This document shows, one piece after another, positions 1 through 64,000 of a DNA stretch of 64,000 nucleotides. The notes below the pieces were generated by a model, which was not told where the DNA came from, did no database searches, and saw nothing but the letters and a program-made list of their open reading frames with translations. This stretch comes from Anaerolineales bacterium. GTDB taxonomy: Bacteria; Chloroflexota; Anaerolineae; Anaerolineales; UBA4823. Position 1 is the first letter of the stretch. Each line of letters starts with the position of its first letter. The stretch is taken from positions 25,617 to 89,616 of the forward strand of contig JBJYWI010000006.1 of the NCBI GenBank assembly GCA_046259385.1. The letters run 5' to 3'. Position numbers and translations under genes: made by a program.

Positions 1-433
1 GGAATGGCAGTTCGATCTCAATTGAATGCTCGCTATCCCTAGCGACAGGAACAATCCTGATCCCGGAATTTGTCTCCAGGCTGGCGCTCAATTCCTCAAG
101 CGCATACCTATCAACCGGAATAATCCCCAATGGGGTTTCATATGCCGCGTGTTTTGTCGTCAGCAGCTCCTCATAATACGGATGGTGCATTGGTGAGACC
201 ACAACCACAACCTCCGGGGATATGCCCTTTAAAACGGCAAACGCATACCCGGCGACCTGACCTGAGTACAAGTGCCCGGCGTGCGGCGCCACTACTGCAA
301 CTACATCTCCCTCCAGCCTGGGTGCCCGTGCATTGTTGATATATCCATCCACCTCACTTGCCAGAACTCTGGGGTCTGAAGAATACCATTGTCCAGCAAT
401 CGGTGAAGGGCGGATATCCGTTTTCTCTTTCAT
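1..433 (-). CDS. MEMO1-family / AmmeMemoRadiSam system protein B, N-terminal part (runs off the window)
   Basis: Not in the ORF track. Hand translation of the minus strand from ATG 433-431 gives MKEKTDIRPSPIAGQWYSSDPRVLASEVDGYINNARAPRLEGDVVAVVAPHAGHLYSGQVAGYAFAVLKGISPEVVVVVSPMHH. This matches the family pattern AGxxY...APHAGxxYSG...SPxH. Confidence 0.7.
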   Translation of the reverse strand, partial: MKEKTDIRPSPIAGQWYSSDPRVLASEVDGYINNARAPRLEGDVVAVVAPHAGHLYSGQVAGYAFAVLKGISPEVVVVVSPMHHPYYEELLTTKHAAYETPLGIIPVDRYALEELSASLETNSGIRIVPVARDSEHSIEIELPF

Positions 434-715
434 GTTCCACTTCCTTTTTACATCCTGAATACACAAACTTTTGAATCTGAACAGTCAACCATTGTGATCT
501 TTATTTATGAAAAGACAATGACAGCTTGTCCCATAATAGATTCTAGCATACTCAACGCCTGGTGGAAAAGGTAACGAAGAGCAGAGGTATGAACCTTGCA
601 ACAAATATGTTAGCTCAGCGAAGATTTTTATAAGCGATTGGCAGAAAAGGTTTTTAAGATGCACAGGTATTACGCAGGCAATTAAATATATTTGTAGTTC
701 AGGAGAAAATGGTTT

Positions 716-1000
716 ATGGAAGATGCTTTCGCATATGTGATTAATAGAACCGCAAGCCTTTACCCGCCGACAGCTTGGAAAAAACTTACCCCACGGGAGC
801 GCGAGATAGCCAAAATTATCTGCCAAGCGAACGGCGGAAGGCTGATCACCAATCCCCAGATCGCGGATAAACTTGGAATCTCTCGTGAGACGGTAAAAAT
901 TCACATACGCAACATTCTCGACAAGTTTGATTTGCACAGTAAATCAGAGCTGCGGCAGACCCTGATAAGCTGGGAAATTGTTCATTACCCACGCCGGTAA
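716..1000 (+). CDS. Small LuxR/FixJ-type helix-turn-helix DNA-binding protein (94 aa, HTH domain only)
   Basis: LTPREREIAKII...TNPQIADKLGISRETVKIHIRNILDKFDLHSKSEL is a typical LuxR C-terminal HTH. AGGAG lies upstream of the ATG. Confidence 0.75.
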   Translation: MEDAFAYVINRTASLYPPTAWKKLTPREREIAKIICQANGGRLITNPQIADKLGISRETVKIHIRNILDKFDLHSKSELRQTLISWEIVHYPRR

Positions 1001-1084
1001 TACTCCATTCTACATGCTGCCGACCATCACTGTTGTATGTGCTAGTTGTGATATACTAACTTGACAATTAGAGCGAAAAAAGCA

Positions 1085-1402
1085 TTGAAGAGGAAGAGTA
1101 AACGCCGGAACGAAGGTACAGAGAGTGGACACCGGTGAAAGATCCACCCTTACGCCAGCGTTGAATGGACCTCTGAGCTGCAGGGTGAACACCCACCGGA
1201 AACGAACGTTCTCATTCGGCAGAAATGGGTCAGTATCCCGTGCCGGAATCGCCGCCGTTACCTGGCGCCAGTTGGAAGTTTATTCACGCTTGAAAAAGCG
1301 AATTGTGTGAATTTTAGAGTCCCTAAAATATAGAATAAATTTCCGAATTTAGTAGTGAAGCTGGCTCAATATCCCGTCGCATCACCGACGGGTTTATTCT
1401 TT
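1085..1402 (+). promoter_or_regulatory. T-box leader RNA with Trp (UGG) specifier, ending in an intrinsic terminator
   Basis: A GA/K-turn-like start TGAAGAGGAAGAGTA (about 1086-1100) can pair with CCTCTGAG (about 1171-1178). An AG-box AGAGAG sits at 1120-1125. The distal stem GTGGA(1126-1130)/TCCAC(1143-1147) has a loop containing GGTGAAAG. Lower helices are AACGC(1101-1105)/GCGTT(1158-1162). The specifier context is GAA-UGG-A with UGG at 1166-1168. A UGGC tetranucleotide (1362-1365) lies in a T-box-like sequence just 5' of the terminator. trpS is downstream. The 5' boundary is approximate. Confidence 0.75.
1373..1402 (+). terminator. Rho-independent terminator of the T-box leader
   Basis: Perfect 7-bp stem CCCGTCG(1373-1379)/CGACGGG(1386-1392), loop CATCAC, followed by TTTATTCTTT (1393-1402). 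Confidence 0.7.
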
Positions 1403-1439
1403 AAATGTACATTACTCAAACGATTTAAGGAGATATATT

Positions 1440-1691
1440 ATGCTGATGAAAATTGAATTAGTCTACTGTGCTGCTTGACATTACACTGATAGAGCTGTCA
1501 GTGTGATGGCCGATGTGTTAAACGAATTCGAATTTAAAATTGACTCAATCACCCTGGTGCCCTCAGATGGGGGCCGTTTCGAATTCACTGTAAATGGCGA
1601 TTTATTGTATTCAAAACTCAGGACAAACCGCCACGTTGACAAAGGTGAGATCAACAAACTGGTGCGCAATTATCTCAAGGAGAACGCATGA
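1440..1691 (+). CDS. SelW-like / Rdx-family selenoprotein (83 aa) with in-frame UGA (Sec) at 1476..1478
   Basis: AAGGAG (1427-1432) sits 7 nt before ATG 1440. Translation is MLMKIELVYCAAUHYTDRAVSVMADVLNEFEFKIDSITLVPSDGGRFEFTVNGDLLYSKLRTNRHVDKGEINKLV.... This shows a CxxU redox motif and the PSxGGxFEVxVxGxLxxSK pattern of the Rdx fold. The ORF track reports only the part after the TGA (1503..1691). Confidence 0.8.
1483..1504 (+). promoter_or_regulatory. Candidate bacterial SECIS hairpin for the SelW-like gene
   Basis: Perfect 7-bp stem ACACTGA(1483-1489)/TCAGTGT(1498-1504) with 8-nt loop TAGAGCTG. It begins 5 nt after the UGA. Confidence 0.5.
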
Positions 1692-2698
1692 AAGAACAGA
1701 AGAAAGGCAGGGTGTTTTCAGGAGCCAGACCAACAGGTAAACAGCATCTCGGAAATTATCTGGGTGCCATAAAGAATTATGTTGCCCTGCAGGATGAATA
1801 TGATTGCGTGTACTGCATTGTCGATATCCATGCCCTGACAACCGTCAAAACGACTGACGACATTAACCAGAACACGTATGAGATGGCTCTGGACTGGCTG
1901 GCGGCAGGCATCCGGCCTCAGGAGACGATCGTATTCATCCAATCCCAGGTTCCTGAAGTCACCGAACTGCACACTTTCTTCTCAATGGTCACACCGCTTG
2001 GAAAGCTGACCGATCTGCCGACATTCAAGGAGAAGGTCCGCCAGCAGCCTCACAACATTAATTACGGGCTGGTGGGATACCCCGTCCTGATGGCTGCCGA
2101 TATCGCGCTGTACAAAGCCGATGCTGTACCGGTAGGCGTAGACCAGGCTCCCCATCTCGAGTTCACCCGCGAGGTAGTGCGCTCATTCCACCACCGTTAC
2201 AATACGGATGTGCTGGTTGAGCCCAAGATGAAAGCGACTGAGATCCCCAAGGTGCTCGGAATCGATGGTAAAAATAAAATGAGCAAGAGTCTGGATAACC
2301 ATATTGAGCTGGCAGCCACCCCGGAGGAAACCACCCAGCGAGTAATGATGATGGTGACCGATCCCCAACGGAAGCGGCGCTCAGATCCCGGGGACCCTGA
2401 TGTATGCAATGTATTTTCAATGCATAAAATCTTCACACCGCAGGATGAAGTTGAAAATATTAACCGCGAATGCCGCCGGGCCGGGATAGGTTGCGTTGAC
2501 TGCAAACGAATATTTGCCCGCCACCTGAACAAACACCTCGAACCTTTCAGGGAGAAGCGTGCAGAATTGGCCCGTGATCCCAAAATGGTCTGGGACATCC
2601 TTGATGATGGTCAGAAACGCGCCAGCTTGATCGCCAGAGAGACTATCCGGGAAGTAAAACAGGCAATCGGTCTGCCCCTTCCGGATCAGCCGGATTAA
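1688..2698 (+). CDS. trpS: Tryptophan--tRNA ligase
   Basis: 336 aa. It has a class I HIGH-like motif (PTGKQHLGNYLGA) and KMSKS. The start ATG overlaps the stop of the upstream gene (ATGA at 1688-1691). Confidence 0.95.
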   Translation: MKEQKKGRVFSGARPTGKQHLGNYLGAIKNYVALQDEYDCVYCIVDIHALTTVKTTDDINQNTYEMALDWLAAGIRPQETIVFIQSQVPEVTELHTFFSMVTPLGKLTDLPTFKEKVRQQPHNINYGLVGYPVLMAADIALYKADAVPVGVDQAPHLEFTREVVRSFHHRYNTDVLVEPKMKATEIPKVLGIDGKNKMSKSLDNHIELAATPEETTQRVMMMVTDPQRKRRSDPGDPDVCNVFSMHKIFTPQDEVENINRECRRAGIGCVDCKRIFARHLNKHLEPFREKRAELARDPKMVWDILDDGQKRASLIARETIREVKQAIGLPLPDQPD

Positions 2699-2751
2699 GA
2701 AAAACAGCTGGTCTTTATTTTGATTTTTTCCGGTAAATGGCTTTTTATTGA

Positions 2752-3189
2752 ATGCGAGCTTTAGTTCAACGTGTGATAAATGGTCGGGTTTCCGTCTCTG
2801 GACAAACTGTCGCAGAGATAGGACCTGGTCTGGTGATATTACTTGGGGTCGGACCGCAGGATGGTGATGAACAGATCCGTTACCTGGTTGACAAGATCGC
2901 AAATTTGAGGATTTTTGAAGATCAGGACGGCAAAATCAACCGCTCCGTACTGGATATCGGGGGCGAGGTGCTGGTTGTTTCTCAATTCACTTTATATGCC
3001 GATACCCGTAAGGGAAGACGTCCTTCATTTACCAATGCCGCGCCTCCAGAGATTGCCCGTCCAATTGTAGAGCAATTTGCTGAATTAATGGAATCCAGAG
3101 GGGTCCCAACCCGTAAAGGAGAATTTGGCGCCCATATGCTGGTCGAGATTGCAAACGATGGACCGGTGACGATCTGGCTCGAACGCTAA
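2752..3189 (+). CDS. dtd: D-aminoacyl-tRNA deacylase
   Basis: 145 aa. MRALVQRV...GPGLVILLGV...SQFTLYADTRKGRRPSF is typical Dtd. Confidence 0.9.
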   Translation: MRALVQRVINGRVSVSGQTVAEIGPGLVILLGVGPQDGDEQIRYLVDKIANLRIFEDQDGKINRSVLDIGGEVLVVSQFTLYADTRKGRRPSFTNAAPPEIARPIVEQFAELMESRGVPTRKGEFGAHMLVEIANDGPVTIWLER

Positions 3190-3980
3190 AAAGGCTGTTG
3201 GATAGCCCAGGCTGAGAAAAACTCCTCCAGCGGGCCGCCCCTCTCGCCTCTCTTTGCCGGGTACACCCGGTGCAAACTCTCCTCTTTTAATATTACTTCA
3301 GGCACTTTCACCCTTCGTCCAGCCTCGATTGAAGCGCGCCTGATGAATAAAGCATGCTGTGTTTTATGGCACAAAGCAGCCTGGATTTTATTATTCAGAA
3401 CCGACCGGACATTTATCACAATATGGGCGGGGTCAGACCTGTTCAGGATGCGTGGCTTGGGGTGTTCCGGGTAAGCGGCAGCGACAGTATATAAAAAGAA
3501 CAGGCTGTCTTGGCTGGATGCAGCCACTAAACGAGAAGCTTTATTGCAGAGCAGGTGCGCTGGGTGCCCATACTCGCCGTTTGTGCCGTGCGAGATCAAA
3601 ATATCCACATCTCTCCGCTGAATCTGTTCAGCGACCTGAGCCGCTAACCGCGCCAGGTCGGTTGTGAATGGGTAAAGTGCCTGATCCGGTCCAACAACCG
3701 GGTCTGGATATCCCAGGTTTGTCAGGCTGCTACCACCCAGATTCTCAACTGCGCATGCCACTTCTTTCTCCCGCAGGCTCCCGAGTTCCTCCGGTAGGCA
3801 GAGCGGAGGGTCGCCACTTTCGCCCCCCTCACCTCTGGTGGCAATTAAATAATGAACCTCGACCTCCGATTGAGCTAGCAGCGCCAGCGCCCCCCCGGAC
3901 AGCATGGTTTCATCATCGGGATGCGCAAAAAAAGCCAGAACTTTCACGATCGAGGATATTAACACACATCCATAATTCAT
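3186..3980 (-). CDS. PIG-L/LmbE-family N-acetylglucosaminyl deacetylase
   Basis: VLAFFAHPDDETMLSGG motif (AHPDDE) and later conserved His residues. 264 aa. Confidence 0.8.
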   Translation of the reverse strand: MNYGCVLISSIVKVLAFFAHPDDETMLSGGALALLAQSEVEVHYLIATRGEGGESGDPPLCLPEELGSLREKEVACAVENLGGSSLTNLGYPDPVVGPDQALYPFTTDLARLAAQVAEQIQRRDVDILISHGTNGEYGHPAHLLCNKASRLVAASSQDSLFFLYTVAAAYPEHPKPRILNRSDPAHIVINVRSVLNNKIQAALCHKTQHALFIRRASIEAGRRVKVPEVILKEESLHRVYPAKRGERGGPLEEFFSAWAIQQPF

Positions 3981-4048
3981 TCAACTGCTAATTTCTTCAC
4001 ACCGAATTTTCAGTTTATAATTTGACGAATTTAGAATGAATACTGGCT

Positions 4049-5119
4049 ATGGATAACAAATCACCATCCGGGAGAACGATACGCCTGACCAGCCTGTCAG
4101 ATTGTGCGGGTTGAGCTTCAAAGCTGAGCGCTGAGGCTCTGGCGCAGGTGCTGCGCCCGCTGAAAGAGATATACCGATCATCTGATTTTCCGGAACTGCT
4201 GGTCGGCCTGGGCGAAACAGATGACGCCGCGGTCTGGCGTCTAGAGGACGACCGCGCCCTGGTTGCAACAACGGATTTTTTTACCCCTGTCGTAGATGAC
4301 CCCTATGACTATGGTGCTATCGCGGCTGCAAACGCGCTGTCGGACGTATATGCGATGGGTGGCCAGCCCTTCCTTGCTCTAAACGTCGCTGCGCTGCCGC
4401 CGGACCTTCCAGAGGAGATCAACGCTGAAATATTAAGGGGCGGCGCCGAAAAGGCTCGCGAAGCCGGAGTTGTGGTCGCCGGAGGCCACACGATCCAGGA
4501 CAAAGAGCCAAAATACGGCTTGATTGTGCTGGGGTTTGTGGACCCGGGAAAAATCATTACAAAAATGAACGCCAGACCAGGCGACAGTCTGGTTCTGAGC
4601 AAGCCAATCGGCACAGGGACAATCACCACCGCCCTCAAGCGCGGGATCGCTGAACCCGAACATGTGGAAAAGGTTGTGAGGTGGATGAAACGCCTGAATA
4701 AAACCACCTCGGAACTTGCAAGCAGGTTTGGTATCAAGTCCGGCACCGATATCACCGGTTTCAGTCTTCTCGGTCACGCTTATGAAATGGCATCAGCCTC
4801 GGGAGTCAGGTTCCGGTTTGACTTTGACAGCATCCCATTTTTCTCCGGTGCAACTGGGTATGCAAAAGAATGGGTTTTTCCTGGAGGGTCCTCTGATAAC
4901 CGGCTTTTCTATGGTAAGCATGTGGATTTTACTCCCACAATTGATGAGTCGTCACAGATGCTGTTGTTTGACGCTCAGACCAGCGGCGGCTTGCTGCTAT
5001 CTGTTCCTCCCGACCGGTTAATAAACCTGCTCCAGGCAGGGTCAGCTGCAGCCCAGGAAATGTGGCTGGTCGGGGAGGTAATCGAAGGCGTTGGAATTGA
5101 AGTCGTCAAGATTGGATAA
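4049..5119 (+). CDS. selD: Selenide, water dikinase (selenophosphate synthetase), Sec-containing form; UGA at 4112..4114
   Basis: The ORF track begins at 4148. The upstream frame is open to ATG 4049 except for one TGA. Translation is MDNKSPSGRTIRLTSLSDCAGUASKLSAEALAQVLRPLKE..., with U-x-x-K aligning to Cys17/Lys20 of the E. coli SelD glycine-rich loop. The rest is the canonical SelD/AIR-synthase-like fold (DDAAVW...TTDFFTPVVDDPYDYGAIAAANALSDVYAMGG). Confidence 0.85.
4127..4161 (+). promoter_or_regulatory. Candidate SECIS stem-loop for selD
   Basis: Upper stem GGCGCAG(4141-4147)/CTGCGCC(4151-4157) with loop GUG. Possible lower stem AGCG(4127-4130)/CGCT(4158-4161). The apical loop lies about 34-36 nt past the UGA. 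Confidence 0.45.
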
Positions 5120-6749
5120 GTATAGTCGCGCCCCGGTTTATGGGACCCGCGGCATGGTTGCGACATCTCAACCGCTAGCGGTCGCCGCCGGTCTCGAGAT
5201 CCTGTCAGGCGGCGGGAATGCCGCTGACGCAGCAGTTGCAGCTGCGGCCGCTCTGAACGTAACCGAACCCACCTCAACCGGTCTGGGCGGCGATTGTTTT
5301 GCCCTTTTTTATCAGGCTGGCTCCGGGGCGGTTTTTGCCCTTAACGGTTCCGGTCGAGCCCCAAAAGAGCTGACAATAAACCGCCTTCGCCGGGAGGGCT
5401 TTGACCGGGAACTGCCGCCTTTTCATCCCTACACGATAACAGTCCCGGGCGCGCCAGCCGGCTGGTGCGACCTGGTTGAACGATTCGGGCGGCTCTCGAT
5501 GAAGGAGGTCCTGAACCCGGCTATCCGATTGGCTGAAAACGGTTTCCCGGTCTCGCCGTTGACCGCCCACTTCTGGAAAATTGGCTTTGAAAAGCAGCTA
5601 AAAAAAGCTCCGGGCGGGTTGGAACTGACCATCGACGGTAAACCTCCCCAGCCGGGACAGTTATTTAAGAACCCCGGTTTAGCGCGCGCATTAAAAATCC
5701 TCGCCGCCGAGGGTAAGGACAGTTTTTACAACGGGCAGATCGGGCGCGCAGTCGTGCAAGTGGCTCGGGAGGCGGGCGGTTGTTTAAATGAAGAAGACCT
5801 TGCCGCTCACCGCAGCGACTGGGTGGCACCTGTAAGCACGACCTACCGCGGGCTGCGTGTCTGGGAATGCCCCCCAAACGGGCAGGGTTTGGCTGCCCTG
5901 CTGGCACTCAACATACTGGAGGGCTATGACCTGGGAACACTCGACCCACTTTCCACACAAAGGCTGCATCTTGAGATCGAAGCAATGCGGCTCGCATTTG
6001 CGGATGCGCGCTGGTATATTGCCGATCCTGAATTTAAACCGGCTCCGGTCGAGACTCTGCTCTCAAAAGATTACGCTCAACAGAGGCGCAGATTGATCAA
6101 CAGAGAGAAAGCTACCGTCAACCAGGTAAAAGGCAGCCCATTTATCTCTTCAGATACAGTTTACTTGAGTGTTGTAGATGGAGGCGGCAACGCCTGTTCT
6201 TTCATCAACAGCAATTATATGGGTTTCGGCACCGGCATTGTGCCTGCGGGCTGGGGATTCAGCCTGCAGAACCGCGGCGCGAACTTCAGCCTTGACCCTG
6301 CCCACCCGAATGCACTCGAGCCGGGTAAACGTCCATACCATACAATCATCCCCGGTCTGGTTACAATCCCAACTGAAGGAAAAAGTGGATCCGAAAAACT
6401 TGAAGAGCTGTATGCCTGTTTCGGGGTTATGGGTGGGTTTATGCAGCCCCAGGGGCATGTACAGGTGCTTACTGGTCTGATTGATGACAACCTCAACCCA
6501 CAATCTGCGCTTGACCGCCCCCGCTTCTGCATCATCAACGGCGAAGCCGGTGGTCCGGTTGCGCTTGAGCGTGGAATTCAGGCTGAGGTAGCCCGGAAGT
6601 TGTCAGAAATGGGGCACGATATAGAACCGGATTCGGAAGGATTGTTCCACCTATACGGCCTGGGACAGATCATCCTCAGAAATCCGAAGGATGGTGTGCT
6701 TTGCGCCGGGAGCGATCCAAGGGCAGATGGCTGCGCAATGACGTATTGA
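5091..6749 (+). CDS. ggt: Gamma-glutamyltransferase family protein (no obvious signal peptide)
   Basis: GMVATSQPLAVAAGLEIL, TSTGLGGDCFALFY and the nucleophile context SSDTVYLSVVDGGGNA. The start is uncertain (TTG 5091 to TTG 5112) and overlaps the selD 3' end. Confidence 0.85.
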   Translation: MELKSSRLDKYSRAPVYGTRGMVATSQPLAVAAGLEILSGGGNAADAAVAAAAALNVTEPTSTGLGGDCFALFYQAGSGAVFALNGSGRAPKELTINRLRREGFDRELPPFHPYTITVPGAPAGWCDLVERFGRLSMKEVLNPAIRLAENGFPVSPLTAHFWKIGFEKQLKKAPGGLELTIDGKPPQPGQLFKNPGLARALKILAAEGKDSFYNGQIGRAVVQVAREAGGCLNEEDLAAHRSDWVAPVSTTYRGLRVWECPPNGQGLAALLALNILEGYDLGTLDPLSTQRLHLEIEAMRLAFADARWYIADPEFKPAPVETLLSKDYAQQRRRLINREKATVNQVKGSPFISSDTVYLSVVDGGGNACSFINSNYMGFGTGIVPAGWGFSLQNRGANFSLDPAHPNALEPGKRPYHTIIPGLVTIPTEGKSGSEKLEELYACFGVMGGFMQPQGHVQVLTGLIDDNLNPQSALDRPRFCIINGEAGGPVALERGIQAEVARKLSEMGHDIEPDSEGLFHLYGLGQIILRNPKDGVLCAGSDPRADGCAMTY

Positions 6750-6823
6750 CCCTTGAATGCAGGTTTGGAAATTTAACGAAAATTCTATTTTTACCAGAAA
6801 TCACACCACCTCAGAAACATAAT

Positions 6824-7591
6824 TCACTTGAAGTAACGAATAAAAACCTCTTTGAAAGGCATGTCGCTTCTCTCTAAAGCCCCCAGCTCCTTGTTGGAGT
6901 CATAAGTCACCCATTTGCGGGTGATATACCATTTGTCTTCTTCATGCGTAAAAATTGTATACCGAGCCCGGGGGTCAAAATCAACACCGGGCATGCTGCA
7001 GGGCGCAACATCCACCAGGCGCAGATCGCCCCACATGCGCTCAAAAGTGTAATGGAAATGACCGAACGCAAGAATCTCAGCTTTCACGCCAGATAAAACC
7101 GAAGCCATTTCCGGATCATCGTCCGGCTGCCGAATTTCTTCCCACAGCATTTTCTGTTCCATTTCTGCCGGCAGTATCATCAATTCATTATTGCTGGGGT
7201 TTGCATGCACTACCTGAAGACCCCCATTTTTGGGGCTGGACGGCTGGTATTTGAGTTCAAAGGGCAGCGCTTTCAGCCAGTTCATATGATCCCGGGACAA
7301 CTTTTTGAGCACCCAGAGAGCCACCGGATGGACTCTGTCCCACATATCTTTGTGCAACTGGTCTGGAGGCACCTGGTCAGGACAAAAAAGATATTCCTCG
7401 GTATTGCCAAACACAGCCTGTACGCCGGACTCCGCCAGCATGTCCACGCATGCCCCCGGGTCGCTCCCACCCAAGCACAGGTCGCCGGCTGCAGCCACCG
7501 CATCGCATTCGCCTTCCTTCCGGATTGCCTGAAGTACAGCTTGGCAGGCGTATGGGTTGCCGTGTATATCCGAAAACACAATGATCCTCAA
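6824..7591 (-). CDS. Calcineurin-like metallophosphoesterase
   Basis: MRIIVFSDIHGN, GDLCLGG, FGNTE and GHFH motifs. Confidence 0.8.
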   Translation of the reverse strand: MRIIVFSDIHGNPYACQAVLQAIRKEGECDAVAAAGDLCLGGSDPGACVDMLAESGVQAVFGNTEEYLFCPDQVPPDQLHKDMWDRVHPVALWVLKKLSRDHMNWLKALPFELKYQPSSPKNGGLQVVHANPSNNELMILPAEMEQKMLWEEIRQPDDDPEMASVLSGVKAEILAFGHFHYTFERMWGDLRLVDVAPCSMPGVDFDPRARYTIFTHEEDKWYITRKWVTYDSNKELGALERSDMPFKEVFIRYFK

Positions 7592-7674
7592 AGTTTTGCC
7601 TCTCTTCTGTCAATTATACAAACCGGGCATCTCAGCAATGTGCGATGCCCGGTTATATTACTGTTTTGATCTGA

Positions 7675-7932
7675 CTATGCTTCCGCTTCAACCACCTGGA
7701 TATCCGGAAAGAACTGGTGGACTGTCCCTTCGATCCATCCATGAAGAGTGACCGGCGACAGCGGGCAGCCCTCACACGCCCCCAGCAGCCTCACCTTTAA
7801 GACCTTCTCCCTTAGCGAGACCATCTCAACCGAGCCGCCGTGATAATGTTCGATATAAGCGCTGATCTTTTCAATCAGAACCTTAAGTCGTTCTTCCTCT
7901 GAGGACTCCTGAGACAGATTATTATCTTTCAT
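7675..7932 (-). CDS. NifU C-terminal domain (Nfu-like) Fe-S scaffold protein
   Basis: HGGSVEMVSL...VRLLGACEGCPLSPVTL with the CxxC motif. 85 aa. Confidence 0.75.
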   Translation of the reverse strand: MKDNNLSQESSEEERLKVLIEKISAYIEHYHGGSVEMVSLREKVLKVRLLGACEGCPLSPVTLHGWIEGTVHQFFPDIQVVEAEA

Positions 7933-8012
7933 CCCTTATGCTCCCATTTTCAGGTTAGAAAAGTATTATACCCTGATAACAAGAGCAGCAATAAAAAAAT
8001 CTGCAGTGGAAG

Positions 8013-8603
8013 CTATGTGGAAAATGCTGGATTACAGTGTATCCTCAGTCCCTGCTCCAGCAGTGATATCACCTCTTGGTGGGTGTTGCGCAACCTTTCT
8101 GCGATCATTTCAGCCAGTCTTTCAATAATAACTTTACCTGTTTCTGGATTGGTCACACAGAAATCATGCAAACTGCTGCTGTCCACCTGCAGCAGTTCAC
8201 AACCTGTCCCACAAATTGCGGTAGAGGAAAATGTATGGTTGCCCAGCACAGCTGACCACCCGACGATTCCTTCCCCGCGAATCCTGGTTATATTGATTTC
8301 CGGACCGTCTTCGGGCTTATACCTAATTTCGACCTCCCCGTCCACCAGGATATAGAAATGATCAGCATATGCACCCTGACTGAAAAGAATCGAGCCCTCT
8401 CCCTCCTGACACGGCACAAATAGCATCTGCATTCTTTCCATCTGTGCGCTGTCGAACCCATCAAATAAATCGAGATGATTGATTGTATATCTTGACATTT
8501 CAGAAATTCCTGTTGCAGATAATGAAATTGTACCGATCCGGTTTGATTCGACCATATACCAATCTTCCTCATCGGCCGGACGAAAATCACTCTGATCAAG
8601 CAA
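8013..8603 (-). CDS. Cyclic nucleotide-binding domain protein
   Basis: LFSQGAYADHFYILVDGEVEI...RGEGIVGWSAVLG has a cNMP-binding beta-barrel pattern. 196 aa. Confidence 0.7.
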   Translation of the reverse strand: MLDQSDFRPADEEDWYMVESNRIGTISLSATGISEMSRYTINHLDLFDGFDSAQMERMQMLFVPCQEGEGSILFSQGAYADHFYILVDGEVEIRYKPEDGPEINITRIRGEGIVGWSAVLGNHTFSSTAICGTGCELLQVDSSSLHDFCVTNPETGKVIIERLAEMIAERLRNTHQEVISLLEQGLRIHCNPAFST

Positions 8604-8642
8604 TTTATCAAGCAGTTAGTATGAAACAGGGCACATGACAGA

Positions 8643-8670
8643 ACACACCGCTGAAATACCAGCGGTGTGT
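8643..8670 (-). terminator. Strong hairpin downstream of etfA (no clear U-tract)
   Basis: 11-bp perfect stem ACACACCGCTG(8643-8653)/CAGCGGTGTGT(8660-8670) with a 6-nt loop. It lies between etfA and the cNMP-binding gene. Confidence 0.4.
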
Positions 8671-8701
8671 CAGATATATTCAAATAAGGGTCACAGTGAA
8701 G

Positions 8702-9742
8702 TTAATTCAATTTTTGGCGAAAGGATTCGGTCAACGCCGGCACAATATCAAAAATATCCCCGACCACGCCAAACCTTGCCAGCTTGAAAATAGGAGCGTC
8801 TGGATCTTTGTTGATCGCAACAATCATTTTACTGGTGCGCATCCCAGCCTGGTGCTGGATCGCACCAGAAATCCCGCAGGCGATATACAAATCTGGAGAC
8901 ACTACCTTTCCGGTTTGACCGACCTGATGCTCATAAGGAATATAGCCCGCGTCTACCGCAGCACGGCTGGCGCCCAGCGCGCCTCCGAGTACTTTTGCCA
9001 ACTCTTCGAGCATCGCAAACCCCTGCTGAGCACGCCAGTTTTCAGCCTGCTTGTCATCCATTCCTTCCGGAGGCGTCATCGAAGGGTTATTGGACACCCC
9101 GCGCCCGCCAGAAACAATAATGTTGGCATCCACCAGACTGACGCCCGCTTCGCCCTCGCTGTAGCCAACGACCTTTGTACGGATATTTTCCTCTGAGAAT
9201 TCGATTTCAACTTTTGTGGGCTCTCCATCCTTAGAATCGTCTAATTCAGGGGGGGCAAAAGCTCGGGCGCGCGCCGTGATAATCTGCGGGCGGGAATCAC
9301 AGTAAGTCTTCGCCAACAACTTTCCGGCGTACACCGGTCTTGTCGCTATCACCTTCCCCTCCTGAATTTCTAAGTCAATCACATCTGGCATAATCCCGCT
9401 TTCCAGGTCAATTGCTGCCATTGCTGCAAGCTCGCGGCCGCATGAGGTAGTTGGAAAAAGGATGATTTCCGGTTCAATTTCCCGGGCTGTTCTGGCGACC
9501 AGATCAGCATATGGTTCCGGGCGGTATTCATCCAGAACCGGGTCGTCGCAGTAATAAGCTTCATCTGCGCCATACTTAAATACAGTCCTGGATACCTCTT
9601 TTGATTTTTCGCCCGCAACTAAAGCAGCGATCCCTCCTGAAAAGCCTTCTTCAAGCTGTTTTGCCGCGCCAATCAGTTCCCACGAAGTCGGAATCGTCTG
9701 GCCTTTATTCTGATCAATGAAAACAAGTATTTTCCCGCTCAT
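8702..9742 (-). CDS. etfA: Electron transfer flavoprotein subunit alpha
   Basis: 346 aa. The C-terminal FAD-binding pattern is SRAAVDAGYIPYEHQVGQTGKVVSPDLYIACGISGAIQH. Confidence 0.9.
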   Translation of the reverse strand: MSGKILVFIDQNKGQTIPTSWELIGAAKQLEEGFSGGIAALVAGEKSKEVSRTVFKYGADEAYYCDDPVLDEYRPEPYADLVARTAREIEPEIILFPTTSCGRELAAMAAIDLESGIMPDVIDLEIQEGKVIATRPVYAGKLLAKTYCDSRPQIITARARAFAPPELDDSKDGEPTKVEIEFSEENIRTKVVGYSEGEAGVSLVDANIIVSGGRGVSNNPSMTPPEGMDDKQAENWRAQQGFAMLEELAKVLGGALGASRAAVDAGYIPYEHQVGQTGKVVSPDLYIACGISGAIQHQAGMRTSKMIVAINKDPDAPIFKLARFGVVGDIFDIVPALTESFRQKLN

Positions 9743-10521
9743 TAAAGCACCTTCTCGTCCAGAATCTTGTCAACAAGCATATCCGCAATCTCCTGCGGAT
9801 TTTCACCCGATATCATTTCATTTGTAATCTCCCTCGAGGGGGGATTCTCAACCTCTGGCCAGTGTACTACCGGGGCAGGCACCTCCATATCCAGGTCTTC
9901 CAGCGTCCAAACCGGGATTTCCGCCTTCGCAGCTTTCCTGATTCCCATAAACGATGGGTAGCGCGGCTCGGCGATGTCCTTGGACACAGTGATCACAACG
10001 GGCAGCGCACCTTCCACGATCTGGCGGCCATTCTCAACAGAGCGTTCTACCACGATCTTTCCTATTCCAGGATTTGTCTCCCTGACTGCCGATACAAGGG
10101 AAATCACAGGCCAACCCAGTACCCGGGCGGTCTGGGGAGCGGTGACTCCCATATCGCTGTCAATCGCCTGTTTCCCGAACACTGCCAGATCAACATTCCC
10201 TATCTTCTGGATCGCTCCTGCCAGTACTCGGGAGATCGCCTGGCTGTCGGCGTTCGCCAGTACTTGATCAGATATCAGGTAAGCCTGGTTGCAGCCCATC
10301 GCCAGGGCAGATTTTAAGGCCTCCGTTGCGGAAGGGCCTCCCACGCTGATTACAATAACCTGGCCTCCGTGCTGCTCCTGCTGCAGCAGTGCGGTCTCCA
10401 CTGCGTACTCGTCCCAGGGGTTCATCACCAAAGGTGCCTCCCCCCAGTACGCTTTTCCACCTTCTGCGACCACCTTTGCAGCGCTGTCAGGCACCTGCTT
10501 AATGCATACGACGATGTTCAA
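9742..10521 (-). CDS. etfB: Electron transfer flavoprotein subunit beta
   Basis: MNIVVCIKQVPD... is a typical EtfB N-terminus. The gene abuts etfA. Confidence 0.9.
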   Translation of the reverse strand: MNIVVCIKQVPDSAAKVVAEGGKAYWGEAPLVMNPWDEYAVETALLQQEQHGGQVIVISVGGPSATEALKSALAMGCNQAYLISDQVLANADSQAISRVLAGAIQKIGNVDLAVFGKQAIDSDMGVTAPQTARVLGWPVISLVSAVRETNPGIGKIVVERSVENGRQIVEGALPVVITVSKDIAEPRYPSFMGIRKAAKAEIPVWTLEDLDMEVPAPVVHWPEVENPPSREITNEMISGENPQEIADMLVDKILDEKVL

Positions 10522-10563
10522 TTTAACCTCCTGCAGTTTTTATCCTGAAATTTATTTATCAAA

Positions 10564-11787
10564 CTATACAATTTCCTGCCAGTATGAAGGATCATACCTG
10601 GGAAGCTCTTTTCTCAAAACGGCATCGTCCCGATATCCGAGGGCAAAGCCAGCCTGGATTAACTGGTGAATCTCATTCGACCCCTCATAAATAACTGCGC
10701 CTTTTGAATTGCGCAGGTAGCGTTCCACATCATATTCGTCGCTGTAACCGTATGCACCATGAACCTGGATCGCCTCCGAAGCTGCCTCAAACGACTTCTC
10801 CGTCGCAAACCATTTCGCAAGCGAAGTCTCGCGCGTATTGCGTAAGCCCTGATTCTTCATCCAGCCTGCTTGCAGATACAGCAACCTGGCTGCTTCGTAG
10901 GATTGTACCATGCGGGCAATTTTCTGCTGGATCAGCTGTAACTTGCCAATTTTGCGCCCGAAGGCGCGCCTTTCATTTGCGTATTTGATGCTTGCTTCAA
11001 GGCAGGCCCGGATGAGACCGGCTGCGCCGGCTGCAACCGTGTAGCGACCGTTGTCTAGGCAGGACATAGCGATTCTGAAACCCTCGCCCTCCTCCCCGAT
11101 CCGGTTGTCCTCAGGAATGCGCACATCCTGGGCTGCTATCCATCCGGTGGAGCCCGCCCGGACACCTAATTTGTTTTTAATATCCCCTGTTGTAACACCA
11201 GGGCGGTCAAGCTCTATCAGGAATGCGGACAAACCATCGTGCGGATCATCAACTTCGCTGTCTGTCCTTGCGACCCACAGGCAGTAATCAGCCTTGGTTG
11301 CCAGCGAAATCCACATCTTCTCGCCGTTGATCACATAATTGTCCCTGTCCAGCCTGGCTGTACTGGCAATCCCGGCGACATCCGAACCTGCTCCTGGCTC
11401 CGTCAGCCCAAAACAACCAATTTTATCGCCGCGCGCCAGCGGGGTGAGAAAATGCTTTTTCTGCTCCTCCGTGCCCCACTGCAGCAGACCCATGCTGTTT
11501 AATCCCATGTGAACTGACATCACCACCCTCAGGGTCGAATCAACCGCTTCCAGTTCCTCACAGACAATTCCCAGGGAGATGTAATCCATACCCTGACCGC
11601 CGTACCTGGCTGGGATGCAAACACCCAGAATTCCAAGCTCTCCCATACGCGGCAGAATGAATGGAGCCATCTCCTGGGCGCGGTCGTGTTCTTTAATCAC
11701 CGGCGCGACCTCCTTCTTGGCGAAATCGCGCACCATTTTCTGCACCATTCGATGCTCTTCACTCAGACTAAAATCCATTTTCTTCAA
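10564..11787 (-). CDS. Acyl-CoA dehydrogenase (short/medium-chain type)
   Basis: 407 aa. GCFGLTEPGAGSD, the C-terminal YEGSNEIHQL pattern, and adjacency to etfBA. Confidence 0.9.
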   Translation of the reverse strand: MKKMDFSLSEEHRMVQKMVRDFAKKEVAPVIKEHDRAQEMAPFILPRMGELGILGVCIPARYGGQGMDYISLGIVCEELEAVDSTLRVVMSVHMGLNSMGLLQWGTEEQKKHFLTPLARGDKIGCFGLTEPGAGSDVAGIASTARLDRDNYVINGEKMWISLATKADYCLWVARTDSEVDDPHDGLSAFLIELDRPGVTTGDIKNKLGVRAGSTGWIAAQDVRIPEDNRIGEEGEGFRIAMSCLDNGRYTVAAGAAGLIRACLEASIKYANERRAFGRKIGKLQLIQQKIARMVQSYEAARLLYLQAGWMKNQGLRNTRETSLAKWFATEKSFEAASEAIQVHGAYGYSDEYDVERYLRNSKGAVIYEGSNEIHQLIQAGFALGYRDDAVLRKELPRYDPSYWQEIV

Positions 11788-11934
11788 CTCCTATTGATTA
11801 TTAAGAATAGTAATTATAGCCCCGGAGAAGATTCAAGGCAATAAATCCTGGTCGGCTGGTAAAATCTTATTCTGAGTATGTTCATTCAAAAAGCTATATA
11901 ATATATCGATTTTAAAAAGAAAGGCGAAATAAAA

Positions 11935-13143
11935 ATGGATAAACATCAAATGATCAACGAAATGGCTGTCGATAACGGTTCAAAGATTCTCCTGCTGTTA
12001 ATGGATGGTCTGGGAGGCGTGCCGCTGGAACCGGGCGGATTGACAGAACTCGAGGCCGCCCACACACCCAATATGGATGCTCTCAGCGGTCGCGCTTCAA
12101 TGGGGCTGAGCGAAGTCGTCGCTCCCGGGTTCAGTCCCGGCAGCGGTCCCGGACATCTAGCGCTTTTTGGTTATGAACCGCTCCACTACATAATAGGCAG
12201 GGGCGTTCTCGAAGCGCTGGGAATCGGTTTTGAACTCAACCCGCAGGATGTGGCAATTCGCTGCAATTTCTGCACCCTGGACGCTGACGGTAATATCAGC
12301 GACCGCCGTGCCGGCAGGATTCCCACCGAAGAATGTATAAAGAGAGTGGAAATTCTGCGCAGAATAAAAATACCCGGGGTTGAGATTTTCGTGGAACCGG
12401 TAAAAGAGTACCGCTTTGCCCTCATCCTACGTGGAGATGGTTTGGATCCCCGTATTCAGGAGACTGACCCGCAGATGACCGGGGTGCCGCCCCGCATGAT
12501 TGAGGCGATTGATCCTGCGGCAGAAAAAACAGCCGGGATCCTGCGCCAGTGGTGGGATGAAGCTAACGCGCTGCTCGCCGAGCACCCGCCGGCAAACAGC
12601 TGTACCATGCGGGGTTATGCCAAGGACCCCGGCTTGCCGCGCTTTCCAGAGGTTTACAGGATAAAATCAGCTGCAGTAGCGGTTTACCCGATGTATAAAG
12701 GCGTGTCCAGGCTGGTGGGCATGGACGTTATCGAGCACGATGCGGAAACGCCCGCCCAGGAATTTGAAGTAGTTAAAAAGTATTGGAACGATTACGATTT
12801 CTTCTTCGTACATGTTAAAAAGACTGACAGTTACGGTGAGGATGGGAATTTTGACGCCAAAGTCGGAGTAATTGAAGATGTGGATAGGGCGCTTCCAATG
12901 CTGCTGGAACTGAATCCGGATGTTATCGTGATTACCGGGGACCATTCAACTCCATCCCTGATGAAACGCCACAGCTGGCACCGTGTACCGGTTCTGATCT
13001 GGGCTGAATGGGCGCGCTACGGAAAATCGCTGCCCTTTGGAGAGACCAACTGCGCGACCGGAAGCCTGGGATTAATCCGCCATGTTGACATCATGCCGCT
13101 CGCCCTGGCGCACGCAAAACGGCTCGGAAAATTTGGCGCATAA
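11935..13143 (+). CDS. apgM: Cofactor-independent phosphoglycerate mutase, archaeal type
   Basis: KILLLLMDGLGG, the TGDHSTP motif, 402 aa. Confidence 0.85.
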   Translation: MDKHQMINEMAVDNGSKILLLLMDGLGGVPLEPGGLTELEAAHTPNMDALSGRASMGLSEVVAPGFSPGSGPGHLALFGYEPLHYIIGRGVLEALGIGFELNPQDVAIRCNFCTLDADGNISDRRAGRIPTEECIKRVEILRRIKIPGVEIFVEPVKEYRFALILRGDGLDPRIQETDPQMTGVPPRMIEAIDPAAEKTAGILRQWWDEANALLAEHPPANSCTMRGYAKDPGLPRFPEVYRIKSAAVAVYPMYKGVSRLVGMDVIEHDAETPAQEFEVVKKYWNDYDFFFVHVKKTDSYGEDGNFDAKVGVIEDVDRALPMLLELNPDVIVITGDHSTPSLMKRHSWHRVPVLIWAEWARYGKSLPFGETNCATGSLGLIRHVDIMPLALAHAKRLGKFGA

Positions 13144-13150
13144 ACCAGGA

Positions 13151-13819
13151 GTGGATTCCGGATTGACTTTCAGAAATTACTTCCACCTGCTGGCTGTTGT
13201 CACCGCAGCAGCTGTTGCGACTATATCCTGCAAATTCCTTGTCCCGGAAGAGCCGCCTGTTCAGGCAGGGGCGATTCTGTTTCAGGATGATTTCAGCGAC
13301 CCGCAAAGCGGGTGGAACCGGGTTTCAACCGATACCGGGGAGACGGATTATGACGACGGCGTATACCGGATTCTGGTTAACGAATCCAACACCGATATCT
13401 GGTCCAAGCCCGGTCAGAGCTTTGAAGATGCTGTTATTGAAGTGGATGCTTTTAAGGTGGGCGGGGTTCGTGACAATCGGTTTGGGGTGATCTGCCGGGC
13501 AACCAGCGATGACACCTTCTACACCTTTATCATCAGCAGTGACGGTTACTACGGTATCGGCAAGGTCAAGGGGGAATTCTATGAGCTGATAGGGACGGAT
13601 GCGCTTCTACCAAGCGAAGAAATCGAGCAGGGTTCAGCTATTAACAGAATCAGAGCCGAATGTATCGGAGACCGGCTTTCTCTATTTGTTAACGGAGTGA
13701 AAATTGACGAGGTCAAAGACACCGAACTGGTCTCGGGTGATGTTGGATTGATCGCTGGTACTTATAATGAGCCCGGCACAGACATCCGCTTCGACAATTT
13801 TATCGTTCGGCAGCCGTAA
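13151..13819 (+). CDS. Secreted or anchored hypothetical protein with a jelly-roll (LamG/ConA-like) appearance
   Basis: Hydrophobic N-terminal segment LLAVVTAAAVATISC, then a beta-rich domain. The ORF track start (13082) overlaps apgM. GTG 13151 or TTG 13163 after AGGAG (13147-13151) is more likely. No family was recognised with certainty. Confidence 0.5.
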   Translation: MDSGLTFRNYFHLLAVVTAAAVATISCKFLVPEEPPVQAGAILFQDDFSDPQSGWNRVSTDTGETDYDDGVYRILVNESNTDIWSKPGQSFEDAVIEVDAFKVGGVRDNRFGVICRATSDDTFYTFIISSDGYYGIGKVKGEFYELIGTDALLPSEEIEQGSAINRIRAECIGDRLSLFVNGVKIDEVKDTELVSGDVGLIAGTYNEPGTDIRFDNFIVRQP

Positions 13820-13897
13820 AAAAATGCGCTTCCATCTTGAAACCGTTTTAAATGTTGTTGGCGATCTAACTGATTTATTTCAATCCGTAAAAATTAT

Positions 13898-15274
13898 ATG
13901 AAGATTTATCTGGATATGGTCGGGTGCAGGCTGAATCAGGCGGAAATTGAGGCATATGCGCGCCAGCTTGTTTCCCTGGGTCATACCCTGGTTGCGCTGC
14001 CAGAAGATGCTGATATGGCAATTTTAAATTCATGCAGCGTCACCTCCGCTGCAGCCTCCGATTCGCGTCAGAAAGCGCGCCAGCTCTGGCGCGAAGGAGT
14101 AGCTGAAATCATTCTGACCGGTTGCTGGGCGACTTTGAACCCGGTATCCGCCAGGGAGCTTCCCGGAGTTCACCGGATTATCCCTAACGACCGCAAAGAC
14201 AATCTCGTAAGGGAATTGTTTTCCCTGCCAAATGAAGATTTTGATACCGAACCAACCGAACGCCAGCCTGTCCCGGGAGGGCGCCTGCGCACGCGCTCCT
14301 TCATAAAAGTACAGGATGGCTGCAACAATCGCTGCGCATTCTGCATTACTACAATAGCCCGCGGCAGGGGACGCAGCCGTCCTCTGCCGGAGGTTATCGC
14401 CGACATCCAGGCTGTCTGCAGTCCCCAGAGCACTCTCGCCGCAAAGGAGATTGTGCTGACCGGAGTTCACATGGGTTCATGGGGTAAAGATCTATCTCCG
14501 GCTTTAAACCTGGCAGCCCTCGTTCGGGCAGTCTTGAATGATACCGATGCCGAGAGGGTACGGCTGTCCTCAATCGAGCCCTGGCATCTGGACGAAAACT
14601 TCTTCAGGCTGTGGGATAATCCACGCTTGTGCCGCCAACTTCACCTCCCCCTTCAATCCGGCAGCGCGGCTGTCCTCAAACGGATGGCACGAAACGTTAC
14701 TCCCGGCGAATATGCGGATCTGCTGAACACAGCACGTGAAATGATCCCCAGTGTCGCGGTTACCACCGACATCATTGCTGGATTTCCGGGTGAGAGCGCG
14801 GCCGAATTCTCCGAAAGCCTGCGCTTTGTAGAAGAGATGAAGTTTGCGGATGGCCACGTCTTCACCTTCTCCCCTAGAAAGGGAACCCCAGCCGCCCGCA
14901 TGCCGGACCAGGTCCCAATGCAAACCCGCAAAGAAAGAAATGCACGCATCCGGGCAGTATTCGAAAAATCCAGCGCAAATTATCGCCAGGGATTCCTTGG
15001 CCAGACGCTTCAAGTTCTCTGGGAAAGCGCGCTGGAGCACGGCCCGAATGGATGGAAGTTAACCGGACTTACGGATAATTACCTGCGCGTGTTTGCCTAT
15101 GCTCCCTGCGATTTGTGGAACCAGATCACACCGGTTCTGATAAGCGCGCCTGAAGGGCGCGGCTTGAGCGGGGAAATTAAACCCGGATGGAAAGCGGCTA
15201 GCGCGGGAGACCAATCTATTGTCAAGCAGGATCAGTTGAAGGTCCAATTAGGTTTGGGTTGGGGATATGAATAA
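13898..15274 (+). CDS. mtaB: Radical-SAM methylthiotransferase, MtaB-like (MiaB/RimO family)
   Basis: N-terminal UPF0004 Cys triad context (GCRLNQ, NSCSVT), radical SAM CNNRCAFC, and a TRAM-like C-terminus. Confidence 0.8.
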   Translation: MKIYLDMVGCRLNQAEIEAYARQLVSLGHTLVALPEDADMAILNSCSVTSAAASDSRQKARQLWREGVAEIILTGCWATLNPVSARELPGVHRIIPNDRKDNLVRELFSLPNEDFDTEPTERQPVPGGRLRTRSFIKVQDGCNNRCAFCITTIARGRGRSRPLPEVIADIQAVCSPQSTLAAKEIVLTGVHMGSWGKDLSPALNLAALVRAVLNDTDAERVRLSSIEPWHLDENFFRLWDNPRLCRQLHLPLQSGSAAVLKRMARNVTPGEYADLLNTAREMIPSVAVTTDIIAGFPGESAAEFSESLRFVEEMKFADGHVFTFSPRKGTPAARMPDQVPMQTRKERNARIRAVFEKSSANYRQGFLGQTLQVLWESALEHGPNGWKLTGLTDNYLRVFAYAPCDLWNQITPVLISAPEGRGLSGEIKPGWKAASAGDQSIVKQDQLKVQLGLGWGYE

Positions 15275-15611
15275 ATGCACTTTCTGCAGAATCATCGCCG
15301 GTGAACTTCCAGGGCGGATTGTCTACCAGGACAGGGAAACGACCGCATTCCGTGATATTAACCCTGTCGCCCCAACCCACATCCTGATCGTACCGAATAA
15401 ACACATCGACTCGATAAACAAAATTTCCTCCCGGGATGAGAGGCTGGTCGGTCATCTCTTCACCGTCGCCGGTGAACTTGCCGCGCAAGAGGGGGTAGCA
15501 GAGACTGGATACCGTCTTATTATCAACACCGGCCGGGATGCAAACCAGACAATTTTCCACCTTCACCTGCATTTGATCGGCGGGCAGCCGGTGCGCTACC
15601 CGATGGGATGA
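15267..15611 (+). CDS. HIT-family (histidine triad) nucleotide hydrolase
   Basis: CTFCRIIAGE...HLHLHLIGG. Overlaps neighbours on both sides. Confidence 0.85.
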   Translation: MNKCTFCRIIAGELPGRIVYQDRETTAFRDINPVAPTHILIVPNKHIDSINKISSRDERLVGHLFTVAGELAAQEGVAETGYRLIINTGRDANQTIFHLHLHLIGGQPVRYPMG

Positions 15612-16414
15612 GGTTTTCGCAACAAGAAATGATTACCTCTCCCCAGAACAAGAAGATAAAGTGGGTCCGGTCGCTGCAGTCGGACAGCCGCGCCCGCCGT
15701 GAATCGCGCGCCTGCGTTGTAGAAGGTGTTCGCATGGCGGAAGAAGTGATCTCCTGCGGAATCCGCCCGCTGCTTGCGCTGCACACTTCCGAGCTCACTT
15801 CCCGGGCAGAATCAGCACTTGATACGCTGGCTGGCGCGGGCACTGAAATCGAGGCAGTCTCTCCAAGGATAATGCTGGCTGCCAGCGATACCCAGACCCC
15901 CCAGGGCTTGCTGCTTGTTTTGCCCATTCAGCCGCCCACGCTTGCTGAGGAATTGAGTTTTATCCTGATTCTGGATGGCGTCAGAGACCCGGGCAATCTC
16001 GGCACGATTCTGCGCACTGCTGCGGCGGCAGGTACTGAGGCTGTATTTATCACCCCCGGGTCAGCTGATCCATACGCGCCGAAAGTTCTCAGAGCCGGAA
16101 TGGGCGCTCATTTCCGTCTTCATGTCGCCTGCCTGGATTGGGCTGAAATTATGAAAAAGACAGCCCGGCTCAAACCAGTGCTTGCCTCACCTCACGCAGG
16201 GAAACCGTATTACCGCTTAAATCTGGCGGTACCCCTGGCTTTAATCATCGGTGGAGAGGCTGATGGAGCCGGTAGCCAAGCCCGTAATTATGCCTATGAA
16301 CGTGTACATATTCCGATGGCGGGAGAGATGGAATCGCTTAATGCTGCCGCTGCTGCTGCGGTCCTAATATTTGAGGTAATTCGCCAGAGGGGATCGAAAA
16401 GTCAAAAGAAATAA
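15608..16414 (+). CDS. TrmH/SpoU-family RNA 2'-O-methyltransferase
   Basis: LDGVRDPGNLGTILRTAAAAG and the C-terminal ESLNAAAAAAV motif. Confidence 0.8.
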   Translation: MRFSQQEMITSPQNKKIKWVRSLQSDSRARRESRACVVEGVRMAEEVISCGIRPLLALHTSELTSRAESALDTLAGAGTEIEAVSPRIMLAASDTQTPQGLLLVLPIQPPTLAEELSFILILDGVRDPGNLGTILRTAAAAGTEAVFITPGSADPYAPKVLRAGMGAHFRLHVACLDWAEIMKKTARLKPVLASPHAGKPYYRLNLAVPLALIIGGEADGAGSQARNYAYERVHIPMAGEMESLNAAAAAAVLIFEVIRQRGSKSQKK

Positions 16415-16432
16415 TCCATTCTTGATCAAGTC

Positions 16433-19408
16433 TTACTTCGCCGGTGTAAAAACTGCATCCTTATCGCAGATAAACGGTCGCAGGTACTGCCCGGTGTAAG
16501 AATCATCCCGTTCGCAGATTTCTTCCGGAGTGCCCTGCGCCACTACCTCTCCGCCCCGGTCGCCTCCTTCCGGTCCAAGATCAATAAGATGGTCAGCAAC
16601 CTTGATGATGTCCAGATTGTGTTCGATAATCAAAACTGTATTGCCGCCTTCAACCAGACGCTGGAGCACCTCGATTAATTTGTGCACATCCGCGGCGTGT
16701 AAACCGACTGACGGCTCGTCCAGCACGTAAAGAGTCCTTCCAGTTGACCGTTTTGAGAGTTCGCGGGCAAGCTTCACCCGCTGGGCTTCGCCGCCGGATA
16801 AAGTTGGGGCGGGCTGTCCGATCCGGATGTACCCGAGACCTACATCCTGCAGGGTCTGCAGCCGGTTGACCATCTTGGGAAAAGCTTCAAATACCTCCAG
16901 GGCTCTGTCCACGGTCATGTCCAGCACCTCGGCAATATTAAAATCCTTAAACCTGACCTGCAGCGTTTCACGGTTGAAGCGTGCCCTGTTACACACATCG
17001 CAGGGGACATATACATCCGGCAGGAACTGCATCTCAATTCGCAATTGACCCTGACCCTGGCAAGCTTCGCAGCGCCCGCCGTGTACATTGAATGAAAACC
17101 GACCCGGTTTATACCCCCTGATCTTGCTCTCCGGCAGCTCTGCGAACAAGCTGCGCACATGGTCAAACAAACCGGTATACGTGCCGGGATTGGAGCGCGG
17201 CGTGCGCCCGATCGGCGTCTGATCGATGTTGATCACTTTATCCAGATATTCCAAGCCCTCAATTGAATCATGCTCACCGGGCTGGATTTTCGCCCGGTTA
17301 AGTGCCCGCGCCAGGGCTTTGTACAGAATCTCAACCATCAGTGTTGACTTGCCCGAACCGGACACCCCCGTTATACAAACCAGCTTTCCGAGCGGGATAT
17401 CCACATCGATATTTTTTAAATTGTTCTGGCGCGCCCCGATAATGCTGATTTTGTTTCCATTTCCGCCTCTCCGTTCAGATGGAATTGGTACTTTCAATTT
17501 GCCGGTTAGGTACGCGCCGGTAAGTGATTCTTCACATGCTAGAATGGCATCCAGCGCGCCCTCGCAGACCACTTCCCCTCCGTGTTCTCCCGCCCGGGGA
17601 CCCAAGTCAACAACCCAATCAGAGGTGCGGATTGTATCTGAATCGTGTTCGACAACCAGGACCGTGTTTCCCAGGTCGCGCAAACCCTCCAGGGTGCCCA
17701 GCAAGCGCTTATTATCCCTCGGGTGCAGTCCGATCGACGGCTCGTCCAGCACATACAGCACCCCCATCAACCTTGAACCAATCTGTGTCGCAAGGCGAAT
17801 GCGCTGCGCCTCGCCCCCGGAGAGAGATCCAGCCGTGCGGTCGAGGGTAAGGTAATCCAATCCCACATCAACCAGGAAACCCAGCCTGTCCTGGATCTCC
17901 TTCAGAACCCGCTCCGCGATCAACCGCTGGCGAGCATTCAGAGACGAATCTTCCCCCCCCAGGTTTTTCGCCCACTCCAGCGTTCGCATGACGGGCCAGT
18001 GCGTCACTTCAATGATATTCCTGTCTGCAACAGTAACCGATAGAGCTTCCCTTCGCAATCGCGAACCATTGCAGCTAGGACATATCTGCTCGCTCATATA
18101 TTCAGAGAGCTTTTCGCGGATATACTCGGAACTGGTCTCTTTATAACGGCGCTGGAGATTGCTGACCACCCCTTCAAAAGTGGTCTGAAAAGTCGCCTGG
18201 CGTCCCTCCCGGTTCCGGTAGTGAACCGTAATTCGTTTTCCCCTTGTGCCGTACAGAACAAGGTCAAGTTCATTCTTTTTTAAATCCCGCACCGGCTTGT
18301 CAAGGTCGATGTCGTATTCATTAGCCATGGCGTTTAAAGTCTGCCAGTAATAACCGCCTTCTTCACGCGGCCCGCTCCACTCAGTCGCTGCAATCGCGCC
18401 TTCCGCAAACGATAGGCTGGTATCCGGGATCAACAGTTCCGGGTCGATTTCAAGCTTGCCCCCCAGTCCCTGGCACTCAGGGCAGGCGCCGTGCGGGGTA
18501 TTGAAAGAGAAGGTGCGGGGTTCGATCTCTGTCAAGATTGACCCATGTTCAGGGCAGGCGAGGTGCTCAGAAAATCCCAGGTCCTTCCCCGAGATTTCGC
18601 TCCTCTCCGGTGTTTCAACACCCTCAGGAGGCATTCCATATAATTGTTCGACGTCATCAGATGGGTTCATCCAGTGGATGGTTACATATCCATCTCCAAA
18701 CTTCAATGCCGTTTCAATCGAATCAGTCAACCGGGACCGTGCAGATGCAGCGTCCTTCTCATCCTCCAGGCGCTGGATGATCAAACGGTCAACCACTGCC
18801 TCAACCGTGTGATTTTTATACCGGTCTAACTCGATGTCTTCATCCAGTTCATACACCTTTCCATCCACCCTTGCCCGCACAAAACCCGATTTCTGGATCT
18901 CCTCCAGCACCGACTTATGGGTACCTTTACGGCCGCGCACCAGCGGGGATAAAATCAACAGGCGGGCGCCTTCTGGAAGGTTTTCAATCCTGTCAACAAT
19001 CTCCTGGGCTGACTGTCTTGTCACAACCCTTCCACAGTCGGGACAGTGTGGGATACCAGCCCGGGCATATAGCAACCGCAGGTAATCATAGACCTCCGTG
19101 ACCGTGCCGACCGTCGAGCGCGGGTTATGAGATGTACCTTTCTGATCGATGGAGACCGCCGGCGACAATCCATCAATATAATCCACATCCGGCTTTTCCA
19201 TCTGACCGAGAAACTGCCGGGCGTAGGCTGATAGGGACTCGACGTAACGCCTCTGACCCTCAGCAAAAATGGTGTCAAAAGCCAGTGAAGATTTTCCAGA
19301 GCCAGAAAGCCCGGTTATAACCACAAACTTATCGCGTGGTATAACCACACTGATGTTTTTTAAATTGTGCTCACGCGCCCCAACTACCCGAATAACTTTT
19401 TCAGACAT
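16433..19408 (-). CDS. uvrA: Excinuclease ABC subunit A
   Basis: 991 aa. [14 protein letters not shown], two ABC modules and zinc-finger Cys clusters. Confidence 0.97.
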
Positions 19409-19863
19409 TGAACCTCATTTACTCTAAACAATCATCCTTTCAAATTAATCCAAGGCGCTTGATCGTGAAGATGAAACGTCGATCAATCCAATTGATTGCA
19501 TAAATACTTCATTCCGCAAGAATCTCGTTGTTTAGCCGTAACCCTGCATTATAGCACAAATGTTTTATTTATTACCCTGCCAGAAATGGATAATAGGCAA
19601 AACTATATTATACCAACCCGGGACCATTCGCTCCAAAATCGAATATTGATGATGCATTCTATTGGTAAAAATTATCAAGAAGGGACATAAGCACCGCGTT
19701 TTTCTACACTCGAGCTGTAACAAGTGGAAATCCATAATATTCATCTTCCTGAATTCGCATATAATAGACCTCAAGTTGGTTTTAATCCGGCTGTTATTTG
19801 GGGTAACCAGGAGATATAAATCCAGCTGAAATTCCCAGTTTTTTCTTCCAGGAGGAGGTAAGG

Positions 19864-20748
19864 ATGAAAGACTTAAAAAAACGCAGCAGATCTTTGTTCC
19901 TGTTTGGTTGTGTTCTGCTCTCTGTTTCACTTGCCTGCAGCATTTTTGGCGGATCTTCAGAAGAGGAGGATCTACGCGGAACCCAGATTGCTCTTGCGGT
20001 TACTGCAACTGCGCTTCAGGCTGCCGCGAATCAGCCGGCTCAAACCCAACAGTCGGTAGAACCGCCCCAGGAGACAGAGCCGCCCGAACCTGAACAGCCA
20101 GTCGAGACCGAACCGCCGGCTCCGGCTGAACCCAGCGCGCCGACCATCAGCGCCAGCGTAAACACGAACTGCCGTAAAGGGCCCAGCCAGGATTATGAGG
20201 TCCTGGGTTACCTGTTGAAAAATCAGACTTCAACAGTTGTGGGAAAGGACGAGTCCGGCAACTGGTGGGTTATCGAAAATCCCGATAAACCCGGTGAAAA
20301 ATGCTGGGTCTGGTCGGAGACGACCACTGTCACCGGTGATACCAGCGCTATACCGGAAATTGAACCCCCTCCCCTGCCGGATGTCGAAGTCGCGGTTGGA
20401 TTTTCAACATTTACAATGTGCGGCACTGAACCGGCACTCTATTTTCAGATCGACAACAGCAGCGGACCGGATCTTGAATCTGTTAGGTTAACGATCCAAG
20501 ATTTGACCGAAGGCGATACCGTTTTTGGTCCTGAACAGAGCAACAGCCCATTTCTTGGATCAGACAGCGACTGCCCGCCCGGGGTAGGCACCCTGCCTGC
20601 AGGAGCGGTTGGCTACATCGCGGGTAAAGTAACCCGTCTAAGCCTTCCAGCTTCGATGATGCAGGCTACTATAAAAGTATGCACCCAGGAGAATCTTGCA
20701 GGTTCTTGCGGAGAAAAAACGATTCAATTCACCATGCCCGCCCCATAG
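19864..20748 (+). CDS. Secreted SH3b-domain protein, paralog 1
   Basis: Signal-like N-terminus, E/P-rich linker, SH3b core NTNCRKGPSQDYEVLGYLLKNQTSTVVGKDESGNWWVIENP...CWVW, and a C-terminal 4-Cys beta domain. Confidence 0.6.
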   Translation: MKDLKKRSRSLFLFGCVLLSVSLACSIFGGSSEEEDLRGTQIALAVTATALQAAANQPAQTQQSVEPPQETEPPEPEQPVETEPPAPAEPSAPTISASVNTNCRKGPSQDYEVLGYLLKNQTSTVVGKDESGNWWVIENPDKPGEKCWVWSETTTVTGDTSAIPEIEPPPLPDVEVAVGFSTFTMCGTEPALYFQIDNSSGPDLESVRLTIQDLTEGDTVFGPEQSNSPFLGSDSDCPPGVGTLPAGAVGYIAGKVTRLSLPASMMQATIKVCTQENLAGSCGEKTIQFTMPAP

Positions 20749-20763
20749 AACAAAAGAAAGGAC

Positions 20764-21654
20764 ATGACCCCCAAACAAATACTATGGGCTGTGATCCTGG
20801 TGCTGGTTGCAGTGATCATCTGCCTGATTGTCGGGTTCGGCGCATACATCTATTTAAACCAGCGCGGGCAAACAAATCAAGGCGGGCCAACAAGCACCAC
20901 TCTGGTATTGACCGCAAACGCCCTATCTCTCAGGCAAACCGCCGCTGCGGGTCAACCAGCCCCTGTCGAAGAGACCCAGCAGGTTCCGGAAGTCACCCAG
21001 GAAGGCAGTCAACCAGCCATAACCGAACCTCTATCGGATGTGCCCACGATCAGCGCCGATGAAAACACCAACTGCCGCCTCGGCCCCAGCCAACTGTACG
21101 ACATTGTTGGTTACCTGCTGACCAATCAGGAATCAATTGTCGCCGGGCGCAATTCTGAAAGCAACTGGTGGTACATTGAGAACCCCGCAAAACCAGGCGC
21201 TTTCTGTTGGGTGTGGGGTGGGACAACCAGTGTGCAGGGAGAGACAAGTGCCCTTGAGGTAGTTGAACCCCCGCCCCCGCCTGAAAACCCGGAGATTGCA
21301 TTCGGGGCTGCCTTCACCAGAGTACTGTTGTGCGATGGCTCTTCCGCAGCCATGATTCAGGTTATCAATACTGGACAGACTCCCTTTGAATCCGTCAGGG
21401 TCAATATTCAAAATCTTGACACGGACGTCGCAAACACAGGGACTCTTTTTCCCAATACACCATTCACACAGTCCGCCTCGGTTTGCCCTCCCGGTGAAAC
21501 CACCCTGCTTCCTGGTGAAGGGGCGTATATTGGCTCGGCTTTTTCCGGTATGTCCCCGGTTACCAACACGTACAAAGCCACCATCACTTTATGCACTGAA
21601 GACAACAACCTGGGTGAATGTGTGGTCCAGGTATTGGAATTCGATCACCCCTAA
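20764..21654 (+). CDS. Membrane-anchored SH3b-domain protein, paralog 2
   Basis: N-terminal TM helix and the same architecture as 19864..20748 (NTNCRLGPSQLYDIVGYLLTNQESIVAGRNSESNWWYIENP...CWVW). Confidence 0.6.
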   Translation: MTPKQILWAVILVLVAVIICLIVGFGAYIYLNQRGQTNQGGPTSTTLVLTANALSLRQTAAAGQPAPVEETQQVPEVTQEGSQPAITEPLSDVPTISADENTNCRLGPSQLYDIVGYLLTNQESIVAGRNSESNWWYIENPAKPGAFCWVWGGTTSVQGETSALEVVEPPPPPENPEIAFGAAFTRVLLCDGSSAAMIQVINTGQTPFESVRVNIQNLDTDVANTGTLFPNTPFTQSASVCPPGETTLLPGEGAYIGSAFSGMSPVTNTYKATITLCTEDNNLGECVVQVLEFDHP

Positions 21655-21917
21655 ATTGATCTCACCAAACAAGCCAGGTTTCTACTGCATTCCCAGAAAG
21701 AGTGCTGCTCCTTCACTATTGAACCCTGTACTTGTTTCGCCTGCCCCAGTTGTATTCAACCCAAATACTATAAATGAGGAGCAGCGTTACATCCACTCCT
21801 GTCATTTCCGCGGCTGGTGTAAATGCCTGCTTCAGAACCCCTTGCAACCCTGCGGGTATGTTAGAGGCGAAACTTTCTTTTTACGTTCAAATTCTTCACC
21901 GGGTTTATAATTCATCC

Positions 21918-23603
21918 ATGCCCGATTCACCCATTGGCAGGAAAACTGTGGTCGGTTTGATCATTATTCTGGCTGGATTGGCGGTATTGTTGGCACTGCC
22001 CAGATTCATTGCACCGGGAAGATTCGTCACCGCCGATGAACCGAGCTGGGGGAAAAGGTCAGCAAACTTCTTCTATGCAATCTCGCATGGGGATTACGCT
22101 TCTACCTACCAGTCCGGTCATCCGGGTGTCACCACTTACTGGATTGGCTCCGCTGCCTACAAGCTCCGGTTTCCGAAGTATAGCCGGGTGGGGCAAACTT
22201 CACTCGGCGACACAAAACTGCTCGAACTTTTTAGGAGGCACGGACCGCCATTAATTCAGGTTCTGTCCACTGCCCGGACTATTCAGGCAGCCGTTATTAT
22301 TTTTACTCTGCTGGTCAGTTTTTTTTACGCCAGTTCTGTTTTTAATTTCTGGTACGCCTTACCCGGCTTTTTTATCATTGCCCTTGACCCTTTCCACATA
22401 GCCCACTCGCGCGTCTTCCATACCAACGGGTTGATCAGCAGTTTTCTATTCCTGGCTCTGCTCTCCTACCTGTTCTTCCTGAAAGAAAACCGCTGGCATG
22501 GGTTGATTGTTTCAAGTATTGCTACAAGCTTGGCTATCTTAACCGTAACACAGGGGTTGATTTTCCTTCCGGTAATTGGTCTGATCACTTTTCTGGAATT
22601 CTGGATGCACAGGAGCAGCCTGGAAGAACCTTGGCTTAGAAATGCCTCCAAAAAATATTTATTCCCATTTATTTTCTGGATCGCATTAATTGGAATAGTC
22701 TTCTTCCTCCTCTGGCCGGCCATGTGGGTTTCTCCCCTTGATTCGATAGCTTACCTGTTCAACGACACATTCAAGGCAACAGTCGGGGTTATTAATGTAA
22801 GTGAAAACGCACAAGGATCCTCATCAACAAATCCGGTGTTGTTCTACATCAAAGCTTTTCTATGGCGTAGTACCATCCTGGTCTGGATCGGTTGTAGTCT
22901 GACTTTGTTTTATATCTTACGGAAAAATCCCCCTTCCCTAGTGCGTGCACAGCGAAAAAATGTAATCTATTTGATTCTTTTTGTGATTATCTTCACCTTG
23001 GTAATGAGTTTGGGCGCAAAAAAATACGACCGCTACCTCCTCCCTGTTTTTCCGCCATTGGATCTAATTGCCGGAATCGGCTGGATTGTCGCTGCAGATT
23101 GGTTGAATACTCGATTTTTTAACCTGCAGTCGAATTTAATGCGTTACGGTACCATCGCGATTCTGCTGTTTGTACAGCTCATGGTGATCATCCCGCACCA
23201 CCCGTATTACCTGACCTATTTCAATCCAATTTTGGGAAGTCCTGAAGAAGTGATCAGGGACAACATGGATACTGGCTGGGGTGAAGGTCTCAGCGAGGCT
23301 GCTATTTACCTACGCCAGAAACCAGAAATTCAGGACAACAGGGTGATCGCCTGGTTCCCGCTGGCCTTTAACTGGTACAGCGCCTCGCTGGGCTTTACCG
23401 CCGACCCCATATATCTGGATAATGAAATCAGTGATTGGCGCCTCAAGGATTATTTATCCGCAGATTATGCGGTGATTTATATCAATCAGTGGCAGCGCAA
23501 TTATCCAAAAAAGCTGATGGATCACCTGGAAAATCTCTCCCCGGAACACACCGTCAGTATCAACGGTATAGATTATGTCAGAATTTACAACCTGAATAAA
23601 TAA
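21918..23603 (+). CDS. GT39/ArnT-like (PMT_2) integral-membrane glycosyltransferase
   Basis: Many TM helices with a DEPSW motif in the first loop. ATG 21918 is preferred over the ORF-track start 21774. Confidence 0.65.
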   Translation: MPDSPIGRKTVVGLIIILAGLAVLLALPRFIAPGRFVTADEPSWGKRSANFFYAISHGDYASTYQSGHPGVTTYWIGSAAYKLRFPKYSRVGQTSLGDTKLLELFRRHGPPLIQVLSTARTIQAAVIIFTLLVSFFYASSVFNFWYALPGFFIIALDPFHIAHSRVFHTNGLISSFLFLALLSYLFFLKENRWHGLIVSSIATSLAILTVTQGLIFLPVIGLITFLEFWMHRSSLEEPWLRNASKKYLFPFIFWIALIGIVFFLLWPAMWVSPLDSIAYLFNDTFKATVGVINVSENAQGSSSTNPVLFYIKAFLWRSTILVWIGCSLTLFYILRKNPPSLVRAQRKNVIYLILFVIIFTLVMSLGAKKYDRYLLPVFPPLDLIAGIGWIVAADWLNTRFFNLQSNLMRYGTIAILLFVQLMVIIPHHPYYLTYFNPILGSPEEVIRDNMDTGWGEGLSEAAIYLRQKPEIQDNRVIAWFPLAFNWYSASLGFTADPIYLDNEISDWRLKDYLSADYAVIYINQWQRNYPKKLMDHLENLSPEHTVSINGIDYVRIYNLNK

Positions 23604-23611
23604 ATCTGGAC

Positions 23612-24121
23612 CTAATTGCCTTCCGACCAGGTTTTGTACGCTGTTTCAATCGCAGACGCCAGTTCTTCCGCCCGCCGCGAGCCAATCAGAACAATCCGAC
23701 CGTCCTTTAAAACAAGTTCCACCCCGCAGTTACCGCTGATATTATATGCCCGGTTATTCCCCAGGCCGCGTAATCCCCAGCCCCCGTATTCTCCCAGCGG
23801 CGAATAGGTGCGCGCTTTGAATCGGGCGATCTGTTCTAATGGGATAACCCGCCGGGTGAACGGGCGGAAATATATCTCCACTGAATCCGCGGATACTGTT
23901 ACCACCAGTTTCACGGACAGGATAAAAAGCGGAAGTCCGATCCCGGTCAACAACCAAACAAGTACAACCATCCAATCCGGACCAGGGTTTATCCCATAGG
24001 GCTGGCCGATTACAATCTGCTGGAAAAATCCCCACCAGCCAAGCACAATCCCGATCATAACCAGCATCCAGACCCACCACTGGCTTATTTTCTGTTCTTC
24101 ATGGAAATTTAGATGCATCAT
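23612..24121 (-). CDS. Hypothetical membrane protein (2-3 TM plus a soluble C-terminal domain)
   Basis: Coding-looking ORF with W-rich TM helices. No family recognised. Confidence 0.45.
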   Translation of the reverse strand: MMHLNFHEEQKISQWWVWMLVMIGIVLGWWGFFQQIVIGQPYGINPGPDWMVVLVWLLTGIGLPLFILSVKLVVTVSADSVEIYFRPFTRRVIPLEQIARFKARTYSPLGEYGGWGLRGLGNNRAYNISGNCGVELVLKDGRIVLIGSRRAEELASAIETAYKTWSEGN

Positions 24122-24482
24122 TTTGTTCTAATTCCTTTTCCAGATACTTGATATAACGCCAGATCAACAGTAAGATCAAAACGACCCCTGTGATTAATAT
24201 AACAACCATACAATACGAATAAATCTCTTCATCAAATCCTAATTGCAAAATAACAGATAACATAGGCAGTAATACCCCTACCTCCAGCACTGCAACCCCA
24301 TAAGCCAGCAATAGTTTACCTCCAAAGCGGTTCGCCGGGTACCAGATGCGGGTGTTATTGAGAGTTAGCGTGAAACGGAAACCATACCAGCGATTGGGTT
24401 TCACATACTCCAATATGAGCGGGATTGATAGAGCGATTAACAAAATCCCAATCCCGGCAAATAAAATGAACTGGGTGGTCAT
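24099..24482 (-). CDS. SdpI/YhfL-family membrane protein
   Basis: PNRWYGFRFTLTLNNTRIWYPANRFGG pattern, 4 TM. Confidence 0.6.
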   Translation of the reverse strand: MTTQFILFAGIGILLIALSIPLILEYVKPNRWYGFRFTLTLNNTRIWYPANRFGGKLLLAYGVAVLEVGVLLPMLSVILQLGFDEEIYSYCMVVILITGVVLILLLIWRYIKYLEKELEQNDASKFP

Positions 24483-24530
24483 AATCTGGACACCGAAAAT
24501 TCTCCCAAAACAATTATAGCGGGTACCGTG

Positions 24531-24567
24531 GATAAGAAAAAATACCCCGGCATTTAGCTTGCCGGGG
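24531..24567 (-). terminator. Rho-independent terminator after clpC
   Basis: 8-bp stem CCCCGGCA(24545-24552)/TGCCGGGG(24560-24567). On the minus strand it is followed by TATTTTTTCTT. Confidence 0.65.
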
Positions 24568-24589
24568 CATAAAACTCACCTTTCCAGAA

Positions 24590-27076
<2,487 letters not shown>

Positions 27077-27257
27077 TTTTTATCTATCCTTTACTAATTC
27101 TGCTTACCTTTAATTAATCACACCAGTTGGTGCAATAATCTCGCCATAATTTGTACAGACAAATTGGTGGAAAATTCGTTTTGGCATTATAACATTTGGG
27201 TTGTTTGCAACACGCTAGCAGGACATTAGAAATTTATATAAAAGATCCAGGAAGTTA

Positions 27258-28751
27258 TTAAGGTGAAATAGGTGTAACAGTCCCACTCGCCTCAACCGTA
27301 CTGGTGGGGGTATAAGTAACCTTGACCAGATATATCTGGGGTATCCAGCCGATTCTCCCTTCCTGATCCCGCACTTTAACCCAAACAATTCCATCCCTGA
27401 TCTCCTCCCCGTATAGAACAATGAAAGGCTGCCCGGGCCGCACCTGCGCGATCTCAGGACCACCTGGCTCCTGCCTCAGCGACAACCCCGGAACACCTGT
27501 TCTGGCAGCCTGCGCCAGAGCTGGCGTCGGGGTATATGTTGAGGTAGGTTTTTCCGTCGCAGTGGGAGTGGAGGTATATGTGCTGGTAGCTGTCGCTGTT
27601 ACAGTAGGTGTCCGGGTTGCGGTTGCAGTTAGGGTTGGGCTCGGCCCCGGGGTGAATGTACGGGTCGCGGTTGCGGTCGCAGAAGGGGTCGGCAGCACCA
27701 GCGGATCAAGTTGAGCAGCCAGTATCTGGCTGATTAAAATTGCTACCGGCCTGCCTAAACGTTCTGCAATTGCATACTGGAGCTTAACGCTGTCCTCGTA
27801 CCTCAGCAGATGCGGTGTGCGGACAATCAGGTCCAGATTAAGGGTCCCATCCTTTTCTTCTGATGACCATTCCACCAGCTCAACCCCCTCCAATTTCGCA
27901 ACTTCCTCAACGACAACATTTTCGATAATACGGTTCTCTGTCGCTGATTGGAATACCTGATAGCTGAGGTAGCTGAGCGAGCCAAGCAGTATTACAGTGA
28001 TGATAGCAGATACAATCAGGCTGCGCGGGACCCGGTTCTGGCTCTGGGTAAGCGGACCTCTGAAACCCAGACTGAAGAACACCAGTGTTGTCGCAAAAAC
28101 AATCGCGACTGCGTTTGTGATAAACAGGAGCGCCGCGCCACCTGCCACATCCCACCTGCCCAGCGCAAGACCGATTCCAATTGTGCAGAGCGGTGGCATG
28201 ATCGCAGTTGCGATCGCCACTCCAGGCAGAGCTGCCGATATATTTGGCATCGCCAGGGCAAATGCCGCTGCTGCGCCTCCTGCCAGAGCAACCCCTAGAT
28301 CGATCGTACTCGGTACAACTCGGGCGGTTACCTCAGAAGGGAGCTCATACAGCACTACAAATGGTAAATTCTTGTTAACCCAGGTGATAGCAAAGGCGAT
28401 TAGTATTGAAATCAATGCACCCCGGAACACAGATGAAACACTGTCCCGCAGCAGCTTGTCGTCACCCGCGATCGATGCCAATCCCAATCCGATCAGCGGG
28501 GACATCAACGGCGCTACCAGCATTGCCCCAATAATGATCGCGGGCGAATTAACCAGCAAACCCTGAGTGGCAATAATACTGGACAGCACTACCAGTAGGA
28601 AATAATCAAAATCCGGACGGGAATCTTCACGCAGGGTTATCCGTACTTCAGCCCGGCGTTCCTTGCTGATCGGCTTAACCAACTTTCGCCACTGGTAGCG
28701 GATGCGGGCCCAGATTGATAGTTGGGGAGGCTTATCGCTCATTACCGGCAT
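27258..28751 (-). CDS. DUF389-family membrane protein fused to a T/P/A-rich linker and a C-terminal SH3b-like domain
   Basis: The membrane core has GAMLVAPLMSPLIGLGLA. The linker reads PTPSATATATRTFTPGPSPTLTATATRTPTVTATATSTYTSTP. The C-terminus is GLSLRQEPGGPEIAQVRPGQPFIVLYGEEIRDGIVWVKVRDQEGRIGWIP. Confidence 0.7.
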   Translation of the reverse strand: MPVMSDKPPQLSIWARIRYQWRKLVKPISKERRAEVRITLREDSRPDFDYFLLVVLSSIIATQGLLVNSPAIIIGAMLVAPLMSPLIGLGLASIAGDDKLLRDSVSSVFRGALISILIAFAITWVNKNLPFVVLYELPSEVTARVVPSTIDLGVALAGGAAAAFALAMPNISAALPGVAIATAIMPPLCTIGIGLALGRWDVAGGAALLFITNAVAIVFATTLVFFSLGFRGPLTQSQNRVPRSLIVSAIITVILLGSLSYLSYQVFQSATENRIIENVVVEEVAKLEGVELVEWSSEEKDGTLNLDLIVRTPHLLRYEDSVKLQYAIAERLGRPVAILISQILAAQLDPLVLPTPSATATATRTFTPGPSPTLTATATRTPTVTATATSTYTSTPTATEKPTSTYTPTPALAQAARTGVPGLSLRQEPGGPEIAQVRPGQPFIVLYGEEIRDGIVWVKVRDQEGRIGWIPQIYLVKVTYTPTSTVEASGTVTPISP

Positions 28752-28983
28752 TTTTAAAACCTATCCATATTGTATCCGTAGATTCTATATACTATAATTC
28801 AATTCTATACATATTAATTATCCAGAATCGAATAGCAAGTTGGATGCCAGATTTCAACGGCTGGAACCAATCCAGTACAATGTTCGTCTAATATTCAGGC
28901 TTGGATAATGCAACACTTTCCTTTTGCCTGAGACAAAATATTAAACTATAGAGAAAAACACAAAATCCAATAAGGAGATAGTA

Positions 28984-29739
28984 ATGCGCAGCAAAATTTT
29001 ATTCACTTCTAGTTTGTTGTTGTTTGCAGTTCTCTTGAGTGCTTGCTCTGGAGTGGCCGCCGCACAATCCACTTCCGAGGAATCCAACGACGTTACACAA
29101 ATGCCTCCCCGGACAATAACGGTAACTGGGAGCGGCAAGACGGTGCTCTCCCCTGACATCGCATACATCAACATCGGTGTACAGACGGAGGGGAAAGACG
29201 CAGCCCAGGCAGTTTCTGATAACAACCAGAACACCCAGCAGGTAATCGACGCTTTGCTTGCGACCGGTGTGGCTGAAGAAGACATTCAGACCACAAATTT
29301 CAATATATATCCAAGACAGGAATACGATCCCCAGGGGCAGCCGACCGGTGAAATTACATATGTAGTTAATAACACCGTGTATGTGACTGTGCGCGATCTC
29401 GATCAGGTCGGAGACCTGCTCAATACGGCAGTAGCATCCGGGGCCAATACCATTCACGGTATCCAGTTTGACGTCGCTGATAATGCTGAAGCACTTTCGG
29501 ATGCCCGGGTTGCGGCTATCAAAAACGCGGAGACCATCGCCTCTGAATTAGCCAACGCAGCCGGGGTGACCCTTGGAGAGATACACAGCATCAGCACGCT
29601 GACAGGAGGCTATCCAGTTCCCATGTTTGAGGGACGCGGCGGCGGTGGCACCCCTGTAATGGCTGAAGCCGCGGTTCCCATCTCCCCCGGCCAGATGATC
29701 GTTACGGTCGATGTGACAGTGATTTATCTGATTGAGTAA
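28984..29739 (+). CDS. SIMPL-domain (DUF541) periplasmic protein
   Basis: Signal/lipobox-like LLSAC, then RTITVTGSGKTVLSPDIAYINIGVQTEG. Confidence 0.8.
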   Translation: MRSKILFTSSLLLFAVLLSACSGVAAAQSTSEESNDVTQMPPRTITVTGSGKTVLSPDIAYINIGVQTEGKDAAQAVSDNNQNTQQVIDALLATGVAEEDIQTTNFNIYPRQEYDPQGQPTGEITYVVNNTVYVTVRDLDQVGDLLNTAVASGANTIHGIQFDVADNAEALSDARVAAIKNAETIASELANAAGVTLGEIHSISTLTGGYPVPMFEGRGGGGTPVMAEAAVPISPGQMIVTVDVTVIYLIE

Positions 29740-29767
29740 AATGGATTGATAACTGCAGCTTTGCCTT

Positions 29768-29835
29768 TAATCCCCTGGTTTTTTTACCCGAACGTCCGAT
29801 ATCCCGGGCAATAACCAGGGGATTATTGGTTTTCT
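29768..29835 (+). terminator. Long-stem hairpin after the SIMPL gene
   Basis: 13-bp stem TAATCCCCTGGTT(29768-29780)/AACCAGGGGATTA(29813-29825) with a 32-nt loop, then TTGGTTTTCTG. Confidence 0.4.
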
Positions 29836-30046
29836 GACCTTATCCAGAACATTCTTTCCCAACCTGCATTCAGGATGCCATGCGCATTTGACCAATCAAT
29901 CACCGTTGATAGCGATTATTTTCCATGCTGAATTCAACATGGTATGATAGTATTCGATGTGCAAAATCGAGAAGAACCTCCTCAACTTCTACCCTCTTTA
30001 AAGATGTAAAATTAAACTTCAAAAATTTTTTTCGCCGGACATTATT

Positions 30047-30913
30047 ATGCAAGTCACGATAGCCCTCGCTCAAATTAATACCCGCCTAGGCGACATAGAC
30101 GCAAACCTCGAACTGCACCTGAGCCTGGTCGAAAAAGCACGCCGAGAAGGAGCAGACCTGCTTGTTTTTCCAGAATTATCCCTGACCGGTTATGTCCTGC
30201 AGGACCTGGTTTCATCTGTCGCAATTAAAGCAAGCCCTGATGAACCGGTTTTCAAGGAATTGCTGGCTGCCAGCCAGGATATTGACCTGGTGGTAGGTTT
30301 CGTGGATGAAGACCCCCGCAACCGTTTTTTTATCGCATCAGCCTACCTGTCTGGGGGAAGAATCCTCCATATCCACCACAAAGTATACCTGCCGACCTAC
30401 GGTCTGTTCGACGAAGGACGTTTCTTCGCATGGGGTGACAATGTTTGCGCATTCGATACCCGGTTCGGCAGATTTGGAATTCTGATCTGCGAGGATTTCT
30501 GGCATGCATCCCCTCCGTATCTACTGTGGTTGGATGGCGCCGATATAATGCTGTTTACTTCCGCCTCGCCGGGCAGAGGATTGAGTGAAGAGCCTTCTTT
30601 GGAATCAGCCCGGTGGGTGGAGCGCATCAACCAGGCTTACGCCAGCCTTTTCACCACTTTTGTGGTTCATTCCAACCGGGCAGGCTATGAAGACGGGCTC
30701 AACTTCTGGGGCGGGTCGACGATCTTTGACCCCAACGGCAAGCTGATCGTGAAAGGGCCTTACCACAAGGAAGATCTGATTGTATCCGCAATTGACCTTG
30801 AGCAACTGCACCGCACCCGCACGCGACTGCCGCTCCTGCGAGACGAAAGGACCACTCTGGCAATGCGCGAAATGATCCGGATTTCCCAGAAAGGAGGTCA
30901 GGTAAATCGATAG
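30047..30913 (+). CDS. Carbon-nitrogen hydrolase (nitrilase superfamily)
   Basis: LVFPELSLTGY and ILICEDFWH carry the catalytic Glu/Cys contexts. Confidence 0.8.
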   Translation: MQVTIALAQINTRLGDIDANLELHLSLVEKARREGADLLVFPELSLTGYVLQDLVSSVAIKASPDEPVFKELLAASQDIDLVVGFVDEDPRNRFFIASAYLSGGRILHIHHKVYLPTYGLFDEGRFFAWGDNVCAFDTRFGRFGILICEDFWHASPPYLLWLDGADIMLFTSASPGRGLSEEPSLESARWVERINQAYASLFTTFVVHSNRAGYEDGLNFWGGSTIFDPNGKLIVKGPYHKEDLIVSAIDLEQLHRTRTRLPLLRDERTTLAMREMIRISQKGGQVNR

Positions 30914-30915
30914 GG

Positions 30916-32658
30916 ATGATAAATTTATTCTTAATTATTAAACGAATTAACCCTGTGCGGGTTTTTCTAAATGTGCCATTCGCGGTTTTTCTGCTGCTCG
31001 CACTGCTGGTTTCAATCCCGGGGGAAACACTCGCAGCTGACCAGCCACCCCCGAATGAGGGTGATTTTGTAATTATCGGTCAATTGCTGGATGAGCAGGG
31101 TCAGGCGGTCAAAGACGCAGTTGTGACCGCCTCGACGTTGGACGGCGAGTATGCTTTGGCTGAAACTGAGAGCCTGGAAGACGGCACATGGCGAATATTC
31201 CTGGTTGAAGTGCCACCAGAAGAATTGCAGATTTCGATCAACCATCCCCGGTTTGTACCTGTAACGCTCACATTCAAAATGCACGAGTTGGAGGACTTGG
31301 ATAATGTTGGACTGTATCAGGTAGGCGAATTGGAACTTGAACGCAGCTTTAATGCTGGGTTCTGGGCAGCCACCCTGATATTTATTGGCGTGCTACTGTT
31401 AATCGCCTTGGAGAAACTGCACAGCACAACCGCTGCGCTGGCAGGGATGTCGGCTGTTTTTCTTATTTCTTACGTCGGCAGCTTATTCGATCCTGGCTTT
31501 TTCATCTTCACATTCGATCGCGGCCTTAGCTACATCAACTGGGAGGTTATCTTCTTGGTGATGGGTATGATGATCATTGTCGCCATCATCGAGGCTACCG
31601 GGATCTTCCAGTGGATGGCGTTCCAGGCGTATCGCCTGAGCCGCGGCCGCAACTGGCTGCTCGTGCTGATCTTAATTGCCATCACTGCATTCGCCTCCGC
31701 CCTGCTGGATAATTTCACCACCATGCTGTTGATGACGCCAATCAGTCTGCAGATTGGGCTGGCGCTGGGGATCCACCCGATCGCCCTGATTATCCCCCAG
31801 ATTTTAGCCTCGAATATCGGCGGTATCAGCACCCTTGTTGGCACCCCAACCAACATCCTGATCGGTGCCTACGCCAACATTACATTCACGGATTTCCTGG
31901 TTAACCAGACAATCGGTGTGATTTTCGCATTGATTGCAATGTCCGCCTTCATTCTGTTCCACTACCGCAAGGATTTTTTCAAAAAGAGCGCCGATATATC
32001 CCCAGCTCTTTACCAGCGCCTTGAAGAGAACGCCCGCATGGAGGACCCCCAAAACCTGTGGAAAGCGGGCACTGTGTTCTTACTAGTGATCATTGGTTTT
32101 ATTCTGGGAGAACAGGTTCACCTGTCTCCCGCTGTCCCGGCGATTATAGGTGCGACCATCCTTCTGATCTGGTTGAAACCAGACGTGCACCAGATGATCA
32201 TTGCAGTCGACTGGACCACCTTGGTTTTCTTTATGGCGCTGTTCGTGGTTGTCGGGGCGATCCAGGAGGTCGGCCTGCTGGGGTTGGCTGCCAGCAGTAT
32301 GGCAAATTTGATCGGAGACAACCTCCCGCTGGGGATATTCATGATCGTTTTCGGGGTTGGCACGTTATCCACGATTATCGCCAATATCCCACTTGCTGCT
32401 GCAATGCTCCCAATCGTCGATTTTCTTACTGTTCTGATCCCAGGCGCGGATAGTAAAGTCTTGTTTTACGCCCTCTCAATGGGCGCTGCAATGGGCGGTA
32501 ACGGCACCCTCATCGGTGGTGAAGCCAACCTGGTTACCGCAGGCATCACCAATCAAACCAACACTCCAATCACATTTAGAGAATTTCTTAAGGTCGGTCT
32601 GCCTGTTACCTACATCAGCCTTGCGATAGGATTTTTGTGGTTACTGGTTCGTTTCTGA
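30916..32658 (+). CDS. ArsB/NhaD-superfamily anion permease with an N-terminal carboxypeptidase-regulatory-like beta domain
   Basis: About 12 TM with LLDNFTTMLLMTPI-type repeats. There is an N-terminal extracytoplasmic beta domain. Confidence 0.7.
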   Translation: MINLFLIIKRINPVRVFLNVPFAVFLLLALLVSIPGETLAADQPPPNEGDFVIIGQLLDEQGQAVKDAVVTASTLDGEYALAETESLEDGTWRIFLVEVPPEELQISINHPRFVPVTLTFKMHELEDLDNVGLYQVGELELERSFNAGFWAATLIFIGVLLLIALEKLHSTTAALAGMSAVFLISYVGSLFDPGFFIFTFDRGLSYINWEVIFLVMGMMIIVAIIEATGIFQWMAFQAYRLSRGRNWLLVLILIAITAFASALLDNFTTMLLMTPISLQIGLALGIHPIALIIPQILASNIGGISTLVGTPTNILIGAYANITFTDFLVNQTIGVIFALIAMSAFILFHYRKDFFKKSADISPALYQRLEENARMEDPQNLWKAGTVFLLVIIGFILGEQVHLSPAVPAIIGATILLIWLKPDVHQMIIAVDWTTLVFFMALFVVVGAIQEVGLLGLAASSMANLIGDNLPLGIFMIVFGVGTLSTIIANIPLAAAMLPIVDFLTVLIPGADSKVLFYALSMGAAMGGNGTLIGGEANLVTAGITNQTNTPITFREFLKVGLPVTYISLAIGFLWLLVRF

Positions 32659-32681
32659 ATCAACCCACTTGGAGGAGAAAA

Positions 32682-33182
32682 ATGGATGTAAAAATACTAT
32701 GCCTGACGCGTGGAGGCGAAGGAAGTTATCCAAATCAGGATAAGGCGATCGCAATCGCCAAGGAGCGCGGTCAGGAGATGATGTTTCTTTATATATCCAA
32801 CATCGAATTCCTGCACCACACCGCTGCCCCGAAAGTAATCGATATTGAAGCCGAACTTGATGAACTGGGCGAATTTATGCTCTTGATGGCTCAGGAGCGA
32901 GCCTGCAACGAAGATGTCACTGCCCATATATTAGTTCGGCGGGGATTTTTCCAGGAGGTGCTGTCAGATGTTATCGAGGAATTCAATATCGAAACGGTCA
33001 TACTCGGATCATCCTCTGGTGAAACCGGCATTATTACTGAAGAATATCTACATGATGTCACCTGTGAACTTCACCTGAAGTACGAAGTAGAATTTATAAT
33101 TCTACATGAAGGGAAAATATTGAAAACCTACCGCGTTGAAACCGGAGATTCAGGGTGCCTTGATGGACAATTTGAAGATTAA
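32682..33182 (+). CDS. Universal stress protein-like (adenine nucleotide alpha-hydrolase fold)
   Basis: GGAGGAG lies before ATG 32682. The sequence includes VILGSSSGETG. Confidence 0.55.
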   Translation: MDVKILCLTRGGEGSYPNQDKAIAIAKERGQEMMFLYISNIEFLHHTAAPKVIDIEAELDELGEFMLLMAQERACNEDVTAHILVRRGFFQEVLSDVIEEFNIETVILGSSSGETGIITEEYLHDVTCELHLKYEVEFIILHEGKILKTYRVETGDSGCLDGQFED

Positions 33183-33984
33183 CACCGAACTCGCACGAAA
33201 AATCCTGACCGGTTTCATCTCAACCGAAATTAACCGCTCCGGGTTTGATCGCGGGGTGATCGCCCTCTCCGGGGGTATCGACTCGGCGCTGGGGTGTTAT
33301 TTGGCATCAGAAGCGTTGGGACCGGAGAACATACTCGCAGTTCGCATGCCTTACAAAGCCTCCTCTCGGGATTCGCTGGAGCATGCCCAGCTTGTGATCG
33401 ATGACCTTGGAATCCAGTCGCTAACCGTACCGATTACGGATATTGTCGAACCGCTCTTTGAACTTTTTCCGGATGCAGACCAGATCAGGCGCGGCAACGC
33501 CATGGCTCGGGCGCGTATGCTGGTGCTTTATGACCAGTCGGCGGCTTTTAAAGGGCTTGTTATCGGCACAGGCAATAAAACGGAGATCCTATTAGGCTAT
33601 ACAACAATTTATGGCGACTCTGCCTGCGCTCTCAACCCTATTGGCGACCTGTATAAAACTCAGGTTCGACAACTTGCTAGGGCAGTGGGTGTACCGCAGA
33701 CGATTATCGATAAACCTCCAAGTGCTGACCTATGGCCCGGCCAAACCGACGAAGATGAACTGGGCTTCACATATGAAAATGTCGACCGCATGCTCTACCT
33801 GCTGGTGGATGAACGTTACCGTCCCGAGGATTGCATCAAATCGGGTTTTAAACCGGAATTCGTTGAGCGGGTAATTGAGCGCATGAGGCAAAGTCACTTC
33901 AAGCGCATTATGCCACCGGTCGCCAAGCTGAGCAACCGCACCGTCGGATATGATTTCCTTTACCTGCGAGATTGGGGGACTTAA
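33163..33984 (+). CDS. nadE: NAD+ synthetase, stand-alone synthetase domain
   Basis: GVIALSGGIDSAL (SGGxDS PP-loop). ATG 33163 gives MDNLKINTELARKIL. Confidence 0.9.
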   Translation: MDNLKINTELARKILTGFISTEINRSGFDRGVIALSGGIDSALGCYLASEALGPENILAVRMPYKASSRDSLEHAQLVIDDLGIQSLTVPITDIVEPLFELFPDADQIRRGNAMARARMLVLYDQSAAFKGLVIGTGNKTEILLGYTTIYGDSACALNPIGDLYKTQVRQLARAVGVPQTIIDKPPSADLWPGQTDEDELGFTYENVDRMLYLLVDERYRPEDCIKSGFKPEFVERVIERMRQSHFKRIMPPVAKLSNRTVGYDFLYLRDWGT

Positions 33985-36011
33985 CCACTTTTCAGTTTAA
34001 GGCGGTTGTTTAACGCTTCCCACTCTTCCAGAAGTTGATCCATCTGGACCTGTACCTGAATATAACCTTCCCCCAACTCAAGCACCTTTGTATGGTCATC
34101 TGGCGGATTCTCAAGCTCTTTTGAAATCTCACCGAGTTGTTTTTCTAAATCCGCGATCCGGTTCTCGACCTCCTGCAAGCGTGCGCGCTGCTGCCTAGCC
34201 AGTTTTAATTCCGCGTTTGCTTTACGCCTTTCAGCCAGGTTTTTTTGCATTTTTCTGGCATCTGCAGGTGTTCCTTCAATTTCCGTCTCAACCTGCTGCT
34301 GGTGGTATTCGCTGTAAGAACCATGAAAAACTCTAAGCCCAGCCTGGTCAGGTTGAATCTCCCAAATTTGCGAACCCAGCGCATCAATTAGATAACGGTC
34401 ATGCGAAACAAGCATCATCGTACCTGCATAATCCATCAGGACTTCCTGCAGGATTTCCTGGGATGGGATATCCAGGTGGTTTGTCGGCTCATCCAGCAAA
34501 AGCAGGTTGGTATCCCTGAGCGCCAGTAACGCCAGAGCCAACCGGCCGCGCTCACCCCCTGACAATGTCGATACTTTTCTGAAAACATCCTCTCCCTGGA
34601 ACAAAAATCGCGCCAGGTAATTCCGGATATCCGCCAGGAGCATCTTTGGGACTACAGACTCTACCTCCTGTACCAGTGTTCGCTGTGGGTCCAGATCCTC
34701 ATGAGCCTGGGCAAAATATCCAATCTTTAAACTGGCTCCAAGGACAACCTCTCCACTGAAGGGCGGCACCTGACCCAGAAGTGTCTTCAATAATGTGGTC
34801 TTTCCGGCTCCATTCGGACCGATAACAGCAGCACACTCTCCCAGTCTGAGCAGAAGGTCCGGTGACCTGAAAAGCGGTTTGCCTTCATCATGGTACCCGA
34901 TTTCCAGACCGAGGGTTCTTAACACCAGCTCTCCAGACCGGTGGCTGGTTTTGAGATCCATGCTCAACTGCGGCGGGCGGTTGGAAGGTTCCCTCAAAGC
35001 TTTAATACGACTTTCTACCTCCGCAAGACCCATAGCATGCTCGGAGATATCCGCTTCAGAGCTGATTTCCCCCCAACTCATACCCCTGACCGTTTCCGTT
35101 CCGAGACTCTCGATCGCCTGGACCTCCCGGCTGAGCCGTTTTAACTTACCTTTTGCAAGCTGGGTTCTCTGGCTGGCGATATTGCGCTTGATATAGTCAA
35201 GCTCTTTCAACAGGCGTTCCTTCTCAGACTTAAATATTGACCGGCGACGCTCCCATCTATCCTGGCGCTGTTCAACACACGCGCTGTAATTACCCCGGTA
35301 TACCTCTATTCCCATCTGGCTCATCTCCCAGACCGTGTCGACCACCCGGTCAAGAAAGTAGCGGTCGTGAGAGACGAGCAGGATCGAGCCTTCCCATTTT
35401 TCCAAGTAATTTTCCAACCATTCAACCGCAGAGATATCAAGATGGTTAGTAGGCTCATCTAGAACAAGCAGGTCCGGGTCAGAGAGAAGCAGCCGCGCCA
35501 ACCTTGCTCGCGTTCGCTGACCGCCGGAAAGCTGGGTCAGTGGGCGCGAGTAGTCGCGCTCTGCGAATCCAAGCCCGCTCAGGACGCTGCGCATGCGGGT
35601 TTCATATGTGTATCCCCCGGCAATCTCAAATGTCTGCTGTAGTTTTCCATATTTCTCAAGCGCATCCTGCGCAAGATCGGGTTGGCTCATCTCTTTCTCC
35701 AACCTGGCAAGCTCCGCCTCCTGTTCGAGTAAACCTTTTACCGCCTTCAGGCACTCCTCCCAAAGGCTATGGTCAGCCTGAAAACCAGCTTCCTGGGGAA
35801 GGTATCCTGCATTAAGACCTTTCGCAGACTGCACCAGCCCTTCACTCGGTTCTTCCAATCCCAGCAGAATCCGGAGCAACGTGGTCTTGCCTATTCCATT
35901 CGGACCAAGGATTGCGATTCGAGCCTGGCGGGGAACCTCGATCGTGATTCCAGAAAAAATATCTTTCGCGCCGTATGATTTTGCCAGGTTTTGGGCTGAG
36001 AGCAGGCTCAT
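33981..36011 (-). CDS. ABC-F family ATPase with a C-terminal coiled-coil extension
   Basis: Two ABC cassettes (GPNGIGKTT, GPNGAGKTT; LSGGQRTR, LSGGERGR) and no TM domain. Confidence 0.9.
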   Translation of the reverse strand: MSLLSAQNLAKSYGAKDIFSGITIEVPRQARIAILGPNGIGKTTLLRILLGLEEPSEGLVQSAKGLNAGYLPQEAGFQADHSLWEECLKAVKGLLEQEAELARLEKEMSQPDLAQDALEKYGKLQQTFEIAGGYTYETRMRSVLSGLGFAERDYSRPLTQLSGGQRTRARLARLLLSDPDLLVLDEPTNHLDISAVEWLENYLEKWEGSILLVSHDRYFLDRVVDTVWEMSQMGIEVYRGNYSACVEQRQDRWERRRSIFKSEKERLLKELDYIKRNIASQRTQLAKGKLKRLSREVQAIESLGTETVRGMSWGEISSEADISEHAMGLAEVESRIKALREPSNRPPQLSMDLKTSHRSGELVLRTLGLEIGYHDEGKPLFRSPDLLLRLGECAAVIGPNGAGKTTLLKTLLGQVPPFSGEVVLGASLKIGYFAQAHEDLDPQRTLVQEVESVVPKMLLADIRNYLARFLFQGEDVFRKVSTLSGGERGRLALALLALRDTNLLLLDEPTNHLDIPSQEILQEVLMDYAGTMMLVSHDRYLIDALGSQIWEIQPDQAGLRVFHGSYSEYHQQQVETEIEGTPADARKMQKNLAERRKANAELKLARQQRARLQEVENRIADLEKQLGEISKELENPPDDHTKVLELGEGYIQVQVQMDQLLEEWEALNNRLKLKSG

Positions 36012-36129
36012 CGTTAATTATAAAAAAGGGTCAAATTAGGCTGCGATTAAACCGGATTGCGCCGCAATTATACCGTGATATAATTTCGCCGCTTTTGGTT
36101 CAAACTGCCGGATTTACTGGCAGAAGGCT

Positions 36130-37569
36130 ATGAAAATGACTGATGAATTTAACAACAGTAAAAAAGAATCCGAGTCGCAAACCACAAGATATCTGCGCAT
36201 CGCGGTTCTGGCTGGTTTTATCATCGCCGGGCTGCTGACTGCCTATCTGACTTATGTTTCGTTTCGTGATTTTGTAATCGCCTGGGAATTGACGGGTTTG
36301 CCGGGCATTACCATCAAGGAATCCAATCCTGCCCCGCAGGAATCAGGGGAGCTTGTCATCCAGGATGCCACCACCCCGCTCCAACCCAGTGATGGGCCAC
36401 CACCGCCGGAATGGGACGGCGCAGAGAGAGTAACCATGTTGGTCATGGGATTGGATTATCGTGATTGGTCCGCCGGAGAGGGTCCCCCTCGAACGGATAC
36501 AATGATCCTGCTTACATTTGACCCGGTCACCCAGACCGGCGGCATGCTTTCTATTCCACGCGATCTATGGGTAAACATACCGGGATTTAATTACGGGCGT
36601 ATCAACACCGCATACCAGCTCGGTGAGGCTTACCAGCTTCCAGGCGGCGGACCTCAGTTAGCCGTGGACACAGTTGAGGAGCTGCTTGGCGTTCCAATTG
36701 ATTTCTACGCCCAGGTCGATTTTGGAGCCTTTGTGCGGTTTATCGACGAGATATACGGAGTGAAAGTGGAAGTTTCCGAGCGAATAAAACTCGATCCTCT
36801 CGGAGATAACAACACAAAATGGCTCAAGCCCGGAACGCATACGCTCCCTGGAGAGCTGGCTCTGGCTTACGTCCGGGCCCGCAAAACCGAAGGCGGCGAT
36901 TTCGACCGATCTGAACGCCAGCAGCAGGTGGTTTTGGCAATCCGTAAACAGATTATGCGCCCCAAAATGTGGCCGGATCTACTTGCGAAGGCTCCTATCC
37001 TGTACAACGAGCTCTCGTCAGGTGTCAACACCAACATGAACCTGGATCAGGCGATTCGGCTGGGCTGGATGGCGACTCATATACCGGAAGAGAACATTAA
37101 ACGCGGTGCAATCGGCTCAGATCAAATAACTTTCGCCACATCACCGGACGGCGAGCAGGAAGTCCTGAAACCGTTAACCGAAAAGATCCGCCTGCTGCGT
37201 GACGAGATTTTCACCTCGACCGGCGCAATCAGCCCCTCGGCAGCAGGTGCAGATCCAGCTCAGACAATCCAGGCAGAAGGCGCTCGCGTTAAAGTTCTGA
37301 ACGGCAGTTATACACCAGGATTGGCGGCTAGCACCACCGACTATTTAAAATCATTGAATATCAATGTCGTTGAAACCGGCAACTCTGAAAAAGTCACTCC
37401 ATATACTGAAATCACTTATTACAACGGCGCCCCATACACAACAAAATACCTGGTCGATTTAATGACGATTGATCCGATCCGTATCTTCTACGTGAATGAC
37501 CCGACCAGTCCAGTTGACATTTCAGTCATTGTGGGCGACGATTGGGCAAACAGCGGCAAACTACCCTGA
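36130..37569 (+). CDS. LytR-CpsA-Psr (LCP) family phosphotransferase with a LytR_C domain
   Basis: N-terminal TM, RTDTMILLTFDP and SIPRDLWVNIP motifs. Confidence 0.85.
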   Translation: MKMTDEFNNSKKESESQTTRYLRIAVLAGFIIAGLLTAYLTYVSFRDFVIAWELTGLPGITIKESNPAPQESGELVIQDATTPLQPSDGPPPPEWDGAERVTMLVMGLDYRDWSAGEGPPRTDTMILLTFDPVTQTGGMLSIPRDLWVNIPGFNYGRINTAYQLGEAYQLPGGGPQLAVDTVEELLGVPIDFYAQVDFGAFVRFIDEIYGVKVEVSERIKLDPLGDNNTKWLKPGTHTLPGELALAYVRARKTEGGDFDRSERQQQVVLAIRKQIMRPKMWPDLLAKAPILYNELSSGVNTNMNLDQAIRLGWMATHIPEENIKRGAIGSDQITFATSPDGEQEVLKPLTEKIRLLRDEIFTSTGAISPSAAGADPAQTIQAEGARVKVLNGSYTPGLAASTTDYLKSLNINVVETGNSEKVTPYTEITYYNGAPYTTKYLVDLMTIDPIRIFYVNDPTSPVDISVIVGDDWANSGKLP

Positions 37570-37631
37570 AGATAAAGTCCTTTTTGCCCCCTCACTTGAC
37601 ACCATCTACCTGATACTTGATACTTAGTCCC

Positions 37632-39890
37632 ATGGAATCCCTAACCGGTTCTGTGGAGCGCATTACTTACTACAACCCAGAAAACGGATACAGTGTTATC
37701 CGTCTGCTCCCGGAAAAGCCATTAAGCAGCCAGTTAACCCAGCTTGGGCTGGTCACAGTGACCGGCAACCTTCCCGAACTTTCGCCCGGAGAACACCTCG
37801 AATTGAGTGGCGAGTGGATCGAGCATCCCAGACATGGCCGCCAGTTCTCAGTCAGGTCCTGCGAACAGAGACTCCCCGCTACGTTGACGGGCATCCGCCG
37901 CTACCTGTCATCCGGGTTGATAAAAGGTATAGGTCCGCGCCTTGCGGACCGGATTGTGAACCAGTTCGGAGAGTACACACTTGAAATTATTGAGAGCCAG
38001 CCCGAGCGCTTGCTGGAAGTCCCGGACATTGGAGAGAAAAGATTCAGCCTGATCGCCTCAGCCTGGGAAGAACAGAGACAGGTTAAGGAGGTAATGCTGT
38101 TTCTGCACAGCTATGGCGTCAGCACAAATCTGGCTGTTAAGATCTATAAGCAATACGGGGTACAGGCATTGGATATTGTTCGCGCGGATCCATACCAGAT
38201 GGCGCGCGATATATACGGAGTGGGATTTAAAACTGCCGACAAAATTGCCCAATCTCTTGGTCTGCCAGCAGATCATCCCTCCCGGATTCAATCCGCCGTT
38301 ATATACTGCCTGAACAAAAGTACTGAAGACGGCAATGTTTTCCTACCAAAGGAAGAACTATCCCGCTCAGCTGAAGACCTTCTCCAAATTCAATATGAAC
38401 TAATCAGCCAGTCATATGAACAGCTTCTAAAAGAAGGCTCAATTATCGGAGAATGGTTTCCAGCCAGTGGAACAGCTTCTTCGGCAGGATCTAAACAAGA
38501 TCCTGCAAGCCACGCAATAGAACAATCGGATGGAATGCGGGCTATTTACCTGACACCTTATTATCACAGTGAAAAAAAAGTTGCGGAAAGATTGTCTTCA
38601 TTTGCCGCCAGTTTCCCAACCAGGTTGAGCGACATTCCCCCGGCTTTCCTTGAGATAGATCCGGCGCTCTCCCCCGAACAGAGAACCGCGGTGAAAACCG
38701 CCCTAGGTTCCCCGGTAAGTGTGCTCACCGGCGGTCCAGGGACCGGAAAAACAACCACTGTAAAAGCCCTGATTAATATCCTGGTTTCGGAAAATAAATC
38801 CTTCCGGCTTGCATCCCCCACCGGGCGAGCCGCTAAAAGGTTGGCTCAGGCAACCGATCACCCGGCTAGCACGCTCCATCGCCTGCTGGGATATTCGCCC
38901 GGAGAAGGATTTAAATTCAACGACCAGAATCCCCTGAATATTGACATGCTTGTTGTGGATGAGGTTTCCATGATGGATTTGCTGTTGACGCATAATATGC
39001 TCAAAGCCCTCCGTCCCGGAACGCATATTCTGCTTGTAGGGGATGCAGATCAACTTCCATCGGTTGGTGCTGGAGATATATTGCGCGACATTATCTCCAG
39101 CGGCATCGCACCGGTAAACCAGTTAAAGGTGATTTTCCGGCAGGCTGCCGGTTCCCAGATAGTCCGCAATGCCCACCGCATAAATCAGGGTCAAATCCCC
39201 AATTTCGCGGGTTCAAAAAGCGATTCCTCACAACCAATTGATTCCGACTTTTTTCTGTTCCCGGCAAATGATGCCGAACAGGCTGCCGATTGGATTTGTG
39301 ATATCGTAACCAGGCGGATTCCCGAAACATTTGGTTTTCAAGCCGGACAGGATATCCAGGTTCTATCCCCAATGTACCGGGGTCCATGCGGGGTCAATAC
39401 CCTGAATGAACGCCTGCAATCGATTATCAATCCTCCTAGGAAGAAACTGTCCGAGAAAACGCTTTTCGGAATTAATTTCCGGGTTGGCGATAAACTGATG
39501 CAGGTCAAGAATAATTACGACAAAAGCGTGTACAACGGGGATATCGGCATGTTGAAATCAATTGATGAGATACAACACACCCTCATCGTAGAATTTGAAG
39601 GCCGCTTTGTGGAATATGATTGGGTTGAATGTGACCAGTTAGTTCTGGCTTATGTGATATCGGTTCATAAATCGCAGGGCTCAGAATTTCCTGCGGTGGT
39701 CTTGCCTGTGCTTACCCAGCACTACCTCATGCTGCAGCGCAACCTTTTATACACAGCAGTTACCCGGGCGAAAAAACTCTGCGTCCTTGTGGGTAACAAG
39801 CGCGCTATAGCGATCGCTGTGAAAAACGACAAAGTCGCCCGGCGATACTCCGGATTGGAATTGCGATTAAAGGGTTTATTATCTGCCTGA
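37632..39890 (+). CDS. recD2: RecD2-type SF1B ATP-dependent DNA helicase
   Basis: LTGSVERITYYNPENGYSVIRL N-terminus, Walker A GGPGTGKTT, VVDEVSM and the C-terminal SVHKSQGSEF. Start is ATG 37632 (or TTG 37617 as in the ORF track). Confidence 0.9.
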   Translation: MESLTGSVERITYYNPENGYSVIRLLPEKPLSSQLTQLGLVTVTGNLPELSPGEHLELSGEWIEHPRHGRQFSVRSCEQRLPATLTGIRRYLSSGLIKGIGPRLADRIVNQFGEYTLEIIESQPERLLEVPDIGEKRFSLIASAWEEQRQVKEVMLFLHSYGVSTNLAVKIYKQYGVQALDIVRADPYQMARDIYGVGFKTADKIAQSLGLPADHPSRIQSAVIYCLNKSTEDGNVFLPKEELSRSAEDLLQIQYELISQSYEQLLKEGSIIGEWFPASGTASSAGSKQDPASHAIEQSDGMRAIYLTPYYHSEKKVAERLSSFAASFPTRLSDIPPAFLEIDPALSPEQRTAVKTALGSPVSVLTGGPGTGKTTTVKALINILVSENKSFRLASPTGRAAKRLAQATDHPASTLHRLLGYSPGEGFKFNDQNPLNIDMLVVDEVSMMDLLLTHNMLKALRPGTHILLVGDADQLPSVGAGDILRDIISSGIAPVNQLKVIFRQAAGSQIVRNAHRINQGQIPNFAGSKSDSSQPIDSDFFLFPANDAEQAADWICDIVTRRIPETFGFQAGQDIQVLSPMYRGPCGVNTLNERLQSIINPPRKKLSEKTLFGINFRVGDKLMQVKNNYDKSVYNGDIGMLKSIDEIQHTLIVEFEGRFVEYDWVECDQLVLAYVISVHKSQGSEFPAVVLPVLTQHYLMLQRNLLYTAVTRAKKLCVLVGNKRAIAIAVKNDKVARRYSGLELRLKGLLSA

Positions 39891-40145
39891 TTCTTTTTGT
39901 TGTTTTTGCCAGGCGTTTAACCATGAATCATAGGCATCCGCCCTGTCGCTCTCGCCCACTACCAGGATCTTATCGACATTATCCCGGTCTTTTATTAAGA
40001 AAGCGATTTCTTCTTTGCCGTCATCTGCGATTTCTACGGTGCAGCCCACCGGCGTGATTTCATCTCTCAGAAAATGCCAGCCGAAGTGGGTCTCAAAGGC
40101 TGCTTCCCAGCAGTTACAAGATCTTCGATCCAGGACAATCTTCAT
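39879..40145 (-). CDS. Hypothetical small protein (88 aa)
   Basis: ORF only. Convergent with recD2 and overlapping it by 12 nt. No family recognised. Confidence 0.35.
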   Translation of the reverse strand: MKIVLDRRSCNCWEAAFETHFGWHFLRDEITPVGCTVEIADDGKEEIAFLIKDRDNVDKILVVGESDRADAYDSWLNAWQKQQKESGR

Positions 40146-40186
40146 AACTATCTACAGTGATTAACCGGTAAATGAACAGCTCTATA

Positions 40187-40564
40187 TCAATCTTCTTCAG
40201 TCGGTGTCTTAACTGAAATGGGCAACTCCTTTCCCAATGCGGCAGCAAGTTTTCCCAGCACCTGGGATTCCTCCGGAGTCCCCCCTTCAGAAAGTGTATG
40301 CTGAGCCTGTTCGGCAACTGCCCGATATGCATCTTCATCGCCCAGGAGTTCAAGGCGCGCTTTTGCCCGCACAATATCCGGATTGGCGTCATATGCTGCA
40401 GCGATCATAACCCGGTACTGGTCTTTATAAAACGGTTTTAACGTATTAGGAGCTGTATCGACATAATCGACAGGATTGATAAGCCAGGCGTATAAAAGGC
40501 CAATTGCCAGCCCAACCACAACCCCGGTAATCAGGTACCAGTTTCCACGCTCTTCCCTGGTCAT
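40187..40564 (-). CDS. Single-pass membrane protein, paralog of 40561..40980
   Basis: TM helix, then LINPVDYVDTAPNTLKPFYKDQYRVMIAAAY, which is colinear with the neighbour. Confidence 0.5.
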   Translation of the reverse strand: MTREERGNWYLITGVVVGLAIGLLYAWLINPVDYVDTAPNTLKPFYKDQYRVMIAAAYDANPDIVRAKARLELLGDEDAYRAVAEQAQHTLSEGGTPEESQVLGKLAAALGKELPISVKTPTEED

Positions 40565-40980
40565 TGCTCCGGCGTCTCCAATACTTTCTGGAAAAATTCC
40601 ATCTCGTCAGCCAGGTCGTTCATTAGAGCCAGGTCAGTGCTGCGGTATCCTTCCTGGTCAGCAAAATTTATCGCTTCAATCACTACTCCATCCGGCGATT
40701 TTCCACCCAAAAAAGTTAGCCTTTCTACCGCGAGTGCCATATCCTGGTCCTTGCTGAACGCTTCCGCGACCATCAGCACATAGTCTGTCCGGTAATCCTG
40801 GCGCAGTCTCGCAGGGACCGTATCGCTGTATTCGACCGGGTTGATCCTCCAGCCGTAAAAAATGCCAATTGCCGCCCCTGCTGCGATAGCCAATATAAAT
40901 AATAGCCAGCGTCTCATCCCACTGGTATTGTGCCATAGACCCCTTTGCAAATCAAGAGGCATATTTACCGCTTGCTTCAC
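40561..40980 (-). CDS. Single-pass membrane protein, paralog of 40187..40564
   Basis: TM helix, then RINPVEYSDTVPARLRQDYRTDYVLMVAEAF. 4-nt overlap with the downstream paralog. Confidence 0.5.
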   Translation of the reverse strand: MKQAVNMPLDLQRGLWHNTSGMRRWLLFILAIAAGAAIGIFYGWRINPVEYSDTVPARLRQDYRTDYVLMVAEAFSKDQDMALAVERLTFLGGKSPDGVVIEAINFADQEGYRSTDLALMNDLADEMEFFQKVLETPEQ

Positions 40981-41065
40981 GTCAAGATTTCCTGTAAAAT
41001 ATTAAGTCACAACAAAGTGCACCTAGTTTATGGTTACATGTTTCTTGCCAAGGGAGGGACAAACC

Positions 41066-41326
41066 ATGAATATCATCAAAGTCTCAGGTACCTCACGCAC
41101 ATCGGCAGTTGCGGGTGCAATCGCTGGGGTGTTTCGAGAAAATCACCGCGCAGAAGTCCAGGCAATCGGCGCGATAGCGGTGAACCAGGCTGTAAAAGCG
41201 CTAGCGCTTTCCAGAGGATATTTGCAGGAGGATGGCTACGAGGTCGTATTCATCTCAGAATTTGTCGATGTTCAGATCGATGATAAAATACGGACTGCGA
41301 TCAGGTTTACTGTGGAAGAGCGCTGA
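41066..41326 (+). CDS. spoVS: SpoVS-family protein
   Basis: MNIIKVSGTSRTSAVAGAIAGVFRENHRAEVQAIGAIAVNQAVKALALSRGYL.... GGGAGGG lies before ATG 41066. Confidence 0.85.
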   Translation: MNIIKVSGTSRTSAVAGAIAGVFRENHRAEVQAIGAIAVNQAVKALALSRGYLQEDGYEVVFISEFVDVQIDDKIRTAIRFTVEER

Positions 41327-41351
41327 ACAAAAACCAATCCGGCTTTTGTAA

Positions 41352-42410
41352 TTGTTTTTGCAGCCGGCCTTACCACAAGTATTAACTGCGCCGGAGGAAT
41401 ATTGGTTCCTGCGGCGTGTGTTATTAATCCATAAAACAGCTAAGACCATTTTGAACCGCCTCTCGCCCATTTTACTTTCTCTGTTTCTCCTCTCCTGCGC
41501 AGCAAACCCGATAGATCTCAGCCCAACGGGAGATAACCAAGCGCGTGTGACAGTTCAATCCCCGTCTCTACCTGCAAACACCGCGCCTGTAACGGCTGAT
41601 TCTACTGAAACACGCCTCCCGCCGAAAAGAACAAGCCCGGCAAAGGTCACCCGGGACGTCGTCTTGCCTAGTGCCACACTGCCCGCCAGCCAAAGCGTCT
41701 GCTCGCAGAAAAAAGGGACGATTGAAAACGGGATGGTCGAATCCGATCTGCTGGATTACGACCTGAAATTCAGGATCTACCTGCCCCCCTGCTACGCAAT
41801 GTCTCCCGAAACAGAATATCCAACCCTATACCTTTTTCACGGTCAGGGGTACCGCGACAGCCAGTGGGATGAACTCGGCGCAGATGAGATTGTTGATAAA
41901 TTGATCGCTTCAAATCAAGTGGCGCCATTTATCATGGTAATGCCTTACGAACAGCTGAATAACAGTTCGAAATCACACCCTTTCGACCGGGCGGTCATAG
42001 AAGAGTTGCTGCCATTTATCGAGCATAATTACCGCACAATTCGAGAGCGTGAAGGGCGGGCTGTTGGAGGTATTTCACACGGCGGGGGGTGGGCAATTGA
42101 ACTGGGGATTACACACTGGGAGGTTTTCGGAGCGCTGGGAGCCCACAGCCCGGCTGTGTTGAATAACAACCCGGTCTGGTTCGGTGCAAAGATTGAGTTG
42201 ATCCCAGCCAACCAAATCCCGCGCATATTCATTGATCTGGGCGATCGGGAACCGCCGGAAATTTCCGAATCGGCAAGGTGGTTTGGCGATCTTTTGGATG
42301 AAAAAGGCATGCCGCATGAGTGGCACCAATTCACAGGTGAACACAACCAGGAATACTGGCAGAATCACTTAGAGATTTATCTGCGCTGGTATGCCAGCTC
42401 CTGGCACTGA
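41352..42410 (+). CDS. Secreted esterase-family alpha/beta hydrolase (putative lipoprotein)
   Basis: Lipobox-like LFLLSC, YPTLYLFHGQG and the GGISHGGGWA nucleophile elbow. The start is uncertain. Confidence 0.7.
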   Translation: MFLQPALPQVLTAPEEYWFLRRVLLIHKTAKTILNRLSPILLSLFLLSCAANPIDLSPTGDNQARVTVQSPSLPANTAPVTADSTETRLPPKRTSPAKVTRDVVLPSATLPASQSVCSQKKGTIENGMVESDLLDYDLKFRIYLPPCYAMSPETEYPTLYLFHGQGYRDSQWDELGADEIVDKLIASNQVAPFIMVMPYEQLNNSSKSHPFDRAVIEELLPFIEHNYRTIREREGRAVGGISHGGGWAIELGITHWEVFGALGAHSPAVLNNNPVWFGAKIELIPANQIPRIFIDLGDREPPEISESARWFGDLLDEKGMPHEWHQFTGEHNQEYWQNHLEIYLRWYASSWH

Positions 42411-42446
42411 TGATCACCCGGAAGGGTTGGTGATATAATCGATTCC

Positions 42447-42734
42447 ATGAGTCTCACCCTTGAAGAGGTTGAATATATCGCTGAACTAGCACGCTTAAGC
42501 CTCAGACCCGAAGAGAAAGAGATTTACCGCGATCAGTTGTCAAAAATCCTGGACTATGCCTCCCGGCTGGGAAATCTGGATACGACCCTGGTTCCCGCCA
42601 CTTTCAGCGTTGTGCCATATCATACGGCGCTGCGTCCCGACCATTCAAGGCCGGGTATTGGAGAGAAAAAATTGCTGCTCAACGCTCCGCTTACGGAAGA
42701 AGGCCAGTTCAAGGTTCCCCCAATTTTAGATTGA
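42447..42734 (+). CDS. gatC: Glu/Asp-tRNA amidotransferase subunit C
   Basis: 95 aa. LTLEEVEYIAELARLSL.... Confidence 0.9.
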   Translation: MSLTLEEVEYIAELARLSLRPEEKEIYRDQLSKILDYASRLGNLDTTLVPATFSVVPYHTALRPDHSRPGIGEKKLLLNAPLTEEGQFKVPPILD

Positions 42735-42757
42735 TTCAATACAAATAACCACACTGC

Positions 42758-44251
42758 ATGCCTGATCTCAGCCAATTGACTCTCAAGCAAATAACCGGCG
42801 CGCTTAGAAAGGGAGATTACTCCAGCCGCGAGCTCGCCCAGGCATATCTTGACCGAATCGAACTTCTTGAACCGCAACTTAATGCCTTTATCAGTATCGA
42901 GCCAGAGAACGTGCTTGAACAGGCTGATAAGGCAGACCACCAGCTTGCTGCCTGGAGAAAAAATGCCGCAACTAACCTGCAACCTCTGCTTGGCGTACCG
43001 ATAGCGATAAAAGATGTTCTCTGTGTAAGCGGATTGCGCTGCACTGCCGGTTCACGAATACTCGAAAATTTCAAACCTGTTTACGACGCGACCGCGGCAG
43101 CGCGTTTAATCGCTGCGGGGGCTCTTGTACTCGGTAAAACAAACACCGATGAATTCGCAATGGGGTCTTCAACTGAGAATTCAGCTTACGGCGTCACACG
43201 TAATCCCTGGGACCCAAACCGCGTCCCCGGCGGCTCCAGCGGGGGCAGCGCTGCCGCAGTTGCCGCGAATATGGCTCCCGTCGCGCTAGGCACCGATACC
43301 GGCGGCAGTGTTCGCCTACCGGCATCATACTGCGGAGTCACCGGAATCAAACCCACTTACGGGCGAGTCTCCCGGTATGGATTAATCGCATTTGGCTCAT
43401 CCCTGGATGTGGTTGGTGTGCTGGGGCAGGATGTTGAGGATGTATCCTGGATATTTAACCTGATTGCGGGTCATGACCCTCTGGATTCCACATCCGTTGA
43501 TACCCCAGTCCCGCAATTCTCTTTCAAACAGCCCCCAGAAACCATTCTTAATTCGCTCCGGATCGGCGTTCCGCAGGAATACTTTATCTCTGGTATGCAG
43601 CTGGAGGTAGAAGCACGAGTAAAAGAGGCGATTAATATTATGCAAGATCACGGCGCTCTTATTGAGACGATCAGTTTGCCTCACACCGAGTACTCAGTGC
43701 CTGTGTACTACCTGATCGCGCCAGCAGAAGCCTCAGCAAACCTAGCCCGTTATGACGGAATCCGCTACGGGCCGCGTGTAGATGCGGATTCAATTCAGGC
43801 AATCAACAGCCAAACACGCGGCGAAAAATTCGGCCCGGAAGTCAAGCGGAGGATTATGCTCGGCACTTACGCCCTCTCCGCAGGTTATTACGATGCCTAT
43901 TATGGCCAGGCCCAGAAGGTTCGTACATTAATCAAAAACGATTTCGAGCGCGCATTCGAAAAGGTAGATATTATCGCCGCGCCTGTCGCCCCTTCGACCG
44001 CGTTCAAGATCGGCGAGCATTCCGATGACCCATTGTCTATGTACCTGGAGGATATATTCACGATACCAGCCAACCTAGCAGGTATTCCAGGCCTGACAAT
44101 CCCTGCGGGTCTTGACCAGTCCCGCCTGCCGGTCGGGATTCAGTTAATGGGAGCGCCATTCAATGAAGACCTGCTATTTAAAGTTGGGAACGCCTTCCAA
44201 GCTATCACCCAGCACCATCTGGAGAAACCCATTGAAAAAACAACGAGGTAA
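42758..44251 (+). CDS. gatA: Glu/Asp-tRNA amidotransferase subunit A
   Basis: Amidase signature [12 protein letters not shown], 497 aa. Confidence 0.95.
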
Positions 44252-44254
44252 ATA

Positions 44255-45967
44255 ATGATCACTTCACTGCCGGACAACGCGCTTGAAACGCTCAATTGGG
44301 AATGGATCCGCTTCGCCCCTTATTACCAGGAGCTGTCTGACTGTCCATTAAATCCCGAAATCCTGCCGGAATGGTTAGCTGACTGGTCCCGTGTGAGCGA
44401 AATCGTTCGGGAAACAGCCAACCGTTTATATATCGCCACAACCGTTGACACAAACGATCAGAATGCTGAAGAAATGTATAACTTCTTCCTGGATGAGATC
44501 TACCCGCAGGCTGAAAGCGCAGAACAGCGGTTAAGACAAAAACTGCTGGAAAGCGGTCTCAAACCCAGCGGTTTCGGACTTCAACTTCGTAACATGCAGG
44601 CGGAGGCGGATATCTACCGCGAGGAAAATTTGCCGCTGCTGTCCCAGGAATTTAAACTTTCAACAGAGTACGATAAAATCATCGGCGCCCAGACGATTAC
44701 CTGGGAGGAAGAGGAAATCACCCTGCCTCAACTGCAGCGGGTTTTCCAGGATCCCAATCGGGAAAAACGGGAAAAAGCCTGGAGATTGGCGGCTCAACGC
44801 CAGCTTGAGGATCGTTCGGCAATCGATGAGCTTTGGGTTCGCTTTTTAAATCTGCGCCAGAAGATCTTCCAAAACGCCAATTTTCCTGATTTTCGCGCTT
44901 ACCGCTGGGTAAACCTGCTGCGGTTCGACTATACGCCTGAAAACTGCCTGCAGTTTCACGATTCTATTGAAAAAGTGGTCGTTCCTGCAGCGGTACGTCT
45001 GTATGAGAAACGCCGGAAAAACCTAAACCTAGGTACGCTGCGACCCTGGGATTTGAACATTGACCCATACAACAAACCGCCGCTGAGGCCTTTCAGCAAT
45101 GTGGATGAACTGGTGAATACTACCCAGCGGATATTCAACCGGGTCGACCCCGAGCTGGGCGCATATTTCGCAATCATGCGCAGTGAGGGCTTGCTTGACT
45201 TGGAAAACCGCAAAGGGAAAGCGCCGGGCGGTTACTGCGAATCCCTGCCAGCCGTCAAACGCCCCTTCATCTTTATGAACGCTGTCGGCATCCACGACGA
45301 TGTCCAGACAATGATTCACGAAGGCGGGCATGCTTTTCACGTGTTCGATACCGTTCACCTGCCATACCTTCAGCAGCGTGATATCGGGATGGAGATCGCA
45401 GAAGTTGCTTCAATGGGTATGGAACTGCTGGCAGCTCCCTATCTCTCCAGGGAAACAGGCGGGTTCTACCCTCCTCAGGATGCAGCCCGCGCCCGTATTG
45501 AACACCTCAGCGACGCGCTCTTTTTCTGGCCTTATATGGCGGTAGTCGACGCCTTCCAGCACTGGGTTTACCTCAACCATAGAACCGCTCTAGATCCTGC
45601 TGAATGCGACCGCAAATGGAGCGAACTCTGGGGCAGATTCATGCCTGGTGTGGATTGGAGTGGCCTAGATGATGAAATGGAGACCGGGTGGCAGCGAAAA
45701 CTGCACATCCATCAGGTCCCGTTTTACTATGTAGAATACGGACTTGCCCAGCTTGGCGCTTTTCAGATATGGGGCAACGCTATCCATAACCAGGCTCAGG
45801 CAGTCGCCGATTACCGCCATATGCTATCTCTTGGCGCCACAGCTACGCTCCCAGAACTATTTAATGCAGCTGGCGCCAAATTCGCCTTCGATGAATCAAC
45901 CCTCCAATCTGCGGTTGACCTCGCCGAAAGTACAATCACTGATTTAGAAGAACTGGTTAAGGGATAA
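44255..45967 (+). CDS. pepF: M3-family oligoendopeptidase F-like
   Basis: HEGGHAFH zinc motif, 570 aa. Confidence 0.85.
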   Translation: MITSLPDNALETLNWEWIRFAPYYQELSDCPLNPEILPEWLADWSRVSEIVRETANRLYIATTVDTNDQNAEEMYNFFLDEIYPQAESAEQRLRQKLLESGLKPSGFGLQLRNMQAEADIYREENLPLLSQEFKLSTEYDKIIGAQTITWEEEEITLPQLQRVFQDPNREKREKAWRLAAQRQLEDRSAIDELWVRFLNLRQKIFQNANFPDFRAYRWVNLLRFDYTPENCLQFHDSIEKVVVPAAVRLYEKRRKNLNLGTLRPWDLNIDPYNKPPLRPFSNVDELVNTTQRIFNRVDPELGAYFAIMRSEGLLDLENRKGKAPGGYCESLPAVKRPFIFMNAVGIHDDVQTMIHEGGHAFHVFDTVHLPYLQQRDIGMEIAEVASMGMELLAAPYLSRETGGFYPPQDAARARIEHLSDALFFWPYMAVVDAFQHWVYLNHRTALDPAECDRKWSELWGRFMPGVDWSGLDDEMETGWQRKLHIHQVPFYYVEYGLAQLGAFQIWGNAIHNQAQAVADYRHMLSLGATATLPELFNAAGAKFAFDESTLQSAVDLAESTITDLEELVKG

Positions 45968-45972
45968 TAATT

Positions 45973-46953
45973 ATGGAATACATAAATCTGGGACGGTCGG
46001 GATTAAAAGTATCGCGCATCTGCCTGGGTACAATGACCTACGGCACATCCACTTGGCGCGAATGGGTGTTGGAAGAGAACCAAAGCCGACCCTTCTATAA
46101 ACGCGCTCTTGAAATGGGAATTAACTTCTTCGATACCGCGGATGCATATTCACTCGGTGTCAGCGAGGAGATCACCGGGCGTGCCCTGCGTGATTTCGCC
46201 CGCCGTGATGAGGTTGTTTTAGCCACAAAACTATACTGGCCCATGGGTGATGGTCCCAACCAGCGCGGGCTTTCTAGACTGCATATCATGCACTCCGTTG
46301 AAAATTCGCTCCGCAGACTCGGAACGGATTACATCGATCTTTACCAGATACACCGCTGGGATTACGAAACCCCGATTGAGGAAACCCTTGATGCATTAAA
46401 TGACCTGATTAAAACTGGAAAAGTTCGGTATATCGGAGCATCCAGCATGTATGCATGGCAGTTTGCGAAATCGTTATATCTTGCCGATCAATACGGCTGG
46501 AGTCGGTTCATTTCAATGCAGGATCACTACAATCTGGTTTACCGCGAGGAAGAACGCGAGATGATCCCTCTCTGCATTGCAGAAGGGGTGGGTTTGATCC
46601 CATGGAGTCCGATGGCGCGCGGTTTTTTAGCCGGCAAATGGCCCCGCAACCAGGAAGGGCTGACAACCAGAGCCCGAACAGATGCTTTCGGTCAAAGCCT
46701 CTATACACGCGATAATGACTATGAGGTATTGGAACGGGTGATGGCTCTAGCAAATCGGCTCGGCGTTAAACCAGCTCAAATCGCTCTAGCCTGGCTTTTT
46801 CACAAACCTGGCATTACCGCTCCCATCATCGGCGCAAGTAAGCCGAATCACCTGGATGAGGCAGTGAGTGCCATGTCGGTTGAGCTTACCGATGATGACC
46901 TATCTTACCTAGAAGAGCCTTACCTCCCGCATCCAATACTGGGACATCAATAA
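45973..46953 (+). CDS. Aldo/keto reductase
   Basis: LGRSGLKVSRICLGTMTYG, INFFDTADAY, 326 aa. Confidence 0.9.
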   Translation: MEYINLGRSGLKVSRICLGTMTYGTSTWREWVLEENQSRPFYKRALEMGINFFDTADAYSLGVSEEITGRALRDFARRDEVVLATKLYWPMGDGPNQRGLSRLHIMHSVENSLRRLGTDYIDLYQIHRWDYETPIEETLDALNDLIKTGKVRYIGASSMYAWQFAKSLYLADQYGWSRFISMQDHYNLVYREEEREMIPLCIAEGVGLIPWSPMARGFLAGKWPRNQEGLTTRARTDAFGQSLYTRDNDYEVLERVMALANRLGVKPAQIALAWLFHKPGITAPIIGASKPNHLDEAVSAMSVELTDDDLSYLEEPYLPHPILGHQ

Positions 46954-47082
46954 AATTACGTTTTTCTCAAGCCAATTTTCAAAATCCAGACATCAGGCAG
47001 GTGCCTGTTGAATCTTCTGCCATCCAAAAGGTTATAATTGCCTTGCTTATTTTAGCATCCGCGTTTAAAGGAAAACCGTCAA

Positions 47083-48096
47083 ATGAAAGACAAAACATTA
47101 AAAGTAGTGATTCCCATGGCAGGACTGGGCACCCGTTTGCGTCCGCATACCTGGAGCAAGCCAAAACAGCTGGTCAGCGTTGCCGGCAAGACCGTCCTTA
47201 ATCATCTGATTGATAGCCTGGCGACTTACCCGGATTTTAAAGAAATTGAACTGATCAATATTGTTGGATATCTATCCGATCAAATAGAGGACTGCATCGA
47301 AACATCCTACCCGGATTTACGTTCGAGATTTGTGCTCCAGGATAATCCACGTGGGCAGTCTCACGCGATTCATCTGGCAAAGGAATTCATTTCCGGTCCG
47401 ACCCTGGTAGTGTTTGCGGATACGCTTATCGAAACCGACCTCTCATTCCTGGATAACGAAAAATCCGGGGCGATTGTTTGGGTAAAGGAGGTACCTGACC
47501 CGCGCCGATTCGGAGTCGTAAGGTTAAATGATAACGGTCTGGTAACTCGCCTGATAGAGAAACCAGACTCGATCGAGGATAATCTAGTTGTGGTCGGCTT
47601 TTATTTCTTCAGAGAAGGAGGAGAATTAATCGCCGCAATTGAAGAACAGATGAAAAGGGACGTCCAGCTAAAGGGTGAATTTTTTCTCGCGGATGCAATC
47701 AATATCATGTTAGAACGCGGGTTAGAAATGCGACCCGAAACAGTTGATGTTTGGCTGGACGCAGGAACTCCGCAGACATTGCTGGAAACCAACCGCTATT
47801 TGCTTGAGAACGGGTGTGACAACACCACCGAAGCCTCCAGGCGGGCTGAGTTCCAAGTTGTCCCACCGGTTTTTGTGCACCCCTCCGCGCGAATTCAAAA
47901 CGCAGTAGTGGGACCGTTTGTGTCAATCGGCGCAGAATGCCAGATTCAGGACTGTGTGATAAAAAATTCGATCTTTGAAGAACAATCTCGCGCCGACGGC
48001 GTGATCCTAGAGGGTTCCCTGATTGGCCGTAACGCCCAGCTCGAGGGGCGATGGAAGGTCATCAACGCCGGCGATGACACCGTACTTACAGTTTGA
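47083..48096 (+). CDS. Sugar-phosphate nucleotidyltransferase with a C-terminal left-handed beta-helix
   Basis: VIPMAGLGTRLRPHTWSKPKQLV (GxGTRLxPxT). Confidence 0.8.
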   Translation: MKDKTLKVVIPMAGLGTRLRPHTWSKPKQLVSVAGKTVLNHLIDSLATYPDFKEIELINIVGYLSDQIEDCIETSYPDLRSRFVLQDNPRGQSHAIHLAKEFISGPTLVVFADTLIETDLSFLDNEKSGAIVWVKEVPDPRRFGVVRLNDNGLVTRLIEKPDSIEDNLVVVGFYFFREGGELIAAIEEQMKRDVQLKGEFFLADAINIMLERGLEMRPETVDVWLDAGTPQTLLETNRYLLENGCDNTTEASRRAEFQVVPPVFVHPSARIQNAVVGPFVSIGAECQIQDCVIKNSIFEEQSRADGVILEGSLIGRNAQLEGRWKVINAGDDTVLTV

Positions 48097-48350
48097 TTCA
48101 TGATTGCAGGCGGATTAGGGATTGTATGGATATACAAGCCGATGAAAAGGTTTTCTGCTATTCCGGAAATGAATATCCGGACCGTCCGGTATCTATCCTG
48201 CTGGACGGAAACCGCTTTGAAATTTCCAGGATAATCGCCCGCTGGCGCACCCCAGAAGGCAGGTTTTTCCGGGTGGTTGCAGCAGATGACCGCGTATTCG
48301 ATTTGCATTATTTTGAAGCTGGCGACGCCTGGAAAATCGAACAGCGTTAA
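48093..48350 (+). CDS. Hypothetical small protein
   Basis: ORF overlaps the upstream stop (ATGA-type junction). No family recognised. Confidence 0.4.
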   Translation: MIHDCRRIRDCMDIQADEKVFCYSGNEYPDRPVSILLDGNRFEISRIIARWRTPEGRFFRVVAADDRVFDLHYFEAGDAWKIEQR

Positions 48351-48412
48351 CCGTTTCTTTCCTCCCGGAACAAAGTTCTTTTTAATGTAATGAAAAATTG
48401 CTTTTGTAAGAA

Positions 48413-49882
48413 ATGAAATACAAAACTGAATTCGAGGCTGTAATTGGATTGGAAATACATGCAGAACTGGAAACGGTTTCAAAAATGTTCTGCGCCTGCC
48501 CGGTAGTCGACCTGACCACCGCCAAACCGAATTCGGCTGTCTGCCCGGTTTGTTCAGGGATGCCGGGTGTGCTTCCGGTGATCAACCAGCGCGCGGTTGA
48601 ATACGCCCTGCGAGTGGCTCTGGCGTTAAACTGCAAAATACACACTGTGAGCATTTTTGCCCGCAAGAATTATTTCTACCCCGATCTCCCGAAAGGCTAC
48701 CAGATTTCACAGTACGAACAACCTCTTGCAACAAACGGTTCGCTCGTGATCCTAGCTGAAAACAACCAGAAGGAGATCCGCATCCGGCGCGTACATTTGG
48801 AAGAAGACACCGGCAAATTGACCCACGTGGATGCTAATGGGAATGGTTATTCGCTGATTGACCTCAACCGGGCAGGGGTTCCGCTCCTGGAGATCGTCTC
48901 TGAACCGGATCTGAACTCTGGCGCCGAGGTCCGCCTGTATGCCTCCGCGCTGCGCTCGATCCTCCGCTACTTGGAGGTTAATTCGGGCGACATGCAAAAA
49001 GGAGTGCTGAGGATTGAGCCTAACGTCTCCGTCCGCCCTAAAGGCAGTTCTGAATTTTTGACTCGCACCGAGATAAAAAACCTGAACAGTTTTCGGGCTT
49101 TGGAAGAGGCGGTGAGTTACGAGATCGAGCGCCAGATTAATCTTCACATCCAGGGAAAACCCGTGATACAGCAAACCCTCGGTTGGGATGAAAAAGCTGC
49201 CAGAACCATTCCACAGCGCAGTAAAGAAGAAGCTCACGATTACCGCTATTTTCCGGAGCCTGACCTGCCCCCGCTTGAGATCCAGCCGGGCTGGATTGAA
49301 TCAATCCGGACAGGTTTGCCCGAACTGCCGCACACGAGGCTGAGGCGTTTTGAAGAGCAATACGGTCTGAACCTTACCGATGCTGCAGTTCTGACTGCCG
49401 AGCGACCCGTCGCCGACTACTTTGAATCGGCTGCAGCCTCCGGGGAGGAAATCCCCCCGAAAATAATCGCAAACTGGATCAGCGGGCAGATCTTCGCTTA
49501 TATGAACGAGACCGGTACGGAGATTAACAGATTAAGAACCCCGCCTGAGATGCTCGTTGAATTGCTTAAGATATTGCAGGAAGGTACCATTAACCAGAAC
49601 ACCGCCAAAGCTGTCCTGCTCGAGATGATGGAGACCGGTCATGCAGCCGGGGAGATCATCGAAAAGCGCGGTCTGCGTCAGATCTCGGATTCCAAAAAGA
49701 TTGCAGATCTGGTCAGTGAGGTTCTTGCCGAAAATCCCGCCCAGGTTAACGAGTACCTGGAAGGGAAGACCGGGCTTTTCGGCTGGTTTTTAGGACAGGT
49801 GATGCGCCAGACCGGAGGCAAAGCCAACCCCCGGATCGTGAAGTCCGAATTGGAAAAGCAGCTGGCCGAATTCGATAATTAA
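48413..49882 (+). CDS. gatB: Glu/Asp-tRNA amidotransferase subunit B
   Basis: [12 protein letters not shown]..., HLEEDTGK, 489 aa. Confidence 0.95.
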
Positions 49883-49974
49883 TCCTTCCTAAACGTTCCG
49901 CCTCCGGCTTTAACGCCCGCCAAACCAACCTAAGCCTGAACAAAAGTTATAAAACTGATTGTTGCATTTGTCAC

Positions 49975-50003
49975 TTGACGCTCCAATCGAGTTCTGTTAA
50001 ATT
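49975..50003 (+). promoter_or_regulatory. Sigma-70-like promoter candidate
   Basis: TTGACG (49975-49980), 17-nt spacer, TAAATT (49998-50003). Confidence 0.4.
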
Positions 50004-50115
50004 ATGATCATATCCACCTTTTCGGAAGCGGATAAAGTATGGGAAGATTTTCGTCCCTCAAGGGCGAGTTGCCATCCCTCAAGGACGCTTTACTGTCCAT
50101 AAAAGAAGGTATTTC

Positions 50116-50151
50116 AAGCGGACATTCCTCCGGTATGTCCGCTTATTTTTT
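50116..50151 (+). terminator. Rho-independent terminator inside the 5' region of the first GDH paralog
   Basis: 10-bp stem AAGCGGACAT(50116-50125)/ATGTCCGCTT(50135-50144), 9-nt loop, then ATTTTTT. Confidence 0.7.
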
Positions 50152-50192
50152 ACGCATGGTTATCCAAGACAGCGCAATCCACTAAGATTAAC

Positions 50193-51488
50193 ATGACTGA
50201 TCCAATCAACGCCTTCACACTCGCCCAGGCCCAATTCGACCACATGGCTGAACTCCTCAATCTTGAGAGCTATGTCGCCGAAATGCTGCGCTTCCCAAGA
50301 CGTGAATATAAATTCCAGATTCCGGTGCGGATGAACAACGGTACGCTGAATATATATTACGGTTTTCGAGTCCAGCACAACGATGCCCGCGGCCCAGCTA
50401 AAGGTGGGATACGCTTTCATCCTTCAGAAACCCTGGATACGATCCGGGCTCTGGCAATGTGGATGACCTGGAAAACAGCAGTCGTTGATATTCCTCTGGG
50501 AGGCGCGAAGGGAGGAGTGGCTGTTGACCCCGCCGTGCTGGCGGATTCAGAAAAAGAACGCCTGTGCAGGGGTTGGATCGCAGAATTCTGGCGGGCGATT
50601 GGACCCCGACAGGATATCCCAGCCCCGGACGTGGGCACCACCCCCCAGATGATGGGCTGGATGATGGATGAATATTCAAAGATGGCGGGAGAATACACCC
50701 CTGGCGCGATCACCGGAAAACCGGTTGGTGGAGGCGGCACACTCGGCAGAATGGAGGCGACCGGATTCGGGGTCATTTACACCCTCAGGGAAGCGATCAA
50801 GCACCTCAATCTGGATCCCTCCAGGTGCAACGTATCCATCCAAGGCTTTGGAAATGTAGCCCAGCATGCCGCCATCGGTTTCACCGAATTTCTGGGCGGT
50901 ACAGTTGAATGCGTTTCCTTTTGGGACCGCCGCGATTTTACCTCCTACACTATCAGCCATCCGGACGGTGTCAAGCCTAACGAGCTTATTTCAATAACAG
51001 ATCCATATGGTTCCATAGACAAGAACCAGGCTCATGGAAAGGGTTATATAATCGAGGAAGGCAGCGCATGGATCCAGAAAGATGTGGATATTCTGATGCC
51101 GTGCGCCCTTGAGGGACAGATCAACTCGGATAACGTTGACACCATCAGTGACCGTGTCAAAATTGTCGCGGAAGGCGCAAACGGCCCAACTACGCTCGAA
51201 GCTGACCGTTTATTCGAAGACCGCAAGATCTTTCTTATTCCGGACACATTATGTAATGCGGGAGGGGTGACTGTATCCTATTTTGAAGGAGTGCAAAATG
51301 ACATGAATTATTACTGGTCGCGCGAAGAAGTAATCGACCGTTTGAATGATAAACTGACCCGGGCTTTTTCTGACGTACTCAAAGTCGCGGAGGGAGAAAA
51401 AATCTATATGCGAGATGCTGCCTATATTGTCGCAATCGACCGTGTGGTAAAAGCCATGAAAGAACGCGGCTGGCTATACGTACCGTAA
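50193..51488 (+). CDS. Glu/Leu/Phe/Val dehydrogenase family protein (divergent GDH paralog)
   Basis: RVQHNDARGPAKGGIRFHP, GGAKGG, 431 aa. No Shine-Dalgarno sequence is visible upstream. Confidence 0.85.
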   Translation: MTDPINAFTLAQAQFDHMAELLNLESYVAEMLRFPRREYKFQIPVRMNNGTLNIYYGFRVQHNDARGPAKGGIRFHPSETLDTIRALAMWMTWKTAVVDIPLGGAKGGVAVDPAVLADSEKERLCRGWIAEFWRAIGPRQDIPAPDVGTTPQMMGWMMDEYSKMAGEYTPGAITGKPVGGGGTLGRMEATGFGVIYTLREAIKHLNLDPSRCNVSIQGFGNVAQHAAIGFTEFLGGTVECVSFWDRRDFTSYTISHPDGVKPNELISITDPYGSIDKNQAHGKGYIIEEGSAWIQKDVDILMPCALEGQINSDNVDTISDRVKIVAEGANGPTTLEADRLFEDRKIFLIPDTLCNAGGVTVSYFEGVQNDMNYYWSREEVIDRLNDKLTRAFSDVLKVAEGEKIYMRDAAYIVAIDRVVKAMKERGWLYVP

Positions 51489-51582
51489 TCAGATGAATTT
51501 GAATTTAGGAAAACTTGTATTTGCAGCTGAAAAATATATCAATTTCAACCAACCTAATCCACATTAAAAAGGAGATCAATCA

Positions 51583-52830
51583 ATGTCAGAATTAAATCCA
51601 TTCGCCATAGCTCAAGCTCAGCTGGACGAAGCCGCCAAGGTGCTGCAATTGGACGCTGCCACGCATGAATTGCTGCGCTGGCCGCTGCGCGAATTGCACG
51701 TCACATTGCCAGTAAAAATGGACGATGGCAGCACCCAGGTTTTTCGCGGCTTCCGGGTCCAGTACAACGATGCCCGTGGTCCCACAAAAGGAGGAATTCG
51801 CTACCATCCTGACGAAACGATCGACACTGTCAGAGCGCTTGCTGCCTGGATGACCTGGAAATGTGCAATGGTAGATATCCCCCTGGGAGGCGGTAAAGGC
51901 GGCATTATCTGCAATCCAAGACAGCTTTCACAGGGTGAACTGGAACGCCTCAGCCGGGCATATATCCGTCAGGTCGGCCGTCTGATCGGTATTGAGAAGG
52001 ATGTGCCTGCACCGGATGTATATACAAATCCACAAGTTATGGCCTGGATGATGGACGAATTCTCGTTCCTGAAGGGATACAATGAGTTCGGGGTGATTAC
52101 CGGCAAACCAATTCCCCTGGGTGGTTCTGCAGGGCGCGGCGACGCAACCGCGCGCGGTGGTATCTACACCCTGCGAGAAGCCGGAAAGGCGCTCGGCATC
52201 GAATTGAAGGGCGCAACAACTGCCATCCAGGGATATGGAAACGCAGGCTCGTTCGCCCACAAGCTGGGAGTGGAACTGCTTGGATTAAAGGTTATTGCAG
52301 TCTCCGATTCGAGAGGCGGCATTGTTAATCCAGACGGTCTGGATTACGAATCAGTGTTTACCTTCAAGCAAAAAAATGGAACCGTTGTGGGGTATCCTGG
52401 TACGACTGAGATAACAAACCCGAAACTGCTGGAACTGGATGTCGACGTTTTAATTCCCGCCGCGCTGGAGAGTGTTATCACCCAATCGAATGCAGGGAAT
52501 ATCAAGGCTAAAATAAGCGTTGAACTGGCTAATGGTCCCACAACTCCAGAGGCTGACCAGATACTATTTGAAAACGGTGTCTATGTCATCCCGGATTTTC
52601 TGGCTAACGCCGGTGGTGTTACAGTCTCCTATTTTGAAATGGTCCAGAACGCATATGATTATTACTGGGAGGAGGAAATTATACACGAAAGGCTGGACCG
52701 CAAAATGACCGCGGCTTTCCATTCCATGCACAATACAGCCGAAAAACACAACTTGCACAACCGCCTGGCTGCATATGTCGTTTCTGTAGATAGAGTCGCG
52801 GAAGCCATGCGTCTGCGCGGCTGGGTGTAA
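51583..52830 (+). CDS. gdh: Glutamate dehydrogenase
   Basis: [25 protein letters not shown], 415 aa. AAGGAG lies upstream. Confidence 0.9.
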
Positions 52831-52867
52831 ACTATCAATTCAAAGTTATTGAATCTTTTATAGATCA

Positions 52868-52981
52868 GAGAGGCTGTCCAAGAAAGGTTGTCACCCTGAG
52901 TGAAACGAAGGATCTCCTAGACTAAATCGGAGATTCTTCACTCCGTTCAGAATGACATTTACCTTTTTTTGGACAGCCTCT
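52868..52981. repeat. About 110-nt nested imperfect palindrome (REP/MITE-like element)
   Basis: Outer arms AGAGGCTGTCCAAGAAAGG / CCTTTTTTTGGACAGCCTCT. Inner arms GTCACCCTGAGTGAAACGAAGGATCTCC(52890-52917) / GGAGATTCTTCACTCCGTTCAGAATGAC(52929-52956). Confidence 0.6.
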
Positions 52982-53381
52982 TGCATTATTCCCATTCCAA
53001 AATACAATTCTTGATTTCCAAAACCGCTCCTTTCTGTTGTGATTTACACAACAGGGAAAAGCGTATCTATTATCGCGAAAAACCCGTGTTTCAAGATCTG
53101 ATAACCGCTCTCTGGGCACGTCTTGTTTTACGGCCCACCTTTGGAAAAAAAGTTTCATCAAATCATCAAATTCTTTATTTCGCATTGCTCTCCAGCTCGC
53201 TGCAGATCTTCAATAATCCTACGTTCTTCCAGCTTTCCGGGTTCACTCAAAAGGTTTTTTATACCGCGCATACAGCAAGCCGGATACTTTCAGAATCCCG
53301 GATTTTTAGTGTGAATGCTTGTCAATTTATCCTCACTCGTTGTATACTCTAACTATCTTAACGCAGGAGAGGACGGCGGTC

Positions 53382-54530
53382 ATGAAAGTAAATGTAAATC
53401 AAGAGAACTTAGCCCATGGTCTCAACATCGTTTCGAGAGCAGTTTCCCCGCGCAGCACCCTTCCGGTCCTGGCAAATGTCCTGGTCGCAACGGATGAAGG
53501 ACGCCTTCGCCTGTCAGCGACCAATCTTGAACTGGGGATCACCTGCTGGATCGGCGCGAAAATTCAAGATGAGGGTTCCACCACAGTACCTGCCCGAACT
53601 TTTACCGACCTGGTAAGTACTCTAGCTCCTGACCTCGCCGTCGAAATGGAACTTAATGTCCGCATGATGTCGCTGTACCTGCGCAGCGGTGCTTCCACCA
53701 CAGAGATCAAATGCATCGATTCGCAGGAATTTCCCCCGGTGCCGGTATCTGAACCGGATGATGGTTTGGAAATCAATGTGGCTGATTTAAAGGAGATGAT
53801 CCATCAAGTTGTATTCGCGGCTTCTATTGATGAAGCCCGTCCGATCCTGACGGGTGTGCTTATCACCGTCGAAGAGGACATGATCACCATGGCTGCCGCA
53901 GATGGATTCCGTCTTTCGGTGCGCAGCGCGCCGTTATCCAGCCCCTCCCCTGGCCCGGTGAATATCGTGGTTCCGGCACGCGCCTTGAGTGAACTTGCCC
54001 GGATCGCCACCGACAAGGATAAGATCGTCCGGATGTACATCCCCGCAGGTCGCGGACAGGTTCTGTTCCGATTGGAGCATGTCGAGCTTGTCTCCCAATT
54101 AATTGAAGGCACCTTCCCGGATTACGAACAGATCATCCCCAAATCCAGTGATACGCGCGCAGTAATATCCACCTCAGAATTCCTCAAAGCCTGCAAACAA
54201 GCCGAGATTTTCGCCCGGGAAGGATCGCACATCGCCCGTCTGGAAATAAAATCCGGAGATGCGCAGTCGCCTGGATTTATCAACATTCGCGGCCAGAGCG
54301 AAGAAACCGGCTCGAACGAGAACAATGTGGACGCTAACATTGAGGGCAACGAATTGACGATAGCCTTCAATGTGCGTTTCTTGAGAGAAGTGCTTGATGT
54401 GATCCGCACCCCGCATGTCATTCTGGAGACCTCAACCGAAACCAGCCCAGGAGTCATTCGTCCAAGCGGAGGAGATGACGGTCAGGGTGAGTTCACCCAC
54501 GTCATAATGCCGATGCACCTCGGCAGCTGA
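53382..54530 (+). CDS. dnaN: DNA polymerase III subunit beta (sliding clamp)
   Basis: MKVNVNQENLAHGLNIVSRAVSPRSTLPVLANVLV.... Promoter-like TTGTCA...TATACT and GGAGAGGA lie upstream. The ORF-track start 53319 was rejected. Confidence 0.9.
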   Translation: MKVNVNQENLAHGLNIVSRAVSPRSTLPVLANVLVATDEGRLRLSATNLELGITCWIGAKIQDEGSTTVPARTFTDLVSTLAPDLAVEMELNVRMMSLYLRSGASTTEIKCIDSQEFPPVPVSEPDDGLEINVADLKEMIHQVVFAASIDEARPILTGVLITVEEDMITMAAADGFRLSVRSAPLSSPSPGPVNIVVPARALSELARIATDKDKIVRMYIPAGRGQVLFRLEHVELVSQLIEGTFPDYEQIIPKSSDTRAVISTSEFLKACKQAEIFAREGSHIARLEIKSGDAQSPGFINIRGQSEETGSNENNVDANIEGNELTIAFNVRFLREVLDVIRTPHVILETSTETSPGVIRPSGGDDGQGEFTHVIMPMHLGS

Positions 54531-54555
54531 CCGGGTTCGCACCCGAATCAGGTTG

Positions 54556-54590
54556 GCACGTTGTTGTTCAAACGTGCTGACTTTTTATTT
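54556..54590 (+). terminator. Rho-independent terminator after dnaN
   Basis: Stem GCACGTT(54556-54562)/AACGTGC(54571-54577), then TGACTTTTTATTT. Confidence 0.6.
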
Positions 54591-54600
54591 CAAAATTAAT

Positions 54601-56979
54601 ATGACTCTGCCTCCTGCTTCGTCTGACCGGACGCTACACATCTATTTATCGCTGGCGCAGTACCCTATTTTACAGACCCAAATCCGAGCACGGATGCGGC
54701 GTGAATTATTCGAACGCGGCGTTCTCTCACCAGAGGATTTTGAAGCCGAGGTGAAGCAAAAGGCGATCCATTCCCAGAGGTTGGAGGTGCTCAATGATCC
54801 TATGGCAGATGAACCTGCCGATATCTGGGAATTGCGCCTTTCACGGGTGCGCGAGCACCTGACTGATTTCTATTTCGCTTACAACCTGCCCTTTGATCTT
54901 TTTAACGAACTTGTCCGCCAGACGTTGGCTGAGCGCGGTGCGATCGCTGAAGACCTGCAGGTTTCATTCAATCCTGAGCTGGCTCCCCAAAACATGCTTT
55001 TTGAGCAGGCGGTGGCGATTGAGAATATACCGCCTGCGGATCGCAAACATCTTCAAGCCCGCCTGCAGGAAATTAAGGTCGTGCTGATTCGGACAATGAT
55101 CAGCGACCAGCTCGCATACGTAAAGATTGCTAAAGACTGGTTCACAATCGATGACCTGAATGAAATCCGCACGCACAAGATCGGGCACGGCAAAATTGGC
55201 GGAAAAGCAGCCGGAATGCTTTTAGCTTACCGCATCCTCAACGAGGTTGGAGATGAAACCATCAGGGACGCCATATCAATACCTGAATCTTATTTTATCG
55301 GCGCAGACCTGCTCTATAACTTCATGGCTCTAAATAATTTGATGCACTGGGCTGATCAGAAATATAAAACTGAAGGGGAAATCCGGTCGGATTTTCCTCA
55401 ATTGAAGGCTGAATTTTCAGCAGGACAGCTTCCTCCGGAGACCCGCGAAGCCTTGATGATTATGCTTGTGAGTATCGGGCGTAATCCGATTATCGTCCGT
55501 TCTTCCAGTCTGCTGGAGGATAACTTTGGGACTTCCTTTGCCGGAAAATATGATAGCTATTTCTGTCCCAACCAGGGCACACTGGATGAGAACCTGGAAG
55601 ACCTGACCATGGCGATTAAGAAAATTTATGCCAGCAGCCTGAACCCGAATGCCCTGCTTTACCGCCAGACCAGAGACCTGATTGATTATGACGAGCGCAT
55701 GGCGGTGCTAATTCAGACCGTGCAGGGCGACATTGCTGGGCGTTATTTTTTGCCCCATGCAGCTGGTGTTGCCTTCAGTCGGAACCTGTACCGCTGGTCG
55801 CCTCAAATCCGCCGGGAAGATGGTTTCCTGCGCCTGGTTTGGGGGTTGGGGACCCGGGCGGTTGATCGGGTGGGGAACGACTACCCGCGCCTGGTCGCAC
55901 TCAGCCACCCCCACCTGCACCCAGAGGTGTCATCCAGAGATACCCGCCGCTATTCCCAACGCTTTGTTGACCTGATTGATCTCGAAGACAATAAATTCAA
56001 ATCGCTGCCGATTGACGAAGCTATTGACCCGGGCGATCAGATTACACGCTACATCGCCCAGGTTGATCAGGACGGATATCTCGCGCCTTTGCGGATAACA
56101 ATGCCGGATGAGCTTGAGAAGAAACTGGTAATTACCTTCGATGGCCTTTTCCGCCGGACCGATCTCGCGATACTTTTTACCCGGATACTGCAGACTCTCG
56201 AAAAACATTATTGTTCACCAGTAGATACGGAGTTCACAGTACATATTGAAGATCCCGCCTCTGCAAGGCCGGAGGTAAGAATTGCCCTGCTCCAGTGCCG
56301 CCCGCTCAGTTACCTCCAGGAAATTAACGCTCGCATTCCGGCAAATTTGAAGGAGAAGCATATCATTTTCAGGACCAAACGCATGGCGCCCCAGGGGCGT
56401 GTTAGCGCGATCCGGTATATCTTGTATGTATCCCCGGAAAAATACTTCTCACTGGAGACACTGGCAGCCCGAGGTGAAGTTGGCCGCACTATCGGGCGCC
56501 TGAACGCTGCTCTTGCAAAAGAGACTTTTATTTGCATTGGTCCCGGCAGGTGGGGTTCGATTAATCCTGACTTGGGCGTCCCGGTAAGTTACGCTGACAT
56601 CTACAACACCCGGGCGCTGGTCGAAATCACCGGCCCCAGTATAGGCCCCGCTCCGGAAGCATCCTTTGGAACCCATTTCTTTCAGGACCTTGTCGAATCG
56701 AATATATACCCTCTGGCGGTGTACCTCAATGACAACGATGCCCTGTTCAGAAAAGCCTTTTTCGATAATGCTCCCAACTCAATGGAACAGTTTATCCCTG
56801 AATCAAAAACAATTGGAGGCTGCCTTACTCTGGTCGATATAACATCTTATCGTCCAGGTTATAAGCTGGAACTTGTAATGGACGACGAGCAGACTCTGAC
56901 TGTCGCCTTCCTGAAAAAAGACGGCTCCGAATTTGAATATCCGGATAGCTACCGTCCTAATATACTTGCCCAAGGTTAA
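54601..56979 (+). CDS. PEP/pyruvate-binding (PPDK_N, ATP-grasp) domain protein with unrecognised N- and C-terminal regions
   Basis: IGGKAAGMLLAYRIL and IVRSSSLLEDNFGTSFAGKYDSYF. No swivel phospho-His motif was recognised by eye. Confidence 0.7.
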   Translation: MTLPPASSDRTLHIYLSLAQYPILQTQIRARMRRELFERGVLSPEDFEAEVKQKAIHSQRLEVLNDPMADEPADIWELRLSRVREHLTDFYFAYNLPFDLFNELVRQTLAERGAIAEDLQVSFNPELAPQNMLFEQAVAIENIPPADRKHLQARLQEIKVVLIRTMISDQLAYVKIAKDWFTIDDLNEIRTHKIGHGKIGGKAAGMLLAYRILNEVGDETIRDAISIPESYFIGADLLYNFMALNNLMHWADQKYKTEGEIRSDFPQLKAEFSAGQLPPETREALMIMLVSIGRNPIIVRSSSLLEDNFGTSFAGKYDSYFCPNQGTLDENLEDLTMAIKKIYASSLNPNALLYRQTRDLIDYDERMAVLIQTVQGDIAGRYFLPHAAGVAFSRNLYRWSPQIRREDGFLRLVWGLGTRAVDRVGNDYPRLVALSHPHLHPEVSSRDTRRYSQRFVDLIDLEDNKFKSLPIDEAIDPGDQITRYIAQVDQDGYLAPLRITMPDELEKKLVITFDGLFRRTDLAILFTRILQTLEKHYCSPVDTEFTVHIEDPASARPEVRIALLQCRPLSYLQEINARIPANLKEKHIIFRTKRMAPQGRVSAIRYILYVSPEKYFSLETLAARGEVGRTIGRLNAALAKETFICIGPGRWGSINPDLGVPVSYADIYNTRALVEITGPSIGPAPEASFGTHFFQDLVESNIYPLAVYLNDNDALFRKAFFDNAPNSMEQFIPESKTIGGCLTLVDITSYRPGYKLELVMDDEQTLTVAFLKKDGSEFEYPDSYRPNILAQG

Positions 56980-56987
56980 TCGCTCAA

Positions 56988-57653
56988 ATGGATTCGCATA
57001 TTTCCAAAAAATTTATTGCTGTTGCTGGCAATATTGGGGTCGGAAAATCATCCCTCGTCAACCTGCTCTCCGACCGCCTAGTATGGCAGCCATTTTACGA
57101 ACCGGTCTCAGAGAATCCTTACCTGCAGGATTTCTACAAGGATATGCGCACATGGGCATTTCACTCCCAAATTTACTTCCTGACCAAGCGACTGCGCACA
57201 CATCGGAAACTGATTGATTATCCCGGTCCCGCTATCCAGGACCGGACTGTCTATGAGGATGCCGAGATTTTTGCGCGCAATCTCTTCCGAAACGGGCATA
57301 TCAACAAGCGCGATTACAATGCCTACTGCGAGCTGTACCAGGTGCTGACAGAGTTCCTGCCGCCCCCAGACCTGGTCATTTACCTGCGAGCCACAGTGAG
57401 CACACTCATGGAGCGCATACGCCGGCGCGGGCGTGATTACGAACAGAAAATTGACCCGGAATACCTGGAGCAGCTGAATAAGCTGTATGAAGAATGGATC
57501 GCTGGATTTAATTTGTGCCCGGTATTGACAGTGCCGGTAGATCAGCTAAACTACGTCTCTAACCCGCGCCACCTCGATCTGATAGAGCGGAAAGTGCTTG
57601 AGAAGCTGATGGGAAAAGAGGAGGTGGTCTTTGACCGGGCGGAGGTCGAATGA
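56988..57653 (+). CDS. Deoxynucleoside kinase
   Basis: IAVAGNIGVGKSSL P-loop, FYEPVSENPYLQDFY and the DRTVYED motif. Confidence 0.85.
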   Translation: MDSHISKKFIAVAGNIGVGKSSLVNLLSDRLVWQPFYEPVSENPYLQDFYKDMRTWAFHSQIYFLTKRLRTHRKLIDYPGPAIQDRTVYEDAEIFARNLFRNGHINKRDYNAYCELYQVLTEFLPPPDLVIYLRATVSTLMERIRRRGRDYEQKIDPEYLEQLNKLYEEWIAGFNLCPVLTVPVDQLNYVSNPRHLDLIERKVLEKLMGKEEVVFDRAEVE

Positions 57654-57706
57654 CGCGGGGTGTAATTAATCACGCATCGTACGAACTTGCTCCGAATATT
57701 GTTACT

Positions 57707-58081
57707 TCAAAAAGCCGCCAGGGCTTCCCCCCTGTCTTCAAAGATATCGAATAGGCTATCAAAACTGGCGATATTCAACACCCCCCGGATTTGTGGCTTT
57801 GGATTAAGAAGTTTCAGGTGTTCCGACTTTCCGACTCCACCAGCCTCCCCACCCCCTTCTTCGTCTTCCAGCATCTTTGATATACCCAGTAGCGCTCGTA
57901 ATCCAGCGCTGGTGAGCGAAACCACTTCGCTCAAATCGATAAGCAGGTTGCGCATTCCCCCTTCATAATACTCCCTGGCTTCATCTTCCAGTTCGCCTAC
58001 CGTTCCAAGGTTGATCATACCGCTGACTGTAAAAACGGTAACAGTTACCCGGGCGCTCTCCTGTGTTACGCTGATTTTCAT
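57707..58081 (-). CDS. STAS-domain protein (anti-sigma-factor antagonist-like)
   Basis: LLIDLSEVVSLTSAGLRALL pattern, 124 aa. Confidence 0.75.
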   Translation of the reverse strand: MKISVTQESARVTVTVFTVSGMINLGTVGELEDEAREYYEGGMRNLLIDLSEVVSLTSAGLRALLGISKMLEDEEGGGEAGGVGKSEHLKLLNPKPQIRGVLNIASFDSLFDIFEDRGEALAAF

Positions 58082-58319
58082 CTATTTCCTCACTTTGGTA
58101 ATGGGCTGAAATTTATCAATAAATTATACACATAAAGCCTGGATTGAACGGCACTGCTCAAGGTGGTCGCTTCAGACTTTGCACATGCGCAGCCGTTTAA
58201 GTTACGGGTTGAACGATTTTTATCCCGTTTGGATAAAAGGCAACCTTTATGAGGGATTTCCCCGCAAGGATAGTTACAGGCTTTCTTGTCCCAACATCAC
58301 AGAGATTGCGCGGGGGAAT

Positions 58320-59915
58320 TTAATTCCCCTTTGTGCAAATTGTACGGCTCTCGGGGATGATCTGAAAATCATACGGTTGGTTATAAGTCGAAAAAAGACT
58401 GTTGTCTTCCAGGATTTCGAAATCACCGTCAAAATAAAGGTTAAAAATTGTTCTAAAATTGTTGACCGGAGATATGCTGTTATAAATCCGGTCATTTCCT
58501 TCACCGGGGAGATAATATGCGTTAAGGATATTCACACGCGTATCAGGCTGAGATTTGACAGCGCCGTGGTCGGCTTGCAGGATGATAATCGGTTCAGGGT
58601 CAGATTGACGGATAATTTCCTGAAGAACTGGCAGGATTTTACGATTAATAAAACTGACCTGATCTTTATATCCCTGATAATATGGTTTGTCATAATCCAC
58701 AAAATCTCCATCTGGTTCGAACACAAAAGGACCATGCGGGATGACCATATGGGTAAATACAAATTTCGGTCCATCTACTTCAGGAAGGTTTTCCAGCTGT
58801 TCAAGAACATACAGTATTCGTTCATAGTGGATTCTATTTGGGTTATTTAGATCTGGTTGCAGGATCTCAGGCAGCAAAGCCGCACCGTCAATAACAATCC
58901 GGGCGAGCGAATTGCGAAGTACAAGCAGCTCGAATTCGTTGATACCGCTGAACAATCTGTCCGCTATTAATCCTCCTTTTCGTGGAGACAGATAGATATC
59001 AGCGTCTTCCCACTGGGTGATATTGAATCCCGTCTCAAATGCAACTATCTGGTATCCCATGCTCTCTAATATGTTCCGCACCCTATTGTCCTGGATAAGC
59101 TCCTTGATGCCTGCCCGGCTGGTATTGCCAGGTTTATAGTTATCTCCCAGCGCCTCGAGGTAGTTCATGTTTAGACTTGAAGATAAGGAAAGGCTGGTCT
59201 GGGCGTAATTGCTGCGGGAACAGGTTCCAATAAAGAAACCCGAATTTTCAAGATCCATAAGGAACTGGCTGTTATCAAATTCAAACTCACCTAAGAGTAT
59301 GTCATCGCGTGCATAGGCATCAAGGATAATCAAGTAGATATCAGGCAACTGTCCATTCGAGTGCTCCTGAGCAGGCACTGTATCTTCATATTGTTCCTCA
59401 ATGCCACTTTTGGAGATATAACTGCTGAATTCAAACCTGCCTATTTGGATTAGAGGGATGATTAAAGCCGTTACTGCGATGATATTTAACAATCCATTTA
59501 GAGATTCGGTGGCAACTTTTTTCTTCAGGATAATGAATAAACCTGCAGCAAACAATACCACCCATATCAAAAGCAGGACCCGGTGTTTACCCAGAAGAGC
59601 GCCCAATTCCTGGGAGGATTTTAGAAGATTGTAAAAATGCCCGTAGGTGAAAAAAAGGATAATCGCCATGCTGGTAATCAGGGCGGCTTTATCACGATCC
59701 TGTACTAACATGACAAGAACATAATATAAAAAAACACTGATAAATACCGAGACAATAAGCGCTCGAAAAGCTGTATCGAACCTGATCTCTTCAACATTGC
59801 TGCCGAAAAGGGCAAGTACCGGGTAAGCAGCGAAAAGAAAAGGGTAAAAGTGTTTATCCAGTAACCTTTTCAAATTTGCGGCTCTCCAAGAGGAAGATTG
59901 TTCGAAGCGTGCCAT
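58320..59915 (-). CDS. Membrane-anchored sulfatase-like (alkaline-phosphatase superfamily) hydrolase/transferase
   Basis: About 5 N-terminal TM helices, DIYLIILDAYARDD metal-ligand context, and ILQADHG near the C-terminus. Confidence 0.65.
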   Translation of the reverse strand: MARFEQSSSWRAANLKRLLDKHFYPFLFAAYPVLALFGSNVEEIRFDTAFRALIVSVFISVFLYYVLVMLVQDRDKAALITSMAIILFFTYGHFYNLLKSSQELGALLGKHRVLLLIWVVLFAAGLFIILKKKVATESLNGLLNIIAVTALIIPLIQIGRFEFSSYISKSGIEEQYEDTVPAQEHSNGQLPDIYLIILDAYARDDILLGEFEFDNSQFLMDLENSGFFIGTCSRSNYAQTSLSLSSSLNMNYLEALGDNYKPGNTSRAGIKELIQDNRVRNILESMGYQIVAFETGFNITQWEDADIYLSPRKGGLIADRLFSGINEFELLVLRNSLARIVIDGAALLPEILQPDLNNPNRIHYERILYVLEQLENLPEVDGPKFVFTHMVIPHGPFVFEPDGDFVDYDKPYYQGYKDQVSFINRKILPVLQEIIRQSDPEPIIILQADHGAVKSQPDTRVNILNAYYLPGEGNDRIYNSISPVNNFRTIFNLYFDGDFEILEDNSLFSTYNQPYDFQIIPESRTICTKGN

Positions 59916-61257
59916 TTATCTCAAATTTCTGGTGGATTTGAAAGAAAACCGAAAACGCACTTTCAAAATTAGCTAGGTCGTAATCAGGGAAGACATCTTC
60001 TCGTGATACAAGAAGTTTTTGAACCTGAGAATCTTCTTTCGGCACAAATTCAATCACAAGCCAGCGGCCTAGATGTTGAAAGAATTCAGCAATTTTTATC
60101 AACGGTACGTTATTCGAAATCGCCAGATGGTGGATTAATGCCAGAGCAAATACAGCTTCTGCGGGAGCACGCCGTTTCAAGCTTTCCCTTTCACTGTTGT
60201 CCCAGCCCATATCTGGACTTGGGTTTGTGAGATCAAGCAGCAATGGAAGCAGGTTGGTCTCATTTTCTTCCAGGCAATTCTGATAATTAAGTTCAACCGC
60301 TGCAGGTTCATTGTCTATCGAAATTGTAGGGATTCCCATGCGGCTTGCTATTCGGCTGTATCGACCAAGATTGGCTCCCAAATCCCACATACTTTCAGGC
60401 GATACTCTGTCAAGAATCGTGGCGATAATATCTTCTTTGCTTTTTTCGCTCTGCTGAGAATAATTTGATGTTTCGTAGTAATCTGTCCAGCCGCCCTTGG
60501 ATGGCGACCAGCGCAGTCGGTTAACCGCTCTCTCCAGACTATCGATTAACCCCTGCATTCCCGTTCTGGACATCTTCCGGGAAGAATCAATGGATCTGCC
60601 TGCAAATCGCTTTTCACTCGAAGCGTGCAGCATGATATGAATCTGCGCAGGAAAGGAAAGCCTGGCTCGAAACGGCAATAACCTGGCTGCGAGATCCAGC
60701 GGAACGCCGTCTATGTAAACTCTAAAAAGCTGGCTCAAGCGGACATCTTTGTATGCCATTAGGTATAGCGGCGCCAGGAAATGTTTGCAGAACTGCCGGT
60801 ATGCTATCCACGGTTGGCCCTCTTTGTATATCTGGAAAGAGAGTGAGTCAATTAGAACAGGTTTGCCTTTATGGAATTGAATATTAAATGCGCTGCTATC
60901 CTTCAGGACCATATCGTGTTCAAGTGCTTTGGTTTGAATTTTTAATGTCGCCAGAGCAGCGTCTTTCAGCTGGCTGAAGCACCATTCATATGGATATGAG
61001 ATAAAATCAATTGTTTCTGGTTGTATGACTTTGTAGCATTCATCAGGTAGATTCTCCCACTTTGGAACTTCACGGTGAGGTATGAGCAGTTTTTCAGAGA
61101 CCAGCTCATCATATAGGCCAGTGTTTATTAGCCTTTCGAAATCTTCCTTATAGATTGAATTTACCTGTCGATATAGGACTCCCCCTTCAACAAAGAGATA
61201 TCCGCTCGGGTCTCGAAACGAAGCCCCCAGATACTGGTGGAAATTCGAGGAATCCAT
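59854..61257 (-). CDS. Class I SAM-dependent methyltransferase with a large N-terminal domain
   Basis: MWDLGANLGRYS (motif I-like) in the C-terminal half. The N-terminal domain is unrecognised. Confidence 0.6.
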   Translation of the reverse strand: MDSSNFHQYLGASFRDPSGYLFVEGGVLYRQVNSIYKEDFERLINTGLYDELVSEKLLIPHREVPKWENLPDECYKVIQPETIDFISYPYEWCFSQLKDAALATLKIQTKALEHDMVLKDSSAFNIQFHKGKPVLIDSLSFQIYKEGQPWIAYRQFCKHFLAPLYLMAYKDVRLSQLFRVYIDGVPLDLAARLLPFRARLSFPAQIHIMLHASSEKRFAGRSIDSSRKMSRTGMQGLIDSLERAVNRLRWSPSKGGWTDYYETSNYSQQSEKSKEDIIATILDRVSPESMWDLGANLGRYSRIASRMGIPTISIDNEPAAVELNYQNCLEENETNLLPLLLDLTNPSPDMGWDNSERESLKRRAPAEAVFALALIHHLAISNNVPLIKIAEFFQHLGRWLVIEFVPKEDSQVQKLLVSREDVFPDYDLANFESAFSVFFQIHQKFEINGTLRTIFLLESRKFEKVTG

Positions 61258-61262
61258 TACGC

Positions 61263-61478
61263 TCAGTCTTTGTTGTTATCCCTTGTGAAGAGATTACGAA
61301 AGAATGAGATTATTTTGTTCCAGTATCTGCGCATCAAAAATAAACCGCCCAACAGCGATGCAACAATCAATTGTAGAATAAAACTGCCAGAACCAGGGTC
61401 AAGATAAGCATGTTCCCGAAGCGCTGGCATAAGCCCTCTTACAGTCGAGACGATTATGTATTCGTAAAGAAATTGCAT
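61263..61478 (-). CDS. Small hydrophobic protein
   Basis: YLDPGSGSFILQLIVASLLGGLFL followed by a basic tail. Only 5 nt separate its stop from the methyltransferase start. Confidence 0.4.
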   Translation of the reverse strand: MQFLYEYIIVSTVRGLMPALREHAYLDPGSGSFILQLIVASLLGGLFLMRRYWNKIISFFRNLFTRDNNKD

Positions 61479-61718
61479 CTCTAAACTTTTTTTAACTCCT
61501 TGTCCTATTGTGGGGCTGCGGTTCAGCCAAGATATCTAGTAACTAGATTATATACCCAAGTCTAGATCCCAAAAATTTTCGAGGCCTTTTCGTATACAAA
61601 TTAAATTCATTTGCGTTCAATAGATAACAATTAAAATTTTGTTTTCTTAATATTGCAACAACCATAAATACAGGTCATGGCTATTTGTGAACACAGATAA
61701 TTTAATTTTACACCTGAT

Positions 61719-62081
61719 ATAGACTCTTTACCCTCTACCGGTCACGCTGCCGGAGAAGATTTCAGAACAGCCGGGTTCCACGTACACCAGAGTCTCAATG
61801 ATATCGAAGGCATCACCTGCCTGATGCCGGAAGCGACCTTTTACGCCTTTCCTAATATCTTGCAGGTGGGGATGAGTTCCTGGGATTTAGCAAAATATCT
61901 AGTGCGCGAGCACAGGGTGGCGCTGATCCCAGGCAGCATCTTTGGAGAAAACGGGCAAGGCTACCTGTGCCTCTCCTTCGCGGCCAGCGAGGCTGATCTG
62001 AGAGAAGGCCTCGCCCGCATCAAAGAAGGTGTGGACACATTACAAGGACTGCGCGATGATCCGAAAGGCTCTCTGTGTTAA
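61719..62081 (+). pseudogene. 3' remnant of a class I/II (aspartate-type) aminotransferase gene
   Basis: The frame is open only from 61719. Translation ...FRTAGFHVHQSLNDIEGITCLMPEATFYAFPNI...ALIPGSIFGENGQGYLCLSFAAS...EGLARIKE matches only the last ~110 residues of such enzymes. The upstream DNA is AT-rich and non-coding. Confidence 0.65.
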
Positions 62082-62118
62082 TCGCCAGTTTTTATCTGGG
62101 GGAATCTTTGTTGTTGAC

Positions 62119-63489
62119 TCACAGTTCTGAAATCACAAATCTAAACTTGCCTGAAGGATCTCTGTTAATTTGGTCAACGATATTTATTTCAATTGTGGAT
62201 CCTTCCAGATGCTCTTTGAAAACCCCTTGAATAGTACTGTTCTGTTCCATATCATATATTTCATAGTCCGGAATAATGTTCAACTCAAATAGATCGGGTT
62301 GTTTTTGGATCACCTGGTACTGTCTTATTCCCTTGATATGTTTGATCAAATTTTGAAAGTAATGATTGTATATAATCCTTCCACTCGCTAATTTGATCAC
62401 ATCGAGTTTTCGCCCTGCTAAACCCTCCAGAACTCCAAATCCCAGACCCAGAGGACAATCGTGGTCATGGTGAACGCACTTTGCGATGTCATTTAAGTTG
62501 TAACGGATTATTGGATAGCTCCAATTATCAAGATTGGTTACAACAACCTCCCCATACTCCTCATTAGGGTCAGTTTTAACAACCTCGACATAAACTGCGT
62601 CATCCATTGTGTGCATAACACCACACGGATGGCTGTGCGCAATCGCGCCCATTTCTATGCTTCCATATTCATCTGCCACCGAGCACCCGAATGCCTCAGA
62701 AATTATTTTCTCTTGCTTTTTCTCCAGAACTTCGCCGCTGGTCAAGACCAATTTCAGGTTAGCTTCCTTTCCATCAATACCGTTATCTTGCAGGTAATAT
62801 GCAAAATGTGTGTATGCGGATGGAAACCCGAATAGATATTTAGGAGAGAAGTTTAGCAATGCGCTCCATTGTTCGTGCATCAATTCCATAGTTGTGGTAA
62901 ATGCGGAAAATTGCTTTCGATTCATAAGCAAATTCCGGATTGGGTCAAATATTTTCTCGTGATAAAACTTCCGCCAATCCCGCTCGAATGTATATCCCGT
63001 ATTGGACAGGCGGATTTCGCGATCGCCCAGCTGGATTCCCCACCAGCTCAATGAACGAATGCGGCTCACATTCGCCCTCAACGCAGCCCGCTGGCTCACC
63101 ATAATTTTTAACGGCGTTCCCGTCGAACCGCTGGTCGTGGCAGGGTAAACGGATGAATCAGGACTTGTTGAATAAAAAGATTCATTATTCTGTCTCAGGA
63201 GCTCCTTCGTCAGGATTGGGATCAGCTTGAAATCTTCTGGAGTTTTTATATCCCCCGGCTGGACCCCGAACTCGCGTAATGTCTTCTGGTAATACGGAAC
63301 TGTATTGTAAGCATGTTGCAACAGCGCTCGTAATTTGTTGAATTGTACTTCCCCTAGATCCATGAAACTTAAAAACTGGTTTTTTTTTGCCGCTTTCATT
63401 GCGGGAGAATAATCTCTGCCCTGCAATCTCTGCGCCAGCGGGTAAATCCAATTCCTTAGAATCGGAGCGTAATGATCTTTCCGGGGCAT
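62119..63489 (-). CDS. Phenylacetate-CoA ligase / F390-synthetase-like adenylate-forming enzyme (CapK-like)
   Basis: ATTSGSTGTPLKIMVS AMP-binding motif, 456 aa. Confidence 0.8.
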   Translation of the reverse strand: MPRKDHYAPILRNWIYPLAQRLQGRDYSPAMKAAKKNQFLSFMDLGEVQFNKLRALLQHAYNTVPYYQKTLREFGVQPGDIKTPEDFKLIPILTKELLRQNNESFYSTSPDSSVYPATTSGSTGTPLKIMVSQRAALRANVSRIRSLSWWGIQLGDREIRLSNTGYTFERDWRKFYHEKIFDPIRNLLMNRKQFSAFTTTMELMHEQWSALLNFSPKYLFGFPSAYTHFAYYLQDNGIDGKEANLKLVLTSGEVLEKKQEKIISEAFGCSVADEYGSIEMGAIAHSHPCGVMHTMDDAVYVEVVKTDPNEEYGEVVVTNLDNWSYPIIRYNLNDIAKCVHHDHDCPLGLGFGVLEGLAGRKLDVIKLASGRIIYNHYFQNLIKHIKGIRQYQVIQKQPDLFELNIIPDYEIYDMEQNSTIQGVFKEHLEGSTIEINIVDQINRDPSGKFRFVISEL

Positions 63490-63624
63490 AGGTTTTTAGA
63501 ATGGAACAGCGCTCTTCTTTTAGATCCGGAATTTTTTCCTACTGCGTTTATAGATGCAGCTTTTGATCAGGACCGAATAGAATCATCAATAATCACTTGC
63601 CATGGTGGAACTGGTTTATTGCAG

Positions 63625-64000
63625 TTAGATCTTGCAATCTGACCTTATATAGTTAAATTTACCGGATCCCTCAGTCGGGATTGATTCAACATGGGTTATT
63701 GTGACATCAATTGGGCCCAGCAAGGTTTTCATCCGGTCTTTAATAAATAATTCCTGCTGCTCTCCGTAAACTTCGGGGTTGATTACAACCAGGATTTCAA
63801 AACGGTCCGGCTCCCTCTGGTTCACCTGATATTGAACCAAACCATCAACAAGTTTCATTAATGTAGTGAAATAAGTGCCGTGGATAATTCGTCCATTGGA
63901 GAGCTGTATTTGATCAAAGGTGCGCCCAACGATTCTATCAAACATAGCAAATCCTAATCCTAGCTCACAGCCAGCATGTTCGTGAATAGGTGGTGCCAGG
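63625..64000 (-). CDS. Second PaaK/F390-synthetase-like enzyme, C-terminal part (runs off the window)
   Basis: The frame stays open to the window edge (LAPPIHEHAGCELGLGFAMFDRIVGR...). It is colinear with the C-terminus of 62119..63489 (HHDHDCPLGLGFGVLEGLAGR...SGKFRFV vs SGKFNYI). Confidence 0.7.
   Translation of the reverse strand, partial: LAPPIHEHAGCELGLGFAMFDRIVGRTFDQIQLSNGRIIHGTYFTTLMKLVDGLVQYQVNQREPDRFEILVVINPEVYGEQQELFIKDRMKTLLGPIDVTITHVESIPTEGSGKFNYIRSDCKI

Follow-up and report, generated by a model that had tools for sequence, protein, structure and literature searches.

A class-wide conserved in-frame UGA in the redox motif of a probable SelW-like selenoprotein of Anaerolineae (Chloroflexota)

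Bacterial SelW-like selenoproteins with a CxxU motif are an established family, known from the Sargasso Sea selenoproteome and from Geobacter sulfurreducens, Desulfotalea psychrophila, Desulfotomaculum reducens and Symbiobacterium thermophilum (PMC1088965, PMC1794560). In bacteria, the SECIS is expected as a hairpin directly after the UGA with a small apical loop that contains a G, while in eukaryotic selenoprotein genes it resides in the 3'-UTR (PMC1088965). Mouse SelW (2npb) and the Rdx family as a whole (SelW, SelT, SelH, Rdx12, MIEN1) share a thioredoxin-like fold in which the CxxU motif lies between β1 and α1. Several Rdx proteins of solved structure are Cys forms, namely Atu0228 (2fa8), Vibrio cholerae VcR75 (2p0g) and SAV_2001 (3dex), and further the proteins from Pseudomonas fluorescens (2obk), P. 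aeruginosa (2oka) and Bordetella parapertussis (2ojl).

The gene described here occupies positions 1440–1691 of a 64-kb stretch of Anaerolineales DNA (hereafter the window; all coordinates are positions on its + strand). We consider it very probable that it encodes an 83-residue SelW-like (Rdx) selenoprotein of an Anaerolineae (Chloroflexota) bacterium, with UGA read as selenocysteine. Like the bacterial SelW-like selenoproteins described before, the product is a single domain of about 80 residues with an N-terminal CxxU, its in-frame UGA is followed by a small hairpin with a G in the apical loop, and few or no Cys-form orthologs are found within the Sec-using clade. Unlike in eukaryotic SelW genes, the recoding signal would lie inside the coding sequence, just after the UGA. 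Two features set the Anaerolineae subfamily apart from other bacterial SelW-like proteins: the motif YC[A/Q/T]xU[H/N/R]YT together with an invariant (V/I)PSDGGR(F/Y)E block, and the location of the gene in a conserved cluster with trpS and dtd, partly behind a Trp T-box. Selenoproteins of this kind have been known in bacteria for approximately 20 years, and the present analysis corrects an annotation; it adds no new system or mechanism.

Reading frame, family and fold

A first-pass annotation of the window, made from the sequence by itself, had proposed that a frame opening at ATG 1440 and interrupted by a single TGA continues into the only ORF called in this region (1503–1691, + strand, 62 aa). 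The mechanical ORF list indeed contains just that ORF, with a GTG start, and translation from ATG 1440 reads MLMKIELVYCAA*HYTDRAVSVMADVL..., in which TGA 1476–1478 is the sole internal stop and TGA 1689–1691 the terminal one. The Shine-Dalgarno sequence AAGGAG, read at 1427–1432, lies 7 nt 5' of the ATG, well spaced as had been stated. Reading through gives 83 codons plus stop and a product (MLMKIELVYCAAUHYTDRAVSVMADVLNEFEFKIDSITLVPSDGGRFEFTVNGDLLYSKLRTNRHVDKGEINKLVRNYLKENA) in which the UGA specifies residue 13, within the motif C10-A-A-U13.

For profile searches with the product, U was replaced by C. The Rdx model PF10262 was matched with 61.1 bits (cutoff 22.6; E=1.2e-16), residues 4–77 aligning with positions 1–74 of the 74-position model, and the TIGR02174 model (CXXU_selWTH) with 47.6 bits (cutoff 34.2). 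At 62.9 bits, the product did not reach the equivalog cutoff of 88 of NF041051 (SelTWH_Campy); it is outside this narrow equivalog and belongs to the broader subfamily only. The alignment suggested in the first-pass annotation returned a full-model match, and its assignment of the TGA to the second redox position of the CxxC/CxxU motif held as well: CAAU is aligned with the CxxC of the solved bacterial relatives 2fa8, 2p0g and 3dex, with the UGA opposite the second Cys. The six Cys-form Rdx proteins named above have the same fold and the motif in the same place, carry Cys where the window protein has Sec, and are 20–28% identical to it.

The AlphaFold model of a homolog 69% identical to the window protein (P0005; pLDDT 94.3) has β1 at residues 3–10 and α1 at residues 16–33, with the redox motif in the loop between them. 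The top Foldseek matches of this model were all bacterial SelW-related structures (TM 0.86–0.90, rmsd 1.2–1.8 Å), and MIEN1, mouse SelW (2npb, TM 0.70; sequence match E=3.5e-4) and thioredoxins appeared among the lower ones. A thioredoxin-like α/β fold of the SelW type is thus confirmed, as seen in the predicted structure of the homolog. The protein itself is most probably a small thiol-dependent oxidoreductase, in which C10-x-x-U13, held in the β1–α1 loop, would cycle between the selenol/thiol and the selenenylsulfide state.

Conservation of the UGA and hairpins downstream of it

Every one of the 81 homologous loci examined, of which 80 are from Anaerolineae genomes, has a TGA at this codon, and the TGA is invariant in the 82-sequence alignment. 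These loci, whose proteins are 55–92% identical, include the cultured Thermanaerothrix daxensis, T. solaris and Levilinea saccharolytica; the TGA occurs in at least 80 genomes, and a relative is encoded in 409. Across the 81 loci, variability at codon positions 1/2/3 was 0.255/0.154/0.615 ahead of the TGA and, over the remainder of the gene, 0.282/0.144/0.599. Variability is biased towards third positions in the 12 codons leading up to the TGA and the 8 following it, just as it is elsewhere in the gene. The start codon, the Shine-Dalgarno sequence and the YCxxU motif at a fixed distance are conserved too. By the pattern of substitutions, coding-type conservation flanks the UGA on both sides. 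It had been said of the proposal that it would fall if codons 1440–1502 were unconserved in relatives, or if homologs began at 1503 with no conserved residues upstream; the relatives show coding-type variability ahead of the TGA in the one case and a conserved start codon, Shine-Dalgarno sequence and YCxxU in the other.

These data bear directly on the simplest competing view, in which the 62-aa ORF from GTG 1503 is the actual gene and TGA 1476 the true stop of a meaningless upstream frame. Products of 61–62 aa are called by ORF finders and listed in public annotation (NCBI GenBank MAGs, JGI, ENA), and the shortened product still matches PF10262; it lacks, however, strand β1 and the CxxU motif, which define the fold, and the Pfam match begins at residue 4 of the read-through product. 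Together with the coding-type variability on both sides of the TGA and the fixed spacing of start codon, Shine-Dalgarno sequence and YCxxU, this makes a gene starting at 1503 extremely improbable, and the conservation seen in the alignment effectively refutes it. A second alternative, decay of a Cys-form Rdx gene into a pseudogene after a TGT/TGC to TGA mutation, fares no better. A Cys codon is converted to TGA by a single-base change, so one mutation would suffice; yet all 81 loci, whose proteins span 55–92% identity, have that TGA, with purifying selection on either side of it, the frame has stayed intact, and both the Shine-Dalgarno sequence and the place in the operon are conserved. The chance of such decay appears negligible, and class-wide conservation refutes it. 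Because the Rdx match covers the full Pfam model at E=1.2e-16 and the TGA occupies the identical codon in every one of the 81 loci, the SelW-like read-through gene is far more than a chance pattern.

Each of the public sources sampled (NCBI MAG records, JGI, ENA, Logan) stores the Anaerolineae SelW-like gene wrongly, either as a fragment of 61–62 residues without the redox centre or as a Trp-containing product of the wrong genetic code.

Downstream of the UGA, two overlapping hairpins were found. The first, GCUGUCA-GUG-UGAUGGC at 1494–1510, begins 15 nt after the UGA and consists of 17 nt with 7 bp, including two G-U pairs, and a G-U-N triloop. In its helix, 90.4% of alignment cells are paired, vs. 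17–55% when the partner strand is slid; compensatory changes occur in five of the seven pairs, none of 500 shuffles reaches the covariation score, and RNAalifold independently predicts the same helix. At least six of the seven pairs and the GUN loop are kept in 69 of the 82 sequences, and 11 others use a register 4 nt away, with CGUGA as the loop, so that the hairpin is formed in one of the two registers in 80 of 82. The consensus across the class is GCCGUCA-GUC-UGGCGGC. Part of the apparent covariation could be due to coding constraints, and the window's own copy, with its two G-U pairs, is weak (−5.2 kcal/mol).

The second is a 13-bp hairpin with a GAGC loop at 1479–1508 (1479–1491 paired with 1496–1508), which is the minimum-free-energy structure. 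This 30-nt element folds alone with −15.9 kcal/mol (z=−4.7, none of 200 shuffles as good) and, in the 40-nt context 1476–1515, with −17.5 kcal/mol (z=−4.6, 0/200 shuffles). It is lineage-specific, being limited among the 82 sequences to the window and a 92%-identical relative (L008). The 7-bp hairpin at 1483–1504 that had been put forward as the SECIS belongs here: the repeat ACACTGA/TCAGTGT (1483–1489/1498–1504) exists and forms the core of the 13-bp stem, but as a conserved SECIS it was rejected, since it is absent in 80 of the 82 sequences.

The two hairpins are mutually exclusive, and in the window that at 1479–1508 is far more stable. Even so, the 17-nt hairpin at 1494–1510, conserved across the class and with G-U-N in its apical loop, is the most likely operative SECIS; the GUG loop that it has in the window agrees with what is described for bacterial SECIS elements (PMC1088965). 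We propose that translation would start at AUG 1440, served by the AAGGAG, and that at UGA 1476–1478 the small hairpin in the coding sequence would recruit the Sec-specific elongation factor SelB together with the Sec-tRNA(Sec) that it carries, resulting in insertion of Sec in place of termination. Once the UGA occupies the A site, about a dozen nucleotides after it would have entered the mRNA channel; nucleotides 1479–1491, the 5' strand of the 13-bp stem, would thereby be kept unpaired, leaving 1496–1508 free for the conserved hairpin, which SelB would then use.

The E. coli fdhF type of element offers a comparison. According to work of the Böck laboratory, its minimal SECIS is reportedly a 17-nt upper stem-loop bound by SelB; the sequence, which we take to be GGUUGCAGGUCUGCACC, has a CAG-GUC-UG core resembling the Anaerolineae consensus. 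The putative SelW-like SECIS shares with it the length of 17 nt, a short fixed distance after the UGA and a G-U in a small apical loop, and differs from it in the spacing of 15 nt (11 nt in fdhF), the lack of a bulged U and the triloop.

selD and the decoding of UGA

The gene for selenide, water dikinase, selD, lies at 4049–5119 (by translation; TIGR00476, 344.6 bits) and is itself of the Sec form. Read from ATG 4049, it carries an in-frame UGA at 4112–4114 in the context SDCAG-U-ASK, and a SECIS-like hairpin with a GUG loop, GGCGCAG-GUG-CUGCGCC, is predicted at 4141–4157. In alignments, the encoded U22 corresponds to Cys17 in the SelD of E. coli (3u0o) and, in that of Aquifex (2yye/2zod), to the Cys derived from Sec, which places the UGA at the catalytic Cys/Sec position. 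The nearby Sec-form selD reported by the first-pass annotation is therefore real, 2.36 kb downstream of the SelW-like stop. A crude scan of the window for a TGA near Cys, Ser or Thr in long read-through frames returned 86 hits, mostly meaningless, of which only those at 1476 and 4112 are credible. Within the fetched flanks of up to 6 kb on either side of the SelW-like gene, selD was present in 23 of 80 relatives.

As for the remaining machinery, ARAGORN found no tRNA-Sec in the 64-kb window, where it found no tRNA at all, nor in 60 related loci. No selA or selB was detected among ten window ORFs chosen by size for a Pfam scan, and none of selA, selB and tRNA-Sec occurs in the gene lists covering 10 kb beyond each window end (106-kb ENA contig k141_683222). 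For Anaerolineales, the literature reports Sec-type formate dehydrogenases as well as Sec-specific translation factors, the latter in some single-cell genomes, and A. thermophila is reported to have a selenocysteine elongation factor (PMC4959059).

TGA ends 10 of the 40 long ORFs in the window, and the products of these ORFs match family models over their full length; TGA is therefore a normal stop here. This finding weighs against decoding of the UGA as a standard residue, whether through genetic code 4 or 25 (Trp or Gly) or through near-cognate suppression (Trp or Cys). UGA is naturally leaky to tRNA-Trp, the gene is in an operon probably regulated by tRNA-Trp (see below), and database homologs of about 80 residues with W at the UGA site would fit such decoding. 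The one W-form that was checked (L007), however, has a TGA in its DNA, and code 11 fails to give the stored protein, so that the W is an artefact that arose when genes on short contigs were called with code 4. Further, the solved homologs have Cys, not Trp, at the UGA position, a covarying hairpin follows the codon, and a second UGA is found at the catalytic Cys/Sec position of selD. Cumulatively, we regard a standard residue at this codon as very unlikely, and Sec as the residue that would be inserted.

The trpS–dtd neighbourhood and its T-box leader

The SelW-like gene is followed by trpS (tryptophan--tRNA ligase, 1688–2698; TIGR00233, 300 bits, cutoff 176.75; PF00579), whose start overlaps the SelW-like stop in ATGA and which has an AAGGAG of its own at 1677–1682, and then by dtd (D-aminoacyl-tRNA deacylase, 2752–3189; TIGR00256, 171.9 bits, cutoff 101.5). 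This gene order is kept across the class Anaerolineae: the SelW-like gene is followed by trpS in 66 of 80 genomes, and dtd lies downstream in 67 of 80, directly next to the SelW-like gene where trpS is absent.

Upstream, a leader whose stem I to stem III region spans 1076–1350 matched the T-box model RF00230 over positions 1–219 of 219 (66.4 bits, E=4.2e-14) in an E-value threshold search, a score below the gathering score of 93; at gathering thresholds, Rfam gave no match over the whole window. Four relatives scored 52–64 bits. The specifier loop GAA-UGG-A (1163–1169) presents the Trp codon UGG at 1166–1168, and the T-box sequence GUGAAGCUGGCU and an intrinsic terminator follow within 1355–1400. 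The UGGC bulge (1362–1365) is complementary to the tRNA 3' end GCCA and would pair with it in an antiterminator, while the terminator (1373–1392) is composed of CCCGTCG (1373–1379), CGACGGG (1386–1392) and a T-run, with the tail TTTATTCTTT.

In an nhmmer search, 31 of 80 genomes had the leader immediately before the SelW-like gene. A strict GAA-UGG pattern was present in 27 of 32 leaders and GTG[AG][AG][AG]CTGGCT in 31 of 32 aligned leaders, and full-length leaders are confined to loci with trpS (31/31 vs. 0/14 loci without trpS). The element resembles Firmicutes trpS T-boxes (RF00230) in its stem I AGAGA and GAA-codon-A motifs, UGGC bulge and terminator, and, as in synthetase T-boxes, the specifier UGG fits the downstream trpS. 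Unlike in known synthetase T-boxes, a selenoprotein gene stands between leader and trpS, and the score is below the Rfam gathering threshold. In the window's lineage, the SelW-like gene thus comes first in an operon with trpS and dtd that is headed by a tRNA-Trp T-box, and transcription of the operon, in the order SelW-like, trpS, dtd, would be gated by the tRNA-Trp-sensing leader (1076–1400) and its terminator.

We also considered whether the 12 codons before the UGA might be a leader peptide for trpS attenuation and rejected this, since the frame runs on through the Rdx domain and the fold includes the N-terminal strand. In the literature searched, no description was found of a SelW-like/trpS/dtd cluster, partly behind a Trp T-box. 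It is conceivable, though improbable, that the linkage is functional and not merely inherited gene order. The SelW-like protein might then act on the machinery for tryptophanyl-tRNA or for quality control of aminoacylation, serving for instance the redox upkeep of TrpRS or Dtd, or the UGA, which is open to misreading by tRNA-Trp, might couple Sec/Trp decoding to Trp-tRNA charging.

Reading the gene from ATG 1440 sets right a systematic annotation error in Anaerolineae. The 82 aligned sequences provide an unusually clean, covariation-supported SECIS from a non-model phylum, which could be used for training selenoprotein finders. Together with the Sec-form selD, the SelW-like gene marks the organism, and apparently most of the class Anaerolineae, as a probable selenocysteine user. 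The conserved neighbourhood of Trp T-box, SelW-like gene, trpS and dtd represents a small new lead on the function of the SelW-like family and, if the linkage proved to be functional, would give the first functional handle on this long-enigmatic bacterial family.

Reading frame and family of the SelW-like product

The ORF list holds only 1503..1691 on the plus strand (62 aa, GTG start), as the first-pass annotation had stated. Read from ATG 1440, the frame runs as MLMKIELVYCAA, a single internal stop (TGA 1476–1478), HYTDRAVSVMADVLNEFEFKIDSITLVPSDGGRFEFTVNGDLLYSKLRTNRHVDKGEINKLVRNYLKENA and the terminal stop, and AAGGAG is indeed found at 1427–1432, 7 nt 5′ of the ATG. For family searches, Cys was put in place of the internal stop of the 83-residue product. 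The proposed alignment to PF10262 (Rdx) extends over the full length of the model (1–74 of 74, on residues 4–77), with E=1.2e-16 and a score of 61.1 bits (cutoff 22.6). The product also exceeds the cutoff of NCBIfam TIGR02174, "CXXU_selWTH" (47.6 bits vs. 34.2), and falls below that of NF041051, a narrow Campylobacter-type equivalog (62.9 vs. 88). Among solved structures, the closest by sequence are Atu0228 (2fa8, E=2e-8), VcR75 (2p0g) and SAV_2001 (3dex), all bacterial and named "selenoprotein W-related", together with mouse SelW (2npb). C10-A-A-U13 stands opposite the C-x-x-C of these homologs in the alignments inspected, placing the TGA, as had been claimed, at the second position of the CxxC/CxxU motif.

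The structure of P0005, a homolog 69% identical to the SelW-like product, was predicted with 21 aligned full-length relatives as input. The model (pLDDT 94.3) comprises β1 (3–10), a motif-bearing loop, α1 (16–33), three strands and a C-terminal helix. When it was compared with the PDB by Foldseek, the first 21 matches were all bacterial SelW-related chains (TM 0.82–0.90, rmsd 1.1–1.8 Å), followed by MIEN1, mouse SelW (TM 0.70) and thioredoxins. The window gene shows every testable defining feature of the bacterial SelW-like family, and we regard 1440–1691 as very probably a Sec-encoding SelW-like gene.

Conservation of the UGA codon and database forms of the gene

Protein searches returned two types of relatives: many proteins of 59–62 residues whose start lies immediately 3′ of the TGA, and proteins of about 80 residues with Trp at the Sec position (P0005–P0051, 'W' at residue 13). 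The Trp is not real in the one case checked, P0018, since the DNA of its locus (L007, 64–120) carries TGA at this codon; translation of L007 under code 11 does not yield the stored protein, and its "W" is therefore a code-4 gene-calling artefact on a short contig. Reassignment of UGA in the organism itself is argued against by the window, where TGA is the stop of 10 of 40 long ORFs, so that neither code 4 nor code 25 is in use. The SelW-like gene is stored publicly in two wrong forms, as fragments of 59–62 residues or as Trp-bearing full-length products, the latter a result of applying code 4 to short contigs, as the DNA of L007 shows for one case.

With each species represented by one genome, a relative of the SelW-like protein was encoded in 409 genomes. 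The best 80 all belong to Chloroflexota, class Anaerolineae. Cultured organisms among them are Thermanaerothrix daxensis GNS-1, T. solaris and Levilinea saccharolytica KIBI-1, and the closest of the 80 is a MAG with 92% identity. TGA occupies the identical codon in 80/80 genomes and in L007, within a conserved motif, Y-C-[A/Q/T/G]-x-U-[H/N/R/L]-Y, and 9–12 codons 3′ of the start codon. Conservation of the upstream codons had been named as a point to check, and the stretch dropped by gene callers evolves like coding sequence. Averaged over sequence pairs, variability at the first, second and third codon positions was 0.255, 0.154 and 0.615 for the nine codons 5′ of the TGA, 0.195, 0.093 and 0.476 for the eight codons separating the TGA from GTG 1503, and 0.282, 0.144 and 0.599 for the remainder of the gene.

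Hairpins downstream of the UGA

The published hallmark of a bacterial SECIS is a small hairpin shortly 3′ of the UGA with a G in its apical loop (PMC1088965). The first-pass annotation had placed this element at a 7-bp inverted repeat, 1483–1489 with 1498–1504. The repeat exists and forms the core of a 13-bp hairpin (1479–1491 with 1496–1508, loop GAGC); RNA folding gave −15.9 kcal/mol for this hairpin alone and −17.5 in a 40-nt context, and 0/200 shuffles folded as well in either setting. Its role as the conserved hairpin did not hold: when 82 sequences were aligned without gaps about the TGA, it was missing outside the window and its 92%-identical relative, L008.

The same alignment revealed a conserved 17-nt hairpin in columns 25–41, corresponding to 1494–1510 (GCUGUCA-GUG-UGAUGGC). 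Standard pairs occupy 90.4% of cells, compared with 17–55% after displacement of the 3′ partner by 1–3 columns, and two-sided changes occur at 5/7 pairs, one of which varies among C-G, U-A and G-C and another between G-C and A-U. The covariation score was matched by 0/500 shuffles, and RNAalifold, unprompted, recovered the inner five pairs. The covariation is also visible in the protein, as 5′-strand Val/Ile/Ala codons co-vary with 3′-strand Thr/Met/Ala codons. In 69/82 sequences, six or all seven pairs form beneath a G-U-N triloop (GUC 38, GUU 20, GUG 10, GUA 1). In 11/82 (L029, L046, L055, L060, L063, L068, L069, L073, L081, L082 and L086, a sub-clade) the conserved hairpin is replaced by one shifted by 4 nt towards the UGA (alignment A2, columns 21–37), with a 6-bp stem, CCGGGC/GCCUGG, and the loop CGUGA or a close variant; the remaining 2/82 are imperfect. 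Within class Anaerolineae, the hairpin for Sec recoding thus appears to have changed register.

The window's copy of the conserved hairpin has a low stability (−5.2 kcal/mol) and is mutually exclusive with the 13-bp stem (−15.9). The ribosomal footprint reaches about a dozen nucleotides 3′ of the A site, and in the E. coli fdhF SECIS the lower helix must melt. During UGA decoding, the 5′ strand of the 13-bp stem (1479–1491) would lie inside the ribosome, and we infer from such coverage and melting that 1494–1510 would then be left free to fold into the conserved hairpin. On comparative grounds, we correct the SECIS assignment from the first-pass repeat to the candidate at 1494–1510.

Operon context, selenocysteine machinery and significance

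The 440-nt gap 5′ of the SelW-like gene contains a T-box leader (RF00230, 1076–1350, full model length; 66.4 bits, E=4e-14), which standard annotation would miss because its score is under the gathering score of 93. The specifier loop, GAA-UGG-A, presents the Trp codon UGG at 1166–1168; the T-box sequence, GUGAAGCUGGCU, bears a UGGC bulge (1362–1365) complementary to a GCCA 3′ end, and an intrinsic terminator follows at 1373–1392. This tRNA-Trp T-box (1076–1400) on its 5′ side makes the selenoprotein gene the leading cistron of a trpS operon under predicted T-box control. A second UGA (1689–1691) ends the SelW-like gene and overlaps the start codon of trpS (ATGA, 1688–1691); UGA is used twice on one mRNA, as Sec codon and, 213 nt later, as stop. 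trpS (1688–2698) has its own AAGGAG and is followed by dtd (2752–3189).

Class Anaerolineae shows conservation of the order SelW-like, trpS, dtd: 66/80 genomes have trpS after the SelW-like gene and 67/80 have dtd downstream, as the immediate neighbour of the SelW-like gene at loci that lack trpS; two more distant contigs (L092, L093) have the same order. In 23/80, selD is found in the flanking sequence retrieved, which extended to at most 6 kb on each side. By leader profile, a full-length T-box lies directly 5′ of the SelW-like gene in 31/80 genomes, with trpS present in 31/31 of these loci and the leader in 0/14 loci without trpS; Rfam searches of a sample agree (4/8 with trpS, 0/4 without). 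Since the T-box tracks trpS, the leader belongs to trpS, and in this lineage the selenoprotein gene comes under its control as the leading cistron. The linkage may reflect either function or inherited gene order, and a literature search returned no paper with a title or abstract on such a neighbourhood.

The Sec form of selD postulated earlier is borne out: from ATG 4049, the in-frame TGA 4112–4114 gives SDCAG-U-ASK, with U opposite Cys17 in the E. coli protein and the Sec-derived Cys in that of Aquifex. A hairpin, GGCGCAG-GUG-CUGCGCC, follows at 4141–4157 with the same GUG loop as that of the SelW-like gene. ORF and gene callers shorten selD (4049–5119) to 323 residues with the start GTG 4148. 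A PIG-L family deacetylase (3186–3980, minus strand), weakly similar to the bacillithiol/mycothiol deacetylases BshB/MshB (71 bits vs. cutoffs of at least 195), and a gamma-glutamyltransferase (5091–6749, plus strand) adjoin the selenium genes and could represent a low-molecular-weight-thiol theme.

Neither tRNA genes nor Rfam families at gathering score were found in the 64-kb window, and ten of its ORFs, scanned because their size would fit SelA/SelB, are other proteins. selA and selB were not found 10 kb past either window end on a 106-kb ENA contig with the same locus, and tRNA-Sec was found in 0/60 related loci. Indirect evidence for the Sec machinery comes from the window itself, where selD is encoded and where UGA stands twice, independently, at a known Sec position with a GUG-loop hairpin behind it, and from published reports of a selenocysteine elongation factor in Anaerolinea thermophila as well as of Sec-type formate dehydrogenases and Sec-specific translation factors in single-cell genomes of Anaerolineales (PMC4959059). 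Elsewhere in the window, G+C is 0.44–0.47 at 56000–64000 vs. about 0.50–0.54 in the rest; long overlapping minus-strand ORFs at 58320–59915 (531 aa) and 59854–61257 (467 aa) have no Pfam family on record, and a 609-aa ORF at 21774–23603 is likewise without a Pfam match.

Bacterial SelW-like CxxU selenoproteins have been known since 2004–2005, are represented in Geobacter, Desulfotalea, Desulfotomaculum, Symbiobacterium and others, and outnumbered every other selenoprotein family in the Sargasso Sea data (48 genes); few Cys homologs exist in Sec-using organisms, and the role of the family is limited to "candidate redox protein" (PMC1088965, PMC1794560). Chloroflexi are among the phyla already listed with selenoproteins (PMC1794560). 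In comparison with this known family, the window gene is particular in belonging to an Anaerolineae subfamily, in its very clean covarying SECIS and in its T-box/trpS/dtd neighbourhood. That context is a minor lead on SelW-like function, and the main value of the finding lies in correcting the annotation and in marking the clade as a Sec user.

Follow-up and report, generated by a model that had tools for sequence, protein, structure and literature searches.

This locus raises the question of whether its selD gene has been called at full length, or whether the catalytic end of the protein is hidden behind an in-frame stop codon. In the window, by which we mean the whole 64-kb stretch of DNA that was analysed, mechanical ORF calling places selD at 4148–5119, with a GTG start and a product of 323 aa. 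An earlier sequence-only reading had noted that this ORF lacks the N-terminal glycine-rich loop, and this is borne out, as the called ORF starts past the Sec/Cys–Lys loop. The same reading had proposed that selD is itself a selenoprotein missed by the ORF caller, with a TGA codon read as selenocysteine (Sec). Our analysis supports this proposal, and none of the sequence comparisons refutes it.

The ATG at 4049–4051 is the sole canonical in-frame start between the upstream in-frame stop, TGA 4037–4039, located four codons 5′ of it, and the TGA at 4112–4114. It had been singled out before as the only available start, correctly so. From 4049 the peptide reads MDNKSPSGRTIRLTSLSDCAG-TGA-ASKLSAEALAQVLRP..., and codon 22 is the single in-frame stop in the 4049–5119 reading before the terminal TAA. 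With Sec (U) at this codon, the surrounding peptide is ...RLTSLSDCAG-U-ASKLSAEALAQVL.... The 323-aa called ORF is identical to the database protein P0001 and corresponds to residues 34–356 of the full-length product. The closest database proteins of the SelD query are nearly all ~320 aa long, with ~90% query coverage, and these homologues show the same truncation artefact as the 4148–5119 call. The 323-aa ORF is a calling artefact that comes from taking the UGA for a stop. The coordinates of the features discussed here are collected in Table 1.

Table 1. Features of the selD locus, in window coordinates.
Feature	Position	Strand	Remarks
Full-length selD CDS (predicted)	4049..5119	+	356 codons plus TAA stop, putative Sec at codon 22; TIGR00476 match from profile position 1
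ATG start (predicted)	4049..4051	+	no other canonical start in frame between the upstream stop and the TGA; the 21-codon distance is also the commonest among the 81 orthologs
Cys19 codon TGT	4103..4105	+	three residues before the putative Sec, C-x-x-U; TG[T/C] in 81/81 sequences
UGA, putative Sec codon (codon 22)	4112..4114	+	aligned with E. coli Cys17; TGA in 81/81; Cys in P0068 and P0072
Lys25 codon	4121..4123	+	aligned with conserved E. coli Lys20; AA[G/A] in 81/81 sequences
Bacterial SECIS hairpin (predicted)	4141..4157	+	7-bp stem 4141–4147/4151–4157, loop GUG 4148–4150
Window-specific hairpin directly after the UGA	4113..4139	+	predicted; not recovered by RNAalifold in relatives; needs T 4138
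Mechanically called ORF, annotation artefact	4148..5119	+	GTG start, 323 aa; identical to P0001

The surroundings of the start can be described briefly. The region 3981–4048 upstream of selD is AT-rich, with no obvious Shine-Dalgarno sequence before ATG 4049 by eye, and a promoter scan upstream of 4049 returned no sigma-70-like site. The divergent neighbour of selD, on the minus strand at 3186–3980, encodes a PIG-L family deacetylase.

The family membership of the 356-aa product has been examined by profile and phmmer comparisons made with U replaced by C. The NCBIfam equivalog TIGR00476 (selD) scores 372.5 bits against a cutoff of 125 and places residues 12–322 on profile positions 1–309 of 311, while the NCBIfam model NF002098 gives 343 bits for the full-length product against a cutoff of 299. 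An alignment that begins at the first profile position agrees with the earlier claim that the N-terminal extension belongs to SelD. Among solved structures, the best phmmer match is E. coli SelD (3u0o, E = 1e-71), with query residues 9–349 aligned to chain residues 4–339. In this alignment U22 falls on Cys17 and Lys25 on Lys20, which confirms that the TGA occupies the catalytic Cys17 position with the conserved Lys three residues later. The phmmer alignment to the Aquifex aeolicus SelD chain 2yye shows a Cys in the same column as U22, and we take this Cys to be an engineered replacement for the natural Sec. The two-domain AIRS and AIRS_C (PurM-like) architecture is recorded for P0001, that is for residues 34–356, as PF00586 and PF02769. 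Judged by these alignments, 4049–5119 is predicted to encode a complete Sec-type SelD, with a predicted role as a selenide, water dikinase, in an uncultured Anaerolineae (Chloroflexota) bacterium.

On the other hand, the UGA could be a true stop. The 323-aa product from GTG 4148 would then be functional, or the gene would be a pseudogene, and 4049–4111 would be a short ORF or leader. Gene callers do return a product of the 323-aa type both here and in most relatives. However, such a truncated product would be without the catalytic Sec/Cys–Lys loop, and it is the full-length form that matches the SelD profile from position 1. The relatives allow this alternative to be weighed further. A genome scan yielded 80 loci, all from Anaerolineae or other Chloroflexota and including those of the cultured Bellilinea caldifistulae, Thermanaerothrix daxensis and T. 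solaris and of an Anaerolinea thermophila MAG; together with the window they make 81 sequences. The tblastn matches to the 80 loci begin as early as query residues 1–7, and the codon aligned with 4112–4114 is TGA in 80/80 of these genomes. The peptide IRLTSLSxC[AS]G-TGA-ASK, continuing as ASKL after the TGA, is kept in 81/81 sequences, all of which also have an in-frame start at least 18 codons 5′ of the TGA and no stop codon between the two. Measured from the furthest such start, the TGA is most often 21 codons away, as in the window.

In the 13 codons 5′ of the TGA, column entropy averages 0.43 bit at the first codon position, 0.30 bit at the second and 1.31 bit at the third, the mark of a translated sequence kept by purifying selection. 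Counting all 63 nt before the UGA, the encoded peptide is conserved in 81 genomes with variation mostly at third positions, which counts against a true stop, and a pseudogene is incompatible with conservation across 80 species. The sequence-only reading had named conservation of 4049–4147 in relatives as a check and a start downstream of the TGA in those relatives as evidence against itself. The UGA and its flanking peptide are retained throughout, and the peptide and an upstream start occur in 81/81 sequences, so a true start 3′ of the TGA in the relatives finds no support. Termination at this UGA is very unlikely.

The TGA is one base from TGC or TGT, and a sequencing or assembly error for one of these Cys codons could have produced it. 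This explanation is set against the presence of TGA in four independent assemblies of the same organism (L081–L084) and in all 80 other species, and its probability is negligible. A genome-wide reassignment of UGA has also been considered and is excluded, as TGA terminates 10 of the 42 large ORFs in the window.

Cysteine does occur at the Sec position in two full-length relatives of rarer occurrence, P0068 (CAGCAAKL) and P0072 (CAGCASKL), which are 64–65% identical to the window product. P0068 and P0072 on one side and the window selD on the other form a classic Sec/Cys homolog pair. A further feature of the 81 sequences is an invariant Cys three residues before the putative Sec, giving C-[A/S]-G-U in 81/81.

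The earlier reading had pointed to a GC-rich stem-loop after the TGA. It is indeed present, as the inverted repeat GGCGCAG-GUG-CUGCGCC at 4141–4157. Alone it folds at -11.3 kcal/mol, and it dominates the local structure in all folding windows that were tried; it can alternatively be read as a 6-bp stem with the loop G-G-U-G-C. The bacterial SECIS (bSECIS) consensus, here the bSECISearch model of Zhang and Gladyshev as summarised in PMC13188914 (Fig. 2), has a loop of 3–9 nt, an upper stem of 4–16 bp and a folding energy (MFE) of at most -7.5 kcal/mol. Its loop follows the UGA at a distance of 16–37 nt and has a G within its first two positions, typically as N1-G-[G/U]-N-N2 with N1 and N2 paired (PMC13188914). 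The hairpin agrees with the consensus in all four respects, having a 7-bp stem, a G-U-G loop closed by G:C (N1-G-U-N-N2), a spacing of 33 nt and a folding energy of -11.3 kcal/mol, and it is the same hairpin that is conserved in the relatives.

The conservation of the hairpin has been assessed in 80 distinct sequences. Standard pairs make up 97.1% of the stem cells, and the changes that do occur are one compensatory G:C to A:U exchange (L034) and eight wobble changes from G:C to G:U or U:G. The covariation score of the 7-bp stem is not above that of shuffles, the stem being too invariant for a covariation signal. Since the stem varies too little for this statistic, entropy at synonymous sites was compared with that in the rest of the gene, using a whole-gene codon alignment with 88 conserved four-fold codon columns. 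The four stem codons have third-position entropies of 0.10, 0.10, 0.00 and 0.53 bit (mean 0.18). The other 84 four-fold columns have a mean of 1.65 and a minimum of 0.66 bit, so that every one of them lies above each stem codon (Mann-Whitney p = 4e-4). The Val codon in the hairpin loop has a free third position, at 1.67 bit. The synonymous constraint in the stem acts on the RNA and not on the protein. Because TGA is found in 80/80 genomes and the stem is near-invariant at synonymous sites, the signal from the UGA and the hairpin is far beyond chance.

The two Cys-type homologs show what happens to the hairpin where the UGA is missing. The 21 nt equivalent to the hairpin region fold at -0.2 kcal/mol in P0068 and -6.1 kcal/mol in P0072, compared with -12.1 kcal/mol in the window, and the hairpin-encoded peptide LAQVLRP of the window is replaced with LAELLKP and LAKILAP. 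The hairpin thus travels with the UGA, since it is absent from one Cys-type homolog and degraded in the other. The gene for P0072 (Cys-type SelD, L086 3001–4089) keeps a degraded hairpin remnant, CUGGCGAAGAUUCUGGCGCCG, with the folding energy of -6.1 kcal/mol given above. This remnant resembles the "fossil SECIS" seen after Sec-to-Cys conversions (PMC1794560).

Other structural candidates in this region have been considered as well. An Rfam search of the whole window at gathering thresholds gave no match, and at permissive E-values the region 4000–4300 gave only chance snoRNA matches; this means that no curated model fits, not that structure is absent. Position 4138, the third position of selD codon 30, is T in the window and G in the other 80 orthologs (GCG/ACG to GCT). 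This T creates an alternative 8-bp hairpin in the window, pairing 4113–4120 with 4132–4139 and including the GA of the UGA. As a conserved element this hairpin was rejected, because RNAalifold does not recover it in the relatives and it depends on the unique T 4138, and it is probably not part of the conserved element. Position 4138 is not part of the 7-bp stem, but apart from the window it varies as little as the stem does, and for this reason the conserved RNA element may begin at +25/+26.

Another alternative accepts translation through the UGA but without Sec. In this case Cys, Trp or Arg would be inserted by a near-cognate tRNA, with the hairpin serving as a generic read-through stimulator. 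Non-Sec read-through of an SPS UGA with a nearby stem-loop has in fact been proposed for insects, for the SPS1 of Hymenoptera (PMC4561486), and no Sec machinery is found within the window. However, the hairpin fits the SelB-type bSECIS consensus in both spacing and loop sequence. Also, UGA is retained in 81/81 sequences even though UGC and UGU are one mutation away, which argues for a residue other than Cys. The remaining evidence on this alternative concerns the selenium-utilisation genes and a second selenoprotein gene.

No selA, selB or selC is located within the 64-kb window. Pfam or NCBIfam scans of its 45 large ORFs returned no selA, selB, ybbB, yqeB or yqeC, and the genes that they identified are housekeeping genes only, for example uvrA, Clp ATPase, gatA, gatB, dnaN, recD2, ETF and acyl-CoA dehydrogenase. 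A tRNA scan detected no tRNA-Sec, and no tRNA at all, in the window, and scanning 60 related selD loci with 3-kb flanks likewise gave no tRNA-Sec. This absence of Sec machinery carries little weight for the rest of the genome, because the 64-kb window is a small part of it. Anaerolinea thermophila UNI-1, which belongs to the same class as the window's organism, is listed as SelD+, SelA+, SelB+, YbbB-, YqeB+ and YqeC+ with 4 selenoproteins (Peng et al. 2016, PMC5029168 Tables S1, S2). Its SelA+/SelB+ status speaks against read-through without Sec.

The window also contains a second, uncalled selenoprotein gene, at 1440–1691 on the plus strand, of the SelW-like/Rdx family and with a TGA at 1476–1478. 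The 61–62-aa "Rdx" ORF called from GTG 1503 extends upstream to ATG 1440 as MLMKIELVYCAA-TGA-HYTDR..., which contains a CxxU motif. With U replaced by C, the 83-aa product covers positions 1–74 of 74 of PF10262 (E = 1e-16). Directly after this TGA lies a perfect 13-bp hairpin with the loop GAGC (1479–1508, -17.2 kcal/mol), whose spacing of 13 nt is just below the 16–37 nt of the consensus. A 59%-identical SelW-like homolog in the Anaerolineales genome L036 (1144–1386) also has a TGA, in the context CAV-TGA-HY. The stop of the SelW-like gene overlaps the start of a gene for a class I W/Y-type aminoacyl-tRNA synthetase (1688–2698). That the window holds another member of a known selenoprotein family, again with CxxU, is a further argument against insertion of an ordinary amino acid at the selD UGA, an explanation that we regard as highly improbable. 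Together, the Sec-type selD and the SelW-like gene mark the organism as a selenocysteine user.

The locus is thus very probably a Sec-decoded selD with a functional bSECIS. The directly established observations behind this judgement are the sequence features, the family, the conservation of the UGA, the coding evolution upstream of it, the constraint on the hairpin RNA, and the coupling of the hairpin to UGA and not to UGC. In the proposed mechanism, translation would start at ATG 4049 and the UGA at 4112–4114 would be decoded as Sec, which would serve as the catalytic residue of the N-terminal Gly-rich loop. The hairpin, lying inside the CDS 33 nt after the UGA, would be bound through its G-U loop by SelB carrying Sec-tRNA(Sec), and SelB would deliver Sec to the ribosome once the UGA is in the A site, as in the standard bacterial mechanism. 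The comparisons above lead us to infer that Sec is in fact inserted, that SelB binds the hairpin and that the genome carries selA, selB and selC outside the window.

The main value of the finding is for annotation. The corrected gene model is selD at 4049–5119 with a translation exception at 4112–4114, and the same correction can be applied to hundreds of ~320-aa Anaerolineae "selenide, water dikinase" entries in public protein sets. The alignment of the conserved hairpin (A1) could seed a covariance model to find Sec-type selD in Chloroflexota.

Some observations concern the window outside the selenoprotein genes. Five large ORFs of 245–609 aa, at 21774–23603 (+), 58320–59915 (-), 59854–61257 (-), 20764–21654 (+) and 13082–13819 (+), have no Pfam match at E <= 1e-6, and for 21774–23603 and 59854–61257 an NCBIfam scan gave no match at E <= 1e-10 either. 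These five ORFs are uncharacterised proteins in an otherwise housekeeping region. Tandem paralogs of the Glu/Leu/Phe/Val dehydrogenase family adjoin each other at 50193–51488 and 51583–52830 (+).

The SelD of Haemophilus influenzae and that of Aquifex aeolicus (PDB 2yye/2zod, solved with Cys at this position) are Sec-containing bacterial SelDs of the same kind as the one proposed here. With Sec-type bacterial SelD the window's protein shares the match to TIGR00476, the position of the putative Sec, the Lys three residues on, a predicted SECIS within the CDS, and truncation by gene callers. The Sec-containing family has been surveyed by Zhang et al. 2006 (PMC1794560) and Mariotti et al. 2015 (PMC4561486). 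Sec is encoded by 19% of the SelD genes in a prokaryotic reference genome set, "always in the same position", and selenoprotein genes are "usually misannotated" (PMC4561486). Only one other bacterial selenoprotein is more widespread than Sec-type SelD. Both the Sec-type enzyme and its self-supporting logic are established (PMC1794560, PMC4561486, PMC13188914). The sequence-only reading had stressed a self-reinforcing loop, in which selenophosphate is needed to make the enzyme that makes it. The idea itself stands, but the emphasis needs correcting, as it is not new and has already been published (PMC1794560).

Compared with E. coli SelD (3u0o), which is Cys-type, the loop and Lys20 are conserved, but E. 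coli has Cys17 and no SECIS. The motif is C-A-G-U-A-S-K in the window, G-A-G-C-G-C-K in E. coli and S-S-G-C-A-A-K in Aquifex; instead of the C17-G-C19 arrangement of E. coli, the Anaerolineae have a Cys three residues upstream of the putative Sec. The Cys-type P0068 and P0072, from related uncultured bacteria, are orthologous over the full length and share the C-A-G-x-A-[AS]-K loop, with TGC in place of TGA. In contrast to other Sec-type SelDs, the hairpin sequence of the window is clade-specific and has no Rfam model. Its 33-nt spacing is near the upper end of the range allowed by the bSECIS consensus. The SECIS of E. coli fdhF carries a bulged U, and the window hairpin has no such bulge.

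The local peculiarities are limited to the invariant CxxU Cys and the class-wide frozen hairpin, a SECIS region of 20 nt, and neither departs from the known kind. As a speculative and rather doubtful idea, an intraloop selenenylsulfide between the two CxxU residues could protect SelD or gate it by redox state, and the frozen hairpin could mark a clade-specific SelB–SECIS recognition code with SelD anchoring the Sec trait. The Sec-type selD described here opens no new biological question; set beside the known Sec-type SelDs, it is a known phenomenon that has been correctly recognised in a metagenomic genome without annotation.
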